Source: a virus
Taxonomy: Duplodnaviria > Caudoviricetes
Length of the DNA: 52,804 bases
Reading direction: 5' to 3' (one strand)
IMG/VR virus record: IMGVR_UViG_3300030098_003801
Span: 1 to 52,804 of that record
Shown: in pieces, positions 1-52,804 of the stretch
Position numbering within the stretch: the stretch's first letter is position 1
Layout: the number at the start of each line of letters is the position of its first letter
Program-made: the position numbers and the translations under genes
Notes under the pieces: generated by a model
Database searches by the model: none
What the model saw: the letters and a program-made list of their open reading frames with translations, nothing else
Told to the model about the DNA's origin: nothing

Positions 1-98
1 CATGTGGGACACCCCGTTTCGGGTCGATCTGGGTGCCTCGTGCAGGGTGTCTCGGACCCCTCTCCAACATGTGGTGGTCTCACCCCATCCTGATCAGG
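1..98. repeat. Terminal direct repeat, left copy
   Basis: 1-98 is identical to 52705-52802. Confidence 0.9.
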
Positions 99-130
99 AG
101 GAGCCCGTCGCCCCGGCCAAGCTCACCTCA

Positions 131-197
131 CGAAAGCCGGCGTTCGCCCGTTCGCGACCACCCCCCATTTTCACGCGAAAGCTGGCGTTTGCCCGTT
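131..197. repeat. Imperfect 22-nt direct repeat near the left end
   Basis: CGAAAGCCGGCGTTCGCCCGTT (131-152) vs CGAAAGCTGGCGTTTGCCCGTT (176-197), 20/22 identical. Confidence 0.6.
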
Positions 198-342
198 GAG
201 TTGGCTCCACGGTAGAACGCCGAATATCGAGGGGCCCCCGATCGCCGAGAGGCCCCCGAGGATCATGTCATGCAAGAGTTTACAACTTTTCTAAACCCGC
301 TGCTGGCCCGGCTCTACAGGCCCTCGCTCTGACCCGGCCCGT

Positions 343-361
343 TTGCCCCTACATCTAGAGT
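343..361 (+). promoter_or_regulatory. Putative early promoter/operator motif, copy 1
   Basis: TTGCCCCTACATCTAGAGT is 16/19 identical to 3781-3799; both are intergenic and precede a gene block. Confidence 0.35.
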
Positions 362-442
362 ATGCAAGAGAGCGTCCACATTCTGAATCTCTCTTCTTTT
401 CAACCGGGTCGTACCAGACCCACCAGCCAAAGGACACACACC

Positions 443-721
443 ATGACATTCTTCGACCTTCCCTCCGCTCTCGACGCCTCCGACATCACCTTCGTGCAGG
501 CCACCGCCAACCTCACCCACGAGGACGGCCTCGGCACCACCGAGCACAGGCACCACGACCGGAACCCCTCGGACTCGCAGGAGTTCTGCACGGCGGCCGT
601 CCACATGAAGCTGCGCGACCTGCTCGACGGCATGTCTCTTGAGGAGGCTCTGGCCGAGTACAACCCGAAGGGCGACGACGAGGTCACCCTGCTTCTGGTG
701 AAGCTGATCACCCAGCCCTAG
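443..721 (+). CDS. Hypothetical early protein, acidic, 92 aa
   Basis: AAGGAC RBS before ATG 443; followed by hairpin and ribozyme 1. Confidence 0.75.
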   Translation: MTFFDLPSALDASDITFVQATANLTHEDGLGTTEHRHHDRNPSDSQEFCTAAVHMKLRDLLDGMSLEEALAEYNPKGDDEVTLLLVKLITQP

Positions 722-743
722 CGGGCAGCCCCCTACGGGGGGC

Positions 744-792
744 GCTGTCGTGGGGAAGCCCACCTGATGAGCCCGATGAAGGGCGAAACAGC
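744..792 (+). ncRNA. Type III hammerhead ribozyme 1; predicted cleavage after C749
   Basis: GCUGU-C^; stem I GUGGG/CCCAC; core CUGAUGA 764-770; stem II GCCC/GGGC; GAAA 785-788; stem III closes with ACAGC. Confidence 0.93.
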
Positions 793-810
793 AACTAACG
801 AGAGGACGAC

Positions 811-1029
811 ATGGGACACACGGAACAATGGACGACGCGGCGGACGGCAGCATGGGTCATCGCCAAGCTGCGCGAGTACAAGGAAGAGGACATCGAGGAG
901 GCCTTCGGGTGCCCCGGCTGCACCATGCTCGACCTGCTCGGGTTTAACGCGAGGTCAGATGGCGACCTCGCCACCGCACGCCTCTGCGAACGCTGGTTCG
1001 CCAAGGTCACATCCGAGGAGGGCTGGTAG
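811..1029 (+). CDS. Hypothetical early protein, 72 aa, CxxC
   Basis: GAGGAC RBS; fills the space between ribozymes 1 and 2. Confidence 0.75.
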   Translation: MGHTEQWTTRRTAAWVIAKLREYKEEDIEEAFGCPGCTMLDLLGFNARSDGDLATARLCERWFAKVTSEEGW

Positions 1030-1051
1030 CCGCCACGCCCCTTCGGGGGCA

Positions 1052-1103
1052 CCGTCCGAGGCTGACCCGCCTCGCTGATGAGACTCATGGAGAGTCGAAA
1101 CGG
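1052..1103 (+). ncRNA. Type III hammerhead ribozyme 2; predicted cleavage after C1056
   Basis: CCGU-C^; stem I CGAGGC/GCCUCG, loop UGACCC; CUGAUGA 1075-1081; stem II GACUC/GAGUC, loop AUGGA; GAAACGG. Confidence 0.95.
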
Positions 1104-1122
1104 AACCACAGAGGAGACAGAC

Positions 1123-1473
1123 ATGAACATCGCATTCACCCGGCACGCATCCGAGCCCGGCATCACCATGACCTTCGACATCGAGACCGCAGTCCACACA
1201 TTGTGGGGGGGCGAGGGCGACGGCATCAAGAAGCTGCGCGCACTGGCCACCCTGCTTGACATCGAGATCCCGAAGGGACTCCGCACCATTCGCGAGGACA
1301 AATACTACTACGTCTACGACAACACCGGGGCGCTGGTTTTCTCGGACTACGATGACACCGTCAACGCCACACAAATGAAGGCCGCGTACATCGCCCACCT
1401 CATCGAGGAGCGCGCCAAGAAGCTCGAAGAAGATGAGCGCGAGGCCCGTTACGCACGTGCACACAACATCTAA
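1123..1473 (+). CDS. Hypothetical early protein, 116 aa
   Basis: GAGGAG RBS before ATG 1123; lies between ribozymes 2 and 3. Confidence 0.75.
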   Translation: MNIAFTRHASEPGITMTFDIETAVHTLWGGEGDGIKKLRALATLLDIEIPKGLRTIREDKYYYVYDNTGALVFSDYDDTVNATQMKAAYIAHLIEERAKKLEEDEREARYARAHNI

Positions 1474-1496
1474 ACCCCTCGCCCCCTTCGGGGGCA

Positions 1497-1551
1497 GGGG
1501 TCGTGGGCTGTACCGCCCGCCTGACGATGGCTCATGGAGAGCCGAAACCCC
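1497..1551 (+). ncRNA. Type III hammerhead ribozyme 3; predicted cleavage after C1502
   Basis: GGGGU-C^; stem I GUGGGC/GCCCGC, loop UGUACC; CUGACGA 1521-1527 plus extra U; stem II GGCUC/GAGCC, loop AUGGA; GAAACCCC. Confidence 0.9.
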
Positions 1552-1576
1552 GTCAGTCACAACCAGAGAGGACATC

Positions 1577-2338
1577 ATGACCAACAGCACCTTCGACATC
1601 ACGATCAACACCGCCGAGATGGGCCCCCTCACGATCCGTGAGCACGAGGACGACATCAAGCGGTCGAACTTCGACGAGGAGGCCGTGAGCGACGAGACAC
1701 TGGCCCTCGTCATGGCTGCGATGGCAGCGGCCAAGGCCACCGGCGAGAGCGTCACCATCAACACCAGCCCTGACCGTGGCGTCACCGTCGCGCCTGTCGC
1801 GCCCCTCTTCGACGAGGAGTGCATCGCTTGGAGCAAGGGGCATGCCGGACGCGGGCACCGCGTCGCGCAGAGCCACCGCGGAGAGGTCTTGCAGGACGTG
1901 CGCGCGGTCATGCCCACCCTCGTCTTCGAGCACACCGACTACGACGGCGTCGTGCGCCGCATCACGGTGGATGCCGAGGCCACCATCACCTCCCACGAAG
2001 GTGAGCGCCGCGAATACGTCTACCTTCGGAGGACCTTCACCGTCGAGCGTCAACTCAAAAGCGGGAAGTGGCATTCCCGTCGGAAGTGGACCCCCGCCAA
2101 CGCCTGCCCCATCCTCGATGTCGTCGAAGAGCACTGCTACGGCAGCGAGGACATTCTCTCCCTGCGCTGGAACTCTCTCTTCAATGCTTTCTACGACTTC
2201 AACAACGGCTACTTCGACGCCATCGCGAACGGCGTCAGCCAGATCGACAGGGACCACGCCTACGCTGTGCGCACCTCCCTCACTGGCTTGCGCGATCACC
2301 TCGACGGCGCGCTCGTCGAGTGGGAGGTGCAGGGCTGA
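1577..2338 (+). CDS. Hypothetical early protein, 253 aa
   Basis: GAGGAC RBS before ATG 1577; lies between ribozymes 3 and 4. Confidence 0.8.
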   Translation: MTNSTFDITINTAEMGPLTIREHEDDIKRSNFDEEAVSDETLALVMAAMAAAKATGESVTINTSPDRGVTVAPVAPLFDEECIAWSKGHAGRGHRVAQSHRGEVLQDVRAVMPTLVFEHTDYDGVVRRITVDAEATITSHEGERREYVYLRRTFTVERQLKSGKWHSRRKWTPANACPILDVVEEHCYGSEDILSLRWNSLFNAFYDFNNGYFDAIANGVSQIDRDHAYAVRTSLTGLRDHLDGALVEWEVQG

Positions 2339-2349
2339 CGCCCACCCTT

Positions 2350-2404
2350 CGGGGTCGGGCGCTGCTACGGCGCCCCTGACGAGTCCATCGAGGACGAAAC
2401 CCCG
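2350..2404 (+). ncRNA. Type III hammerhead ribozyme 4; predicted cleavage after C2356
   Basis: CGGGGU-C^; stem I GGGCGC/GCGCCC; CUGACGA 2376-2382; stem II GUCC/GGAC, loop AUCGA; GAAACCCCG. Confidence 0.95.
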
Positions 2405-2433
2405 TCAGCCATCAACCATTCGAGAGGAACAAC

Positions 2434-2976
2434 ATGACCAGAATCACATTCACCATTAGGGTTGACGGCAATATCGACTACCACTGGGCCCAGCGCATCC
2501 CCGACGGTGTGAACGCCCGCCTGTACGAGGACTTGAGCGACCTGATGCGCGGCTACGTCTACTCGCCCCAAGAGGTGGCGATCACCTACCCCACCACCTG
2601 CGGACCCAGCCCGCGCACCGTCGTTACCAGCAACCGACGCCACTCCCGTAAGCACCTCTCCGACATGACCGACGAGGTCTGGACCTGCGTGCAGCAGGCC
2701 CTCTCTGCTGGCCTGCGCCCCGCCGCGGCCGGCACGGATGGGGGCATGGTTGGGCCCGTGTCCTTCCTGCCCATCACGAATGGCGCCGCCGTCGTGCGCA
2801 TCCACGATCGGTATGATGCCGGTAATGTCGTCAGCTACATCGCCGCCAGCGAGGACGACTGCCGGTGCAACCTCTCCCGCGCCGCGTACCAGTGCGCACT
2901 GGAACAGGGCGACACCGTCACCATGGGCTGCGTCATCGCCGAGCCCGTGCGCAGCGCTCAGGGAGGTGCGGCATGA
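2434..2976 (+). CDS. Hypothetical early protein, 180 aa
   Basis: GAGGA RBS; ends in an ATGA overlap with the next ORF. Confidence 0.75.
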   Translation: MTRITFTIRVDGNIDYHWAQRIPDGVNARLYEDLSDLMRGYVYSPQEVAITYPTTCGPSPRTVVTSNRRHSRKHLSDMTDEVWTCVQQALSAGLRPAAAGTDGGMVGPVSFLPITNGAAVVRIHDRYDAGNVVSYIAASEDDCRCNLSRAAYQCALEQGDTVTMGCVIAEPVRSAQGGAA

Positions 2977-3095
2977 GAGACCCCTACTTCAGCGACGAGA
3001 CCGTCGCCGCCTTCGTCTTCATCTTCGGCACCCCGTGGCTGGCAGCCCTGACTGTGCTCACTGTGAGCCTGCTGCTCGAAGGGGGTGCAGCATGA
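2973..3095 (+). CDS. Small membrane protein, 40 aa
   Basis: GGAGGT RBS, ATGA overlap, one hydrophobic segment. Confidence 0.6.
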   Translation: MRDPYFSDETVAAFVFIFGTPWLAALTVLTVSLLLEGGAA

Positions 3096-3328
3096 GCCTG
3101 TACGGACACAGCTTCAACGACTTCAGAACCCAGACGAACAACGACATCGTCGAGGCGCACAGCGACAAGCCCGCGCACGAGTGCAGGGCCTGCCGAGGCC
3201 GCGGCTGGTGGCTGTCGGACTACGACACATGGGAGACGTGCCCCCTCCACTACACGGGGCAGCCAGACCCCGAGACTGCGATGGCGGATCACGAGGCGGC
3301 CGAGCGTGATCGGGGAGGTGACGCATGA
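3092..3328 (+). CDS. Small zinc-finger-like protein, 78 aa
   Basis: CRACRGRG...CPLH motif; ATGA-coupled at both ends. Confidence 0.65.
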   Translation: MSLYGHSFNDFRTQTNNDIVEAHSDKPAHECRACRGRGWWLSDYDTWETCPLHYTGQPDPETAMADHEAAERDRGGDA

Positions 3329-3534
3329 AACCCACCTACCTGCACTACACCTTCCGCGTCCGCATTGACCACAAGGCTGACTTGGCCGAAGCCCTTGAGG
3401 CTGGCCAGCAAGCTATGGACACCGTGGCCACCGCCCTTGAGATGCACTGCATCGGCGTCGAGTCGAGCACCGAGGAAATCGAGCAGAGCCTCACCGTCGA
3501 GGCGCGCGACCTTCCCCACGGAGGTGACGCATGA
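3325..3534 (+). CDS. Hypothetical protein, 69 aa
   Basis: GGAGGT RBS and ATGA coupling. Confidence 0.65.
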   Translation: MKPTYLHYTFRVRIDHKADLAEALEAGQQAMDTVATALEMHCIGVESSTEEIEQSLTVEARDLPHGGDA

Positions 3535-3629
3535 GAGACCTACGCTACGAGGCCGCCGCTTGGCTCCTCGCGATCGTCTGCTGGGCAGTTACAATGTACT
3601 TCTATTCACAACTCGGAGGTGCAGCATGA
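3531..3629 (+). CDS. Small membrane peptide, 32 aa (not in ORF track)
   Basis: MRDLRYEAAAWLLAIVCWAVTMYFYSQLGGAA; GGAGGT RBS; ATGA-coupled at both ends. Confidence 0.6.
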   Translation: MRDLRYEAAAWLLAIVCWAVTMYFYSQLGGAA

Positions 3630-3772
3630 GCAGGCGCAAGCGACAGGCCCCACCGAAGCGACGCAACGCCGTCGTGCAGGCCATGAAGTCACGCTCCGCC
3701 AAGGCGGGGTACCACACCGACAGGAAGAAGGAGGCCAAGCGGCGAGCCTGTCGCCAGAAGTACCGGGTGTGA
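3626..3772 (+). CDS. Small highly basic protein, 48 aa
   Basis: GGAGGT RBS; MSRRKRQAPPKRRNAVV...HTDRKKEAKRR. Confidence 0.65.
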   Translation: MSRRKRQAPPKRRNAVVQAMKSRSAKAGYHTDRKKEAKRRACRQKYRV

Positions 3773-3780
3773 TCATATTG

Positions 3781-3799
3781 TTGCCCCCATATCTTGAGT
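3781..3799 (+). promoter_or_regulatory. Putative early promoter/operator motif, copy 2
   Basis: TTGCCCCCATATCTTGAGT, 16/19 identical to 343-361. Confidence 0.35.
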
Positions 3800-3849
3800 C
3801 AGTTAACCACGGTGTGCCGGCACCAAACCACCCGGCAGGAGGATACATC

Positions 3850-4191
3850 ATGAAGACGAACGACCTAGCCTACCTCACGCACAACGAGGACGAAGGCATC
3901 TGCATTCACGGCACCCACAAGCAGGGCACCCTGACCGGCATCACTTACAACCAACTGTACCTCGCCTTCGGGGGTCACATCTGGGTGGAGGGCCCCGATC
4001 AGGTGGACTGGTCATGGAACATTGAGTTCCCCTGCGGCACCGTGGCTACGGTGTACAACTGGAAGAACGGTCCCAACTACTGCGGCGCCGCTGGCATGAA
4101 CCGCTATCAGGTCACGACGTGGAACGTCGGGGGCAACAGCGCCGAAGCGTGGCACCTCGTCAAGGCTGCGCTCGAAGGAGGTGCAGCATGA
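3850..4191 (+). CDS. Hypothetical phage protein, 113 aa
   Basis: AGGAGG RBS before ATG 3850. Confidence 0.75.
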   Translation: MKTNDLAYLTHNEDEGICIHGTHKQGTLTGITYNQLYLAFGGHIWVEGPDQVDWSWNIEFPCGTVATVYNWKNGPNYCGAAGMNRYQVTTWNVGGNSAEAWHLVKAALEGGAA

Positions 4192-4316
4192 AAAGCATCG
4201 CCAAGTTCCTCGGACTCTGGGAGGCGATCGACTTCTGCGACGCCTACCACCACGGCAACCTTCGCATCGAGAAAGAACTCGACGGACGCTACCACGTCTA
4301 CGACATGGGGGCCTAG
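4188..4316 (+). CDS. Hypothetical protein, 42 aa
   Basis: GGAGGT RBS and ATGA overlap. Confidence 0.6.
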   Translation: MKSIAKFLGLWEAIDFCDAYHHGNLRIEKELDGRYHVYDMGA

Positions 4317-4407
4317 ACATTCTCTTGACAAACCTGCCCCTCGATCGGGGGGCACCACTGATTAGTAGACAGATGCAGGAACAAACCACCTGCTTGGAGG
4401 ACATATC

Positions 4408-4662
4408 ATGAAGCCTACTTTTGAAGAAGTTTACGAGCACCTCGCGGACGCGGTTGACCCCGACGTGCTGGGCTACGCTGCGGACTGGCGCGCCTACGCC
4501 GACGCAGTGGAACGCTTCGTCGCCAAGGCTCGCGCCTTCGCTGACAAGCTGGAGTGCGGCGACTCGGATGTCGAGGAGCCCGCTGCGCCGCAGACCCCCG
4601 TGATGCCGCCGGCGCTCAACGTGCCGCTTCAAGATCAACCCGATGACTGGACCCTGTTCTAA
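4408..4662 (+). CDS. Hypothetical acidic protein, 84 aa
   Basis: GGAGGAC RBS. Confidence 0.7.
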   Translation: MKPTFEEVYEHLADAVDPDVLGYAADWRAYADAVERFVAKARAFADKLECGDSDVEEPAAPQTPVMPPALNVPLQDQPDDWTLF

Positions 4663-4672
4663 GGAGGACGAC

Positions 4673-5299
4673 ATGGAAGACTCAAAGTACAACGACGGAG
4701 GCATGAACCTCACCCGCGAGAGCGGGTGGGACATGACCCCGCAGGCATCCAAGTTCTTGCACGACCTGCTTCATGGCAGGCACGACGCATCTCTTGTGCG
4801 TGGCGGCGCTCGCCCCGGCAGGGAGATCGCTCGGGCGTACATCATCAGGGATAAGCGCACTGAGAATCCAGCGGGCGAAGTGCTCGTCACTCTGGATGTG
4901 TGCGTCGAGTACCAGAAGACGATCGCCCAACGCTTCCGCGGCACGGCGACTCGCGCGAACATCAGGGCCCACTTCGATGTCGAGGCATGGAAGGAGTGGG
5001 AGAACTTCAGCGACCCCTGCGAGCCCACCTTTGAGCTTGGCAGGTTGTGCGAGGAGGACCAGCTTACGGCGCTCACCGTGTTTGGAGTCAAGGAGGTACA
5101 CGCCTCTCTCTTCTTCGCCGAGGAGATGCCGAGGGGCAGCACGCGCTACGAGGTTCACGCTCGTCACGTTGACGGCGCCTTCCGTTTCTTCTTCAGCTAC
5201 GCGCACAACCAGCCAGCACCGGGCAAGCCAGTCGTGCCCCAAGTTCCAATCCCAACCCCCGTCGCCGTTGTTTCTGATGACGACGACCTGCCGTTCTAG
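4673..5299 (+). CDS. Hypothetical protein with SSB-like acidic tail
   Basis: AAGGAGG RBS; ends SDDDDLPF after a Pro-rich linker. Confidence 0.7.
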   Translation: MEDSKYNDGGMNLTRESGWDMTPQASKFLHDLLHGRHDASLVRGGARPGREIARAYIIRDKRTENPAGEVLVTLDVCVEYQKTIAQRFRGTATRANIRAHFDVEAWKEWENFSDPCEPTFELGRLCEEDQLTALTVFGVKEVHASLFFAEEMPRGSTRYEVHARHVDGAFRFFFSYAHNQPAPGKPVVPQVPIPTPVAVVSDDDDLPF

Positions 5300-5307
5300 G
5301 AGGACGC

Positions 5308-5490
5308 ATGCTTACCGATGATCAGAGTGAGAAACTGGAGCGCGTCAGTCGCATGCTTTACGAAGTGTGCGAGGCGCTCCCCGATGTCAACCCCGCCGAA
5401 GTGGAGAAGGCTTTGGACCATGCGCACAGTGTGCTGCATGACATGCTGACCACTGACGCCATCGAGAGCACGAGGGAGGTGACGGCATGA
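5308..5490 (+). CDS. Hypothetical protein, 60 aa
   Basis: AGGAGG RBS. Confidence 0.65.
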   Translation: MLTDDQSEKLERVSRMLYEVCEALPDVNPAEVEKALDHAHSVLHDMLTTDAIESTREVTA

Positions 5491-5594
5491 TCTACCTCAC
5501 GGGCTTTGACTACATGCTCATGCTCACCGCCTGCTATTTCGGCGGCATGGGTGCAGTTCTTTTGATGCAAGCGCAGGAGAAAAGGGGGCGATAA
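5487..5594 (+). CDS. Small membrane peptide, 35 aa (not in ORF track)
   Basis: GGAGGT RBS, ATGA overlap; MIYLTGFDYMLMLTACYFGGMGAVLLMQAQEKRGR. Confidence 0.55.
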   Translation: MIYLTGFDYMLMLTACYFGGMGAVLLMQAQEKRGR

Positions 5595-5698
5595 GAAAAC
5601 AAGAAAGTTTGTTGCGCATCTGCGCGCCCCTAAATACAGGGGTCATGATGGCGGAGGGAGCGGCCACAACGGTTCCCAACCACACTTGAGAGGACAGT

Positions 5699-6670
5699 AT
5701 GTTTGACACTATTGACTACAACCACGAAGCCCCGGCACTCACTCTCGGCACCAAGGTTCCGACCGAGTCCGAGAACATTGTCGAGGCGCTCCTGTCTGCG
5801 GACATCCCATTCGACGCGCCCGTCAAGGTGCCGATGGCTTCCGTCCTACCCGACGGTGGCGTCCGGGTGATCCCCGACAGGTACAACCTGATGGATAGTC
5901 GCGGCCGCATCGTCGGTGAGAACGTGACCGACCGCTACACTCCCATCGGGTTCGGTGAGATGTTCGGAGTGGTGGACCACCTGCTGCACCAAGGCTTCTC
6001 CATTGACAGGGTGATCGACTTCAACGGGCGCCGGCTCTTCGTCAGCGTGGAGTTGACGCAGTACCAGTTTGACGTGACCGGGGACGGCGACCTCGTCACC
6101 CCGCACGCTTGGATCAGGGGCTCGCATGACAGTAGCTCTTCCACCGAGGTGTTCATCGCCCTCGGCCGTGGCTACTGCACGAACCAACTGGTCGCAACAA
6201 AGCAGATGGTCAAGCGAATGGGCCTGCCGCACATCTCCGTGCGCCACACACGCAGCGCGCCCGACCGCCTGCGGATGGCGGCGGAGTTGTTCTCCAACTG
6301 CGAGCGGATGATCATGAGCCAGAAGGAGATCATGCAGCGCTTCGCGGCCACCCCTTTCAGCGCCACCGCCTTCGCTGACTTGGTGGACAACCTGATCCCG
6401 CTGCCGGAGGAGCCACTTGAGGGTGAGTCCACCCGCGGCTACACGATGGCGGAGAACCGACGCGGCCTGCTCTTCGACCTGTACGAGTATGGGCGTGGCG
6501 CCCACTCTGGACGCGGCACCAAGTGGCAGGCGCTCAACGCTGTCACCGAGTACACCACCCACCACATCGCAACGCGCGGTGGGGACCGCGAGGAGAAGCT
6601 GTTCCTCGGCAGCATCGAAGGACCTGCCGCGAAACTCAACGAGCGGGCGATGGAGCTACTCAACGCATAG
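5699..6670 (+). CDS. DUF932/DUF945-like phage/plasmid protein
   Basis: SHDSSSS, CTNQL, RHT and GTKWQALNAVTEY motifs typical of this family. Confidence 0.8.
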   Translation: MFDTIDYNHEAPALTLGTKVPTESENIVEALLSADIPFDAPVKVPMASVLPDGGVRVIPDRYNLMDSRGRIVGENVTDRYTPIGFGEMFGVVDHLLHQGFSIDRVIDFNGRRLFVSVELTQYQFDVTGDGDLVTPHAWIRGSHDSSSSTEVFIALGRGYCTNQLVATKQMVKRMGLPHISVRHTRSAPDRLRMAAELFSNCERMIMSQKEIMQRFAATPFSATAFADLVDNLIPLPEEPLEGESTRGYTMAENRRGLLFDLYEYGRGAHSGRGTKWQALNAVTEYTTHHIATRGGDREEKLFLGSIEGPAAKLNERAMELLNA

Positions 6671-6677
6671 GACTTGA

Positions 6678-6703
6678 GGCCCCCTTCGGGGGGCCGCTTT
6701 CTT
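6678..6703 (+). terminator. Probable intrinsic terminator or stabilising hairpin
   Basis: GGCCCCC-TTCG-GGGGGCC followed by GCTTTCTT, just after the stop codon. Confidence 0.55.
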
Positions 6704-6774
6704 GGGAGGGAAGCATGGGTGCGCATGACGAAGAGTACATCGAGAGGTTCCAAACTCGAGGCAGGAGGAAGGCG

Positions 6775-6972
6775 GTGCCTATCTATGAATACAAGTGCGA
6801 TGGTTGCGGGGATGTCTTCGAGGTGTTCGTCTCGATGGGTTGCCGGGACAAGCAGACGTGTCCTAACTGCGGGCACAAGGACTCGACGAAGATGGTGTCC
6901 GGCGGCTCGTTCGTTCTGAAGGGCGGCGGCTGGTACAAGGATGGGTACAGCAAGGGAGGAAGTGATGAGTGA
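6775..6972 (+). CDS. FmdB-family zinc-ribbon protein
   Basis: GTG start with AGGAGG RBS; PIYEYKCDGCG...CPNCG...FVLKGGGWY. Confidence 0.85.
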   Translation: MPIYEYKCDGCGDVFEVFVSMGCRDKQTCPNCGHKDSTKMVSGGSFVLKGGGWYKDGYSKGGSDE

Positions 6973-7153
6973 CGATGGGCTCTGCGGCACATGCGGTGAA
7001 TCAATCTTGGCGTGGCAAGAGATGTGTACTGACAAGTCAGGGGTTCGACACCACCCGAAGTGCCTGACCGGCAAGAGCGGGTTCATGCTGACAAAGGCCG
7101 AGCGGGAGCAGTGGCTACGAACACCCCACCATGAGGAAGACGATGCCTCGTAA
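6965..7153 (+). CDS. Small Cys/His protein
   Basis: GGAGG RBS; CGTC...HPKC. Confidence 0.55.
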   Translation: MSDDGLCGTCGESILAWQEMCTDKSGVRHHPKCLTGKSGFMLTKAEREQWLRTPHHEEDDAS

Positions 7154-7331
7154 GGAGCCGACGTGCTCCGACTGTTTGAACAAGGGCTACCTGTCCATCC
7201 TCGGCAGGCGGCATGAAGATGAGAGGAAGATCGTGCCATGCACATGCAGGCACGGGCGCCGCTTCCTTCGGATGTGGCGAGTGGAGTTGAGAAACCTAAG
7301 AGGCCTTGAGGGGCCGGGAGAAGAAGAATGA
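7143..7331 (+). CDS. Small zinc-finger-like protein
   Basis: CSDC...PCTC; overlaps neighbouring ORFs. Confidence 0.6.
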   Translation: MPRKEPTCSDCLNKGYLSILGRRHEDERKIVPCTCRHGRRFLRMWRVELRNLRGLEGPGEEE

Positions 7332-7654
7332 AGTTCTATGCAGTAACTTGGGAAAAGCAGGAAGATGAGGACCGTGGCGAGTGGGGACCGAGGGGTCCGC
7401 GCATCCGCTTCTTTGAGTTCAGTGACCCGGCCATGAAGTTCATGGAGGGCCTCGCCTGCGGGGCTGACCCCAAGGGGACCGAGGTGGGCCACTACCTGTG
7501 CGAGTACGAGGTGCCCGACGAGGACTTGACTCGGGCCAACATCATCAAGATGTTGAATGACGCCGCTCGTCAGACCTGCGACGGTGACCTCAATACCATC
7601 CAAGATGGGTACGACGTGCCGATGGCTTCCATCATTGAGGGCATCCAATCATGA
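7328..7654 (+). CDS. Hypothetical protein, 108 aa
   Basis: ATGA-coupled ORF. Confidence 0.7.
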   Translation: MKFYAVTWEKQEDEDRGEWGPRGPRIRFFEFSDPAMKFMEGLACGADPKGTEVGHYLCEYEVPDEDLTRANIIKMLNDAARQTCDGDLNTIQDGYDVPMASIIEGIQS

Positions 7655-7887
7655 GGTGTCCCGTATGCGGTTCGTCGAAGAACAAGGTTGTGGACTCTGT
7701 CAAGACCTACACCCGCAGCGCCGGCAAGAAGGGTTACATCTTGAGCCGGCTCGTGACCTCTCTTCGGATGGCAGACACGGGTGAGCTAGCTCGCAAGGGT
7801 GGCGTCGGGAGGCGTCGCCACTGCGAGCACTGCTCATCCTCCTTCATCACGCACGAAGAGGTTGCGCAGATCATGAGGACAAAATGA
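7651..7887 (+). CDS. NrdR-like zinc ribbon lacking the ATP cone
   Basis: MRCPVCG...KVVDS...RRRHCEHCSSSFITHE matches the NrdR N-terminal pattern; only 78 aa. Confidence 0.75.
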   Translation: MRCPVCGSSKNKVVDSVKTYTRSAGKKGYILSRLVTSLRMADTGELARKGGVGRRRHCEHCSSSFITHEEVAQIMRTK

Positions 7888-8126
7888 AAGTTGTAGATAG
7901 CCCCGGCATGCTTGAGCACCACACGATAGATGGGGTCATGGCCTCCATCTCTCTCGAACTAGAAGAGCCCCCGGACGCGGTAGATGCAGTGATGTACGCG
8001 ATCATGGGTGACATGTTCAACTTGACGATCACGATCCAAGACGGGGTCGTGGACGTGGAAGGCCACAAGAGAGACATCTGGTCATGGCTGTCGTTCTCTG
8101 CTTGGTGGTCTCTCGGTGAACCATGA
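7884..8126 (+). CDS. Hypothetical protein, 80 aa
   Basis: GAGGAC RBS, ATGA-coupled. Confidence 0.65.
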   Translation: MKVVDSPGMLEHHTIDGVMASISLELEEPPDAVDAVMYAIMGDMFNLTITIQDGVVDVEGHKRDIWSWLSFSAWWSLGEP

Positions 8127-9565
8127 GGCTGCATCAGTGGGTGCTCGACGGGTTCCTCACCGAGTACCAGAACGAGGGCTGGGACTTTATGTTCCAGAGG
8201 GACGCCATCCTGTGGTGGGCCTGCGGCTCGGGTAAGACGCTGGCTGCATTGTTGTGGGCCTCGTCACAGGGTGAGCCCGGCAAGACGCTGGTGATCACGC
8301 GCGCCCCTGCTCGCCGCCAGTGGCAGCGGGAGGTGTCGCACTACACTACAGGCCACGCCGTCGTGGGTGAGGGCAGGACGCCCATGCCCCTCGAAGAGAT
8401 GCGTGATGCTGACATCCTGATCCTCTCGTGGGAAACCATGCCCTACTGGATCGATGCGGTGGAGGCGTGGCGCCGGACAGCGGGCCGTCTCTACGTAGTG
8501 TTTGACGAGCTACACAAGGGCAAGGCGTGGAAGCGGAAGAAGAAGTACCTCGGCCGTGACGGCAACGTGAAGTACCGCTCGGCGGAGAACCGCGCGGCGG
8601 CTGCCTGCGAGATCTCACGCATGGCGCACCGGCGCCTTGGCTTGACCGCGACCCTGATCAGGGATAGGGTCGGCGACCTGTGGGGTCAGGCTGACTTGGT
8701 ATCCCCTAACTTTCTAGGTTCTAACTGGGATTTCGTCCACCGCTACTGCGATGCCAAGCCCGGTAAGTTCGGCGGGCTCGACGTGTCCGGCCGCTCGAAT
8801 GAGGCGGAGTTGAAAGAGAAGCTAGCAAGAATAGTTCATGTGGTCTCGCGCGAGGAGATGGCGCGGAAGCTGCCCCCGAAGAGGCGTCAGCTTGTGTACC
8901 TCTCCAAGACAGATCAGGTTCGCCCCGCCGGGTTCGCTGCGGAGATGAAGAGGGCGGCGCGCAATGGAGCGCAGGCGCTCTTCGAGATGAGACTCTTGGA
9001 GGCGGCCAGCCGCAAGCGAAACTGGATCGCGGAGACTGTGTCCGATGCGGTGGGCGCAGGACAAAAGGTCTGCGTCTTCACCGGGCGACGCAAGGACTGC
9101 GAGGCTCTGGCCAAGTTGATCGGGAAGAAGGTCAAGGACGCTCCGCTCTGGACAGGGCACGGCGGTGACAGCACCCAGTACCGTGACGGCATCGTCGCCG
9201 AGTACGCAGCGCACGAAGGGGCGGCGGCATTCGTCGGCACCACCGATGCGTTCGGTGAGGCTATCGACGGCTTGCAGAATACGGACCTCGTGATCTTCGG
9301 GCTGCTACCTTGGACGCCGGGACAGATCACACAGGCGGAGGGGCGCTTCAGCAGGCACGGGTCGAAGCGGTCGGTACTGATCATGTACACTGTAGCGCAG
9401 GGCACGGTGGACGAACACGTCGCGGACGTACTACTGACCAAGCTCCAAGCGGTGGAGGCCGTGCTGGACGACAAGGAGTCCGGCGATGTGGCCAGCACCC
9501 TAGCTGGAGATCAAGACGAAGATTCGATCATCGCTTCTATACTCGCTGCCAGTGCGGGTTTATAA
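8123..9565 (+). CDS. SNF2-like superfamily 2 helicase
   Basis: Walker A CGSGKT, Walker B FDELH, LTAT, C-terminal QAEGRFSRHG. Confidence 0.9.
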   Translation: MRLHQWVLDGFLTEYQNEGWDFMFQRDAILWWACGSGKTLAALLWASSQGEPGKTLVITRAPARRQWQREVSHYTTGHAVVGEGRTPMPLEEMRDADILILSWETMPYWIDAVEAWRRTAGRLYVVFDELHKGKAWKRKKKYLGRDGNVKYRSAENRAAAACEISRMAHRRLGLTATLIRDRVGDLWGQADLVSPNFLGSNWDFVHRYCDAKPGKFGGLDVSGRSNEAELKEKLARIVHVVSREEMARKLPPKRRQLVYLSKTDQVRPAGFAAEMKRAARNGAQALFEMRLLEAASRKRNWIAETVSDAVGAGQKVCVFTGRRKDCEALAKLIGKKVKDAPLWTGHGGDSTQYRDGIVAEYAAHEGAAAFVGTTDAFGEAIDGLQNTDLVIFGLLPWTPGQITQAEGRFSRHGSKRSVLIMYTVAQGTVDEHVADVLLTKLQAVEAVLDDKESGDVASTLAGDQDEDSIIASILAASAGL

Positions 9566-9643
9566 GTTTTTACATCTGGTTGACAACTGACCTGTTAAGC
9601 TATTCAAGTCAGCAACCAAACTGACGCAACCATTGGAGAACAC

Positions 9644-10261
9644 ATGTCATACTGGGACTCTTCTTTTTCTCGTTACGGCGAACGCGGGCGGCGGCCCGAG
9701 GTTGGCAGCAAGTGGACGTACACGCTGACCGACCAAGTGAGCGGCAAGCCCTGCTCTCGGCAAATCGTCCTCACCTACGTGCCCGAGTCTAACGGCAGGC
9801 TCCGCTTCGATTACGTGAAGAGCCGCAAGGGCGCACCTGACTGGGGCACCATCTCCCTGATGAGTTGGTGTAGGCGGCGAGTCCGTGGACTCATCAAGCC
9901 CGTGCGCGCCAAGACCTCGCCCAAAGAGCGTGGCCCCCGCAAGCCAACGAAGGGGCAGATGATTCAGTTTTGCCGCGATGCGGTGTGGGAGAAAATGGGC
10001 AGCGGCCCTTGGTCCTTTGAGTTCGCGGCCTACCGGGACGAGGCTCACAATCAGGACGCGGCGGTCGCTGGCGGATACAATGACTCAATCGCGAGCGACA
10101 TCCTTGAGTGGTCTTCTCTTCGGGAGTACGTCGCTCCGGGCCGGGTCATCGACGTGTTCATCTACAGGCGGTATGGTCAGTACGAGCGGCAGTTGTGGGA
10201 CCACTGTCTCATCACCCTGCCAACAGAGCGGGCCGCCTACGAAGCGGGAGGTGCAGCATGA
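9644..10261 (+). CDS. Hypothetical protein, 205 aa
   Basis: GGAG RBS; ends in the GGAA*/ATGA junction motif. Confidence 0.7.
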   Translation: MSYWDSSFSRYGERGRRPEVGSKWTYTLTDQVSGKPCSRQIVLTYVPESNGRLRFDYVKSRKGAPDWGTISLMSWCRRRVRGLIKPVRAKTSPKERGPRKPTKGQMIQFCRDAVWEKMGSGPWSFEFAAYRDEAHNQDAAVAGGYNDSIASDILEWSSLREYVAPGRVIDVFIYRRYGQYERQLWDHCLITLPTERAAYEAGGAA

Positions 10262-10467
10262 CACTCGAAGAACGCATCGCAGAAGTGAAGAGGCTTCTGC
10301 AACCGATGGACATCCCGCTGTTCCGTCGAGACGTGAGCCGCCCCGCCAACGTGCGCTGGCTGATCCGAAACCTCGCCGCCCGCAACAACAAGCGGGTTGC
10401 GTTCAAGGCCGTCGTTCGCGAACTGGTTCTGTTGGACAAAGCCTTTCGCATGTGGGGGGAGGTATGA
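10258..10467 (+). CDS. Hypothetical protein, 69 aa
   Basis: GGAGGT RBS and ATGA overlap. Confidence 0.65.
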   Translation: MTLEERIAEVKRLLQPMDIPLFRRDVSRPANVRWLIRNLAARNNKRVAFKAVVRELVLLDKAFRMWGEV

Positions 10468-10646
10468 GACTCGCAGACTTCTGGGCCGAGTGCCACTACT
10501 GCGGAGAGTTCATTGAGTACGATCAGGACCGCTCATCACCACTGGAGCCCGAGTGCCCCACCTGCGAGGGGCCCGGCTCGTACTCCGTGGTCGGCAAGGA
10601 CGGGAAGCCGGAGCCGATGGAGGACGCATGCAGTACAGCTACTTAG
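10464..10646 (+). CDS. Small zinc-ribbon protein
   Basis: CHYC...CPTC; GGAGGT RBS. Confidence 0.6.
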   Translation: MRLADFWAECHYCGEFIEYDQDRSSPLEPECPTCEGPGSYSVVGKDGKPEPMEDACSTAT

Positions 10647-11464
10647 ACACGGGTCCCTCTCGTGCAGGCTGGCATCGTCTGGCCAACGTGCTTCGGTGCC
10701 CCCGCCACTACGCCTTCAACAAGGAGCGGGAGCTTCCCCCCACGGACGCGCTCGTGCGCGGCACGCTGATGCACGTCGCCCTTGCCCACCACTACGCCAA
10801 CATCCAGTGCGCGCAGCAGGACGAGGAGCCCTCGTACCTCACCCCCGAGAACGCGGTGGCCCACTGCGTGGCGCTGGCCGACAGCCCCCTGTACGACAAG
10901 TGGCACGACAGGACCGTCGAGGTCTACCATCAGTACACTGCGATGTATCCTCTGCCGAGTTGGCACATCCTCTCCGTCGAGAAGGAAGTGGAGACGCAGG
11001 TGCTCGACCCGCACATGGACAACACGGAGAGGGCGTATGACTACACGGCGCGCATCGACTTGATCGTGGAGCACCACGACAAGGTGTACTTCGTAGACCA
11101 CAAGACGAGCTTCGCCATCCTTCACCGCACGCACAACAAGTACGCCCTGTCCGGCCAGTTCCTCGGCCAGCAGATGATCGGGCGTGAGATGTACGGTGAC
11201 CAGTTTGGGGGCGTCATCCTGAACCTCATCGGGTGGAACGACAGGAAGCCTGTTTCTTCGTTCAAGCGGAAGGTTCTGCCTTATGCAGAAAAGTCTGTTG
11301 CGCGGTTCCCCGAGACGGTTAGACTTGCCGAGCGGATGATAGGTCAGTTCAGTGGGCGCAGCGCCTTCGACTGGCCGGGGAGTCATCAAGAGCACTCGTG
11401 CCAAACCACGTTCGGTGAGTGCCGTTTCTTTCAGACCTGCAAACGAGGAGGACACTATGAGTAA
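10628..11464 (+). CDS. PD-(D/E)XK (Cas4/RecB-like) exonuclease
   Basis: RCPR, RGTLMH, VEKE, ARIDL, FVDHKT and C-terminal C..GEC.F...C cluster. Confidence 0.85.
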   Translation: MQYSYLDTGPSRAGWHRLANVLRCPRHYAFNKERELPPTDALVRGTLMHVALAHHYANIQCAQQDEEPSYLTPENAVAHCVALADSPLYDKWHDRTVEVYHQYTAMYPLPSWHILSVEKEVETQVLDPHMDNTERAYDYTARIDLIVEHHDKVYFVDHKTSFAILHRTHNKYALSGQFLGQQMIGREMYGDQFGGVILNLIGWNDRKPVSSFKRKVLPYAEKSVARFPETVRLAERMIGQFSGRSAFDWPGSHQEHSCQTTFGECRFFQTCKRGGHYE

Positions 11465-12386
11465 GACGAAGGGTAAAGACCTGCCGAAGGTGTTCGGCAT
11501 TATCTACGCACCGCCCAAGAAGGGGAAGACGCTTGGCCTGATCAAGTCATTCCCCAACGCGCTGGTGGTCACGTCGGTGGGGGGAACATCCTGCTGCGAC
11601 TACATCGGGCACGAGCCTGACACATGGGAGCTTTCGCCCGGCGTCACCGTGGACAAGATCACCGATGTCGTTCATCGCGCATCGAAGAAGTACGACGCGA
11701 TCATCATCGACGACTTCAGCCTGATCGCCGATGCGGAACTGATTCACATCCAGAGCAACCCGCGCAACGCTGGCTTCAAGGCATTCGATGTTTTGATCAA
11801 GACCATGTACAAGCTGCGCGACGGGGTGCGGAACGCGGACTGCCACACCTTCCTCGTCATGCACGAGACGCCGCCGCGCGAAGTCACCCGCGACAACAAG
11901 ACTGTGTTCATCCCCGGACACCCATCGATTACCGGCTGGAAACTGCCCGAGAAAATCCCGGCGATGTCTGACTTTGTGGTCCGCATCAAGTACGACAAGG
12001 ACGCCATCAGCAACTGGCCTTACGTCTACCAGTCCGCCCCCGACCCAAACTTCATCACGGGCAGTCGGCTCTCGATGATGCCCGCCTTCTCTCCCACCAA
12101 CATCAGGGAGATCATGATTGCGACAGGCTATGACCTGCCCCGACCCAAGGGGCTGGAGTGGCTCGACGAGTTGGCCGAGAAGGTTTGTCAGGGGATCATC
12201 AAGGCGGAGGCGAAGGACCGCCGGTCGGTTAAGAAGTGGTTGCAGGCCAACGGGCCTAGCATCTCAACCAAGTACGAGGACAAAGATCCAAGACACGTTC
12301 GCTGGGCAGTCAGCGACGGCATTGATAGGGCGGCACTCCGTCGCCACAAGACCAACCTGTTGGACGATTTTTTCGCCAACTTTTAG
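11457..12386 (+). CDS. AAA_24/Sak4-like ATPase
   Basis: IYAPPKKGKT Walker A, IIIDDFS Walker B, VMHE; sits between nuclease and SSB. Confidence 0.75.
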   Translation: MSKTKGKDLPKVFGIIYAPPKKGKTLGLIKSFPNALVVTSVGGTSCCDYIGHEPDTWELSPGVTVDKITDVVHRASKKYDAIIIDDFSLIADAELIHIQSNPRNAGFKAFDVLIKTMYKLRDGVRNADCHTFLVMHETPPREVTRDNKTVFIPGHPSITGWKLPEKIPAMSDFVVRIKYDKDAISNWPYVYQSAPDPNFITGSRLSMMPAFSPTNIREIMIATGYDLPRPKGLEWLDELAEKVCQGIIKAEAKDRRSVKKWLQANGPSISTKYEDKDPRHVRWAVSDGIDRAALRRHKTNLLDDFFANF

Positions 12387-12400
12387 TAGAGGGAGAAGAC

Positions 12401-12901
12401 ATGGTTACGTTTCGTATTGATAAGAGTGAGAGTTTGCAGGGTGGCAAGTTGAGCACCCGAGGCATCTACCGTATGCGGCTTGACATGCTGCGCGCGGACA
12501 AGAGCAGGGCCGGCAACTACATGGCAACGTGGAAGGCTGTCGTCGCCGACGGCCCCGAGAAGGGCCGCGTGTGCTACGGTCAGCTTATGTGCGCCGACGC
12601 CTCCGGCCAGCCCTACCCTTGGGCGGGTCGCTTGTGGATGTCGTTCCTCGAGTCTCTCGGCTACAGCCGTGAGGAGGCTGGCGACCTGTTGGACGACGGC
12701 TTCGATTGGGACAGCATTGAGTCTTGGGGCCGGGACAACATCGTCAACAAGGAGGGATGGATCGAGTTCACCCCTCCTGTGGGCGAGGGTTCCTTTGCCG
12801 AGACGGAGTGGTTGCGTGAGAGCGAGGCCGAATCCCGCCAGTCGATTGCTGCCGAAGCAGCCTCGGCTCGCGCGAACCTCGACGCTGACGTGCCGTTCTA
12901 A
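12401..12901 (+). CDS. Single-stranded DNA-binding protein (DUF669-like)
   Basis: GIY...KSRAGNYM...DGPEKGR; acidic tail ending DADVPF; position after the ATPase. Confidence 0.7.
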   Translation: MVTFRIDKSESLQGGKLSTRGIYRMRLDMLRADKSRAGNYMATWKAVVADGPEKGRVCYGQLMCADASGQPYPWAGRLWMSFLESLGYSREEAGDLLDDGFDWDSIESWGRDNIVNKEGWIEFTPPVGEGSFAETEWLRESEAESRQSIAAEAASARANLDADVPF

Positions 12902-12908
12902 TGACTTT

Positions 12909-13073
12909 GGGGCGTCCCAATCCCGGCCACGTCTGTGTCCTCACGTCGTCGGGTAAGGTTCGTGGTTGCTCCTGCGGGGCGTCCCATCACCCTTAGGGGG
13001 GCACTTCAGAATCAGAGGGTAAGGTTCTCCAGCGAGCCCTTTGAGGTAGGTTGAGGCCGCGAAGTGTCCCCCT
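12909..13073 (+). ncRNA. Candidate structured RNA with anti-Shine-Dalgarno loops
   Basis: Stems 12909-18/12976-85, 12922-32/12943-53, 12995-13007/13061-73 and 13012-20/13036-44, with G-U pairs favouring the + strand. Confidence 0.55.
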
Positions 13074-13086
13074 TTCCTTTGGAGAT

Positions 13087-13281
13087 ATGATGAACTGTTG
13101 GCATTGTAATACCGAGTTGATTTGGGGTGGCGACCACGAGGCGGAGGACAGCGACTTCTACAGCATGGTCACCAACCTGTCCTGCCCCAAGTGTAGCTCG
13201 CTGGTGCTGGTGTACTCTGGCATCGAGGAGAAGATGCCGCCTGCGAGGATTGAACTGGCGGGGGACACGGATGGGGTTTGA
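13087..13281 (+). CDS. Small zinc-binding protein
   Basis: GGAG RBS; CWHC...CPKC. Confidence 0.7.
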   Translation: MMNCWHCNTELIWGGDHEAEDSDFYSMVTNLSCPKCSSLVLVYSGIEEKMPPARIELAGDTDGV

Positions 13282-15727
13282 CAGGGCCAACTGCAAGCGG
13301 TGTCCGCTTCGCAAATACTGGCAGGCCGAGGGCAAGTGGGAGAGGGTTGACTTCCTGAACAACGGCTCGGATGTTCTGGTGCTGGGTGACGCCCCCTCGA
13401 AGCAGGCGTCTGTTCTCGGCAGGGCGTGGGCCGATGAGCATGGCGTGGCCATGAAGGACGCACTCGAGTCTGCGGGCGCCAAGGCGCACGGCGTGGACTA
13501 TGGGTATGTGGTGGGGTGTCGCTGGCCGAAGGACGACCCTCGCATGTTCATGCAGCTACTCAAGAAGAGGAACCGCGCGTTGACCGCTTCGGGTAAGCCC
13601 GTGGAGCTATCGCCGACGGAGGCGTGCCGGGGTCACGTGGAGGAAGAGATGGCCCGGTACAAGACGGTGATCACCTGCGGACCAATCGCGACCAAGTCAG
13701 TGCTTCCGGGCAACCCCTCGTTGGAGGCCGTCAGGGGTGGCCCCACGGCGTCCGGTGACCTCAAGGTACTGCCGACCTACCATCCGTCACAGGTCGCCGT
13801 ACAGAGGCATCTGACGCCCGTATTGCACAGCGATGTGCAGAAGGCCATGCGCCACCACCGGGGCAGGCTGCGCTGGGTGGACCCGGTAGTGCGCTACAAC
13901 CCGCCGCCCGATGTGGTGCGTGAGTTCTTTGACGACGCGCGCAAGAACGAATGGGTGCTGACCTACGACGTGGAGACCGACGGCGTGGACGCCTTGAACT
14001 GCGAGCTTCGCTGCATAGGGATCGGCACGGACAACGAGGTTCTGATACTGGGCTTCTTGAGTATCGACGGAGTGTCAAGATTCTACTCGCCAGAGGATGA
14101 GCGAGAGATTAAACGCCTGCTCCGTGAGGTGTTCAATGATGATTCGGTTCGTATTGCCGGTCACAATGCAGGTTACTTTGATCGTCTGGTGTGTGAGTCT
14201 CATGGGCTAGGCACGCCCACCTCTCTGATCGACACCATTCTGCTGCACAAGCTGGGCGCGTCCGAGTACCGCCACAGCCTTGGCTTCGTAGGCTCTATGC
14301 TTACAGACGTTCCTGCGTGGAAGGCGGACCACGCTGGGGTGACCGCTCGGACAGACGAGGAGCTTCACGAGTATTGCGCTACGGATGTGGCCGTGACCTC
14401 CCGTATCATCCAGCCCCTTCTGGAGATGGTGTACGAGCGGAAGCAGACTCATCTGATCGATAAGGACTTGCAGCTTCAGAACCTCTGCGCAGGCATGCGT
14501 CGTATGGGGATGCGCATTGACGAGGGGACGCGCGCTCTTCACGAGGAGGAGCAGGCCGAGATAGCCTACGAGTGGCGCAGCGAGTTGGCCCACATTGAGC
14601 CAGACCTCAACCCCAACTCCCCGACGCAGCTACGGCGCCTGCTGTTCGACCGCTGGGGCCTGCCGCCTCACGAGTACACCCTGTCAGGCGAGCCCTCCAC
14701 CAGCGCCGCATCACTGCGGGCTCTCTCTATCAACCCCTTGGCAAGCGAAGAGCAGCAGGAGTTTCTTCACGCACTCCGCTTCTATCGTCGCGCCGAGAAG
14801 CTACTGTCCACCTACATTAGAAAGTTTGCCCCCGACGCTGGCGTCGTAAAGGATGGCTATGTTTACCCCGACTACAACTCGCACGGAACAGTTACTGGAA
14901 GGCTATCGTCCTCTAACCCAAACTTTCAGAACATACCTTTCAACCTACGGGATATGTTCATCCCTCCAGAAGGCTGCGTCTTTGTGGGTGCAGACTACGA
15001 CCAGCTTGAACTCCGATTCGCAGCGGCCTTGGCTGGAGCCCAGCACTACCTCGACGCCTTCGAGAAGAAAGAGATCGACCCCCACAACCTTACCGCGGAC
15101 CTCATGTTCGGAGAAGCGTTTTGGAAAGCGGAAGGAGCGCCGGATACCAAGATGGGCAAAGGCAAGGGCCAGTTCAAGCAACTCCGCAACCTCGCCAAGA
15201 CCATCTGCTTCGCGTCGCTGTACGGAGCCTCCGCCCCGAAAGTCCACGAAATCATCGGGCGGGCGGAAGACGAAGAAGGAAACATGCTTTACGCGCACTA
15301 CGACCTGCGGCAGATCAGACTGCTGCATCGTCGATGGAAAGCGGAAGCCCCGGAGTTTGAAGCGTGGTGGAAAGAAACCATGAAGCAGTTCTCCGAAGTG
15401 GGGTACGTCGAGGAGCGCGTGTGGATGCGCCGGCGCTACTTCGCAGAGGAGGACTACAACGCCATCCTCAACTTCGGGGTGCAGGCTGGAGGCTTCGCCG
15501 TGGTGGCGATGTCGATGCTCGAGTTGGTGGAGCGCATTCCGTTTGACTTCGACAACAAGGTAGGTCTGGTCAATCAGCTACACGATGCGGTGCTCCTGTC
15601 GGTCCCCGAAGAGCGGGCCGAAGAGGTCAAGGAGATTGTTGACGAGACCCTGACCCGCAGGGTCGACGGGCTTGAGGTTACCTTCACCGCCGAAGCGGAG
15701 ATAGGAACAACTTGGAAAGATGTCTAG
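13271..15727 (+). CDS. polA: Family A DNA polymerase with N-terminal UDG-like domain and 3'-5' exonuclease
   Basis: Exonuclease YDVET, HNAGYFD, YCATD; polymerase TGRLSS, motif A DYDQLELR, B RNLAKTICFASLYG, C QLHDA; N-terminal CKRCPL, GDAP, TYHPS. Confidence 0.95.
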   Translation: MGFDRANCKRCPLRKYWQAEGKWERVDFLNNGSDVLVLGDAPSKQASVLGRAWADEHGVAMKDALESAGAKAHGVDYGYVVGCRWPKDDPRMFMQLLKKRNRALTASGKPVELSPTEACRGHVEEEMARYKTVITCGPIATKSVLPGNPSLEAVRGGPTASGDLKVLPTYHPSQVAVQRHLTPVLHSDVQKAMRHHRGRLRWVDPVVRYNPPPDVVREFFDDARKNEWVLTYDVETDGVDALNCELRCIGIGTDNEVLILGFLSIDGVSRFYSPEDEREIKRLLREVFNDDSVRIAGHNAGYFDRLVCESHGLGTPTSLIDTILLHKLGASEYRHSLGFVGSMLTDVPAWKADHAGVTARTDEELHEYCATDVAVTSRIIQPLLEMVYERKQTHLIDKDLQLQNLCAGMRRMGMRIDEGTRALHEEEQAEIAYEWRSELAHIEPDLNPNSPTQLRRLLFDRWGLPPHEYTLSGEPSTSAASLRALSINPLASEEQQEFLHALRFYRRAEKLLSTYIRKFAPDAGVVKDGYVYPDYNSHGTVTGRLSSSNPNFQNIPFNLRDMFIPPEGCVFVGADYDQLELRFAAALAGAQHYLDAFEKKEIDPHNLTADLMFGEAFWKAEGAPDTKMGKGKGQFKQLRNLAKTICFASLYGASAPKVHEIIGRAEDEEGNMLYAHYDLRQIRLLHRRWKAEAPEFEAWWKETMKQFSEVGYVEERVWMRRRYFAEEDYNAILNFGVQAGGFAVVAMSMLELVERIPFDFDNKVGLVNQLHDAVLLSVPEERAEEVKEIVDETLTRRVDGLEVTFTAEAEIGTTWKDV

Positions 15728-15736
15728 GGAGAACAG

Positions 15737-15931
15737 ATGAACAGGCGAAAGCAAGAGCGAGTACTCGAGTCTATTCCTGCGGGCGGGTGGTACACCACTC
15801 GTGAGCTAGCAGACTTCAGCGGCTACGGGACGCTGACCTTGGCCTACTGGCTGCGCAAGCTGGTGGACTCGGGGCAGGTCAGCCACAAGAAGATCCGTTC
15901 GACGCGGGAGAATCTATGGCGCGTCGCCTAG
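15737..15931 (+). CDS. Small winged-HTH-like DNA-binding protein
   Basis: TTRELADFSGY...LRKLVDSGQV pattern; GGAG RBS. Confidence 0.65.
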   Translation: MNRRKQERVLESIPAGGWYTTRELADFSGYGTLTLAYWLRKLVDSGQVSHKKIRSTRENLWRVA

Positions 15932-16095
15932 TGTGGGAGAAGGAGGGCACCGAGTGCCCGAAGTGCAAGGAGCCCCGGACGTGGCACTGGGGCATCATGG
16001 ACACCATCGTTGACGCTGGGCCGCAGGGAGGTTGGGCGTGCAAGTGCAAACATGGGGGCTGGATATGGCCCCGAGAAGTGAGGGAGGACAAGTGA
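15916..16095 (+). CDS. Small Cys-rich protein, 59 aa (not in ORF track)
   Basis: GGGAG RBS; CPKC...CKCKH; GTGA overlap with the next gene. Confidence 0.55.
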   Translation: MARRLVWEKEGTECPKCKEPRTWHWGIMDTIVDAGPQGGWACKCKHGGWIWPREVREDK

Positions 16096-17093
16096 TAAAC
16101 GAAATACATTCTAGTGTGAAGGGCAAGATTGACCTAAGCCTTCACTCACCGTACAACCTGATCATCGGCCGCAACGGTTCGGGCAAGAGCGCCATCATGC
16201 ACTCCATCGAACTGGCTGCCTTCGACACCGCCTTCGATGCGGCGGGCAAAGATGTGAAGCAGAAGAGCGCGCTCGAACGCCTAGCCCCGAGGGGCAGGGA
16301 GTTGTACTCGACCTTGGATGTGGACGGCGAGGAGGTCTCGTGGGGTGACCGCAGCGACCGCTTCGACAACGTCGTCGCTATGGCGATGCGCGCCATGACC
16401 GGCAGTGGCGCCGCGCTCATCGAGTTTCTGTTGGAGCATCTCGACGATGACGACCACCCGATTGACCTCGACATCCCCGGCTGGCAGGCTCGCGTCAAGC
16501 ACCACGGCTCGTACCGTAAGGCCCTGCTGGAGATGTCGCGCGCCGTGTCCTCCGCCATCCGCAGCCACCAGTCTAGGCTGCGCGAGTTGAAGGTGGTGCA
16601 GAGCTTCTTCGATGAGCACTACGACACCTCGCAGCTTCCTCTGGGAGTGATGAACGACAAGTCGGGGCTCGAGGACGACATCCGGCACGCCAAGGAGTTG
16701 AAGCAGCAGATTGACGCCGAGGCGCTGAAGTTTGTTCGGGGCTCCTTTGCTTCTGTAGAGGCGCACATCAACAGGTACCTGCCCGAAGAGATGGGCCGCG
16801 CAGAGTTCTGCGACATCTCGGACAAGGAGTTTCGCCTGTCTCTCAACGGCACGGCGGTGATCCCCTCGGGCGTAGAGACTGTCGCGCTCGCAGTGGCGCT
16901 AGCTGGAGCCCTGTTGAGTGGGCCCCGCGCGCTGTTCCTTCTGCCCGATAGGGCCTATGACCCGGTGACTTTGGGGTGGCTTATGCGCGCCCTTAGAAAT
17001 GTGGAGTGCGCGGGTGCATTCGTGCAGACGACCGTGTTACCGGAGGGCTATGACTTTATGTCCCTTGGGTGGGACTTGGTGAGGGTGTCATGA
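16092..17093 (+). CDS. ABC/SMC-like (Rad50/RecF-type) ATPase with short coiled coil
   Basis: NLIIGRNGSGKS Walker A; PSGVE signature-like; degenerate Walker B region LFLLPDRAYD. Confidence 0.7.
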   Translation: MINEIHSSVKGKIDLSLHSPYNLIIGRNGSGKSAIMHSIELAAFDTAFDAAGKDVKQKSALERLAPRGRELYSTLDVDGEEVSWGDRSDRFDNVVAMAMRAMTGSGAALIEFLLEHLDDDDHPIDLDIPGWQARVKHHGSYRKALLEMSRAVSSAIRSHQSRLRELKVVQSFFDEHYDTSQLPLGVMNDKSGLEDDIRHAKELKQQIDAEALKFVRGSFASVEAHINRYLPEEMGRAEFCDISDKEFRLSLNGTAVIPSGVETVALAVALAGALLSGPRALFLLPDRAYDPVTLGWLMRALRNVECAGAFVQTTVLPEGYDFMSLGWDLVRVS

Positions 17094-17677
17094 AAGTTTG
17101 TCCCGTTGGTTTGCATCCTGCGGAGGTCGGGAGCACCCGTCTTCGCGCTCGGATCCTTCAGGCCCTGCCGGTGTGGTGGGGATACAAGTACGGCCACAAG
17201 GTGGACTACCCGCCTCACATCCCCGGCATCCCGAGCACGCTTATCCGCACGGGGACGAGAGAGATCGACTGCTCCACCTTCACCTACGGGCTGCTAGCGA
17301 CCGTCTACCCCAAAGCAGACTGGGGCTTTGAGAGGTACAAGAAGTGGCAGATGTGGGGCAGAGATGACCTGTACGGCCCCCTGACCACAGCCGATGAGCT
17401 TGGCATCACCACCCAAGGCCGGGGCAATGGGTGGTATCTCTATCAGAAGTGGGAGAAGCCTTGGGAGGGCGGCCACTCTTTCCTCGCGCTGAAGCGTGGA
17501 GACCTGCTTTTGGTTCTCGAGGCCACCACGCTGTCGTCGATGTCGGGCGTGATCTGGCGCAACATCTGCAAGGTTGGAGAGGTCGATAGCTTCGACATCT
17601 TGCCTTCGGAGTGGTCGGGCACCGAGGAGCAGATCCTCGATGGCGCCGAGTTCCGTTGCGTCAGACTACGGGGATGA
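17090..17677 (+). CDS. NlpC/P60- or CHAP-like cysteine hydrolase, possible endolysin
   Basis: YKYG...IDCSTFT...GHS...LEA catalytic pattern. Confidence 0.6.
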   Translation: MKVCPVGLHPAEVGSTRLRARILQALPVWWGYKYGHKVDYPPHIPGIPSTLIRTGTREIDCSTFTYGLLATVYPKADWGFERYKKWQMWGRDDLYGPLTTADELGITTQGRGNGWYLYQKWEKPWEGGHSFLALKRGDLLLVLEATTLSSMSGVIWRNICKVGEVDSFDILPSEWSGTEEQILDGAEFRCVRLRG

Positions 17678-18040
17678 GCCGTACAGCAGGGCGATGTCAA
17701 CGGCACTGGATGTCGCTGACGGGGTGCCCGTGTTGGCCTGCGTAGTCGTCACGATGTACGAGAAGTAGCCAATCTCCGTGCCCGCGGGGAACATGAAGTG
17801 CTGCTTCGTCGATGCCTCTGCCTTGAGGGTCATCATCGGTGCGTTGCTGGCGTGGGCCGGCGATGCTGCGTTGTACACCTTGACGTAGGTAGCCGCGCTG
17901 TTGGCAGTGTTGTCTACCTCAATCTGGTAGGCAGTCACAGCAGTGTCTGACAGCGGGTTGTTCACGGCGCTCGCGTTGGAGATCGTCGCAGTGTATACGC
18001 TGCCGCCGATGGGATTAAGAAGGGGTTGAATCTGCGCCAT
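17666..18040 (-). CDS. Putative virion protein, 124 aa
   Basis: Ala/Thr/Ser-rich; resembles its neighbour 18049-18426. Confidence 0.65.
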   Translation of the reverse strand: MAQIQPLLNPIGGSVYTATISNASAVNNPLSDTAVTAYQIEVDNTANSAATYVKVYNAASPAHASNAPMMTLKAEASTKQHFMFPAGTEIGYFSYIVTTTQANTGTPSATSSAVDIALLYGSSP

Positions 18041-18048
18041 CAGTTACC

Positions 18049-18426
18049 TCACTTAAAAACCATCTGAATGCTTAGGGTGCGCGCCGGGCTGCTGCCGGCG
18101 GCAGTGCCGCCAGTGTTGCTCGCGTTGTACCCCAAGCCGTTTGAAATCGTCAGCCCATCGGGGAAGTGGAAGATCTCCGTGGCCCCGTAGGTGATTGGAA
18201 AGATGAAGTCTGGCAGCGTTGTGCCGACGGTGACCTGCTCCTTGGTGTCAAAGAGCTTCAGGTAGTCGAAGCTGCCCGACGATGCGCCGCCGCTGCTCGA
18301 AACGTACAAGAAGTAAAGCTTGCCGCTTGTGCCGAAGGCGTCGCTGACCGCAGTGGTGCTGGTCAACGAATCTACAAGCTGGCTGTAGTCTACCCGAGTA
18401 GACTGTTTATTGACTGTGGCGGCCAT
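18049..18426 (-). CDS. Putative virion protein, 125 aa
   Basis: Ser/Thr/Gly-rich; YLKLFD...FHFPDG. Confidence 0.65.
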   Translation of the reverse strand: MAATVNKQSTRVDYSQLVDSLTSTTAVSDAFGTSGKLYFLYVSSSGGASSGSFDYLKLFDTKEQVTVGTTLPDFIFPITYGATEIFHFPDGLTISNGLGYNASNTGGTAAGSSPARTLSIQMVFK

Positions 18427-18429
18427 CTA

Positions 18430-18612
18430 TCACCCCATGATCTCGTCAAGGTATGAACTAATCTCTTCCAAAAGAACTGCGATGATCACGTCCCGCTCAC
18501 GGTCGCTGATCTTGCCATCGTCCGACAAAGCGCCAGTAACCTCGCGGCCAACCCGAAGGATGCGCGAAGCAAGTGCGAAGATGTTGAATCCCTTCTTACC
18601 TTTCTTTCCCAT
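18430..18612 (-). CDS. Hypothetical protein, 60 aa
   Basis: GGAG RBS before MGKKGKKG; ALSDDGKISDRE. Confidence 0.6.
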   Translation of the reverse strand: MGKKGKKGFNIFALASRILRVGREVTGALSDDGKISDRERDVIIAVLLEEISSYLDEIMG

Positions 18613-19768
18613 GTCGTTCTCCGATAATCTGTTTCCAGCCGGTCTCAAAAGCAATGCGCTCGAAGGGGTCATGTCCCTCAAAGACTTGGCCGTCCCATAC
18701 GATCCGGCCATTAGTGATTGGAAGTAACTGCATATGAACATCATTCGTGTTCTCGTCAAGTATAGCTAGTCCGACCGCTTGTTGCCAGTCGGGAGTTAAA
18801 GAAACACCCGGTGTCGGCCCCGGAACGCGCACAAGACATCCGGGGCTTAGGCAGGTCACAGTCTGCGGACCGTTGGGACCGTGAAAGGTTTTCTGCACCA
18901 TCTCTACTTTGTGGATGTGGCCGTAGACTTCAGACCACCTCGAGCTTTTCGCGATGGCTGTCGCCGTGCTTCCGGCCCCGGACCTGACCTTGGTGCCGTG
19001 GGTAACCCTGACCGGAGAGTTCGATTCTGGCCACAGCCACCAGTCCGCACCGTAGGGTCCGATGTAGTCGATGTCTAGCTTGTCAAGGTGGAGCAGCCTG
19101 TTGAGGCTCAACACTGGGTCGTGCTCCAGAGCCGGGGCCACGCCCGCAGCCTCGGGCAGCAACTCGACGACCGCCTTGTCGATACGCTCTTCGTGATTGC
19201 CGGCCATGTACAGCACCTTGCTGGAGGGTGTGGCACTTCGCAGGTCAGCCAGCCACCAGTGAAGCTCGTCGATGCTCGGCTGCGTCGTCTGGCGGTACTC
19301 CGGCTTGCGGGGGAAGCGGGTACTCCACGGGGCTAGGTCGAGCATATCGCCCAGCAAAACTACGTTCTCGGGACGCATGTGTTTCGCCAAAGATATGACG
19401 GCATCCATCGCAACCCTATCGTGCATGGGCTCGAGGTACGTGTACCTATCTCTCCAGCAAAAGCCTAGCTGCAAATCAGGTATGAACAGCGTAGTGCGCA
19501 TGCCAGAGATGCGGGGCGCCATGCTCTCGATGCGGGGGATCACCCTCGCTGGGTGCGCAGGCTGCCGGTCAGGCTCAAGCTTGCGCTCAAGGTTAGCCTT
19601 CACCTGATACAGGGTGATCGTCTCTTCGCCGCCCTTGACGCTTTGTTCCCATGAGTTGCAGCGCCACGATGCGACGCGCCACTTCTTAGTGTCCACATTC
19701 GCGTGCTTCAGCAACTGCTTCAGCGTCTTCACGCGCCTCCCCTGCGCGCTTACGGTTACCTCTTCCAT
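18596..19768 (-). CDS. Calcineurin-like metallophosphoesterase
   Basis: PDLQ, GDMLD, GNHE, THG and GHIH motifs. Confidence 0.88.
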   Translation of the reverse strand: MEEVTVSAQGRRVKTLKQLLKHANVDTKKWRVASWRCNSWEQSVKGGEETITLYQVKANLERKLEPDRQPAHPARVIPRIESMAPRISGMRTTLFIPDLQLGFCWRDRYTYLEPMHDRVAMDAVISLAKHMRPENVVLLGDMLDLAPWSTRFPRKPEYRQTTQPSIDELHWWLADLRSATPSSKVLYMAGNHEERIDKAVVELLPEAAGVAPALEHDPVLSLNRLLHLDKLDIDYIGPYGADWWLWPESNSPVRVTHGTKVRSGAGSTATAIAKSSRWSEVYGHIHKVEMVQKTFHGPNGPQTVTCLSPGCLVRVPGPTPGVSLTPDWQQAVGLAILDENTNDVHMQLLPITNGRIVWDGQVFEGHDPFERIAFETGWKQIIGERHGKER

Positions 19769-20374
19769 CTACGGAACGGTGGCTCCGGCGAGCAGCGCCT
19801 CGATGTCATCCAACTCGTCACGCTGTAGCACCCTAGTTGGGCCGCCCTTCCCGCCGGTTGGCACCTTGGGCTTAGGGGTTGCCGCCGGCACTTCCGCTTC
19901 TCCGGCCGCCCTCTGCGCTCCGGCAAGGTTGATGTTGGTAAGGGCATCAACCAAGCCCGCGCTGGGTGCGCCGCTGGGTGCGGGGGCTGCTCCCCCGGCG
20001 TCTTTGGGCTTGGTCACAAGCTTTCTGACGGTCTCGTCAAACATGCTCTTGCCCTCTTTGTTCTTGACAGACCGAAGCGCGGCCACCTTTTTCGCGGTGT
20101 CCCCCTCTGGCTGACAGGCTTTCGTAGCCGGATTGTACACATAGCCTGCGGGGCACTTTTCCCCTCCCCTGCCGGGGATGTCGTCTTCCTGTGTTTGCGA
20201 GTATGCGCCCAAGCCACCGCCAAGCAAGCCTATAAGGCCGCCAATCAACGCGCCGGCTCCCGCAGTGAGGGGACCGCCCGCCGCGGTTATGGCCGCCCCA
20301 GTCTGCGCTCCGGCGGCGGCGCCGCTAAGACCGCCTGTTGCCGCGCCCGCTCCTACCTTCGCCGCGTCTGACAT
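19769..20374 (-). CDS. Glycine-zipper membrane-type protein, possible ejection/pilot protein
   Basis: N-terminal GxxxG repeats (GALIGGLIGLLGGGLG). Confidence 0.55.
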   Translation of the reverse strand: MSDAAKVGAGAATGGLSGAAAGAQTGAAITAAGGPLTAGAGALIGGLIGLLGGGLGAYSQTQEDDIPGRGGEKCPAGYVYNPATKACQPEGDTAKKVAALRSVKNKEGKSMFDETVRKLVTKPKDAGGAAPAPSGAPSAGLVDALTNINLAGAQRAAGEAEVPAATPKPKVPTGGKGGPTRVLQRDELDDIEALLAGATVP

Positions 20375-20385
20375 CCCGCCTCCGA

Positions 20386-20952
20386 CTAGGCTACAGGCTC
20401 AATCTCGAAACGAACCTTGCAGAAGATTGTCACCCCCGGAGCCATGTTGGCGTCTCCGATCCAAGTGAAAAAAATGGTTCCCGTTCCCGCCACAGGCCCC
20501 AGTGTGTCGCCGGAAATATCGTAGAAGACACCCGAGGGTCCGCCGCCTGATGCGCCTGATGAGGATGAGCCAGTTTTCTGGCCGGGAGCAAAATCTAAGG
20601 CGGGAGCCCAAGCGTAGACACTGCTGCCGATCTCTAGGTTACCACCGTACTGGTCCGCATCGCCGGGGTTCAGCGCGGATTGGGCAAAAATCGTTTGGGC
20701 GTCAGCAGAAGTAAGGCGCGTAGTTCCCGCGCCAGCCCCCGCAGCGCACGCGGTGTGGAGATAAACGCCACTAGCATTCTGGGTTAGCCCGAAGGCGCTC
20801 GACCGCCCCCAGAGCAGAGAAACCCGATGGATAAAGCCGCGAGTCGGTACCGTGACCGCAACCGTAACCATGTCCCCTTGTGCGTTGGGAACGTCGTCGG
20901 TCGCGATTGTGGCCTCGGCAATAACCCGAGAGGTCTGTGTTGAGCGTGGCAT
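20386..20952 (-). CDS. Putative virion protein, 188 aa
   Basis: ORF in the late operon, Gly/Ala/Ser-rich. Confidence 0.65.
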   Translation of the reverse strand: MPRSTQTSRVIAEATIATDDVPNAQGDMVTVAVTVPTRGFIHRVSLLWGRSSAFGLTQNASGVYLHTACAAGAGAGTTRLTSADAQTIFAQSALNPGDADQYGGNLEIGSSVYAWAPALDFAPGQKTGSSSSGASGGGPSGVFYDISGDTLGPVAGTGTIFFTWIGDANMAPGVTIFCKVRFEIEPVA

Positions 20953-20962
20953 TCAGCCCCCC

Positions 20963-21427
20963 TTATTCAAGGACCGGGGCGTCGTTGGTAAACAGGACCG
21001 CACCATCACCCGAAGCGGCGCCCGTGGCGTTGGTGACGACGGTTCCGATGGCGCGCACAACAGTGCTTGCGCCACTCGGCTTGGTAAGAGTCATTGCCCC
21101 CGCCGTTGCCGCGGAGAGGTACACCTCATTGCCCGCGCCGCCGGTCGCGACATCGTTGTTGAGCCCGGTCACCAGCTTCCAAGGAAGAACCACGCCGTAC
21201 CCGTTATTGGGGATCGCGTGCTTTGTGATGTGAAGCCTTCCCGCTGCCGTGCTGGCCTGAGTCGCGTCAGCCTTTGCGATGGTCACAAACGGCCCCGTGC
21301 TGCCGGAGGCGTACACAACAGTATCGGCCGCGATTTCCGCACCGGAGTTGTTGAGGACTTTGACGCCCTCTGCATAGTTGAAGTCGCGGCCTGCTTTGAT
21401 GAGGCGCTGCTTGAGATTGCCAGCCAT
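20963..21427 (-). CDS. Putative capsid decoration/fibre-like protein
   Basis: AGNEVYLSAATAGAMTLTKPS...RAIGTV pattern seen in small beta-rich virion proteins. Confidence 0.6.
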   Translation of the reverse strand: MAGNLKQRLIKAGRDFNYAEGVKVLNNSGAEIAADTVVYASGSTGPFVTIAKADATQASTAAGRLHITKHAIPNNGYGVVLPWKLVTGLNNDVATGGAGNEVYLSAATAGAMTLTKPSGASTVVRAIGTVVTNATGAASGDGAVLFTNDAPVLE

Positions 21428-21477
21428 TTAGTGTCTCCTATAGACTATCCAAAGCGGATGTAGAGTGTATAAAGGGA

Positions 21478-21783
21478 TTAAGGAACTATGTCAAGGGCCG
21501 CAGGTGAAGCCGCAGCCGGGTGCAGCGCCATTGTGGCAAGCTGCATGGTGTCGTGTCCTAAGAGTCCGCCGAGAATAACAAGTCCCAGCAGAAGTGTTTG
21601 GGGGTTCTTGAGCGCGCTGGCCCAGTTTGTCTGGCTCTGCTTACACATCTCCGTAAGCTGCGCCTCAATGCGGTCGAGCGTCTTGACAGAGTGCTTCTGC
21701 TCGTTCTGAACGATGGCGAGAGTCTCGCGAATGCCGACAACCTGATCTTCTAAAGCCGTTACTCTGTGGTCTAGGTCGGACAT
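21478..21783 (-). CDS. Coiled-coil plus single-TM protein, holin-like candidate
   Basis: RVTALE...LDRIE coiled coil followed by LLLGLVILGGLLG. Confidence 0.5.
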   Translation of the reverse strand: MSDLDHRVTALEDQVVGIRETLAIVQNEQKHSVKTLDRIEAQLTEMCKQSQTNWASALKNPQTLLLGLVILGGLLGHDTMQLATMALHPAAASPAALDIVP

Positions 21784-24700
21784 TATTCTGATTCCTCTTT
21801 CTTTTCTGCCTTGTAGTCTGATTCCGCAAGGTCGCTTCGGCCCTGCATGGCGGCCTTGCGGCGCTTATGCGTATACTGGGCCTGCTGGAGTTCCCAGCTT
21901 ATGTTTCGAGTAGGGTTAAACATGTTGATGTATGTAACCTTTGCTAACTCATCCGCAGCCGCAATGCGAATGCCCGCGGGCCCGGTATCTTTATACTTAT
22001 CAAAGTCGATGCCCAACTCTTCAATCTTCAGGGGGAATCCGGGCTCGTAAACTTGTTGCTTGACCTTGACCTCTTCGGGCGTCAAGGGCATCTCCCCGAA
22101 GATTGTTGTTAGCAACAGGCCCGCGTACTCGGTTTCTTTTCCAGCCCAAGCGAGGGGGTCAAATAGTCCGTTGACAACAAACGGGCTGCTGGACACGTAC
22201 TTTTCTCCTCTCTTCTCCATAAGCCCTTCGAGCCCGAACATGCGAATGAAGGCCACCTCGCTCTCCTTCAAGGTGCGCGTTTCCTTTTTGCGGGGCACGT
22301 AAACACCGAAAGCCTGCTTAACGGTACTCCCTAAAATCGACTGATGCGTGGGGAACAGGGTGTCAAGAAACGCTCCCGAAAGGTCTCTCTTTGCCTGCGT
22401 GCTATTGAAGTGGAGGTCTCCCACAAAAGCCGCCGCAAGGCCCCCAATGATAGTCTTCTGCATCAGGGCAAACGTGTTCATGTTCTGCGCTACCGCCCAC
22501 GGGGCCCCGTGTCCGATGCTGAACGCGGTAGGCGTTGACCCCTCCTCTATCATACGGCGCTGCTGGTCTAGTGAGAGGGCCCCGCGCTGCGTCAGCATTA
22601 CATTGGTCAGATAGTCAGGCGTCTTGTAAATGCCCGGCCGTTTTTCAAGCGGGGGCTCCGCGCCCTCCAGTGTCATCACCACCTTGCCCGCCACATCCTG
22701 ACGGGGCCGCAAGATTGTTTCCATATGGAACAGCGCGCGCGCTCGCTTGTACCTTGTGCCAAACACCATTTTGTTGGTCAGGTGTCTGGCAAGTTGCCGG
22801 TCGAAACTAAGAAAGTTCACCGCGTCATTCAATAGCGCGTTCTTCTTGTAAGTGTAGAAGGCCGACCACTGCGTAAGCACCGCCGCCTCAAAGGGGCTCG
22901 TACTAAGGGTGTAGTCGAAGATGCTACTATTCATGGCGTCAGTAGCTTTGGATGTGTCCATTCCCTTGTTGAAGCGGAGGTGCATAAAGAGCATCAGCTT
23001 CTGCCTCCGAGTTGCAACAGCAGAGGTGGTGCGCAGGATGTCGAACCAATCTCGGTAAAGTTGCGCAGGGGTCGCTCCCTTCCGAGAGGCGCCAAGAGCG
23101 GGGATCATTCCCCTAAACTCTTGGTCTGCGGCGATGCGTAGTTCGCGCAAAGATTCGGAGCGAAGGTAGTCTTCGTTGACACCCGCTCTTCGCGCCTCCC
23201 GCATAAACTCACGAGGGTTGATGGTGAATGCCTCACCCCTTGAGTTGAAGTAGGTTCTTGTTTCATTCACGCCAGAGAGCACATCATCTAAGACCGCATT
23301 GTACTGCGACCCAAAGATGGTGGGCTCCGGCACTCCCGGCAGCTTGCCTGTAACTTTTGATGCGGCGGCGGTGGTCGAGCGTGCGACATCCTGCACCATC
23401 GGCCCGATCATAGGGACCCACCCCAAAGTTCCGTACATTGACAGTTGCGCGGCTTCCCTGTAGCCCACCTGAATGGCCATTCGCTCAAAGTCGCCCTGCG
23501 CATTGGTTAGGAAGAAGGCGACGGAGCGCAGCCCGCTGATACCAAACAACACGCTCTGCTTCCACCAACTAAGCGCGCCCCTAAAGGTTTGTCCGATGGC
23601 GGCCGCGAGAGGGTTGGTCGCCCTTTTTCCTGAAAGGGTAATGTCCAGTTTTTTGGCATTGTTCGCCAACTCTTTTGCCCACGCCCCCAACTCGACTTTG
23701 GGGATGATCCTCGGGTTGCCCGCCTCGTCATAGGAGTGCAGGACAAAGCGAACGTATCTATCTCGGGGCCGCAGCCAATCTAGTACGTTCTTTCCGGGGA
23801 TGTCCACGTCGCGCATCAAGTTCAAGCCATACACTAGATACCCGTCGATTAAGTCGAGGGTGCTTAGCTCGGCGCCAAACCTTGAAAGATCATCAAGGTT
23901 GTAAACCGACGTTTCACCAAACACATCCATGACCGTGACGACTGTGCGCTTGCCCTTCTTTTCGATCTTTAGAACCTCTAAACTAAGCGGAAACTCTGTT
24001 GCCTCCGCCGACTCAAGACCAAACTGCGGCCCTCGAGTTGCGCCCTCCACATCTTCAAACGCTCCTCTTGTCTTTTCCAGCCCCTCGCCTTCAACAGGCT
24101 TTCCTGCCAGCACGCGACGAACAGGGTCGATGCCCCTGTCTGGCGCTCCCTCCCACCGTTGGTCCGATCGAAGAACAACCCGGTCCCCTACCTCGATCGT
24201 CTCTCTTCGGGGCAGCACGCTCTTGCCCTCCGCCCCCGCCTCGGGCCTTCCAATCCGACTCTCCATTGCCCGCAAGTTGCGGATGCCGACATTGGGGCCG
24301 GCAAAGTTCGCCGCACGCTTAGCAAACTCAAACTCGGTCGCGCCGCCCACAATGTTGTCAAGCATTAGCCCAAACGTCTTGTTCTCCACAGTAAGAACTG
24401 CACCCGGCAAATCGTCGATGGGGCCGCGAGTAAACTTGCCTACGCCATTTTTTATCAAAGAATCGATGGCGCCATTTGCGAGCATTCTCAACCTTTCTTC
24501 CGGGTCGGCAGTCCGCAAGATGGCCTGTGAGTTTGTAATCGTCTCGTCTGCCTTCGAGGGTTTGTTGAGCCAGCGGCCGAACGTGACAGTTGCATTTCCA
24601 ACCCTTTTCGCCGGGCCCGCGTCTACCGCTTCTCGCACAAACGATGCTACAAACGCGAACATGCTTTCGGATTTTTCGCTGTATATTTTGGTAAGTTCTT

Positions 24701-27700
24701 CGGATTCCAAACCCTTTTTAGGCTTAACAAATGTGCGCCCCACGTCAGCCCAGCCTTCGATGGCAAGGTTGAGGATGTTTTGATTCAGGTCTCCGCCGAG
24801 TTGATTGCTGCCAATATCGACGTTCTTCCGCGGCCCGCCCAGCTCAATGCGATTTTGCGTACCAACAAACTCAACAGCCTTGGCCTTAGCGAGCGGGGCC
24901 CCTGACTCGGCCTTGCCGGAGAAGTGCTTGGCAATCATGCCGAGGTCGCCCATCCAAGCGGAGGCTTCTCTCGCGGTGCCGTTGCCGATTTCTTGGAGCC
25001 TCGCCGCAAAGCGTCCGCCCAAAACGCCCACCCGAGTTGTGGCTAGGCCGGACATCTCTACAAGGTCCGCCACAAGCCGCAGCCCCTGCTGTGTGATAAA
25101 GAGGGGGTCAGTAAAAAACTCCGCCAAACTTCCGTACTTACCGCCCGACGTGAGGTACTTGTTTTTCATTTGGGAGAAAGAGTTCCAGATCTGCCTGTAG
25201 CCCCGGAGTTGGGCCTCCCCGCTTTCCGCCAAAGCCAAGAAGCTCATCGCGATGCGGCGCCCGGCATCGCCGCTGCCCGCAAGCACTGCGAGCGGGTCAG
25301 AAGTTTTAGTGGCTATCTCTAGCAGCGCCGCGGTTTTCTCGGGCTCTGCCGCCATGATTTCCCCTGTGACCTTCCCCCCTTGGTAGAACAGTTCTTTCGC
25401 AAGGCGCTGCCCCTCGGGTGTAGTCAATGTCTCGGCCGCGCCTCTAAGGGCGCTGGCGGTTTCTTGCATCGCCTCTAGTAAGTCATTGGTTCCAGTAAGG
25501 AGGCTGCTTCGGGGCGGTCCCTCTGCGAGAACCTCCGAAAGCCTCTCCGATATTTTCAGCTTATTCTCGGCCTCGACAAGCGCGCCCGTTGCGGCTCGCA
25601 CTTGATCGTCGGCTGACTTGAGGTTTGTTTGGATAACATCGACAATCTTGGCCCAGTCGGCACTGCCTGCCGCCGCCCTTGCGGCCGTTGGAAACTGGTC
25701 TGCATATTCCGCAGCAAGAGCAACAAAACGCCTAAGCTCGCCGAGTGCTAAGAGATTTCCTAAAAACGCATCCTTCGCTACCGACTTCCACCCTACACCC
25801 TTTAATCGGCCAGTAGCCCCGTCGAGCCAATCCTCACCCTTGGCCGGTGTGCCTTTGAGGGTTGTGATAATCTCCTCGACCGCGGCTAGCCCGGCGGCTT
25901 GGTCTTCAGGGGTAACTCTTACTTTCCGAGATTTTTGGGCCTCCTCGACTTTGGAAATCAAATCGCGCAAGCGTGTGGTGGGAGGACCCCCTTTGGTCGC
26001 CGCAACAGTAACGTCTCCCGCTGCGGCCTCAAGGATATTGTTGATCGTCTGCTCGTCTGTAGACAGGTCCGAGTTGCGCAACAGCTTCCGCAACTTTTCA
26101 AGCCTATCGGACTGTGCCTTGAGAAGGTCTGCGCGCCTAACCCCTGTGCTCCTTAAAGGGGGCTCCGACGCGATCTTGTTTGTTTTGTTGCGGAGTGTTT
26201 TTATCGCGGCAGCGTCCCCTTCAGCCGCGCGCGCCAAAGTCGCGGCATCCGTCAGCGGGTCCAGCGCCGGGCTTCCGGCGGCCCATCCCCTAAAGGTGCC
26301 CACATCGCCCTTCAAGGGCTTGCTAGCGGTCGGCGCTCCCTCGAGTCCGGCGAGCACTTTCGCCTGCTCCGTGACGACATCCTCTTTAAGGGTCGCGTCA
26401 ATGGCGCGCTGCCCCAACCGAATCTCGGCGGCCGCCTCCTCCACCTCCGCAGACTTGAGAACCACTTGCGCATCGACAGCCAAAACCCCAGAGACTTTTT
26501 TCTCGGCGGCAGTCTGTGCGTCGGCAAGACCGTCCATCGCCTTATTCAGCGTTTCTTTGGATTTTTCAACTCTCTCCGCCGCCGCTACGTAGGCCCTGTT
26601 TTCTGCGGCGACAACATCCGCGATGTCTTCCGCACCCCTTCCGTTAAGCTTTCGTGCGCCCGAGTCTGCCACTTGCGCGGCGACCCACGAAAAGACGCCG
26701 GTTCCATCAGATTGTTTGAGCGCCTCAATCCTATTCAATAGGTCTTCCGCATCGGCCGCTCCCGCAAAAGCCTCATCAAGCTTGGTCGCCGCTTTCGTGA
26801 TGCGGCCCATAATCCTTGCGGCTCTGGGCACCCTTCCCCCAATGTAGCTACCCGCAATCCCAAGAACCCCCACCGAAGCAAACGATCCTTGCAGCGCATC
26901 AGGCTCAATCAGCATAGCGGCAAGCCGCGGCGAGCCCCCGCGCAACCCGGCAAGTACGGGACTAATCTCGTGCAACTCGGGGTAAAATATCCTTCCGGCG
27001 TAAACCAGCATGTTCCCCGCGGGGTCATAGTTGGTCGCCAGCGCAAGTGCTAGCTGGTCCGGGTCTTGGGCGATCTCTCCGGCCCGCTTCAAGACATAGG
27101 CCTTCCGCCCCTCCTTCGGGTCTTCTCCATTGTTGAGGAGCAGCCAGTCTTTGTACGCCTGCCAGTACGGCGCCGCCTGAAAAGTTGTGGGGGCGACGCG
27201 CATCAAGTCGTCCACCGCACGAGTCGGGCCGGCTTCGGCAAGCTGCTCCTTGTCCAGTGCGCCAAGGAGAAACTCAAGGCCACCCTCATCTGCAATGTCT
27301 TTTTCGTACCCTTCCGGGCCGGTAACCTTGCCCTCAATGGCCCGGACGGGCAGCGAGAGGGCGCCCACTTGCCGGGCATACGGCACTTCGCCGACCCCTC
27401 CGTAGGTCTGGCCCTCTAGGTAATCGACAAGAGAGTCGGAGTTTGAACTAAATACATACTGGCCTGCAAGCTCTGCGCGGATCCTCGCGATTTCCTCTGC
27501 AACAATACTTTGAACCTTGTCTTTTACGACCCGCCCCACCACCTCTGCGTATTCTTCCGGGGTGTCGGCCACGGAGCGCGGAACATCGAGGATTGAGCTA
27601 CCCTCTCTGTACGCCTTCATGGCGTCTTCTCTAACCTCCGCATTTGAACGGCCGCCCGTCACTTCGCTCTTTGCCGACAACTTAGTATTTTCGGCCACAG

Positions 27701-28673
27701 TATCTAAGTTGATGGAGTTTTTGCCTTGGATATTGGCGCCAACGGTAGGGTCAACAAAAATAGGGACTGAAATAACCGGGATCGGAATCTCTTGTCCCAA
27801 CTCGTTTGCTTGAGGCCTGTACAGGTCTCGTATCTTCCGTTGCAGCATTGCGGGAGTTTTGGTTCGGCCGTCTTCGTTGATGTACTTCCTATTCAACTCG
27901 GTATCAAGGGCTCCACGGCTGGGCATAAGCCACGATGTCGGGCTGATCCCCGCCATCAACACCGTTTTCTGGGGGCTGGGTGGAAGCCTGTCTGCCAGCT
28001 TCTTGTCGAGGTCTGTGCCCGTAATGGGAACCTGTACACTCTTTCCGGTTGTTTCATCGTAAGCCCGGACGATAGCGATGACCTCGGCGTCCCGCATCTC
28101 CTCCGCTAGTCCTCTGTCTACTTGAGCGTCTAGTGCGGCATCATTGGCAAAGTTCGCACCGATCATCTTGCCCGAGCGGTACGAGCCATCAAGGATGCGG
28201 CGGTATGCAGAGTCCCACACGCTTTGAAAGATGAGGGGGTCAACTTCGGGGTTATTCTTTATGGCCCTGTCGCGAGCGGCGGAGATGTGCTTAATAGCGC
28301 TTTTTTGCCACAACTCGACATCTGGCCGCATCTTCACTTCGGGGTCGGTGCGGGGAAGAAAGTCCTCTGCGGGAATGCTAGTGCCATAGCGCTCTCGATC
28401 AGGAGCATAAAACTGGTGAGACTCGATAAACTCATCCATTTCCACGAAGTCTGCGTCGGGCTGCGAGTCCATCTCGCGCTGCATCGACTGAATGGCGAGC
28501 ACCTCCGGCCTGATTACGATGGGAGGGGCGGCAGGGATGTTTGACAGGCCGGCGGCGGTCGGGTCAAACTGCGCGCTGGCCTCCTCCTCCTCTTGGCCCT
28601 CTTCGATTTCAGCAAGCTCGGCATCGGAAGAGGCGGCAACCTTGGACCCTTTTAGCACATCGGTCTTAGACAT
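21783..28673 (-). CDS. Very large protein (2296 aa), probable internal virion/ejection protein
   Basis: Uninterrupted Ala-rich ORF downstream of the nozzle gene. Confidence 0.7.
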   Translation of the reverse strand: MSKTDVLKGSKVAASSDAELAEIEEGQEEEEASAQFDPTAAGLSNIPAAPPIVIRPEVLAIQSMQREMDSQPDADFVEMDEFIESHQFYAPDRERYGTSIPAEDFLPRTDPEVKMRPDVELWQKSAIKHISAARDRAIKNNPEVDPLIFQSVWDSAYRRILDGSYRSGKMIGANFANDAALDAQVDRGLAEEMRDAEVIAIVRAYDETTGKSVQVPITGTDLDKKLADRLPPSPQKTVLMAGISPTSWLMPSRGALDTELNRKYINEDGRTKTPAMLQRKIRDLYRPQANELGQEIPIPVISVPIFVDPTVGANIQGKNSINLDTVAENTKLSAKSEVTGGRSNAEVREDAMKAYREGSSILDVPRSVADTPEEYAEVVGRVVKDKVQSIVAEEIARIRAELAGQYVFSSNSDSLVDYLEGQTYGGVGEVPYARQVGALSLPVRAIEGKVTGPEGYEKDIADEGGLEFLLGALDKEQLAEAGPTRAVDDLMRVAPTTFQAAPYWQAYKDWLLLNNGEDPKEGRKAYVLKRAGEIAQDPDQLALALATNYDPAGNMLVYAGRIFYPELHEISPVLAGLRGGSPRLAAMLIEPDALQGSFASVGVLGIAGSYIGGRVPRAARIMGRITKAATKLDEAFAGAADAEDLLNRIEALKQSDGTGVFSWVAAQVADSGARKLNGRGAEDIADVVAAENRAYVAAAERVEKSKETLNKAMDGLADAQTAAEKKVSGVLAVDAQVVLKSAEVEEAAAEIRLGQRAIDATLKEDVVTEQAKVLAGLEGAPTASKPLKGDVGTFRGWAAGSPALDPLTDAATLARAAEGDAAAIKTLRNKTNKIASEPPLRSTGVRRADLLKAQSDRLEKLRKLLRNSDLSTDEQTINNILEAAAGDVTVAATKGGPPTTRLRDLISKVEEAQKSRKVRVTPEDQAAGLAAVEEIITTLKGTPAKGEDWLDGATGRLKGVGWKSVAKDAFLGNLLALGELRRFVALAAEYADQFPTAARAAAGSADWAKIVDVIQTNLKSADDQVRAATGALVEAENKLKISERLSEVLAEGPPRSSLLTGTNDLLEAMQETASALRGAAETLTTPEGQRLAKELFYQGGKVTGEIMAAEPEKTAALLEIATKTSDPLAVLAGSGDAGRRIAMSFLALAESGEAQLRGYRQIWNSFSQMKNKYLTSGGKYGSLAEFFTDPLFITQQGLRLVADLVEMSGLATTRVGVLGGRFAARLQEIGNGTAREASAWMGDLGMIAKHFSGKAESGAPLAKAKAVEFVGTQNRIELGGPRKNVDIGSNQLGGDLNQNILNLAIEGWADVGRTFVKPKKGLESEELTKIYSEKSESMFAFVASFVREAVDAGPAKRVGNATVTFGRWLNKPSKADETITNSQAILRTADPEERLRMLANGAIDSLIKNGVGKFTRGPIDDLPGAVLTVENKTFGLMLDNIVGGATEFEFAKRAANFAGPNVGIRNLRAMESRIGRPEAGAEGKSVLPRRETIEVGDRVVLRSDQRWEGAPDRGIDPVRRVLAGKPVEGEGLEKTRGAFEDVEGATRGPQFGLESAEATEFPLSLEVLKIEKKGKRTVVTVMDVFGETSVYNLDDLSRFGAELSTLDLIDGYLVYGLNLMRDVDIPGKNVLDWLRPRDRYVRFVLHSYDEAGNPRIIPKVELGAWAKELANNAKKLDITLSGKRATNPLAAAIGQTFRGALSWWKQSVLFGISGLRSVAFFLTNAQGDFERMAIQVGYREAAQLSMYGTLGWVPMIGPMVQDVARSTTAAASKVTGKLPGVPEPTIFGSQYNAVLDDVLSGVNETRTYFNSRGEAFTINPREFMREARRAGVNEDYLRSESLRELRIAADQEFRGMIPALGASRKGATPAQLYRDWFDILRTTSAVATRRQKLMLFMHLRFNKGMDTSKATDAMNSSIFDYTLSTSPFEAAVLTQWSAFYTYKKNALLNDAVNFLSFDRQLARHLTNKMVFGTRYKRARALFHMETILRPRQDVAGKVVMTLEGAEPPLEKRPGIYKTPDYLTNVMLTQRGALSLDQQRRMIEEGSTPTAFSIGHGAPWAVAQNMNTFALMQKTIIGGLAAAFVGDLHFNSTQAKRDLSGAFLDTLFPTHQSILGSTVKQAFGVYVPRKKETRTLKESEVAFIRMFGLEGLMEKRGEKYVSSSPFVVNGLFDPLAWAGKETEYAGLLLTTIFGEMPLTPEEVKVKQQVYEPGFPLKIEELGIDFDKYKDTGPAGIRIAAADELAKVTYINMFNPTRNISWELQQAQYTHKRRKAAMQGRSDLAESDYKAEKKEESE

Positions 28674-28681
28674 GGGGGCTC

Positions 28682-29515
28682 CTAAGTTGCGTCAGCGTGC
28701 AGGGGAAGTGCCGTCAGATTGGCCTTGGAATAGGTAAATCCGCTCTCAAACATCGGAAAAAACCCATCCAGCGGGCCCACGTAAAGAGGGGACGGGTCTG
28801 CAACAAGGCGAACCTTAATCAACTTATCCCCGTCGGGGATGTCCGAGGCTTTGATTACGGTGCGGATGGCCACGTCCTGATGGGTTCGGTTATCCCTGTT
28901 GGCGGATTCATTGCCCGTATTGAGTCCCGTGTAGTTAGGGGCGTCGATGGCGATGGTCACTCGCGGAGAGAGAGAGCGGCGAGTGCGCCTAAGAATAATG
29001 GTGTCCGAAGTCGTTTCAATCTCAATATAGAACTTTCCCCAGCAGACATCTTCATTTGGGCAATCGCGCGCCCTTTCGCGGTCTGCGAGCGACGAGCCGC
29101 CCCCAGTCGCAGGCAGGCCCCTGTCCGCGTCTTCGTTCCAGCGCACATTAAACTCCTCCACCACAACATTTGCCAACACTATGACTGCGCCGACATTTTG
29201 CTGGTCTTCTCTCATTCCTATTTCAAAAGCGGAGTCTCCGAAGTCAACCTCACACACCACCGTCGGGGACGTAATAGAAACTGTGGAGGAAAAGTCGCCG
29301 TTCCTCTCTGTCGTAATGCTGGGCAGCGTGTCCGCCGTCACCTCTGAACTGTGGATCATGCGCGGCACAAGGTTGTGCCGAAAGCAGCCTAACGCAAAAG
29401 ACTCGGTGTCCAGCGTGTTCAGGCCCACGTCGGGGCCCGTGAGAGGAGCGAACCTGTCCTGTAGTTCGTTTGCGTTAAAAGCGGTGCCCGTTTTAAGGTA
29501 CTTATATTCCGACAT
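28682..29515 (-). CDS. Putative tail-associated protein, 277 aa
   Basis: Coupled ORF in the tail module. Confidence 0.65.
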   Translation of the reverse strand: MSEYKYLKTGTAFNANELQDRFAPLTGPDVGLNTLDTESFALGCFRHNLVPRMIHSSEVTADTLPSITTERNGDFSSTVSITSPTVVCEVDFGDSAFEIGMREDQQNVGAVIVLANVVVEEFNVRWNEDADRGLPATGGGSSLADRERARDCPNEDVCWGKFYIEIETTSDTIILRRTRRSLSPRVTIAIDAPNYTGLNTGNESANRDNRTHQDVAIRTVIKASDIPDGDKLIKVRLVADPSPLYVGPLDGFFPMFESGFTYSKANLTALPLHADAT

Positions 29516-30261
29516 CAGCGGCGCATCTCCAAGGCAAAGATTTCGCGGGAAGAAATGGAAGCCCGAGGGACGCCCTCCGACGCCCAGTTGTACCCCCGGA
29601 CGCTCATTACGGTCAGTTCGAGCTTGTGGGGGCCCGGAGAGAGTTCGAGCATCGCATCAACCACCACCGGCAAGCGCGCCCCGGAGAGCCCGCCGCCGCC
29701 GTAGGGTGTGGCCTGCGCAGCTATGAGGCTGGGGTTCTTTTTTGCCGCCCTATTTTCGGGTCCGCGGAAGAAGTCGGTTTGGGGGTCACCGCTTCCCAGC
29801 AGCGAGTCGTAGATCACTGTGCCGTCAAGTTTTAGTGCCACCAAAAAGCCGAAGCCTTTCTGAAACTTCTCCAGAGAACTTCTGCTTGTACCGTAGGTGG
29901 CCATGATCTGAAATGATGCGCAGAGCCACGTCATCGCCCCTCGAGACACGAACTCCAACACGGCCCCGTCAGAGTCAAAAGTCTGCCACCCATCGGTCTG
30001 CTGAATCCTCAACCAATCAGAGTTAACGGGCGAGGTCACTTCGTTAGACACCGCCTTTGAACTTGTGTGCAGGCGAAATGCGGCCCCGGCGTCGAGTTGA
30101 AGCCGAGAAAGGGGAACCTCTCCACCCTCTTCGCTATTGAAGTTATGTTCATTCAGGGTGCCTGAGATTTCGCTGACAACACTCAACAAGTTGTCGTTGA
30201 TTGGGTCAATGTCTACCACATAGCCGGAGCGGATGTCGAACTTCGGGTACTTCCACGCCAT
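29515..30261 (-). CDS. Putative tail-associated protein, 248 aa
   Basis: Coupled ORF; C-terminal beta-sandwich-like pattern LKLDG...LSPGPHKLEL. Confidence 0.65.
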   Translation of the reverse strand: MAWKYPKFDIRSGYVVDIDPINDNLLSVVSEISGTLNEHNFNSEEGGEVPLSRLQLDAGAAFRLHTSSKAVSNEVTSPVNSDWLRIQQTDGWQTFDSDGAVLEFVSRGAMTWLCASFQIMATYGTSRSSLEKFQKGFGFLVALKLDGTVIYDSLLGSGDPQTDFFRGPENRAAKKNPSLIAAQATPYGGGGLSGARLPVVVDAMLELSPGPHKLELTVMSVRGYNWASEGVPRASISSREIFALEMRR

Positions 30262-30263
30262 GT

Positions 30264-32630
30264 TTACCTCGTTGGTAGCTGTGCATTTCCGAATGTGCGG
30301 GGACTGGCATCGAATGAAAGCCCAATAAACTCCCAGAAGCCCGTGCCCCTGATGCGTAGTTTAACCACTTCGGCGGAAGGAAGATAGATTTGAGCCCGAG
30401 TCCAGTATGGGCGTCGGCGTCGAAACTTAGCCTCCGGGTCGCCGAGGGCCGCATCGCCCCAGAGAGGGGGCGGGTCAACGGTGCTGTACCGGGCGACCTG
30501 CACGGTCTCCACGACATCCTCCCGCCAGTCCCGCATGACCTCGATGTTGACCGCAGAGTTTTCAGTTTCCCGAAACCACAGGTAGGCAGTAGGGATTGTT
30601 TCTTTCTTCTTAGAGTTAATCCCCTCCATCCATACGGTTTCAATCACAGCCTCTCTCGCGTCGGCAACCGCGCGGATAGCCCCATCTTCCCGCGAGGGGG
30701 GATGGTCAAGAAGGTAGACCCCGTCGCTCCCCGTCTGCCCCGTGATGCTCCCGGCGCCAAGCATGTAGTTCCGATGGTCATCTGTGAGGCACACGTCGCG
30801 GGGAGAAAAATCGGTGCGCGTCCGCCACTTTCCGCCAGTCATTACAAGACAGAGGTTGTTCTCTTTGGACCCGTCAGTTGAAACCCAGCAGCGGTACTCG
30901 CCCGTGTGCCGGTCATACGCCGAGCACGCCTGCTTGAGTCTCGACAAGGTGAAGCGCTTAAATAGGCGGTTCAGAGGGGCGGAGGCAAAAGAGATGGTCT
31001 GCCCGTCAAAAGAGTAAAACCCGTTGCTGCCCAACCAGACCACGCTCCCATCACCCATCGTCTGGATGGAGTTGGGGGCAACGCAGCCCACCTCTTGCGA
31101 TAACGGTGCCGCGGCAAAGTCATCACCCCTATCGAGAGCCGTGATCAAAAACGTGCTGGAGGAGGTGAATGCGAGGAGTCCGCGAGGGGAGCGCCACATG
31201 CCAGTGATCTCCCCACCAGTCGCGTCGGGGAAGATAACGTCGCCAGCTTGAAAGGTGCCCCACGCGCCGGGCTGGGAGAACCGGATCAGCCCCTCATTAT
31301 CCACCTCATTCGCAATAAAGAGGCGACCAAACGCGGCGCGGCAGAGGCGAAACTGCGGGACAGGAATAATGTCCAGCATTTTACTGCCAAGATACCCGTC
31401 AGACATGTTGTCTGGGTACATCGTGGATACGTTGTCCTGTAGTGTGGCAAACGTAGAGAACGTGGCGGACGTGTTCTGCGGAACTGTGTAGTAGTTGCCG
31501 TCACCCGAGTTGATCAGGTCTTTAGTCCGGTACAGGTTGCGGCCGACACAATGGTCTGGTCCTGTAGGGATCCCCGTCCAAGCGATCTGAAACTTGAGGT
31601 GCTCCGGGGACATCGAAGGATTGTCAGCCGGATCGGTAATATCGGCCTTGCCCCGAACCTCTATAAGCGTACCCTGTCTGGAGCAGGCTACGGGGGCGCT
31701 TGGCTCTGATGCGGCGGAAAGGTTTCCAAATACATCGATGTACTGCACTCTCGCGCGCCACTCTCCGGCGTCGAGCATGCCATCTTTGAACTTGGCGTTA
31801 CCGGTTCCCGCAATGTAATCGTTGACGGTTCCGATTCGCGACTTGCCAAAGCCATGCTCCATGCCCGAAGGGTTGAACTGCTTCCTGCACGCCCAGAGAC
31901 CTGTGTGTGCGTAGCCTGTATCGTTGGTCCCCGACACATCACCAGAAAGGTTGATTCCGCCTACCGAATCCTCCGGCCCGAGGCACTGCGGCGAGGCTGG
32001 CTTCTCGGCAAAACCTAGAGGGGCGATGATGTGGCCGTCATAAAAGTAAGCCCGGCCCTCTTGTGGGACGATAACAACGCCGTTGCCCATAGTCTCAAAC
32101 TGCGTAGGAAACCGGGGGCTGTCATCATCCTCTAGCTCGGCCGCCAACCCATGGGGGCCTGCCGGGTTGGAAAGTAGGCGGCGCCAGTCACGCTTCCATC
32201 CGCGAAACTCCCACAACTCATTGCCCGTATGTAGTAGAAGCACATCGCGCTCGCCGTTCTGAAGCAGCGCGTGATGGATGCCGTGCTGAAGCTTCCCGTA
32301 GACAGGGTCGGCAGGATTACATACAGACAGAGAGGTTCCGAAGAAAAACTTTTCGCTTGCGTAGGCAAAGTTCTTCGCCGATCGAGGCTGCTGCCCAGCG
32401 ACCCCTTCTGGGGTAGCGCCCGGACCCGTTTCGAGCCCAAAGATTGTATTCTTCGCGGGGACATAAGTAGCCGGGCCCCAAACGGTGCGCAGCGTACCCT
32501 CTTCGAGACCATACATGTTGGTGATCTCTTGGGCGATGTCGTTCGATAGGATTAGGCCATCATCTTGCCCACGCAGAAATAGCGCAGAGCCGGAGCCCGA
32601 AACCTCGCGACGCTTGCGCAGGTAGGCCAT
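30264..32630 (-). CDS. Tail nozzle/stabilisation protein (P22 gp10/T7 gp12-like)
   Basis: 788 aa; GRLFIA, IRFSQPG, GGEITG, VGCVAPNSI, VWLGSNGFYSFDG; follows the adaptor gene. Confidence 0.75.
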   Translation of the reverse strand: MAYLRKRREVSGSGSALFLRGQDDGLILSNDIAQEITNMYGLEEGTLRTVWGPATYVPAKNTIFGLETGPGATPEGVAGQQPRSAKNFAYASEKFFFGTSLSVCNPADPVYGKLQHGIHHALLQNGERDVLLLHTGNELWEFRGWKRDWRRLLSNPAGPHGLAAELEDDDSPRFPTQFETMGNGVVIVPQEGRAYFYDGHIIAPLGFAEKPASPQCLGPEDSVGGINLSGDVSGTNDTGYAHTGLWACRKQFNPSGMEHGFGKSRIGTVNDYIAGTGNAKFKDGMLDAGEWRARVQYIDVFGNLSAASEPSAPVACSRQGTLIEVRGKADITDPADNPSMSPEHLKFQIAWTGIPTGPDHCVGRNLYRTKDLINSGDGNYYTVPQNTSATFSTFATLQDNVSTMYPDNMSDGYLGSKMLDIIPVPQFRLCRAAFGRLFIANEVDNEGLIRFSQPGAWGTFQAGDVIFPDATGGEITGMWRSPRGLLAFTSSSTFLITALDRGDDFAAAPLSQEVGCVAPNSIQTMGDGSVVWLGSNGFYSFDGQTISFASAPLNRLFKRFTLSRLKQACSAYDRHTGEYRCWVSTDGSKENNLCLVMTGGKWRTRTDFSPRDVCLTDDHRNYMLGAGSITGQTGSDGVYLLDHPPSREDGAIRAVADAREAVIETVWMEGINSKKKETIPTAYLWFRETENSAVNIEVMRDWREDVVETVQVARYSTVDPPPLWGDAALGDPEAKFRRRRPYWTRAQIYLPSAEVVKLRIRGTGFWEFIGLSFDASPRTFGNAQLPTR

Positions 32631-32633
32631 CGG

Positions 32634-32870
32634 TCAGCCCTTCTTCTTTGGGCGTCCCACGCTTGGAGAGGCCGGACGACCGATCAGCCTAAACTGTTCC
32701 CATCGCTCGGAGCCGCCTTGAACCAACTCGGGAGCAAAGCCCGTGGCCAGCATCGTACCAGACTGCTCTCCACTCGGCTTCGTCGTAATGGACACAAGGG
32801 TGCCCTGCATGACTCTGTTAGCCGAATCCGTCCACTCGTATACGCCACCGCAAATCATAGGTGTGCTCAT
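32634..32870 (-). CDS. Hypothetical protein, 78 aa
   Basis: ATGA overlap with the adaptor gene; ends GRPKKKG. Confidence 0.6.
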   Translation of the reverse strand: MSTPMICGGVYEWTDSANRVMQGTLVSITTKPSGEQSGTMLATGFAPELVQGGSERWEQFRLIGRPASPSVGRPKKKG

Positions 32871-34762
32871 TCTACAACGCCTCCCAAGTCGTCTGTTGAC
32901 AGTCTGCGGTTCCACCTGCGGTTCGTGCGAACTCCGGTGGCCCGTGTCATTGACCGTAACACAGGAACAGAGGGAGGGCGAAGGTCGCCGTATCTTTTTG
33001 AGAGCGTGAGCAGAAGCTCGGTGTAGCGTGCGGCGCTGTACTCGGACCTTCCTGTTTGGCCCATGTTCTCGTACAGGTACACCATCGCTTTCTCGATGAG
33101 CACATTGACAGCCTCGGCGTGAACCAAGGGCGCATCACGGTCATCTTCCAGCTTCGTCGGGCGCGTTACGGCGCGGATGTCAATCGCGTAACGTCTGTCC
33201 GGCTTCGGGTAAAACTGCATCGTCTGGTAGCCGTGGATGTCCCGAAGGCGGCGACTGTAATCAGGAAGAAACTCTCCGTTGTCGTACCAAACACTCTTGT
33301 TCGAGCTATCGGCCCGGAACTCCGAGAGCAGGTAGAACGAGTCCGCGCTATCCAACTGCGCGTGCTGGAGCCCGTCTACAGCGTTGGGCAGGCGGTCGTA
33401 GTCTGCCAAGTTCACATCGACCCGGCGCCGATAGATGCGGATGTAGATGCCGCTTTGGTCTAGGGACTGCCGGCTGACTCCCGTGCTCTTGATCATGTAG
33501 CCCAGAGCGTAAGTGATGTTAGGGAGCGAGAGCTTGATGGCGGAGAAGTCATCCCCAACCTTGACGTTCGTCATAGCGTTTGATGCCGAAGAGGGCGGCG
33601 ACTCAAAGCGGGGCGTCCTGAAGCGGTTGCGTGAGGACGAGTCTCCTGAAGCCACGCTGCTGGTAGCGGGGTTCGAGGGGAACGTCGTGGCCTCTGTGAT
33701 GTCCAGTGGGCGGCCGAAGCCCTCCCAGTGTCCCAAGCCCGGAAGCTCGAACTCTACATCCCGCTTGCCCCAAGTGTAGGTGACCTTGTACTCAAAGGTT
33801 CCGACCGGCTCTGGGCCCAGCCAAGAAACATCCACGCTCGTGGTCGAGGGGTTCGACTCGAGGGGCGTCGAGGTTGGCTCATCTCCCCGAGTGTCAATCT
33901 GGATGTAGTTGTTGTCGTATGTCGAGCGCCCCTCGGGCTTATTCTGGGCTGTTGAGCCCTCTCGAGAGATGCTTACAGTTTCAAGGTTTTTGTTTGTCAG
34001 GGCGGCCGAGGCTACTGGAGCCACGCTGGGGCCCTGCATGTGAACGTGCTGCCTGCGGAAAATGACCCGAGGAATGCCGCTCGTGATTTGCGAAGGAGGA
34101 CCGTCAAGCTGGAGGGCCTCCGCCTCCTGCTGGCCCACCACTTCGAGGGGATAGTTGTTGGTGTTATCCCTAAGCCGCGCGGAGTTTAGTTGGATCAGGT
34201 CATCGGGCAGAGAGTAGGCGTCAGTAAAGATGCGGTACTTAAAGCCTTTAATGCCGTCGTCGTCAGGGCTTAGGCCATCACCAAAGGTGTCGGTGTCCCA
34301 CGGGCGAACCAGTGTCATGTGGTACGTGCCCGAGTTGTTCCAGACCGAGCGGATCTGGTTGCGAATGAGTGTCCCGTCATGGGCGGTGATTTCAATCATA
34401 CGGCCGTCCCATGAGCGGTCGTACTTCCACACATTCAGCTTAGTCGGCGATGCCGTAGCCTGCGCATGGGTGAACGTCGCCTCCCAAGTCCAAGGGTCTC
34501 GGCTTGTAGGCGACAGTGGGAGGGTGTTTGTGCCCGACAACTGGATGCGGTCAGGAACACCTGTGAGCCCCCCTAGCGACTCGACATCTGGCTCGGTCGC
34601 TAGGTGGACTTTGGACTCAAAGAAGAGAAACGGAGCTTCCAAGGCCAACTGATTGTAGGCCCGGTTAATGAAGCCGTTAACGCGAGATGTCGCTTCAGGG
34701 GACTGGGTTGGAGCCCAATCCGCCTGAGCGAACATCGCGTTCCGAATCTCCTTGAGATTCAT
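32867..34762 (-). CDS. Head-tail adaptor (P22 gp4/T7 gp11-like) with large insertions
   Basis: MNLKEIR, FINRAYNQL, YSLPDD, FYPKPD, DRDAPLV; follows the capsid genes. Confidence 0.7.
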   Translation of the reverse strand: MNLKEIRNAMFAQADWAPTQSPEATSRVNGFINRAYNQLALEAPFLFFESKVHLATEPDVESLGGLTGVPDRIQLSGTNTLPLSPTSRDPWTWEATFTHAQATASPTKLNVWKYDRSWDGRMIEITAHDGTLIRNQIRSVWNNSGTYHMTLVRPWDTDTFGDGLSPDDDGIKGFKYRIFTDAYSLPDDLIQLNSARLRDNTNNYPLEVVGQQEAEALQLDGPPSQITSGIPRVIFRRQHVHMQGPSVAPVASAALTNKNLETVSISREGSTAQNKPEGRSTYDNNYIQIDTRGDEPTSTPLESNPSTTSVDVSWLGPEPVGTFEYKVTYTWGKRDVEFELPGLGHWEGFGRPLDITEATTFPSNPATSSVASGDSSSRNRFRTPRFESPPSSASNAMTNVKVGDDFSAIKLSLPNITYALGYMIKSTGVSRQSLDQSGIYIRIYRRRVDVNLADYDRLPNAVDGLQHAQLDSADSFYLLSEFRADSSNKSVWYDNGEFLPDYSRRLRDIHGYQTMQFYPKPDRRYAIDIRAVTRPTKLEDDRDAPLVHAEAVNVLIEKAMVYLYENMGQTGRSEYSAARYTELLLTLSKRYGDLRPPSVPVLRSMTRATGVRTNRRWNRRLSTDDLGGVVE

Positions 34763-34765
34763 CTA

Positions 34766-35257
34766 CTAGCCCGTGCAATAGATCATTGCGGTACCATAGT
34801 TGCCACCGCCGATCGTGGCGTCAGTCGCCCCGAGCGTCAACTGGTGACCAATGTTGGCCCCGACCAGAGCATCCGAGTTCATGGCGTTGTCTGTAGCAAT
34901 ACCCGATCCTGCGGACGTGATCTGCGCACCCACTGCCGGGGCAGAGGTAGAACTGGTTGAGATGATTGGGCAGTAACCCTTAGCGAGAACAAACCCGTAA
35001 GAACCACTTGCGATAGTCACTTGTGCGACTCCGAAGGTCTTGTTCGCTTCCAAGTTAGCGGCGGTAACCACTCCCAAGTAAGGCGTAACCCCAGACTGGC
35101 CCACAATCTCACCCGGAGCCACGGCCCCTGCGGTTTTAATGTAGACGTACTCGGCAACCCCGTTGTCCCCTTGGGGAACTGTGAGGCGGAAGCCCAGAGG
35201 GGCCTGCTGCGTAGTGGTGACTGTGGTATGCGAAATACCTGCTGCTGTGAAACCCAT
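34766..35257 (-). CDS. Putative capsid decoration/cement protein
   Basis: Directly after the capsid gene; EYVYIK...GVAQVTIASGSYGFV. Confidence 0.65.
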   Translation of the reverse strand: MGFTAAGISHTTVTTTQQAPLGFRLTVPQGDNGVAEYVYIKTAGAVAPGEIVGQSGVTPYLGVVTAANLEANKTFGVAQVTIASGSYGFVLAKGYCPIISTSSTSAPAVGAQITSAGSGIATDNAMNSDALVGANIGHQLTLGATDATIGGGNYGTAMIYCTG

Positions 35258-35267
35258 GAGATCCTCC

Positions 35268-36353
35268 TTATGGGGTGCCGGCGCCGGTGACGACGAAGTT
35301 GGAGCGAAGCTGCGTGGTGTGAATGCCCATCATGAGCACCAACTCGTAGCGGAAGATGTCTTGGTCGGGGATACGGAACGGTCCACGGAGAGCGAAGTCG
35401 CCCTTCGTTTCCACGTTGGCATCGTGGCCAAGAGTGAACAGGTGCCAAGTCGGAGTCTTGAGACCGTAGATGATCCCGTCCTGACCGGCGGTGATGTCAC
35501 CAGCGGTGAACTTCGTGCTGGTCACGTCGATGGCGTCATCGAGGTAGAAGTCAGCATCGAGGAACTTCACGCCCTGACGAACCAGAGGCGGAGCCTTGTC
35601 ACCTTCAACCTTGACCACGCGGACCTGATCGTCCAAGTCGTCGATGTAGTTGAGGTAAGAAGCCTCATCACCAATCATCAGGTCAACAGGACCAGCGGTC
35701 TTGCCCTGACGCGAAGCGGCGAAGTACGCCTTACGCATCTGGCTGCGACCGTTCACTGCGAACGACGAGATGTCTTGGTACTGGTTGTTCCAACCTGCGA
35801 TGGGAGTTGCGGCGCCGGAGCAGCCAAGCCCGTGGACGGTGTGGGGCGAAGAAGCCGACAACTGAAGGATGCCGTCGCGAGCCGTTCCATCAGGAGTGAA
35901 GCTGGCGTTGCCGTTCAGAGTGGCGAAGCCGCCGACCTGACTGCCGTCGCCGGTGCCAAGCTGACGAGAGATCCGCTCGTGGAAGTCGGACAGAGCCAAC
36001 TCGGGGTAGTGCTGAAGGATGCGAGCGAGGTCCATCTCGCCGTTGGCCTCGGCCAAGTCCTTGCCGGGCACGTCGAACGCATAGATGAGACGCGGAGCAA
36101 CCACGTTTCCTCGGTGTGCATTCTGCGAGCGCCCACCTGCGATAACCTCGGATCCGGTATCGACTTGCGTCACAGTACCGGGACCGTCGGTCACGACAGC
36201 GAACTCACGCTTCGGGCCCTTCAGAGCATCGCGGGACAGGTTCCCGTTCTGCATAACTTTTTCCATCAGGGGATGGAACTTGACAAACATTTCGCTGTAG
36301 GACGGCATCAACTCATTAAGCGCCGTCGCTAGAACGTCTGGTGAAATAGCCAT
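35268..36353 (-). CDS. Major capsid protein
   Basis: 361 aa; follows the scaffold-like gene; size and position fit an HK97-fold capsid. Confidence 0.8.
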   Translation of the reverse strand: MAISPDVLATALNELMPSYSEMFVKFHPLMEKVMQNGNLSRDALKGPKREFAVVTDGPGTVTQVDTGSEVIAGGRSQNAHRGNVVAPRLIYAFDVPGKDLAEANGEMDLARILQHYPELALSDFHERISRQLGTGDGSQVGGFATLNGNASFTPDGTARDGILQLSASSPHTVHGLGCSGAATPIAGWNNQYQDISSFAVNGRSQMRKAYFAASRQGKTAGPVDLMIGDEASYLNYIDDLDDQVRVVKVEGDKAPPLVRQGVKFLDADFYLDDAIDVTSTKFTAGDITAGQDGIIYGLKTPTWHLFTLGHDANVETKGDFALRGPFRIPDQDIFRYELVLMMGIHTTQLRSNFVVTGAGTP

Positions 36354-37240
36354 TAGGCTCTCCTCTTCGTTTTGTTCAAAGCATTACGCGCAACATGAGA
36401 TCTCCAGTCCTTCAAGGACATTGCGCCAGTATCCGTCGTTTCAACCTGCTCCGGGGAGCGGCTGGGGGTTGTGGCCCCCGACGTGATCTTAGCGCCCGGC
36501 CTCGGCTGGGGTGTCCGCATCTTCGTACCGCGCGCAAGCTTGAGCGCATACGAATCAGGAACACCATCGGCCTTGGCCTCTTTTGCAATCTTGAGCGCAG
36601 ACTCGGGAAGGCGCGAAGCTTCCGCCGCTGTCTCAAGATCCCAGCCCTCTTCGAGCAGGTCCGCAAACTTAGTAGAAAGCTCATCATTGTTGAACACATC
36701 GGCGTTCGACTCTTGAAATGCTTTCGCATAACGGTCGGCCTCTGCCTCAATCGACTGATTTACGCTCTCTACAAATCGTTGGCTTTCAGATTCCAGAGAC
36801 TGATACCTAGTCTCCAGAGACTGATGCTTCTCCTCCCACTCTTTGATCTGGTCGGCGTATTGCGCCACCCTTGGATCTTCTCTCCCTGCGATCAGCGCCT
36901 CGTAAAGGTTGTGCTGATCTTCAATCTGGCGCTTCTGCGCCTCCATCGCAGCTTGATGCCGCGTTCCGTAATGCGAGCTAAACCGCTCGCCCCAAGAGCG
37001 CATTTGCTCTGGAAGCGTTTCGTGACCGCCATCCCACGAGTCCCACTCAAAATCATCGGCAGAGGGGAAAGAGACGGGAGCCGCTTCGTCCGGCCCCGTG
37101 TCGTCGGAGAGGGAGGGCTCCGAAGGGGCAGATGCCTCATCGGAGGCGGTATCAACCGGAGCCGCTTCAACAGAAGCATCAACTGCCTCGGGTGCCGGGG
37201 CGTCGGCCCCCGCCTCAAGACTTTCCTCTTGCTCAATCAT
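36353..37240 (-). CDS. Scaffolding protein
   Basis: Acidic disordered N-terminus, coiled coil, directly upstream of the capsid gene. Confidence 0.7.
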   Translation of the reverse strand: MIEQEESLEAGADAPAPEAVDASVEAAPVDTASDEASAPSEPSLSDDTGPDEAAPVSFPSADDFEWDSWDGGHETLPEQMRSWGERFSSHYGTRHQAAMEAQKRQIEDQHNLYEALIAGREDPRVAQYADQIKEWEEKHQSLETRYQSLESESQRFVESVNQSIEAEADRYAKAFQESNADVFNNDELSTKFADLLEEGWDLETAAEASRLPESALKIAKEAKADGVPDSYALKLARGTKMRTPQPRPGAKITSGATTPSRSPEQVETTDTGAMSLKDWRSHVARNALNKTKRRA

Positions 37241-37593
37241 TAAGCCTCCCCTTTGTCATCCTTCGGCAGCGCCTTGCGGGCCGCGACCATAGTCATCCTA
37301 CGGACTTTCATGCGGGGATTCTCGTTCTCGCTGGGAGGCGCCATGCCCGGCGGCATAAGCTCCTCCATCATGGCCATAGGGTCATCCGAAGAACCCTCTG
37401 CCTCCCCCTCTTCTCCTTCAGCCTCATCTTCCGCAGCCCCCTCCTCTTCGGAGTACAGGCCCTCGTCGTCGCCCATGCCGGGGTCGGTAACGGTCACGCC
37501 GTAACCGCACTCAGCCATAAGCTCCTCCAACTCCGCAAAGTTGTCGGGCGGGTCTTCATTGAGCTTGCGGATCAACTTGTCTTGTGCTGGCAT
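37240..37593 (-). CDS. Acidic hypothetical protein, 117 aa
   Basis: GAGG RBS; Glu-rich centre. Confidence 0.65.
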   Translation of the reverse strand: MPAQDKLIRKLNEDPPDNFAELEELMAECGYGVTVTDPGMGDDEGLYSEEEGAAEDEAEGEEGEAEGSSDDPMAMMEELMPPGMAPPSENENPRMKVRRMTMVAARKALPKDDKGEA

Positions 37594-37611
37594 AGGAACC
37601 TCATGTTGTCT

Positions 37612-38028
37612 TTAGTGGACATATATTTTCTTGTCAACCTTACCGGCCAGTTTATCCCTTTCTTTTTTCCGGCGCGCTTTTTTGTCGGCCAAGTCTCGGT
37701 AGCCACCCTTGCGCGCTCTGGCCTCCGCTTTTTCGGCAACTTTGTCACGGTGCTTCCGCCAAGCCGCGGAGTCGGAGGAGAGGATCTCACAGTCAGGATT
37801 CTCCCGCTGGTACTGACGCCACTCCGCGCCTGACTCAAACGTGCGCCCAACCTGCTCAACCACCAAGGGCTTCGAGGGCATCGGGCCAACCAAGGCCACC
37901 TCGCTGATCACCGTGGTCATCACCGCGGAGCACTCTGGGCAGGTTGTTGTCCCGTGCTCGGACAGCGGCACGTAGATGTCATGAAAGTAACCACACCCAT
38001 CCGGGCACTTAAAATCGTACACAGGCAT
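37612..38028 (-). CDS. FmdB-like zinc-ribbon protein in the head module
   Basis: MPVYDFKCPDGCG...CPEC. Confidence 0.75.
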   Translation of the reverse strand: MPVYDFKCPDGCGYFHDIYVPLSEHGTTTCPECSAVMTTVISEVALVGPMPSKPLVVEQVGRTFESGAEWRQYQRENPDCEILSSDSAAWRKHRDKVAEKAEARARKGGYRDLADKKARRKKERDKLAGKVDKKIYVH

Positions 38029-38141
38029 CACATATCTCCCTGACCGTTGTCCTTCTTCTTCCTTTTGTTATCAAGAAAGATGAAGGTGCGACGCAAAACT
38101 TCGCTCACCACGCCTACCAGAAACTTCACCGGAATACGCAT
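38028..38141 (-). CDS. Small basic peptide, 37 aa (not in ORF track)
   Basis: AGAGG RBS; MRIPVKFLVGVVSEVLRRTFIFLDNKRKKKDNGQGDM; TGATG coupling. Confidence 0.5.
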   Translation of the reverse strand: MRIPVKFLVGVVSEVLRRTFIFLDNKRKKKDNGQGDM

Positions 38142-38149
38142 AAATGCCT

Positions 38150-39973
38150 CTACTTAACCGGAAGGCCCGGACCGCCGGCGGGTAGCGGCATGGGTGGGGG
38201 TTCTTCTACGCCGGGGGGAAGGCCGCCAGTAACGACGCTATCCGCGCCCGGTGCTGCTGTGGGCGGAGCGCCCGGCATCACTGGTGGCATGCCCGGAGCC
38301 ATACCGGGTGGCATGCCCGGCATCATGCCCGGAGGTGGTGCGGCGCCGGGAGGTGGTGCGGGAGGCGTGTCCTGCACCACATCCTGCATCCCGAGTAGGT
38401 CGAGTAGCTTAATGATAAGCTTTTCTTTGTTGACATTCGGAGCCTCGAGAAGAAGGGGCAGATACTGCTGAAACTTCTGAAGCTGAATGAGCTTGTGGTT
38501 CTCGGTGGGGGAGTAAGGAAGTGCGTCGTAATCAAAGTCCAGAGGATTCTCTGTGGGGTCACGCTCCGGCCGCAGCATCAGGCTCTCTCGGGACGCCTTC
38601 ATGACTTCCTTGCTTCCGGTCAAGCGGATGGGCAGCGTCGTGTCAGGGTCGAGAAACTCTTCGTACAGCCCGATGATGTTCTCCGCGACGGAGTTAACGA
38701 CATCCTCTACCTGCTTGATCCTGCGTCCGTTGCGTGTGCGCGTCGCCGTGTCTGCGAGCGCAACCTCCGTCGCAACATCGGCCACACCAACAACACCACG
38801 GCTGTATTGTGGAATGCCCAGTATAAACTCAATAACTTGATTACAGCGGGCTCGCATTTCGGAAAACGAGGGGGAGAAGGATGGAACGGGGGTCTGTCCA
38901 ACGATGTCTCCTAGCGGCGCGTTTGCCTTGCCTTGGATCGCCACCATTGTGCCCGGTTGATTGGCGTCCTGAAGCGCGGTCATGATCGCTTCGGGGTTGT
39001 CCGCGAGAGAGGTGTTGACAAGCATGACCGGAGTGGACGTGTGTGCATGCCACAACTCAAGTGTGTCAATCTCGTTTAGGCGCTGCTGAAGAGACTGCAC
39101 CAACTTCACATCGGAGAGGCCGGCGAGGTCGGTCATGTTCTCGTTGAACGTCAGGTGGATAAATGGGTTGCGGATGTAGCGATACGGCAACTCGCCTTCA
39201 AAGAGAGGCTCCTCCACATCGTCAAGGAAGTGGTAGTACCTTCCCTCACCCTGAAAGTCGTAGACTTCGTACACGGTGACCCATTTGTACACGTCGCGAG
39301 AGGCTTCGTTGACATAGCTCTTGTCCCGCGACTGGTCCTTTAAGAAGCTTGGGTAGCCCCCGAAGACGGCCTTGTCAGACACCTTCTTGTTGTACATCGC
39401 GCCCTTGCGCCCCTGCTTCTTTGTCCGGGCCGTAAACTCGGCGCGCGTTAGAACAGTTACCTCAACAAGGTAGCGGATGTCGCGGAACTTGGCCGCAGAC
39501 ATATCGAAGAAGACAAAGCGGGGGTCAACAGCGAACACCTCTGGGGAGTTCTTCCTGAAGTTCCACACTACTTTGAGGAATGCCCGGCCGCAGATAGACG
39601 TGCTGGTCGATGTCTTCCACAGCAGGGAGTGCAGGTTGTTACGGCGGAAGGTGTCGTTGATCAGCGCCTCGCGAAACTTCGCCGCGCCTTTGAGCTTTTC
39701 CCGGCGAGCGGTCACGGTGACCTGTGGGTTCTGCGGGCAGATGTTGGCGATCATCGTGTCGATAAAGGCATACGGATAGTTGGTCTCGAAGTTGACATCC
39801 TCCGCCGCATTGGATGTGCCGACCGGCCCGGAGCCTGTGGGGCCGGGGTTCGACTGATGCCAATACTCGGACATGTACCACGAGCGCCATCGGTCCCAGT
39901 CCTGCCTCTCCGAGCGGGACTTAGAGCGATGGGTCCGAATGATCCCTTGGACCTGCTTTCCTGTAAGTGCCAT
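38150..39973 (-). CDS. Portal protein
   Basis: 607 aa; GRAFLKVVW, VDPRFVFFD, GLSDVKLVQSLQQRLN, ATEV; Pro/Met-rich PPGM tail. Confidence 0.85.
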   Translation of the reverse strand: MALTGKQVQGIIRTHRSKSRSERQDWDRWRSWYMSEYWHQSNPGPTGSGPVGTSNAAEDVNFETNYPYAFIDTMIANICPQNPQVTVTARREKLKGAAKFREALINDTFRRNNLHSLLWKTSTSTSICGRAFLKVVWNFRKNSPEVFAVDPRFVFFDMSAAKFRDIRYLVEVTVLTRAEFTARTKKQGRKGAMYNKKVSDKAVFGGYPSFLKDQSRDKSYVNEASRDVYKWVTVYEVYDFQGEGRYYHFLDDVEEPLFEGELPYRYIRNPFIHLTFNENMTDLAGLSDVKLVQSLQQRLNEIDTLELWHAHTSTPVMLVNTSLADNPEAIMTALQDANQPGTMVAIQGKANAPLGDIVGQTPVPSFSPSFSEMRARCNQVIEFILGIPQYSRGVVGVADVATEVALADTATRTRNGRRIKQVEDVVNSVAENIIGLYEEFLDPDTTLPIRLTGSKEVMKASRESLMLRPERDPTENPLDFDYDALPYSPTENHKLIQLQKFQQYLPLLLEAPNVNKEKLIIKLLDLLGMQDVVQDTPPAPPPGAAPPPGMMPGMPPGMAPGMPPVMPGAPPTAAPGADSVVTGGLPPGVEEPPPMPLPAGGPGLPVK

Positions 39974-39988
39974 GACTAGCGTGTCTCC

Positions 39989-41623
39989 CTATTTGTAACT
40001 GGGCAAAAAGCCCCTGACTCTTTTCCTGCGCTCTTCTCTTCGACTTTTAATCTGTGCGCCGCCTTCTTTGCCGGCCCCGGCGGTCGTGGTCCCTGTGACC
40101 TTGATGTCGGGGGTTTCACCGTCATCGCCTTGGTCTACGTCACTATCTACGCCGGCGTCGCCCGACCCGCCTTGAGCATCCCCTGCGAGCTTGGCGGATT
40201 TTGGAAGCAGCTTCTTTGTAGGCTCGGTCAAAACTTGTTGAGTAGATAGCTCAAGCGCCTCTTCTTGCCTTTTACGATTTTCGGAAGCAATAGCTTTGAT
40301 TTCGTCGTCTGTTTTGCCGGGCCTTTCACGCTTCATTCGTTCATTGGTCTGGATGTAGCGAGCGTAATCTTTGGGGCTAAGCCCTTTCTTTTTCATGTCC
40401 TCAAGAAACGCCTTGTTGCTTGTTAAGGGGCTGAAGTCTCCCTCTCCAAGCATGCGGTCCATAGCCCACTCGATTTCGCTGACGGTCTCAAGGTCGCGTA
40501 GTTCAGCCTCTTGCTGCGTCTGGCCGTACACTTTGTCGAAGGTGTCGCGAACAGTCCACTCACGCGTGACCATCTCGCCCTTATCGTTCTGCGCAAACTG
40601 GATCTCTTGCTGCTGCTCTGGGGTGAGGTTCTCGAGAGCCAGCGTCCGCATGGTTCCCTGTAGGCTGGGCATGCTTTCCAGCCTGTCCAGAGCCGCTGTT
40701 GCTCGGCGTGACGCCTCCTCTGGCGTTATGCCCGAGGCGATTAGCGCCTGCTGCTCTTGGGAGAGGCGGTCAGGACTCGGCTTGAGCGTGCCTCCAGAGA
40801 CCATCTCATTTTTAACGTGGGGGTAGGTGTTGGACGGGTCCACCGACCCTGCGGGAGGGGCGGTCAGCCGCTCGTCTATGATTTCATCAACCTGTGACTG
40901 CCTAAGATTGACTGGGATGTTTGCCCCTTCTCCTTGGGTGGTTTCTGCACCTGTAACCCGAACACGCTGCTCCCCCTGTTCGCCAGCAGAAACCGTCTTC
41001 GCCTCACCCAGAAGATGATTTATCCAATATGCATAACGGTCAAGCGCGTATTCAGTCTCAAGGCCAGCCATTGTTTCCTGCATGCTTTGCTGTGTCGAGC
41101 CGCCCCGGCTAACGAGCCTAAGATAGCGCGCGGCCGCCTTTCTTGCCGCGAGGTCTTCGTCCTCTACGCTTCCGCCGCCCCCGAGAAGAAAATCTCGCAG
41201 GTCTTTCTCTCGCTGAACTTCCAGCTTCGCCCGCTCAATCTCTTCGTTGTCTTCGTCCGAAAGGCTGGCCTGCGCAACCGTCGCAAGCTGGTTCACATAT
41301 TCAGCGTACTTATCGCCGTACATGTTGCGGTACACAAACGGGTCTTGGCTCGCCATCTCTCTGGCTTGTGCGCGCTCCGCGGCGCTGCGCGCTTCGCGCT
41401 GCTCCCGAAGCCCCGGACCTAGAGGCACGCCGGCGTACATGCGTAGGCCCTTGCCCAGCATGTCGAAGATAGTCTCGCGCGCACGAGCGCCCACCGCCTT
41501 TCGGCGCCGCTGGTCTACTTGAAAATCAAAGATGAACTTCTCTTCTTCAGGGCTTAGCGCCTCACCTGTAGACTGCTTGTCCAAGATTGTCCGAAGCTGC
41601 TCACGCTCTGCTTTGGTCGCCAT
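39989..41623 (-). CDS. Hypothetical protein, 544 aa, possibly an internal virion protein
   Basis: Long charged, helical-looking ORF in the late operon. Confidence 0.65.
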   Translation of the reverse strand: MATKAEREQLRTILDKQSTGEALSPEEEKFIFDFQVDQRRRKAVGARARETIFDMLGKGLRMYAGVPLGPGLREQREARSAAERAQAREMASQDPFVYRNMYGDKYAEYVNQLATVAQASLSDEDNEEIERAKLEVQREKDLRDFLLGGGGSVEDEDLAARKAAARYLRLVSRGGSTQQSMQETMAGLETEYALDRYAYWINHLLGEAKTVSAGEQGEQRVRVTGAETTQGEGANIPVNLRQSQVDEIIDERLTAPPAGSVDPSNTYPHVKNEMVSGGTLKPSPDRLSQEQQALIASGITPEEASRRATAALDRLESMPSLQGTMRTLALENLTPEQQQEIQFAQNDKGEMVTREWTVRDTFDKVYGQTQQEAELRDLETVSEIEWAMDRMLGEGDFSPLTSNKAFLEDMKKKGLSPKDYARYIQTNERMKRERPGKTDDEIKAIASENRKRQEEALELSTQQVLTEPTKKLLPKSAKLAGDAQGGSGDAGVDSDVDQGDDGETPDIKVTGTTTAGAGKEGGAQIKSRREERRKRVRGFLPSYK

Positions 41624-41632
41624 CCTTGCCCC

Positions 41633-42226
41633 CTATACCGTGCCGGCTTCGTCTGTGCCCTCGGCCGCCAGTGCGGCCAGTGCTCGACTCATGCGTTCCG
41701 CATCACCAGAAGAGGCCGGGGCGGCCGTGCCCATGAAGCCCGCCTCTACCTGCGCCTGTTTCCCTGCAACCGCCTGCCCCACGGTTTGGGCGATGGCGGC
41801 CCGGTCTGCTGCCGTTGCGAGGTCCGCCTGCTTTGCGCCGGCGACGTAAGCGTCAGCGGCCATCGGGCCCTGACCACGCATTTCCGCAAGCCCGAGGGTC
41901 TGCCGAAGTTGGTCTGCCGAGGCTTGCCGGGCGGCCTGCGCGGCTCGCATTTGCGCGTCAATCTGCGCCTGCCCAACCCCTGAAGCCTTAAAAGGGTTCT
42001 CTTCAAACTCGCGCAGAGCCTCCGCCGATCGCGCGGCGGCAATCTTCTCGCGGTCCTTTGTGCCGTACTCCGCCTTCAAACGCGCGTCTTCCGCCGCGAC
42101 GCCCTTGCCCTTTGCCTCTTTTCGCTTCGCCTTTTCCTTGAGGCGGGCCTCGCGCCAACTCCCCTCTTCGTCGTAAGCGTCTCTTACTGTGCCTCTAAAA
42201 CGAAACGGATCCCAATCCCAGCCCAT
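41633..42226 (-). CDS. Ala/Gln-rich protein, possibly an ejection protein
   Basis: GAGG RBS; Ala-rich composition. Confidence 0.6.
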   Translation of the reverse strand: MGWDWDPFRFRGTVRDAYDEEGSWREARLKEKAKRKEAKGKGVAAEDARLKAEYGTKDREKIAAARSAEALREFEENPFKASGVGQAQIDAQMRAAQAARQASADQLRQTLGLAEMRGQGPMAADAYVAGAKQADLATAADRAAIAQTVGQAVAGKQAQVEAGFMGTAAPASSGDAERMSRALAALAAEGTDEAGTV

Positions 42227-42233
42227 ATTAACC

Positions 42234-42965
42234 TCAGTCGTTCTTGGCTTTGAAGAACATATACTTCATGGAGCGAGCGCGCACTCTCGCCTGCGGAACA
42301 TTTTCCCCCTGTATAACGCGAAGCGAGGCAGAGTGAAATCCTTTGTCCAAAGGCTCGATGACCCACTTGTGCCCCGACCAGTACCTGCTCTTGTAACGGT
42401 CTCTTAGGTAAGAGGAGGCTGCATTGTTTCCCGCGGACGCATCGGAGTAGAACATCGTGCGCCCTACCCGGCGGACATTGCATGCGTTGTTTTTTATTCC
42501 ATCAATAAAGAGGCGGATGTGAGTTTGTCCATCCGCGTCGTGGATCTTTGAGTCGCTAGTCCACGTCACCTGCCACGTTAAAAGAACGTAAGCCTTAAAG
42601 GGAAGGTGGAAGGTGATGGAGGCTCCGGGGATCGGGGCAAACATTCTTCCACTCGCATCTTCAGGGTCGGAAGATCCGAGATAGAACCCGTCAACGGCTG
42701 TCTCGTCGGGGCCGGCGGAATCGTGCTCGTACACGGTATTCGTGAAATAGTCTAGGCTGCAAGTGCCCGCGACCATTCCGCCACCAGACACCGAGCGGCG
42801 CTGAAGGTACGGGTGGGTGACGCTGCGATTATCCAAAAGCTCAAGGTTCGAGGATTCTACTCGCCCGTTAAGAACGTCCGTGGATAGGTCATAGATGGCG
42901 TCGAACACATCTTCGCCCGTTGGCTTTAGGCCATCGGTAAAAATAGGGGGCGTCACTTTAGCCAA
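42234..42965 (-). CDS. Putative tail-associated protein, 243 aa
   Basis: IRLFIDG...LDKGFHSASLRV, resembling 29515-30261. Confidence 0.6.
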   Translation of the reverse strand: MAKVTPPIFTDGLKPTGEDVFDAIYDLSTDVLNGRVESSNLELLDNRSVTHPYLQRRSVSGGGMVAGTCSLDYFTNTVYEHDSAGPDETAVDGFYLGSSDPEDASGRMFAPIPGASITFHLPFKAYVLLTWQVTWTSDSKIHDADGQTHIRLFIDGIKNNACNVRRVGRTMFYSDASAGNNAASSYLRDRYKSRYWSGHKWVIEPLDKGFHSASLRVIQGENVPQARVRARSMKYMFFKAKND

Positions 42966-42967
42966 AA

Positions 42968-43192
42968 CTAACCTCGAGTAGTTTGTTTGTATTGCACGAG
43001 GTCAGGATTGGCAATCTCTTCCCCCAACTCCTCATCGTTAATATCCCTAAGCGTGGAGCCCGATTTGCCAAGTCGTCGAGCGTGCAGATCTTTGACAAGC
43101 TTCTGCGTTTTAGCCGCAGATGCGGTGCTTCGTTTCTGCGCGTCGGTCTCCGGCATCATCGCCTCCTTGAGGGATAGCGGCTTCTGCGCCAC
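42968..43192 (-). CDS. Hypothetical protein
   Basis: Fills the gap after the terminase; start uncertain. Confidence 0.5.
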   Translation of the reverse strand: MAQKPLSLKEAMMPETDAQKRSTASAAKTQKLVKDLHARRLGKSGSTLRDINDEELGEEIANPDLVQYKQTTRG

Positions 43193-44859
43193 TTTGTTTT
43201 TGTAGATTCATTCGCGCTTTTCTTGCGGAAAGCTTCTACCTCGGAGTAACTCATGTCCCTAAAAAGAACTACGTTTTCCATGCCCTCCGGTTTGTCGTTC
43301 TTGTATCGGCGGGGACAGTTTCGAGCGGCAAGGCATGCGATCTGAAGAGCGGAGATCTTGTCCCAGTGGTGACGCTCTCTGCGCTTGCCCGTCTTGCCGG
43401 AGTGCAGCATCTCGGAGAGGGCGCTGCGCTCTGTCCGCTTGTCCTCTCGGTAGGAGCCTAGCTGGCCGACCGTGTCTTCATCCCGTAAGATAAGCTCGTC
43501 CTTGAGCGCATCTTGCAGATAAGACAGCATCATAGTGACTGACTTTGCAGTGGCAGCGATCCCCGGCTTGTAAGCTTTTTCGTAATAGAGGTTTGGATAG
43601 CCAAGCTCTTCAAGTAGAGCCAGAGTAGCAACGCCAACGCCATTACTCTCAACAGCCACAAGCGCGTTGTTGTACTTCTTACCGACCTCATTGATCTTCT
43701 TAGCAAAGACAACGGGGTCTGTAACGCCGCCATACGTTGCGACTTGAGTCCACTCTCCATCGTACACCTTTAGCACCTGAAAGGCAGCGTGATCGCGCGC
43801 AGCATAACCCGCCGGGTCAACTCCGATAGCATAAACAGCGCCGCCCTCTGGTTGCTCATATTCCATGTAGGGAGCCTTCCAAGGTACAAGCAGGCTCTCT
43901 TGATGCTTCTTCAGCAGGGACGAGTGGAAGACCGAGCCGACCGATGCGATCCAGCAACTGATGTCGTCGAAGGGGTAGTAGACGCGGAACAGGTCCGGGT
44001 TGCGCCGGATCTCTGCGTCGGTCTCAATCATCAGGCGGCGAAACTGTAGGTTGTCCTCTTTGAGTCCGAGGTGCCCGTACTTCTCCATTAGCTTCATCTC
44101 TTCAAGAGTAAGCTTCTGGCCTTTCGGCCACGGGCGTCGATTGAGAACCCCATCCCAAAAAGGAAAGAACGCATAGGCCCAGCGGCCGCGACCCTGCTTG
44201 GCGTCACGGCAGTGGTCACGCCACCACTCCGCCGAGGGCTCGTTCATCGGTGCTGGTGTAGACTCGAGCAGAACTTGAGAGTGGTCCCTGTTGATCATCG
44301 AGGGGTAGATCATAGAGAACTGGTGGCCCGCGTTGCGCCAGTAGGGAAGCTCCGACCCGTGGAAGGAGTCAGGCGACTGACCGATACCAACGGCCCCCGA
44401 CTCACCAGACAGGACACGCATCTTGCCGCCATGCTGGAAAGTCAACTGGCGCACCTCTCGGTTAGGCACCGTTGCGGAGCGGACGACTTCTGGCCACCTG
44501 CTGTGGGTCAAGTGGATACGTCGGTGAAGGTACTCGGCGCGGTCACGATTATCTGCAATACAGACGTGGTCATGGCCCGGAGTGTAAGCTGCCTTCACGT
44601 AGCCACAGAGTTCCGATGTGAGGCTTTTGCCCGCCTGCCTATACCCGAGTAGGGTCAGCCACTTTGTCTGGCCCAGAGCGGTCTCTGGTGGGTCCGAGTA
44701 GTAGGACACCACTGTTTCTTGAAGGCGGTCGGTGATCGCAAACGGGTCGAAGGTCTCCTCCTGTCCCGTCTTCTGGTCGATAATCTTCGCGTATGCCCGC
44801 AGACTAATAGCAGGGTCACACAGTGCCTCAAGCGCCTCACCCTCGAGGGGCAGGCTCAC
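43156..44859 (-). CDS. terL: Terminase large subunit
   Basis: RQAGKS Walker A, FHGSE Walker B, LESTP, nuclease IGVDPAG, VESNGVG, WDKISAL. Confidence 0.92.
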   Translation of the reverse strand: MSLPLEGEALEALCDPAISLRAYAKIIDQKTGQEETFDPFAITDRLQETVVSYYSDPPETALGQTKWLTLLGYRQAGKSLTSELCGYVKAAYTPGHDHVCIADNRDRAEYLHRRIHLTHSRWPEVVRSATVPNREVRQLTFQHGGKMRVLSGESGAVGIGQSPDSFHGSELPYWRNAGHQFSMIYPSMINRDHSQVLLESTPAPMNEPSAEWWRDHCRDAKQGRGRWAYAFFPFWDGVLNRRPWPKGQKLTLEEMKLMEKYGHLGLKEDNLQFRRLMIETDAEIRRNPDLFRVYYPFDDISCWIASVGSVFHSSLLKKHQESLLVPWKAPYMEYEQPEGGAVYAIGVDPAGYAARDHAAFQVLKVYDGEWTQVATYGGVTDPVVFAKKINEVGKKYNNALVAVESNGVGVATLALLEELGYPNLYYEKAYKPGIAATAKSVTMMLSYLQDALKDELILRDEDTVGQLGSYREDKRTERSALSEMLHSGKTGKRRERHHWDKISALQIACLAARNCPRRYKNDKPEGMENVVLFRDMSYSEVEAFRKKSANESTKTKWRRSRYPSRRR

Positions 44860-45059
44860 TTCTCCATCGCCTTCATGGCGGCCATCTCCCTAAGCTGCTC
44901 TGGCGATAAAGGCTGATCCTCCATGCCGGCAGTATTTCTCGCCACAAGCTCTTCAAGGGTAGGGATAGGGATCCCCTCACTGGCCAACGTCGAGATGTTG
45001 GCGTCAAGCTTTACAATCATGGCCTCGGCCAAGGCCTGCTCTACAGAACTAATCTTCAT
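44856..45059 (-). CDS. Hypothetical protein, 67 aa
   Basis: AAGGAGG RBS; GTGA overlap with terL. Confidence 0.6.
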   Translation of the reverse strand: MKISSVEQALAEAMIVKLDANISTLASEGIPIPTLEELVARNTAGMEDQPLSPEQLREMAAMKAMEK

Positions 45060-48000
45060 TGGTATCCTCCTTTTGTTTCTTCTTAGATTTCTTCTTTGCA
45101 AGCCTTTCGGCCTTCAACTGTTTCGCCAGATCTCCCTCACCCGGTTTAGCTCGGGTGCGAGGAGAGCGCACAGACTCCATTGCCTTGCGCGCCTTTTGCT
45201 CTCCATGAGCCACGGGGTAGCCCTTGCCGCCGGGCGACACCTTTGTGCCGGCGTATCCATTAGGAGTTAAAAAGCGGTAGTTTGGAAGATCTCGAACAAA
45301 CTTCGCGGCTCCCTCGGAGAGCTTACCGCTGGCTGCTCCAACGCCCAGCGTGCGATACAGCCGCTGCTCGTAGAACCACAGCAAAGCTTGGACTTGAAAG
45401 TCCTCAAACCCAGTAGCCTTGGCGATATTAGAGTAGATGCCTTCCGCAAATCTTTGTGAGTTAACAGCTTGTTTTACGATGTTGGGTGTTGCGTCGCCCG
45501 CAAGAAATACATTCCCATCTTTTTGCATAAGCCTGCCATAGCCGACGCGAGATAAGGCTTGGCGAGACATCCACACATCATAGGTCACGCCCGGAACGCC
45601 CATTAGGTTTCCGCCGTAAGTTCCGATCTTGGGACCATTGCCGTACAAGTTTGGCATAATCGTGCCGATAGGCACCTTGTGGGTTGGTCCTTGATGGTCG
45701 GGGGAGTAAAAGCCAGATTTTTGACGGGCCTCACGAATGCCGCGCTTGCTGTTTAGTTCGAGAAGCTCTCTTGCTGCGCCGTCAAGCCCAAGCTTGCGGA
45801 TACGGCTGTTGTAAAGAGCGAGGCCCTTCTGCACGGTTGACCCCCGCGTTCCGTAGCCCGCAAGCATTCCATCTTTTAAGGAGAAGGGGTTGCGCCCCGT
45901 CATGAAACCTTTTTGCGTTAACTCGGCGTAACTGGCAAGGGCGAACCTTCCGTTCTCGATCGGAGTTACACCGTTAGAGGTATAGCTTGCGATGTTCAGC
46001 AGCGTCATCCGATGAACTTCGCTCGTTTTTAGTTCAGGGAAGATTTCAGAAGATATTCTTAGAAACTCTCGGACATCGTCGGTATACCACTGCAAGAACT
46101 CTTTTGTGTCAGCGAGTTGGCTGACAAACTCTTCCATCAGTTGGTTCTGGGCGACCATAGCAGTCAGGGGGTCATCAACATCCAGCGGGCCTGTTGCCCC
46201 CGTGCTTTTTTTGAAGCGGTCATCCAGAAAAGAAAGAACGTCGTTGTTTTGGATCTTGGTCCCTTCTGGGACGTAAGGCTTTCCAGTGGCATCAAGGATG
46301 TTGTGTAGATTTTTATCTTCGCTAATGGTCTTGAGTGTGAACGAGGCCCGAGACCTTTTCAGGATCTCTGGCGCCGCCAGATTGATAGCCACAAGAGGTG
46401 CGGGTGGAGTTTGGACATTTGGGTACTGGTCGAGGATGTCTTGAGCAACCTCTTCCCCACGCTTAAAGCGGCTGCGCACCATTTTTTCTTGGAAGGCCCG
46501 TATCTCCTCTACTTCTTGGGGCTTGAGTCTGTACTGCTTGGCAAGTCCTTTTGTATCCTCTGGAGAAACTCGTCGAGTGACTCTGTCGAGGACTTGTGAA
46601 ATAGCTTCATATTCCGGCGTGGTTGCGCCTTGGAGGATTTCTTCGCCAAACTCCACCTCTAGGTCAGGGGTTTTAATCTCATCAAATGTATCCAAATGGA
46701 AGACAGCATCTTGGTCGCCGTTCTTAGCCAACCTTGCGGCCAGCAGCCGGCCCGCGGGAGTGTTCGGCGCCACAATAGAAACATCAAGAACGTACTTGTT
46801 TGTCTCGCCGTCAAACCACGCGCCCAAGTGGACGCCGTCAACGTCAAGCAGGTCTTCCATTGTCTGCACATAAGCTTTGAGGGTGTCAGAGGTAAACTCT
46901 TCTGGGGCAAGACGCAACTCTGTCGCCTTAAAGGGAGCAACGCTGTAACCAGTCTTCTCTGCGGTTTTTTTGCTCATGTCGTAAGTGACGCCGCCATTTT
47001 CTCGAATGGTTTCGGCAAGCTCTCTTGTCTCTTCTGGGGAGAGATTGTACCTGCGACTTTGAGCAAAGCGGCGCACAGCATCAGGAAGCTCAAGGGTGGC
47101 AATGTCTACCGCCCGCTGGTCTTTGGCCAGCCCGACATCGAGTTCTGCGCGCCGAGCGATCTCTTCGCCCTGCTGGACCGCATCGTCCACGTCAGAAAGC
47201 CCGCGTACATTTCGCGAAACGGGCGCCTCCTGAACCGGAAGAATGCCGGAGAGGTAAGTGGGCTTGTCTGCGGTGGCTGTGGTTTCGGCGGCCTCACGGG
47301 CAGCGGCCGGAGAAGATTCTGCCTGCGCTCTGCGCTTTGCGATGTCAGCGAGATTCTGGTCAATGTAACTTTGACGAACCCTAAGCCTCTGCGGGTCCTC
47401 CAAGATGGGCATGCCCTCGCCGCTCTCAACCCGAAGCCTTGCTTGCGAGGGAGAGTAGCCTAGCTCCTCTAAAGCGCGCAAAACTTCGTCGCCCTGCCCC
47501 GTGCGCAAGACATCTAATGCGGCGTCGGAGATCTCTTCGGCACCCTCGACGGCTTGTTCTGCGCCTTCTTTCGCGGCTTTGGTTCCGGCTTTCGCCGCCT
47601 CTGCCGCCGCCTCGGCCGCCTCATCTGCCGCTTTCGCTGCTTTGCCGCCGGGGATAAAGGCGGCGGCCGCAAGGACCGCGCCAGTGCGGCGCTGCGCAGG
47701 GGTGAGATTAGGATTGTCGTCCATCGCCTGTACGACCAAGTCGTACACTCCGCCAGCTACTGACGCGGGGTAGGCCACAATCTCCGCAGGAAGTGTTGGG
47801 CGTTCTTTGACGGCCCTCACAGCGCCGCCAACCACATCCGCGCCAAGGTCCATCTGTCCGAAGGGGGCGGTGGTAAGGTCACCTGTGTACCCAATGCCTT
47901 GTTCTGATGCACGCTCTTCAGCGGCAGTGGGTTTGCGGATCTCGGTCTTGCCGGTTGTGCTGCCCCCGCCTACTGTCCGGGTTTTGCCCAACGTAATCCC

Positions 48001-48303
48001 TAACTCTTTTGCAAGCGCCCGCTGCCGAGCGTCAGCCTGATCTTGCAGCACAAGCCTTTTGTCTTCAGTAGAAAGCTGGTCAAAAGGGGCGTAGTGCGGC
48101 GCCTTTGCATAAGCTAAGGACCGGTCATACTCGGCCTGTTGACGACCCTCTTCGGAAGCCGCAAACTCAGCTTCCTCCGCCGCTTCTTTTGCGGCCCGGT
48201 CTTGGGCCGACCGCCGCTGTAGCTCAAGCTCGACCGCAGAAGGTCCCGGTTCTTTTAGGCCCCACCGCTCGAGTAGCTCACTAATGTTCTTAGGAGCCGA
48301 CAT
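45049..48303 (-). CDS. Large multidomain protein (1084 aa) with a possible DNA-glycosylase-like C-terminal domain
   Basis: HLGAWFD...LDVS...QDAVFHL module; WY, GPKIGTYGGNL, VTYDVWMSR, QALLW. Confidence 0.6.
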   Translation of the reverse strand: MSAPKNISELLERWGLKEPGPSAVELELQRRSAQDRAAKEAAEEAEFAASEEGRQQAEYDRSLAYAKAPHYAPFDQLSTEDKRLVLQDQADARQRALAKELGITLGKTRTVGGGSTTGKTEIRKPTAAEERASEQGIGYTGDLTTAPFGQMDLGADVVGGAVRAVKERPTLPAEIVAYPASVAGGVYDLVVQAMDDNPNLTPAQRRTGAVLAAAAFIPGGKAAKAADEAAEAAAEAAKAGTKAAKEGAEQAVEGAEEISDAALDVLRTGQGDEVLRALEELGYSPSQARLRVESGEGMPILEDPQRLRVRQSYIDQNLADIAKRRAQAESSPAAAREAAETTATADKPTYLSGILPVQEAPVSRNVRGLSDVDDAVQQGEEIARRAELDVGLAKDQRAVDIATLELPDAVRRFAQSRRYNLSPEETRELAETIRENGGVTYDMSKKTAEKTGYSVAPFKATELRLAPEEFTSDTLKAYVQTMEDLLDVDGVHLGAWFDGETNKYVLDVSIVAPNTPAGRLLAARLAKNGDQDAVFHLDTFDEIKTPDLEVEFGEEILQGATTPEYEAISQVLDRVTRRVSPEDTKGLAKQYRLKPQEVEEIRAFQEKMVRSRFKRGEEVAQDILDQYPNVQTPPAPLVAINLAAPEILKRSRASFTLKTISEDKNLHNILDATGKPYVPEGTKIQNNDVLSFLDDRFKKSTGATGPLDVDDPLTAMVAQNQLMEEFVSQLADTKEFLQWYTDDVREFLRISSEIFPELKTSEVHRMTLLNIASYTSNGVTPIENGRFALASYAELTQKGFMTGRNPFSLKDGMLAGYGTRGSTVQKGLALYNSRIRKLGLDGAARELLELNSKRGIREARQKSGFYSPDHQGPTHKVPIGTIMPNLYGNGPKIGTYGGNLMGVPGVTYDVWMSRQALSRVGYGRLMQKDGNVFLAGDATPNIVKQAVNSQRFAEGIYSNIAKATGFEDFQVQALLWFYEQRLYRTLGVGAASGKLSEGAAKFVRDLPNYRFLTPNGYAGTKVSPGGKGYPVAHGEQKARKAMESVRSPRTRAKPGEGDLAKQLKAERLAKKKSKKKQKEDTNED

Positions 48304-48306
48304 GAC

Positions 48307-48894
48307 TCACCGTTCCTTGGCTTGGTCCACGGCCTTTTTCTGCGCAGCCGCAAGCGAATCGCGCATTCTCTCGGTGGCCTCTTCGGTTGTCTCGACAGGA
48401 CCGGGCTTGGCGCCTGCGCCCATTCCGTCCATGCGCATAAGCTTTTTTGCCTTGATTTCTGGAAGATCCGCTTCGTAAGTGTCGTACATCTCCTGCAAGC
48501 GTTTAAGCTCTGGAGACCTCGGGATAACTCTGCGGGCGATTTCCTCAAGAGAGGGCATGTCGGCGCCCTCTGGAGGCTCTTGGATCTCCGGCCCCTCGCC
48601 CGTCTGCTCATACGTGCGCTCAAGGTTCTCTGACATCTCTTGGAGCGCCTCTTCGTCCGTGTTGATGAGCCCGGAGTCTTTGCGCATGATACCTTGTAGG
48701 TCTTTCTTCCGATCAACTTCAAGCTTCGCCGGAGGGCTCATGCCTGCGGCAGCCTCCATCGCTTCGCCAAGGTCGGCGTCTTCCTCTGCGGCAACGGCGG
48801 CCTCTTCGGGGGACATGGTTGCGCGGGCTCGAGCAACAAGCTCTAGCAAAAGCGCCTGCTCTTCAGCGGTCAGTGGGACGGGAGCGTCAGCCAT
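48307..48894 (-). CDS. Acidic hypothetical protein
   Basis: GGAGG RBS before MADAPV. Confidence 0.65.
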   Translation of the reverse strand: MADAPVPLTAEEQALLLELVARARATMSPEEAAVAAEEDADLGEAMEAAAGMSPPAKLEVDRKKDLQGIMRKDSGLINTDEEALQEMSENLERTYEQTGEGPEIQEPPEGADMPSLEEIARRVIPRSPELKRLQEMYDTYEADLPEIKAKKLMRMDGMGAGAKPGPVETTEEATERMRDSLAAAQKKAVDQAKER

Positions 48895-49315
48895 TTTTGG
48901 CCTCCAAAACAACGGGAGTTCGAGTTTCCTCTAGCTCATCTGCATTAAAGTAATCGCCCCGCAACTTCTTCGTTTCTCGCTTAACCTGCACAAGTGCGGT
49001 CACGATGTCGGAATAAGTATCCTGCGGGGAGTCCGAGGTAGTGTTCTTCGCAGCAATAACAGTAAAGTTCATCTCGTGCCACGCGCGAAGTTCTTTGGCG
49101 ATGGCGGGGGTGATCCTCCCCTCCATCAGGGCGGCCATGATCTTGCAGCCGAAGCTGACTAGGTCATCGTAAGTTTTGACAGGATGCCCGGAGATAAAGT
49201 CTGCGACCTCTTTCCGCTTATCCTTTGGAACCAGCATCAACCACTGCGCGTAGTCCCCTCCGCCGCCCTCTGCCGGACGGCCTCTGCCCTGATTGCTTCG
49301 AGTGCGGTTGGCCAT
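48887..49315 (-). CDS. Hypothetical protein, candidate terminase small subunit
   Basis: AGGAG RBS; N-terminal GRGRP; first gene of the late block; function inferred from position only. Confidence 0.4.
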   Translation of the reverse strand: MANRTRSNQGRGRPAEGGGGDYAQWLMLVPKDKRKEVADFISGHPVKTYDDLVSFGCKIMAALMEGRITPAIAKELRAWHEMNFTVIAAKNTTSDSPQDTYSDIVTALVQVKRETKKLRGDYFNADELEETRTPVVLEAKNG

Positions 49316-49358
49316 CAACAAGCTCCTGTCTGATTATTAAGGTGGCGAAGGGTATCGG

Positions 49359-51860
49359 TCAAGCTTCTACGTCCGGCCAGTTAAGCTTTGAGGCGATCAC
49401 GCTGGCCGGCGATTCGGCGGAGCGCGTGAGATGCGCGAGGGTAATGCCCTTCCACACGCGAATAGATTTCCTCTGCCCGTTGAATGTTGTCTTGGTGACA
49501 ACGCTCTTGAAGTCTCGCTCGGACAACTGGCGACAGAAGAGAGAGTAGCTCTGCGGCCGCTGCTTCATGTCCTCGCACCACTCGGCGTAGTCCATGTAAA
49601 GCTGCTTCTTGGGAACCGACCTGTGCTTCCCAAAGACGCACCGCTCCTCCATATATTCGGAGAGCACATCCATCTCTTCACGGTACTCATCGGTGGCCAT
49701 CGTGACTTTCTGGGGCGGCTTCAGCCCGTTCTTCTGCCACAATAAGCAGCCTTCAACCAGCCTATTCAAGATACCCGGTGCTTCTTTCTTCAGCTTCTCA
49801 ATCAGGTGCGGGTCTTTTTTGTCGGCGGGGATCTTCCTCTTCCAAGGGATGCGGAGCACCCTTCGCCAGATCCCCTCATCGTTACCCTTGATGATCGGGC
49901 GATGGTTGGCGGCGATGCAGAGTTTGTGCGTCGGCATGAACTGGTAAAAGTCCTGACGCATCTTCCTTGCGCGAACCGGGTCACTTCCGGTCAACTGCTT
50001 GATCAGCACCTCGGCAAAGGGCTTGCCCTTCTCAACCTCTGCGTTAGCCACGAATCGCGCGCCCTCTAGGTCCGCAACCTCGGTAGGGTGTGACTCATTC
50101 TTCTTTGCCATCAGCAGTCCCGGCGCACCCTGAATGGCGTATTCTCCGAGAATGTGCATTAAAACTAGCAAAGCAGTGGTCTTGCCGTTTCCGCCCGTCC
50201 CCTCCATGAAGAGAAGAACTTGCTCTGTGACCAGACCCGTAAGGCAATAGCCGAAGAAACGATGGAGGAACTCGACGACTTCCTCGTCCTCCTCCATCAC
50301 ATACATAATGAACTCATCCCAGAGGGGGCACTTCGCGTCCACGTCCCATTCGACTGGGCTGATTTTTGTCATCAGGTCGGTCCTGTCGTGTGCACATAGT
50401 TTCCCTGTACGAAGGTCGATGGTTCCGTTAGCCACATTGAATAGCCACGGGTCAGCGTCAAGGCGGTCTGCGGGGATGCAAACCTCTTGCTCCGTCGAGG
50501 CGGTGGACACAAGAGAGTTTAGTGAGCCCCAGCTTTCGCTCCGCAGCGCATGGCGCTGGATGGCGCGACGCTCCCGGCGGTCGGTCTCCGCGTTGGCCTG
50601 TGCAAAGATGAGCGCCACAGTGGCCTTGGCATATCGGTGAATCACGCTGTTGACATCCCGCTCCCACCGGGCCCCGTCAAAAATATACCAAGAGTTTCTA
50701 GTGGGGCAGTAGCGGATGTCCGTCCCGAAAGAGGCGACCATCCTCTTTGCGTTGCCGAGGTCGGTCAAGTTGAAGTGCGCGGAGGACGAGGGCTCCAGAG
50801 GCCCGTGGTGGTGCCCGTCGTCGTCACCGCCACCGTTACCGAAATCTTCTCCGGCAAGCTCCTGTAGGCGACGCCAGCCTAGACTACGGTCATCCTCGTC
50901 CCTGCCGTGACCCCTACAGTTCTTGTGCAGACATCCGGCGGCAATCGCTCCGCTGTTAAACTGCACGATGTAGGCGCTGCGGTCAGTGTGCGATGCGTCC
51001 CACGGGCAAACATCAAACACCCACCGACGACCTTTGCCCTGCCAGTTTTCCGGCCCCTCTGCTGCGGGAAAATGATTTGCGACCCACAAATCCAGCCGAG
51101 CCTGATCCCCGCTAGATAGGGTATCACGCTTATTCTCCTTCGGAGAATCAGCAAGTAGCTCTTGCAGTTGCTGCTGCTGGACAGCTTTTTCCGGCAGATG
51201 GCCCGGAATGACGTGCGCCATCGGCCAAGGCTCGAGGCCCTTTCTTGCATATGTACCATAAACCTTCCATATGCGGGAAGGGTTGTAGACGGACTGGTCC
51301 ACAACGGCCACCCCGTCTTTATTAAAGCGGAAGGCTAAGAAATCGAGGAAGCGTTTGTGGTCCTGCGGGGTCAATCCCTCGCAGTCGTACATGAGATGGT
51401 AGCCGTTGCCCGAGTCTGCGAACAATGGCGCGGGCCATCCGCGCGAATCCAAGAATGTCCGCACCTTGCTCACCACCGACAGGGCACTTTCGCGCTGATC
51501 CTGCGTACTCGAGGTGTTTGCCGGGCGACATGGGTCAATATCCACTAAAATCCAGCGAATCTCCGCCACATCGGCGTCAGATGCCGCAGATCCGCGCCGA
51601 GCCACGCCCAATGTGTTGCGATTGCCCGGATGTAGGTCTGGATTCAGGGGGTTCGGGGTGAAGTAGACCCCTCTGGCCCCTTCATTGCACAGATACTCTG
51701 CTGCCTCCGCCAATAGGTCGTGGTCATCAAAGAATCCGTTGAGATTCCGGTAGCCTTCGTCCGTCTCGACCCCAAGTGCCCGCAGTTCCACTAGTTGTCC
51801 GGGGCGCAGTACCTTCTCGAAACCGCTTCTGATGCGGTCTCGCTTCGTTGTGTCCGTCAT
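49359..51860 (-). CDS. Primase-helicase (AEP-like N-terminus plus P4/D5-type SF3 helicase)
   Basis: VDID and DSGNGYHL; CPW...H and C.H..C zinc motif; TDLGNAKR, NGTIDLRTG, GTGGNGKTT, IKQLTGSD, GIWRR. Confidence 0.92.
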   Translation of the reverse strand: MTDTTKRDRIRSGFEKVLRPGQLVELRALGVETDEGYRNLNGFFDDHDLLAEAAEYLCNEGARGVYFTPNPLNPDLHPGNRNTLGVARRGSAASDADVAEIRWILVDIDPCRPANTSSTQDQRESALSVVSKVRTFLDSRGWPAPLFADSGNGYHLMYDCEGLTPQDHKRFLDFLAFRFNKDGVAVVDQSVYNPSRIWKVYGTYARKGLEPWPMAHVIPGHLPEKAVQQQQLQELLADSPKENKRDTLSSGDQARLDLWVANHFPAAEGPENWQGKGRRWVFDVCPWDASHTDRSAYIVQFNSGAIAAGCLHKNCRGHGRDEDDRSLGWRRLQELAGEDFGNGGGDDDGHHHGPLEPSSSAHFNLTDLGNAKRMVASFGTDIRYCPTRNSWYIFDGARWERDVNSVIHRYAKATVALIFAQANAETDRRERRAIQRHALRSESWGSLNSLVSTASTEQEVCIPADRLDADPWLFNVANGTIDLRTGKLCAHDRTDLMTKISPVEWDVDAKCPLWDEFIMYVMEEDEEVVEFLHRFFGYCLTGLVTEQVLLFMEGTGGNGKTTALLVLMHILGEYAIQGAPGLLMAKKNESHPTEVADLEGARFVANAEVEKGKPFAEVLIKQLTGSDPVRARKMRQDFYQFMPTHKLCIAANHRPIIKGNDEGIWRRVLRIPWKRKIPADKKDPHLIEKLKKEAPGILNRLVEGCLLWQKNGLKPPQKVTMATDEYREEMDVLSEYMEERCVFGKHRSVPKKQLYMDYAEWCEDMKQRPQSYSLFCRQLSERDFKSVVTKTTFNGQRKSIRVWKGITLAHLTRSAESPASVIASKLNWPDVEA

Positions 51861-51868
51861 GTCCCCTC

Positions 51869-52087
51869 CTAGAACAGCGCGTCAGATGATTGAATCTGCT
51901 CGAACTCCTCATCGTCGAAGCGCGTATTACGCAGCAACTCCGTGATCGCCAGTTCTGGTATCCTAAGTTGCCGCCCCACGCGATAAGCCCGTAGCTGCTG
52001 CGAGCGGATAAGCCGCTGAACCGTCCTTGAGCTTACGCGCAGGCGCTGCGCAACCTCGACGACGGACAAAAGTACATTCGATGACAT
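51869..52087 (-). CDS. Excisionase-like HTH DNA-binding protein
   Basis: LLSVVEVAQRLRVSSRTVQRLI...LRAYRVGRQLRI. Confidence 0.85.
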   Translation of the reverse strand: MSSNVLLSVVEVAQRLRVSSRTVQRLIRSQQLRAYRVGRQLRIPELAITELLRNTRFDDEEFEQIQSSDALF

Positions 52088-52171
52088 GCTCCCTCCTTGC
52101 CTGCCCTAAGTAACATAGCCGCCGTAAGCGTGCAAGGGGTGACAGGAAACGACATAGGCGACACGCCTCGG

Positions 52172-52470
52172 TGTCTACACTTGTCTACGTTTTGGTGTAG
52201 ACACGGTATTGGGCCTTGAAGCTGACCTTTGCCGAGGTGTCTACAGTGTCTACGCTTTTTTCCCTATTATAAGCTGGAGAACGTAATTTGGGGTGTACCA
52301 TATAGGGGGGTGTATCCATATGAATAGGGTACTTTTCCTTAGAGTGGAATGTATACCGTAGACAGCGTAGACATCGTAGACATATGGCCATAACAAAGGA
52401 TTAAGCTGGGATAATCTGTCTACACTTTGCCTCGACAGGGTGTAGACAAAGTGTAGACAAAGTGTAGACA
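52172..52470. repeat. Iteron-like TGTCTAC/GTAGACA array, putative replication origin
   Basis: 12 heptamer copies in both orientations around an AT-richer core. Confidence 0.75.
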
Positions 52471-52704
52471 AGAAAATGTCAAAAACCGCTGTCGTGTTGA
52501 GTCAGTAACCCAGTAATACATGCTGCTCGGCGAAAACCGGGGATGGTCCGTCGCGCCCCCCGCCTGCGTCGGCACCCCTTTCTGCGCGTCGCGCCCCCCT
52601 CGCGGCACCATCCTCTCGGGGCCCAGAACCCCCTCTCACGACCCCTCTCAAGCGGTGGGGGTTGACCCTCGTGGGGAGCTACCGGCCGGACCTCGTCACC
52701 CCCT

Positions 52705-52802
52705 CATGTGGGACACCCCGTTTCGGGTCGATCTGGGTGCCTCGTGCAGGGTGTCTCGGACCCCTCTCCAACATGTGGTGGTCTCACCCCATCCTGATCA
52801 GG
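52705..52802. repeat. Terminal direct repeat, right copy
   Basis: Identical to 1-98. Confidence 0.9.
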
Positions 52803-52804
52803 GG

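What the first reader, a model, noticed from the sequence alone, without database searches (positions are those of the whole stretch)
722..2433. Four hammerhead ribozymes punctuate consecutive early genes: a self-processing phage operon
Seen: each of the first four intergenic spacers has a complete type III hammerhead (GUC site, stem I, CUGANGA, stem II, GAAAC, stem III) on the coding strand at 744-792, 1052-1103, 1497-1551 and 2350-2404. Stem sequences differ between copies yet keep pairing, which points to selection on structure. Copies 2-4 have loop 1 starting UG and loop 2 ending A. Established: this loop pattern matches the loop-loop contact of fast natural hammerheads, cleavage leaves 5'-OH and 2',3'-cyclic phosphate ends, and T7 uses host RNase III at equivalent early-gene junctions. 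Inference: the phage cuts its early transcript into monocistronic mRNAs (750-1056, 1057-1502, 1503-2356) without host enzymes. Each product starts with a 5'-OH hairpin ahead of the RBS, which should resist 5'-monophosphate-dependent decay, like a natural RiboJ-style insulator. Isolated phage hammerheads are known; I do not know of a described gene-by-gene array, but cannot check the literature here.
Basis: partly seen in the sequence, partly recalled or inferred. Interest (0 to 1): 0.96.

Follow-up and report, generated by a model that had tools for sequence, protein, structure and literature searches.

The report
Four hammerhead ribozymes between phage genes
An uncultured marine phage carries a well-formed self-cleaving hammerhead RNA motif in each of the four gaps between its first five rightward genes; relatives keep this layout, but it is a further example of a phage arrangement first described in 2011, not a new kind of system.

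Summary
My own descriptor scan finds exactly four type III hammerheads in the 52.8-kb record, at 744-792, 1052-1103, 1497-1551 and 2350-2404. All are on the + strand, one in each of the first four spacers of the rightward gene block. It found none in 200 shuffles. Rfam's Hammerhead_3 model detects HH1 and HH4 (about 40 bits, below its 48.5-bit cut-off) and misses HH2 and HH3. Two relatives keep the layout: four copies at 85% protein identity and five at 58%. All three stems and a loop I-loop II pseudoknot covary. Self-processing of a polycistronic transcript into gene-length mRNAs is the best reading, but no RNA evidence was obtainable. The novelty claim fails. Perreault et al. 2011 described hammerheads flanking single genes in prophages, proposed this same role, and showed cleavage for triple arrays. 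I also found 3- and 4-copy arrays in other viral contigs. One relative has lost HH4 by an internal deletion. Lineage-specific alternative pairings compete with stem III and with the core. They are not general among phage hammerheads. Verdict: real, and a new member of a known kind.

The parts
443..721 (+). Gene 1 (92 aa, no known family), first ORF of the rightward block. It would lie on the 5' cleavage product ending at C749.
   Evidence: ORF list; no Pfam or PHROG match; homologue in L003 at 74% nt and 56% aa identity.
728..743 (+). GC-rich hairpin just after the gene 1 stop codon and 1 nt before stem III of HH1. It would end up near the 3' end of product 1.
   Evidence: Minimum-energy fold of the flank and of the 5' product.
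744..792 (+). HH1, type III hammerhead. Stem III 744-748 with 788-792; cleavage after C749; stem I 750-754 with 759-763 (loop GAAG); core 764-770; stem II 771-774 with 781-784; GAA 785-787.
   Evidence: Descriptor hit; RF00008 40.5 bits; minimum-energy fold is the hammerhead; 48 of 49 nt identical in L003.
811..1029 (+). Gene 2 (72 aa, no known family); SD GAGAGGA at 800-806. Predicted monocistronic product 750-1056.
1037..1050 (+). GC-rich UUCG-loop hairpin after the gene 2 stop codon, 1 nt before HH2.
   Evidence: also picked up as a bare hairpin match.
1052..1103 (+). HH2. Stem III 1052-1055 with 1100-1103 (only 4 bp); cleavage after C1056; stem I 1057-1062 with 1069-1074; core 1075-1081; stem II 1082-1086 with 1092-1096. 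Pseudoknot C1067-C1068 with G1089-G1090.
   Evidence: Descriptor; own model 69 bits (by construction); not reported by Rfam. The orthologous copy in L003 has different stems I and II that still pair.
1123..1473 (+). Gene 3 (116 aa, no known family); SD at 1111-1117. Predicted product 1057-1502. Its homologue sits after HH4 in L003 and L006.
1474..1501 (+). Extended hairpin. Its outer arm pairs with the 5' strand of HH3 stem III, competing with the hammerhead. After cleavage it would be a 3'-terminal hairpin.
   Evidence: -23.9 kcal/mol for the 5' product end.
1497..1551 (+). HH3. Stem III 1497-1501 with 1547-1551; cleavage after C1502; stem I 1503-1508 with 1515-1520; core 1521-1527; extra U1528; stem II 1529-1533 with 1539-1543. 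Pseudoknot C1513-C1514 with G1536-G1537.
   Evidence: Descriptor; minimum-energy fold alone is the hammerhead; 55 of 55 nt identical in L003 while flanking genes are 71-74% identical. In context the hammerhead fold is 10.4 kcal/mol above the minimum.
1577..2338 (+). Gene 4 (253 aa, unknown function); SD at 1565-1572. Predicted product 1503-2356.
   Evidence: 6 metagenomic homologues, none with a Pfam domain; model pLDDT 76 with no PDB fold match at E up to 0.001.
2344..2355 (+). Hairpin with a 4-bp stem and a UUCG loop. Its 3' arm is the 5' strand of HH4 stem III (an anti-stem III hairpin).
2350..2404 (+). HH4. Stem III 2350-2355 with 2399-2404; cleavage after C2356; stem I 2357-2362 with 2370-2375; core 2376-2382; stem II 2383-2386 with 2392-2395. 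Pseudoknot C2368-G2369 with C2389-G2390.
   Evidence: Descriptor; RF00008 39.9 bits; minimum-energy fold alone is the hammerhead. The orthologue in L003 has compensatory changes in stem II and in the pseudoknot. It is deleted in L006.
2403..2408 (+). CGUCAG just 3' of HH4, complementary to core CUGACG (2376-2381). The same holds for HH3 (1551-1556 with 1521-1526). This is an alternative anti-core pairing.
   Evidence: present in 8 of 13 copies of the lineage but only 2 of 71 other phage hammerheads.
2434..3629 (+). Gene 5 (180 aa; SD 2422-2428) and the next four ORFs. These are joined by 4-nt ATGA overlaps at 2973, 3092, 3325 and 3531, with no spacer and no hammerhead. They would form the 3' product from 2357 onward.

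Best explanation
These are four functional type III hammerhead self-cleaving ribozymes. HH2-HH4 belong to the pseudoknot-stabilised subclass, and HH1 to a short GAAG-loop subclass. They are built into roughly 90-100-nt intercistronic modules. Each module reads: stop codon, GC-rich tetraloop hairpin, hammerhead, Shine-Dalgarno sequence, start codon. The modules separate the first five ORFan genes of the rightward (replication-side) operon of an uncultured marine tailed phage. When the operon is transcribed, each ribozyme should cut itself 3' of its GUC (after 749, 1056, 1502 and 2356). That would release gene 1 on a 5' fragment, genes 2, 3 and 4 as single-gene RNAs of 307, 446 and 854 nt, and gene 5 with the translationally coupled genes behind it as the 3' fragment. 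Each upstream fragment would end in a stable hairpin plus a 2',3'-cyclic phosphate. Each downstream fragment would start with 5'-OH and the stem I hairpin ahead of its ribosome-binding site. The likely benefit is that the stability and yield of these fast-evolving leading genes are uncoupled from each other without any host nuclease. The repeated modules also mark the joints at which gene cassettes have been exchanged between relatives. Shown: the motifs, their placement, their conservation and their covariation. Inferred: transcription as one RNA, cleavage in vivo, and the effect on expression.
For: Exactly 4 descriptor hits, all on the coding strand in consecutive spacers, against 0 in 200 shuffles. 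All core positions are canonical. The extra U in HH3 lies at a position where an inserted base is tolerated, and where U raised activity 3-4-fold in the CChMVd hammerhead (PMC3705267, passage). RF00008 gives E 2e-5 and 3e-5 for HH1 and HH4 and is the only Rfam signal in the window. Layout is conserved: the 85%-identity relative L003 has 4 copies at the same junctions, and its whole 54-kb record has no other strong copy. The 58%-identity relative L009 has 5 copies in 3.2 kb, each starting 11-17 nt after a stop codon. Covariation: 9 of 17 pairs in 12 distinct copies. In 21 distinct copies that include 9 from 7 other viral contigs, 17 of 20 pairs covary, including 3 of 3 pseudoknot pairs, with 0 of 500 shuffles reaching the observed values (that alignment was fitted to the model). 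HH1 (48/49) and HH3 (55/55) are more conserved between the window and L003 than the flanking genes, which are 71-89% identical at nt level and 52-81% at aa level. Precedent: clustered hammerheads flanking single phage genes cleave during in vitro transcription and in E. coli, and the same processing role was proposed for them (PMC3088659, passages).
Against: None of the four copies reaches Rfam's curated cut-off, and HH2 and HH3 are not reported at all. With natural flanks, the hammerhead is the minimum-energy fold for only 3 of 13 copies. It is within 3 kcal/mol of the minimum for 5 more, and 5.7-10.4 kcal/mol worse for the other 5, including window HH3 (the energy model ignores the pseudoknot and Mg2+). 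HH2 has only a 4-bp stem III, and its fold alone is not the hammerhead. A close relative (L006) has lost 38 nt of HH4 while keeping both flanking genes, so at least that copy is dispensable. L003 and L006 have a hammerhead-free spacer at another junction. No promoter was located (0 sigma-70-like sites), so a single transcript is assumed rather than shown. The host is unknown, so the fate of 5'-OH ends cannot be predicted.
Confidence: 0.7

Rival explanations
1. Conditional (two-state) ribozymes. In this lineage an upstream arm next to the stop codon pairs with the cleavage-site strand of stem III, and a downstream CRUCAG pairs with the CUGAYG core. Together they hold the RNA in a three-hairpin OFF fold. 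Cleavage would then be slow or gated, for instance by a ribosome terminating on the upstream ORF and melting the upstream arm. The same pairings would later lock both products into hairpins.
For: The alternative fold is the predicted minimum for 10 of 13 copies in context. Nine of 13 non-redundant GGGUC-type copies have an anti-strand hairpin of at least 5 bp directly upstream, against 21.7% of 497 other GGGTC sites (binomial 3e-4). The loops differ between contigs (UUCG, GCAA, CUAC, CUCG) while the arms stay complementary, and a copy with a GGCGUC strand has a matching GACGCC arm. The anti-core segment is present in 8 of 13 lineage copies. The one copy with U at core position 7 has the matching A. 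Stop codons lie 17-32 nt before the cleavage site.
Against: This is not a general property. Among 71 non-redundant type III hammerheads from other viral contigs, 11 of 71 have such an upstream hairpin against a 15.0% background. Two of 71 have the anti-core segment against a 0.85% background. The lineage signal may therefore be shared descent of paralogous copies. Only one covariation event supports the anti-core pairing. Window HH1 and HH2 have separate hairpins that do not compete. The energy model omits tertiary stabilisation of the active fold.
Confidence: 0.12
2. Selfish or merely structural repeat modules. On this view the hammerhead-plus-RBS units spread by duplication and recombination and persist as cassette joints. 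Cleavage would be neutral or only weakly useful to the phage.
For: Gene order around the modules differs between close relatives. The window's gene 3 homologue lies after HH4 in L003 and L006, and an unrelated 159-aa gene lies between HH2 and HH3 in L003. HH3, HH4 and four of the L009 copies share stem III and 3' flank, as paralogues would. HH4 has been lost in L006. The flanked genes are non-conserved ORFans, as noted for other prokaryotic hammerheads (PMC6155905, passage).
Against: Compensatory changes keep every helix and the pseudoknot intact across 58-85% relatives. HH1 and HH3 are more conserved than the neighbouring coding sequence. All copies keep the coding strand and a fixed position between stop codon and SD. 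These points indicate selection on an active fold.
Confidence: 0.1
3. Circular gene-length RNAs. A segment bounded by two hammerheads with the same stem III can rebuild a complete hammerhead from its own two ends. It could then be ligated into a circle, either by the reverse reaction or by an RtcB-type ligase acting on 5'-OH and 2',3'-cyclic phosphate ends.
For: The window segment 1503-2356 begins with the HH3 body and ends with the HH4 5' strand, which are complementary over 6 bp. The same holds for 3 of 4 internal segments in L009 and 1 of 3 in L003 (my reading of the sequences).
Against: Segments 750-1056 and 1057-1502 cannot do this, because their stem III sequences differ. The shared stem III is explained more simply by paralogy. 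Perreault et al. looked for circular or spliced products of clustered phage hammerheads and detected none (PMC3088659, passage).
Confidence: 0.03
4. Chance look-alikes or inactive relics with no catalytic activity.
For: All copies are below the Rfam cut-off. There are no RNA data.
Against: 0 of 200 shuffles give even one hit. The cores are canonical, the layout is conserved and covariation is strong.
Confidence: 0.02

Closest known systems
Clustered hammerheads flanking genes in prophages (Perreault et al. 2011, PMC3088659; e.g. the Agrobacterium tumefaciens triple array around ardA, also Clostridium scindens and Azorhizobium caulinodans)
   Same: Several hammerheads lie close together on the coding strand. 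They bracket single genes or short blocks whose identity is not conserved, in phage DNA. The proposed role is cutting long phage transcripts into single-gene mRNAs. A loop I-loop II pseudoknot serves as the tertiary contact.
   Different: Here there are four (five in a relative) consecutive junctions at the head of an operon in a complete, apparently non-integrated marine phage genome. All copies are type III. The layout is conserved across a lineage at 58-85% protein identity. No cleavage data exist for these copies. I could read only text passages, not Figure 3 or the supplements, so larger published arrays cannot be excluded.
Other multi-hammerhead viral contigs found here (L121 with 4 copies; L041, L049 and L078 with 3 each)
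   Same: Type III hammerheads on one strand at spacings of roughly 360-1,400 nt in IMG/VR contigs.
   Different: Their stem sequences and genomes are unrelated to the window. Their gene context was not examined here.
HHphage of haloviruses HF1/HF2
   Same: A hammerhead lies just upstream of an early gene at the head of a polycistronic transcript. A mapped 5' end falls within 3 nt of the cleavage site (PMC3088659, passage).
   Different: It is a single copy with a variant core and a salt-dependent proposal, in an archaeal virus.
RNase III processing sites between phage T7 early genes (recalled, Dunn and Studier)
   Same: Intercistronic cuts turn one early transcript into gene-length mRNAs that end in hairpins.
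   Different: The T7 sites are double-stranded hairpins cut by a host enzyme and leave 5'-phosphate and 3'-OH ends. Here the RNA would cut itself and leave 5'-OH and cyclic phosphate ends. This is functional analogy only.
RiboJ synthetic insulator (recalled, Lou et al. 2012)
   Same: A type III hammerhead is placed in a 5' UTR so that the mRNA starts at a defined 5'-OH hairpin ahead of the RBS.
   Different: RiboJ is an engineered part derived from a plant satellite RNA and used singly. This is analogy, not homology.

Membership tests
Hammerhead ribozyme, type III (structural definition) | Conserved core: CUGANGA between stems I and II, GAAA between stems II and III, an A15.1-U16.1 pair, and a non-G nucleotide 17 at the cleavage site | tested here: met
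   All four copies have GUC, CUGAUGA or CUGACGA, and GAAA with the A-U closing pair. HH3 has one extra U before stem II, a position where insertions are tolerated (PMC3705267, passage).
Hammerhead ribozyme, type III (structural definition) | Three helices around the core, with I and II closed by loops and III open | tested here: met
   Descriptor hits give stems of 5-8, 4-5 and 4-6 bp. The minimum-energy fold alone is the hammerhead for HH1, HH3 and HH4 but not HH2.
Hammerhead ribozyme, type III (structural definition) | Helices supported by compensatory substitutions among homologues | tested here: met
   9 of 17 pairs and 17 of 20 pairs change on both sides. Slid-partner controls drop to 31-51% of cells paired.
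Hammerhead ribozyme, type III (structural definition) | [quoted passage not shown] | tested here: inconclusive
   HH2-HH4: a 2-3 bp loop-loop pseudoknot with covariation. One pair shows CG:5, GC:2, UA:2 with none unpaired, and 3 of 3 pseudoknot pairs covary in the wider set. HH1 (GAAG loop) has no recognisable contact.
Hammerhead ribozyme, type III (structural definition) | Mg2+-dependent self-cleavage 3' of nucleotide 17, giving 5'-OH and 2',3'-cyclic phosphate ends | not testable with these tools
   This needs a transcription and cleavage assay or end-specific RNA-seq.
Rfam RF00008 Hammerhead_3 (curated model, not the definition of the ribozyme) | Bit score at or above the gathering score of 48.5 | tested here: not met
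   HH1 scores 40.5 and HH4 39.9 bits. HH2 and HH3 are not reported at E up to 10. In the control genomes, none exceeds the cut-off either.
Gene-flanking hammerhead clusters of phages and prophages (Perreault et al. 2011) | Several hammerheads in close proximity that flank individual genes or short gene blocks in phage DNA, on the strand of the genes | tested here: met
   Four copies lie within 1.7 kb and bracket three single genes. The record is a virus record estimated 100% complete, with portal, terminase, PolA and D5-type primase genes.
Gene-flanking hammerhead clusters of phages and prophages (Perreault et al. 2011) | Cleavage products of the expected sizes from the native polycistronic RNA | not testable with these tools
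   Expected internal fragments are 307, 446 and 854 nt.
T7-type RNase III intercistronic processing sites | An imperfect double-stranded hairpin recognised and cut by host RNase III | tested here: not met
   The spacers carry three-way-junction hammerheads with a catalytic core, not long RNase III-type duplexes. The resemblance is in function only.

The most novel reading that the evidence does not exclude
In this phage lineage the hammerheads are two-state devices, not constitutive cutters. An arm placed within a few nucleotides of the upstream stop codon sequesters the cleavage-site strand, and a downstream CRUCAG sequesters the catalytic core. Cutting would then be licensed only when a ribosome terminating on the upstream gene opens the OFF fold. 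After the cut, the same pairings would expel the products and cap both new ends with hairpins. Processing of each junction would thus be coupled to translation of the gene before it.
Probability: 0.1. Interest if true: 0.7.

Novelty: new member of a known kind. Interest (0 to 1): 0.42.

Why it matters
What hammerheads do in phage DNA is still described as an open question (PMC6765202 and PMC6155905, passages). This lineage offers a clean comparative case. It has a complete genome whose first four junctions carry ribozymes while the next four are 4-nt translational overlaps. Its relatives carry four or five copies with compensatory changes, one natural relative has a ribozyme deleted, and gene cassettes are swapped around conserved ribozyme modules. 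That makes specific predictions easy to test in vitro: fragment sizes, end chemistry, and the effect of the flanking hairpins. It does not change the picture that phages use self-cleaving RNAs between genes. The host is unknown, so in vivo tests are not yet possible.

Tried and rejected
Searches for cultured relatives by DNA found no match (megablast and blastn of 1-6000; blastn of the HH3 region). Protein searches with PolA and the large terminase found only hits below 30% identity. Single-protein scans of viral contigs with the DUF932 protein and with gene 4 found nothing; the alignment-based scans worked. A scan of prokaryotic genome contigs for the DUF932 family found no relative, so there is no host clue.

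RNA evidence: no RNA holder was listed for 400-3000. The one run listed (X1, kind unknown, contigs only, share 0.22) gave 11 short low-depth contigs. One spans HH4 (2287-2428). Two stop at 1058, where related strains diverge. I draw no conclusion from this.

Function of the flanked genes: there were no Pfam or PHROG matches for genes 1-5, and the Atlas gave no usable hit for gene 5. The gene 4 model (pLDDT 76, 8-row alignment) had 0 PDB matches at E up to 0.001, with best TM about 0.27. No phage RNA polymerase was recognised among the large ORFs.

Generality of the alternative pairings was tested and rejected. The upstream anti-stem III hairpin occurs in 11 of 71 other hammerheads against a 15.0% background. 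The anti-core segment occurs in 2 of 71 against 0.85%. The per-site shuffle test was uninformative because shuffling kept the C-rich composition.

Searching with my model R1, filters off, found no further or degenerate copies in the window: the next best score is 11.1 bits. It also found none in L004-L006, L008 or L010-L015, nor in the partial records G002 and G003. L006 and L009 could not be searched as whole records because they are not held.

Literature searches for a description of the anti-stem III hairpin, or of 5'-OH stabilisation by phage ribozymes, returned nothing relevant. These were keyword searches of open-access text only. Supplements are closed, so Figure 3, Figures S1-S5 and Dataset S1 of PMC3088659 were not seen.


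Full report
WHAT THE WINDOW IS. The window is a whole IMG/VR virus record of 52,804 bases, estimated 100% complete, with 58.7% G+C. Bases 1-98 repeat exactly at 52705-52802, so the record closes on itself or has a short terminal repeat. Rightward (+) genes run from 443 to about 17.7 kb. They include a DUF932 protein, an SNF2-type helicase, a PD-(D/E)XK nuclease and a family A DNA polymerase carrying a UDG-like domain. Leftward genes encode the portal, the large terminase, an adaptor and a D5-type primase-helicase. No cultured phage is close: there is no DNA match, and the polymerase and terminase are below 30% identical to any cultured phage protein. Relatives come from marine metagenomes. The host is unknown.

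THE OBSERVATION. Reading the sequence and scanning it with a descriptor I wrote gives exactly four type III hammerheads in both strands of the record. No hit appeared in 200 shuffled sequences. Each copy has GUC at the cleavage site, a closed stem I, CUGAUGA or CUGACGA, a closed stem II, GAAA, and an open stem III closed by the A-U pair. HH3 has one extra U before stem II. An inserted base at that position is known from the chrysanthemum chlorotic mottle viroid hammerhead, where U increased activity (PMC3705267, passage).

Rfam's Hammerhead_3 model recognises HH1 and HH4 at about 40 bits. These are the only Rfam matches with E up to 0.1 in the window. Neither reaches the curated 48.5 bits, and HH2 and HH3 are not reported at all. 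Folded alone, three of the four give the hammerhead as the minimum-energy structure. A covariance model built from the lineage's copies, run without filters, finds the four copies at 57-77 bits and nothing else above 11 bits. This shows there are no further copies. It is not independent support, because the model was built from these sequences.

PLACEMENT. The four copies occupy the first four spacers of the rightward block (89, 93, 103 and 95 nt). The cleavage site lies 18-29 nt after the upstream stop codon and 61-77 nt before the next start codon, and a GAGAGGA-type Shine-Dalgarno sequence follows each ribozyme. From gene 5 onward the next four junctions are 4-nt ATGA overlaps with no spacer. 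The five leading genes have no Pfam or PHROG family.

RELATIVES. I searched viral and metagenome contigs with an alignment of the nearby DUF932 protein.
- A relative at 85% protein identity (L003, a complete 54-kb record) has four hammerheads at the corresponding junctions and no other strong copy in the genome.
- A relative at 58% identity (L009) has five copies in 3.2 kb, each starting 11-17 nt after a stop codon.
- Between the window and L003, HH1 is 48/49 identical and HH3 55/55 identical, while the flanking genes are 71-89% identical in DNA and 52-81% in protein.
- HH2 and HH4 differ between the two genomes by changes that preserve pairing.

Counted on 12 distinct copies, 9 of 17 stem pairs change on both sides, and 88.9% of cells pair against 69.8% in shuffles. 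Adding 9 copies from 7 unrelated viral contigs found by a pattern scan raises this to 17 of 20 pairs. That alignment was fitted to the model, which favours pairing. The 3' end of loop I pairs with loop II in HH2-HH4 and their relatives, with CG, GC and UA at one position and none unpaired. All three pseudoknot pairs covary in the wider set. This is the pseudoknot contact that Perreault et al. found in about 40% of hammerheads and showed to be needed for fast cleavage (PMC3088659, passages). HH1 and two L003 copies have a 4-nt GAAG loop and no evident contact.

EVIDENCE THAT CUTS THE OTHER WAY.
- A second close relative (L006, 86% identity) has a 38-nt internal deletion that removes the cleavage site, stem I, the core and half of stem II of HH4. 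The genes on both sides are intact.
- L003 and L006 also have one spacer without any hammerhead.
- Gene order around the modules differs. The homologue of window gene 3 follows HH4 in L003 and L006, and an unrelated gene sits between HH2 and HH3 in L003. The modules therefore behave as cassette joints.
- With 35 nt of natural upstream flank and 14 nt downstream, the hammerhead is the minimum-energy fold for 3 of 13 copies. It is within 3 kcal/mol of the minimum for 5, and 5.7-10.4 kcal/mol worse for 5, including window HH3.

The competing fold pairs the cleavage-site strand with an arm just after the stop codon, and pairs the CUGAYG core with a CRUCAG just 3' of stem III. Within the GGGUC-type subfamily the upstream hairpin is enriched: 9 of 13 against 21.7% of 497 control sites. 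I then tested 71 non-redundant type III hammerheads with other stem III sequences from 102 further viral loci. Neither feature is enriched there: 11 of 71 against 15.0%, and 2 of 71 against 0.85%. These pairings are therefore lineage-specific. They may reflect common descent, 3'-end hairpins for the upstream product, or a real switch. I cannot tell which.

MECHANISM. The best-supported reading is that the rightward leading operon is transcribed through these spacers and each ribozyme cuts itself. This would yield gene 1 on the 5' fragment, genes 2-4 as 307-, 446- and 854-nt RNAs, and gene 5 with its translationally coupled followers as the 3' fragment. Upstream products would end in GC-rich tetraloop hairpins, and downstream products would begin with the stem I hairpin. 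The motifs, their placement, their conservation and their covariation are shown. Co-transcription, cleavage and any effect on stability are inferred. The claim that 5'-OH ends protect the mRNA rests on recalled knowledge of 5'-monophosphate sensing by RNase E. It is countered by the recalled case of RNase J1 degrading the 5'-OH glmS product. With an unknown host it stays open.

COMPARISON WITH WHAT IS KNOWN. Perreault et al. [quoted passage not shown] They showed the expected products for three arrays in vitro and for the Agrobacterium triple array in E. coli, and they found no circular or spliced products (passages). A 2017 review repeats that hammerheads lie close together flanking small non-conserved ORFs and are persistently linked to phages (PMC6155905, passage). 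A 2019 review calls the purpose unresolved (PMC6765202, passage).

In my own scan of other viral contigs, 16 of 58 locus-strands with a hammerhead had two or more. Three had three, and one (L121) had four. The window is therefore a clear, well-conserved and rather large example of a known arrangement. T7 RNase III sites and the synthetic RiboJ insulator are functional analogies only.

VERDICT. The novelty claim is not upheld. The lineage-specific alternative pairings and the natural deletion variant are the parts most worth an experiment.

Noticed in passing
window 1-98 and 52705-52802: An exact 98-bp direct repeat at the two ends of the record, so the assembly closes on itself or the phage has a short terminal repeat, although the record is classed as linear.
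   Followed up: partly
window 52172-52470: Seven copies of the 8-mer TGTAGACA on both strands within 300 bp (8 in the whole window; 0.64 expected). They lie in the roughly 1.1-kb non-coding region between the leftward and rightward gene blocks and look like iterons or operator sites for an origin or a regulator.
   Followed up: partly
window about 129-152 and 172-197: An imperfect direct repeat of about 24 nt in the non-coding leader upstream of gene 1, seen by eye. It may be promoter- or operator-related.
   Followed up: no
L006 117-143: A natural 38-nt internal deletion of the HH4 orthologue in an 86%-identity relative. Only the 3' half of stem II, GAAA and the 3' strand of stem III remain, and the flanking genes are intact.
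   Followed up: yes
L003 4544-5023 and 5993-6367; L006 168-515: Gene cassettes are exchanged around conserved hammerhead modules. The window gene 3 homologue sits after HH4 in L003 and L006, and an unrelated 159-aa ORF sits between HH2 and HH3 in L003.
   Followed up: partly
L121 (reported cleavage-site coordinates 3115, 3518, 4895, 5550, + strand); L041, L049, L078: Other IMG/VR contigs with four or three type III hammerheads on one strand at gene-length spacing. In L121 the copies share an upstream flank. Their gene context was not examined.
   Followed up: no
window 13127-15727: The family A DNA polymerase carries a UDG-superfamily domain at its N-terminus (residues 75-227), ahead of the 3'-5' exonuclease and polymerase domains.
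   Followed up: no
window 21783-28673 (-) and 45049-48303 (-): Very large ORFs of 2296 aa and 1084 aa with no Pfam match at E up to 0.01.
   Followed up: no
window 2973, 3092, 3325, 3531: Four consecutive ATGA stop-start overlaps immediately after the hammerhead-separated genes. This is a sharp switch from spaced junctions to translationally coupled ones.
   Followed up: partly
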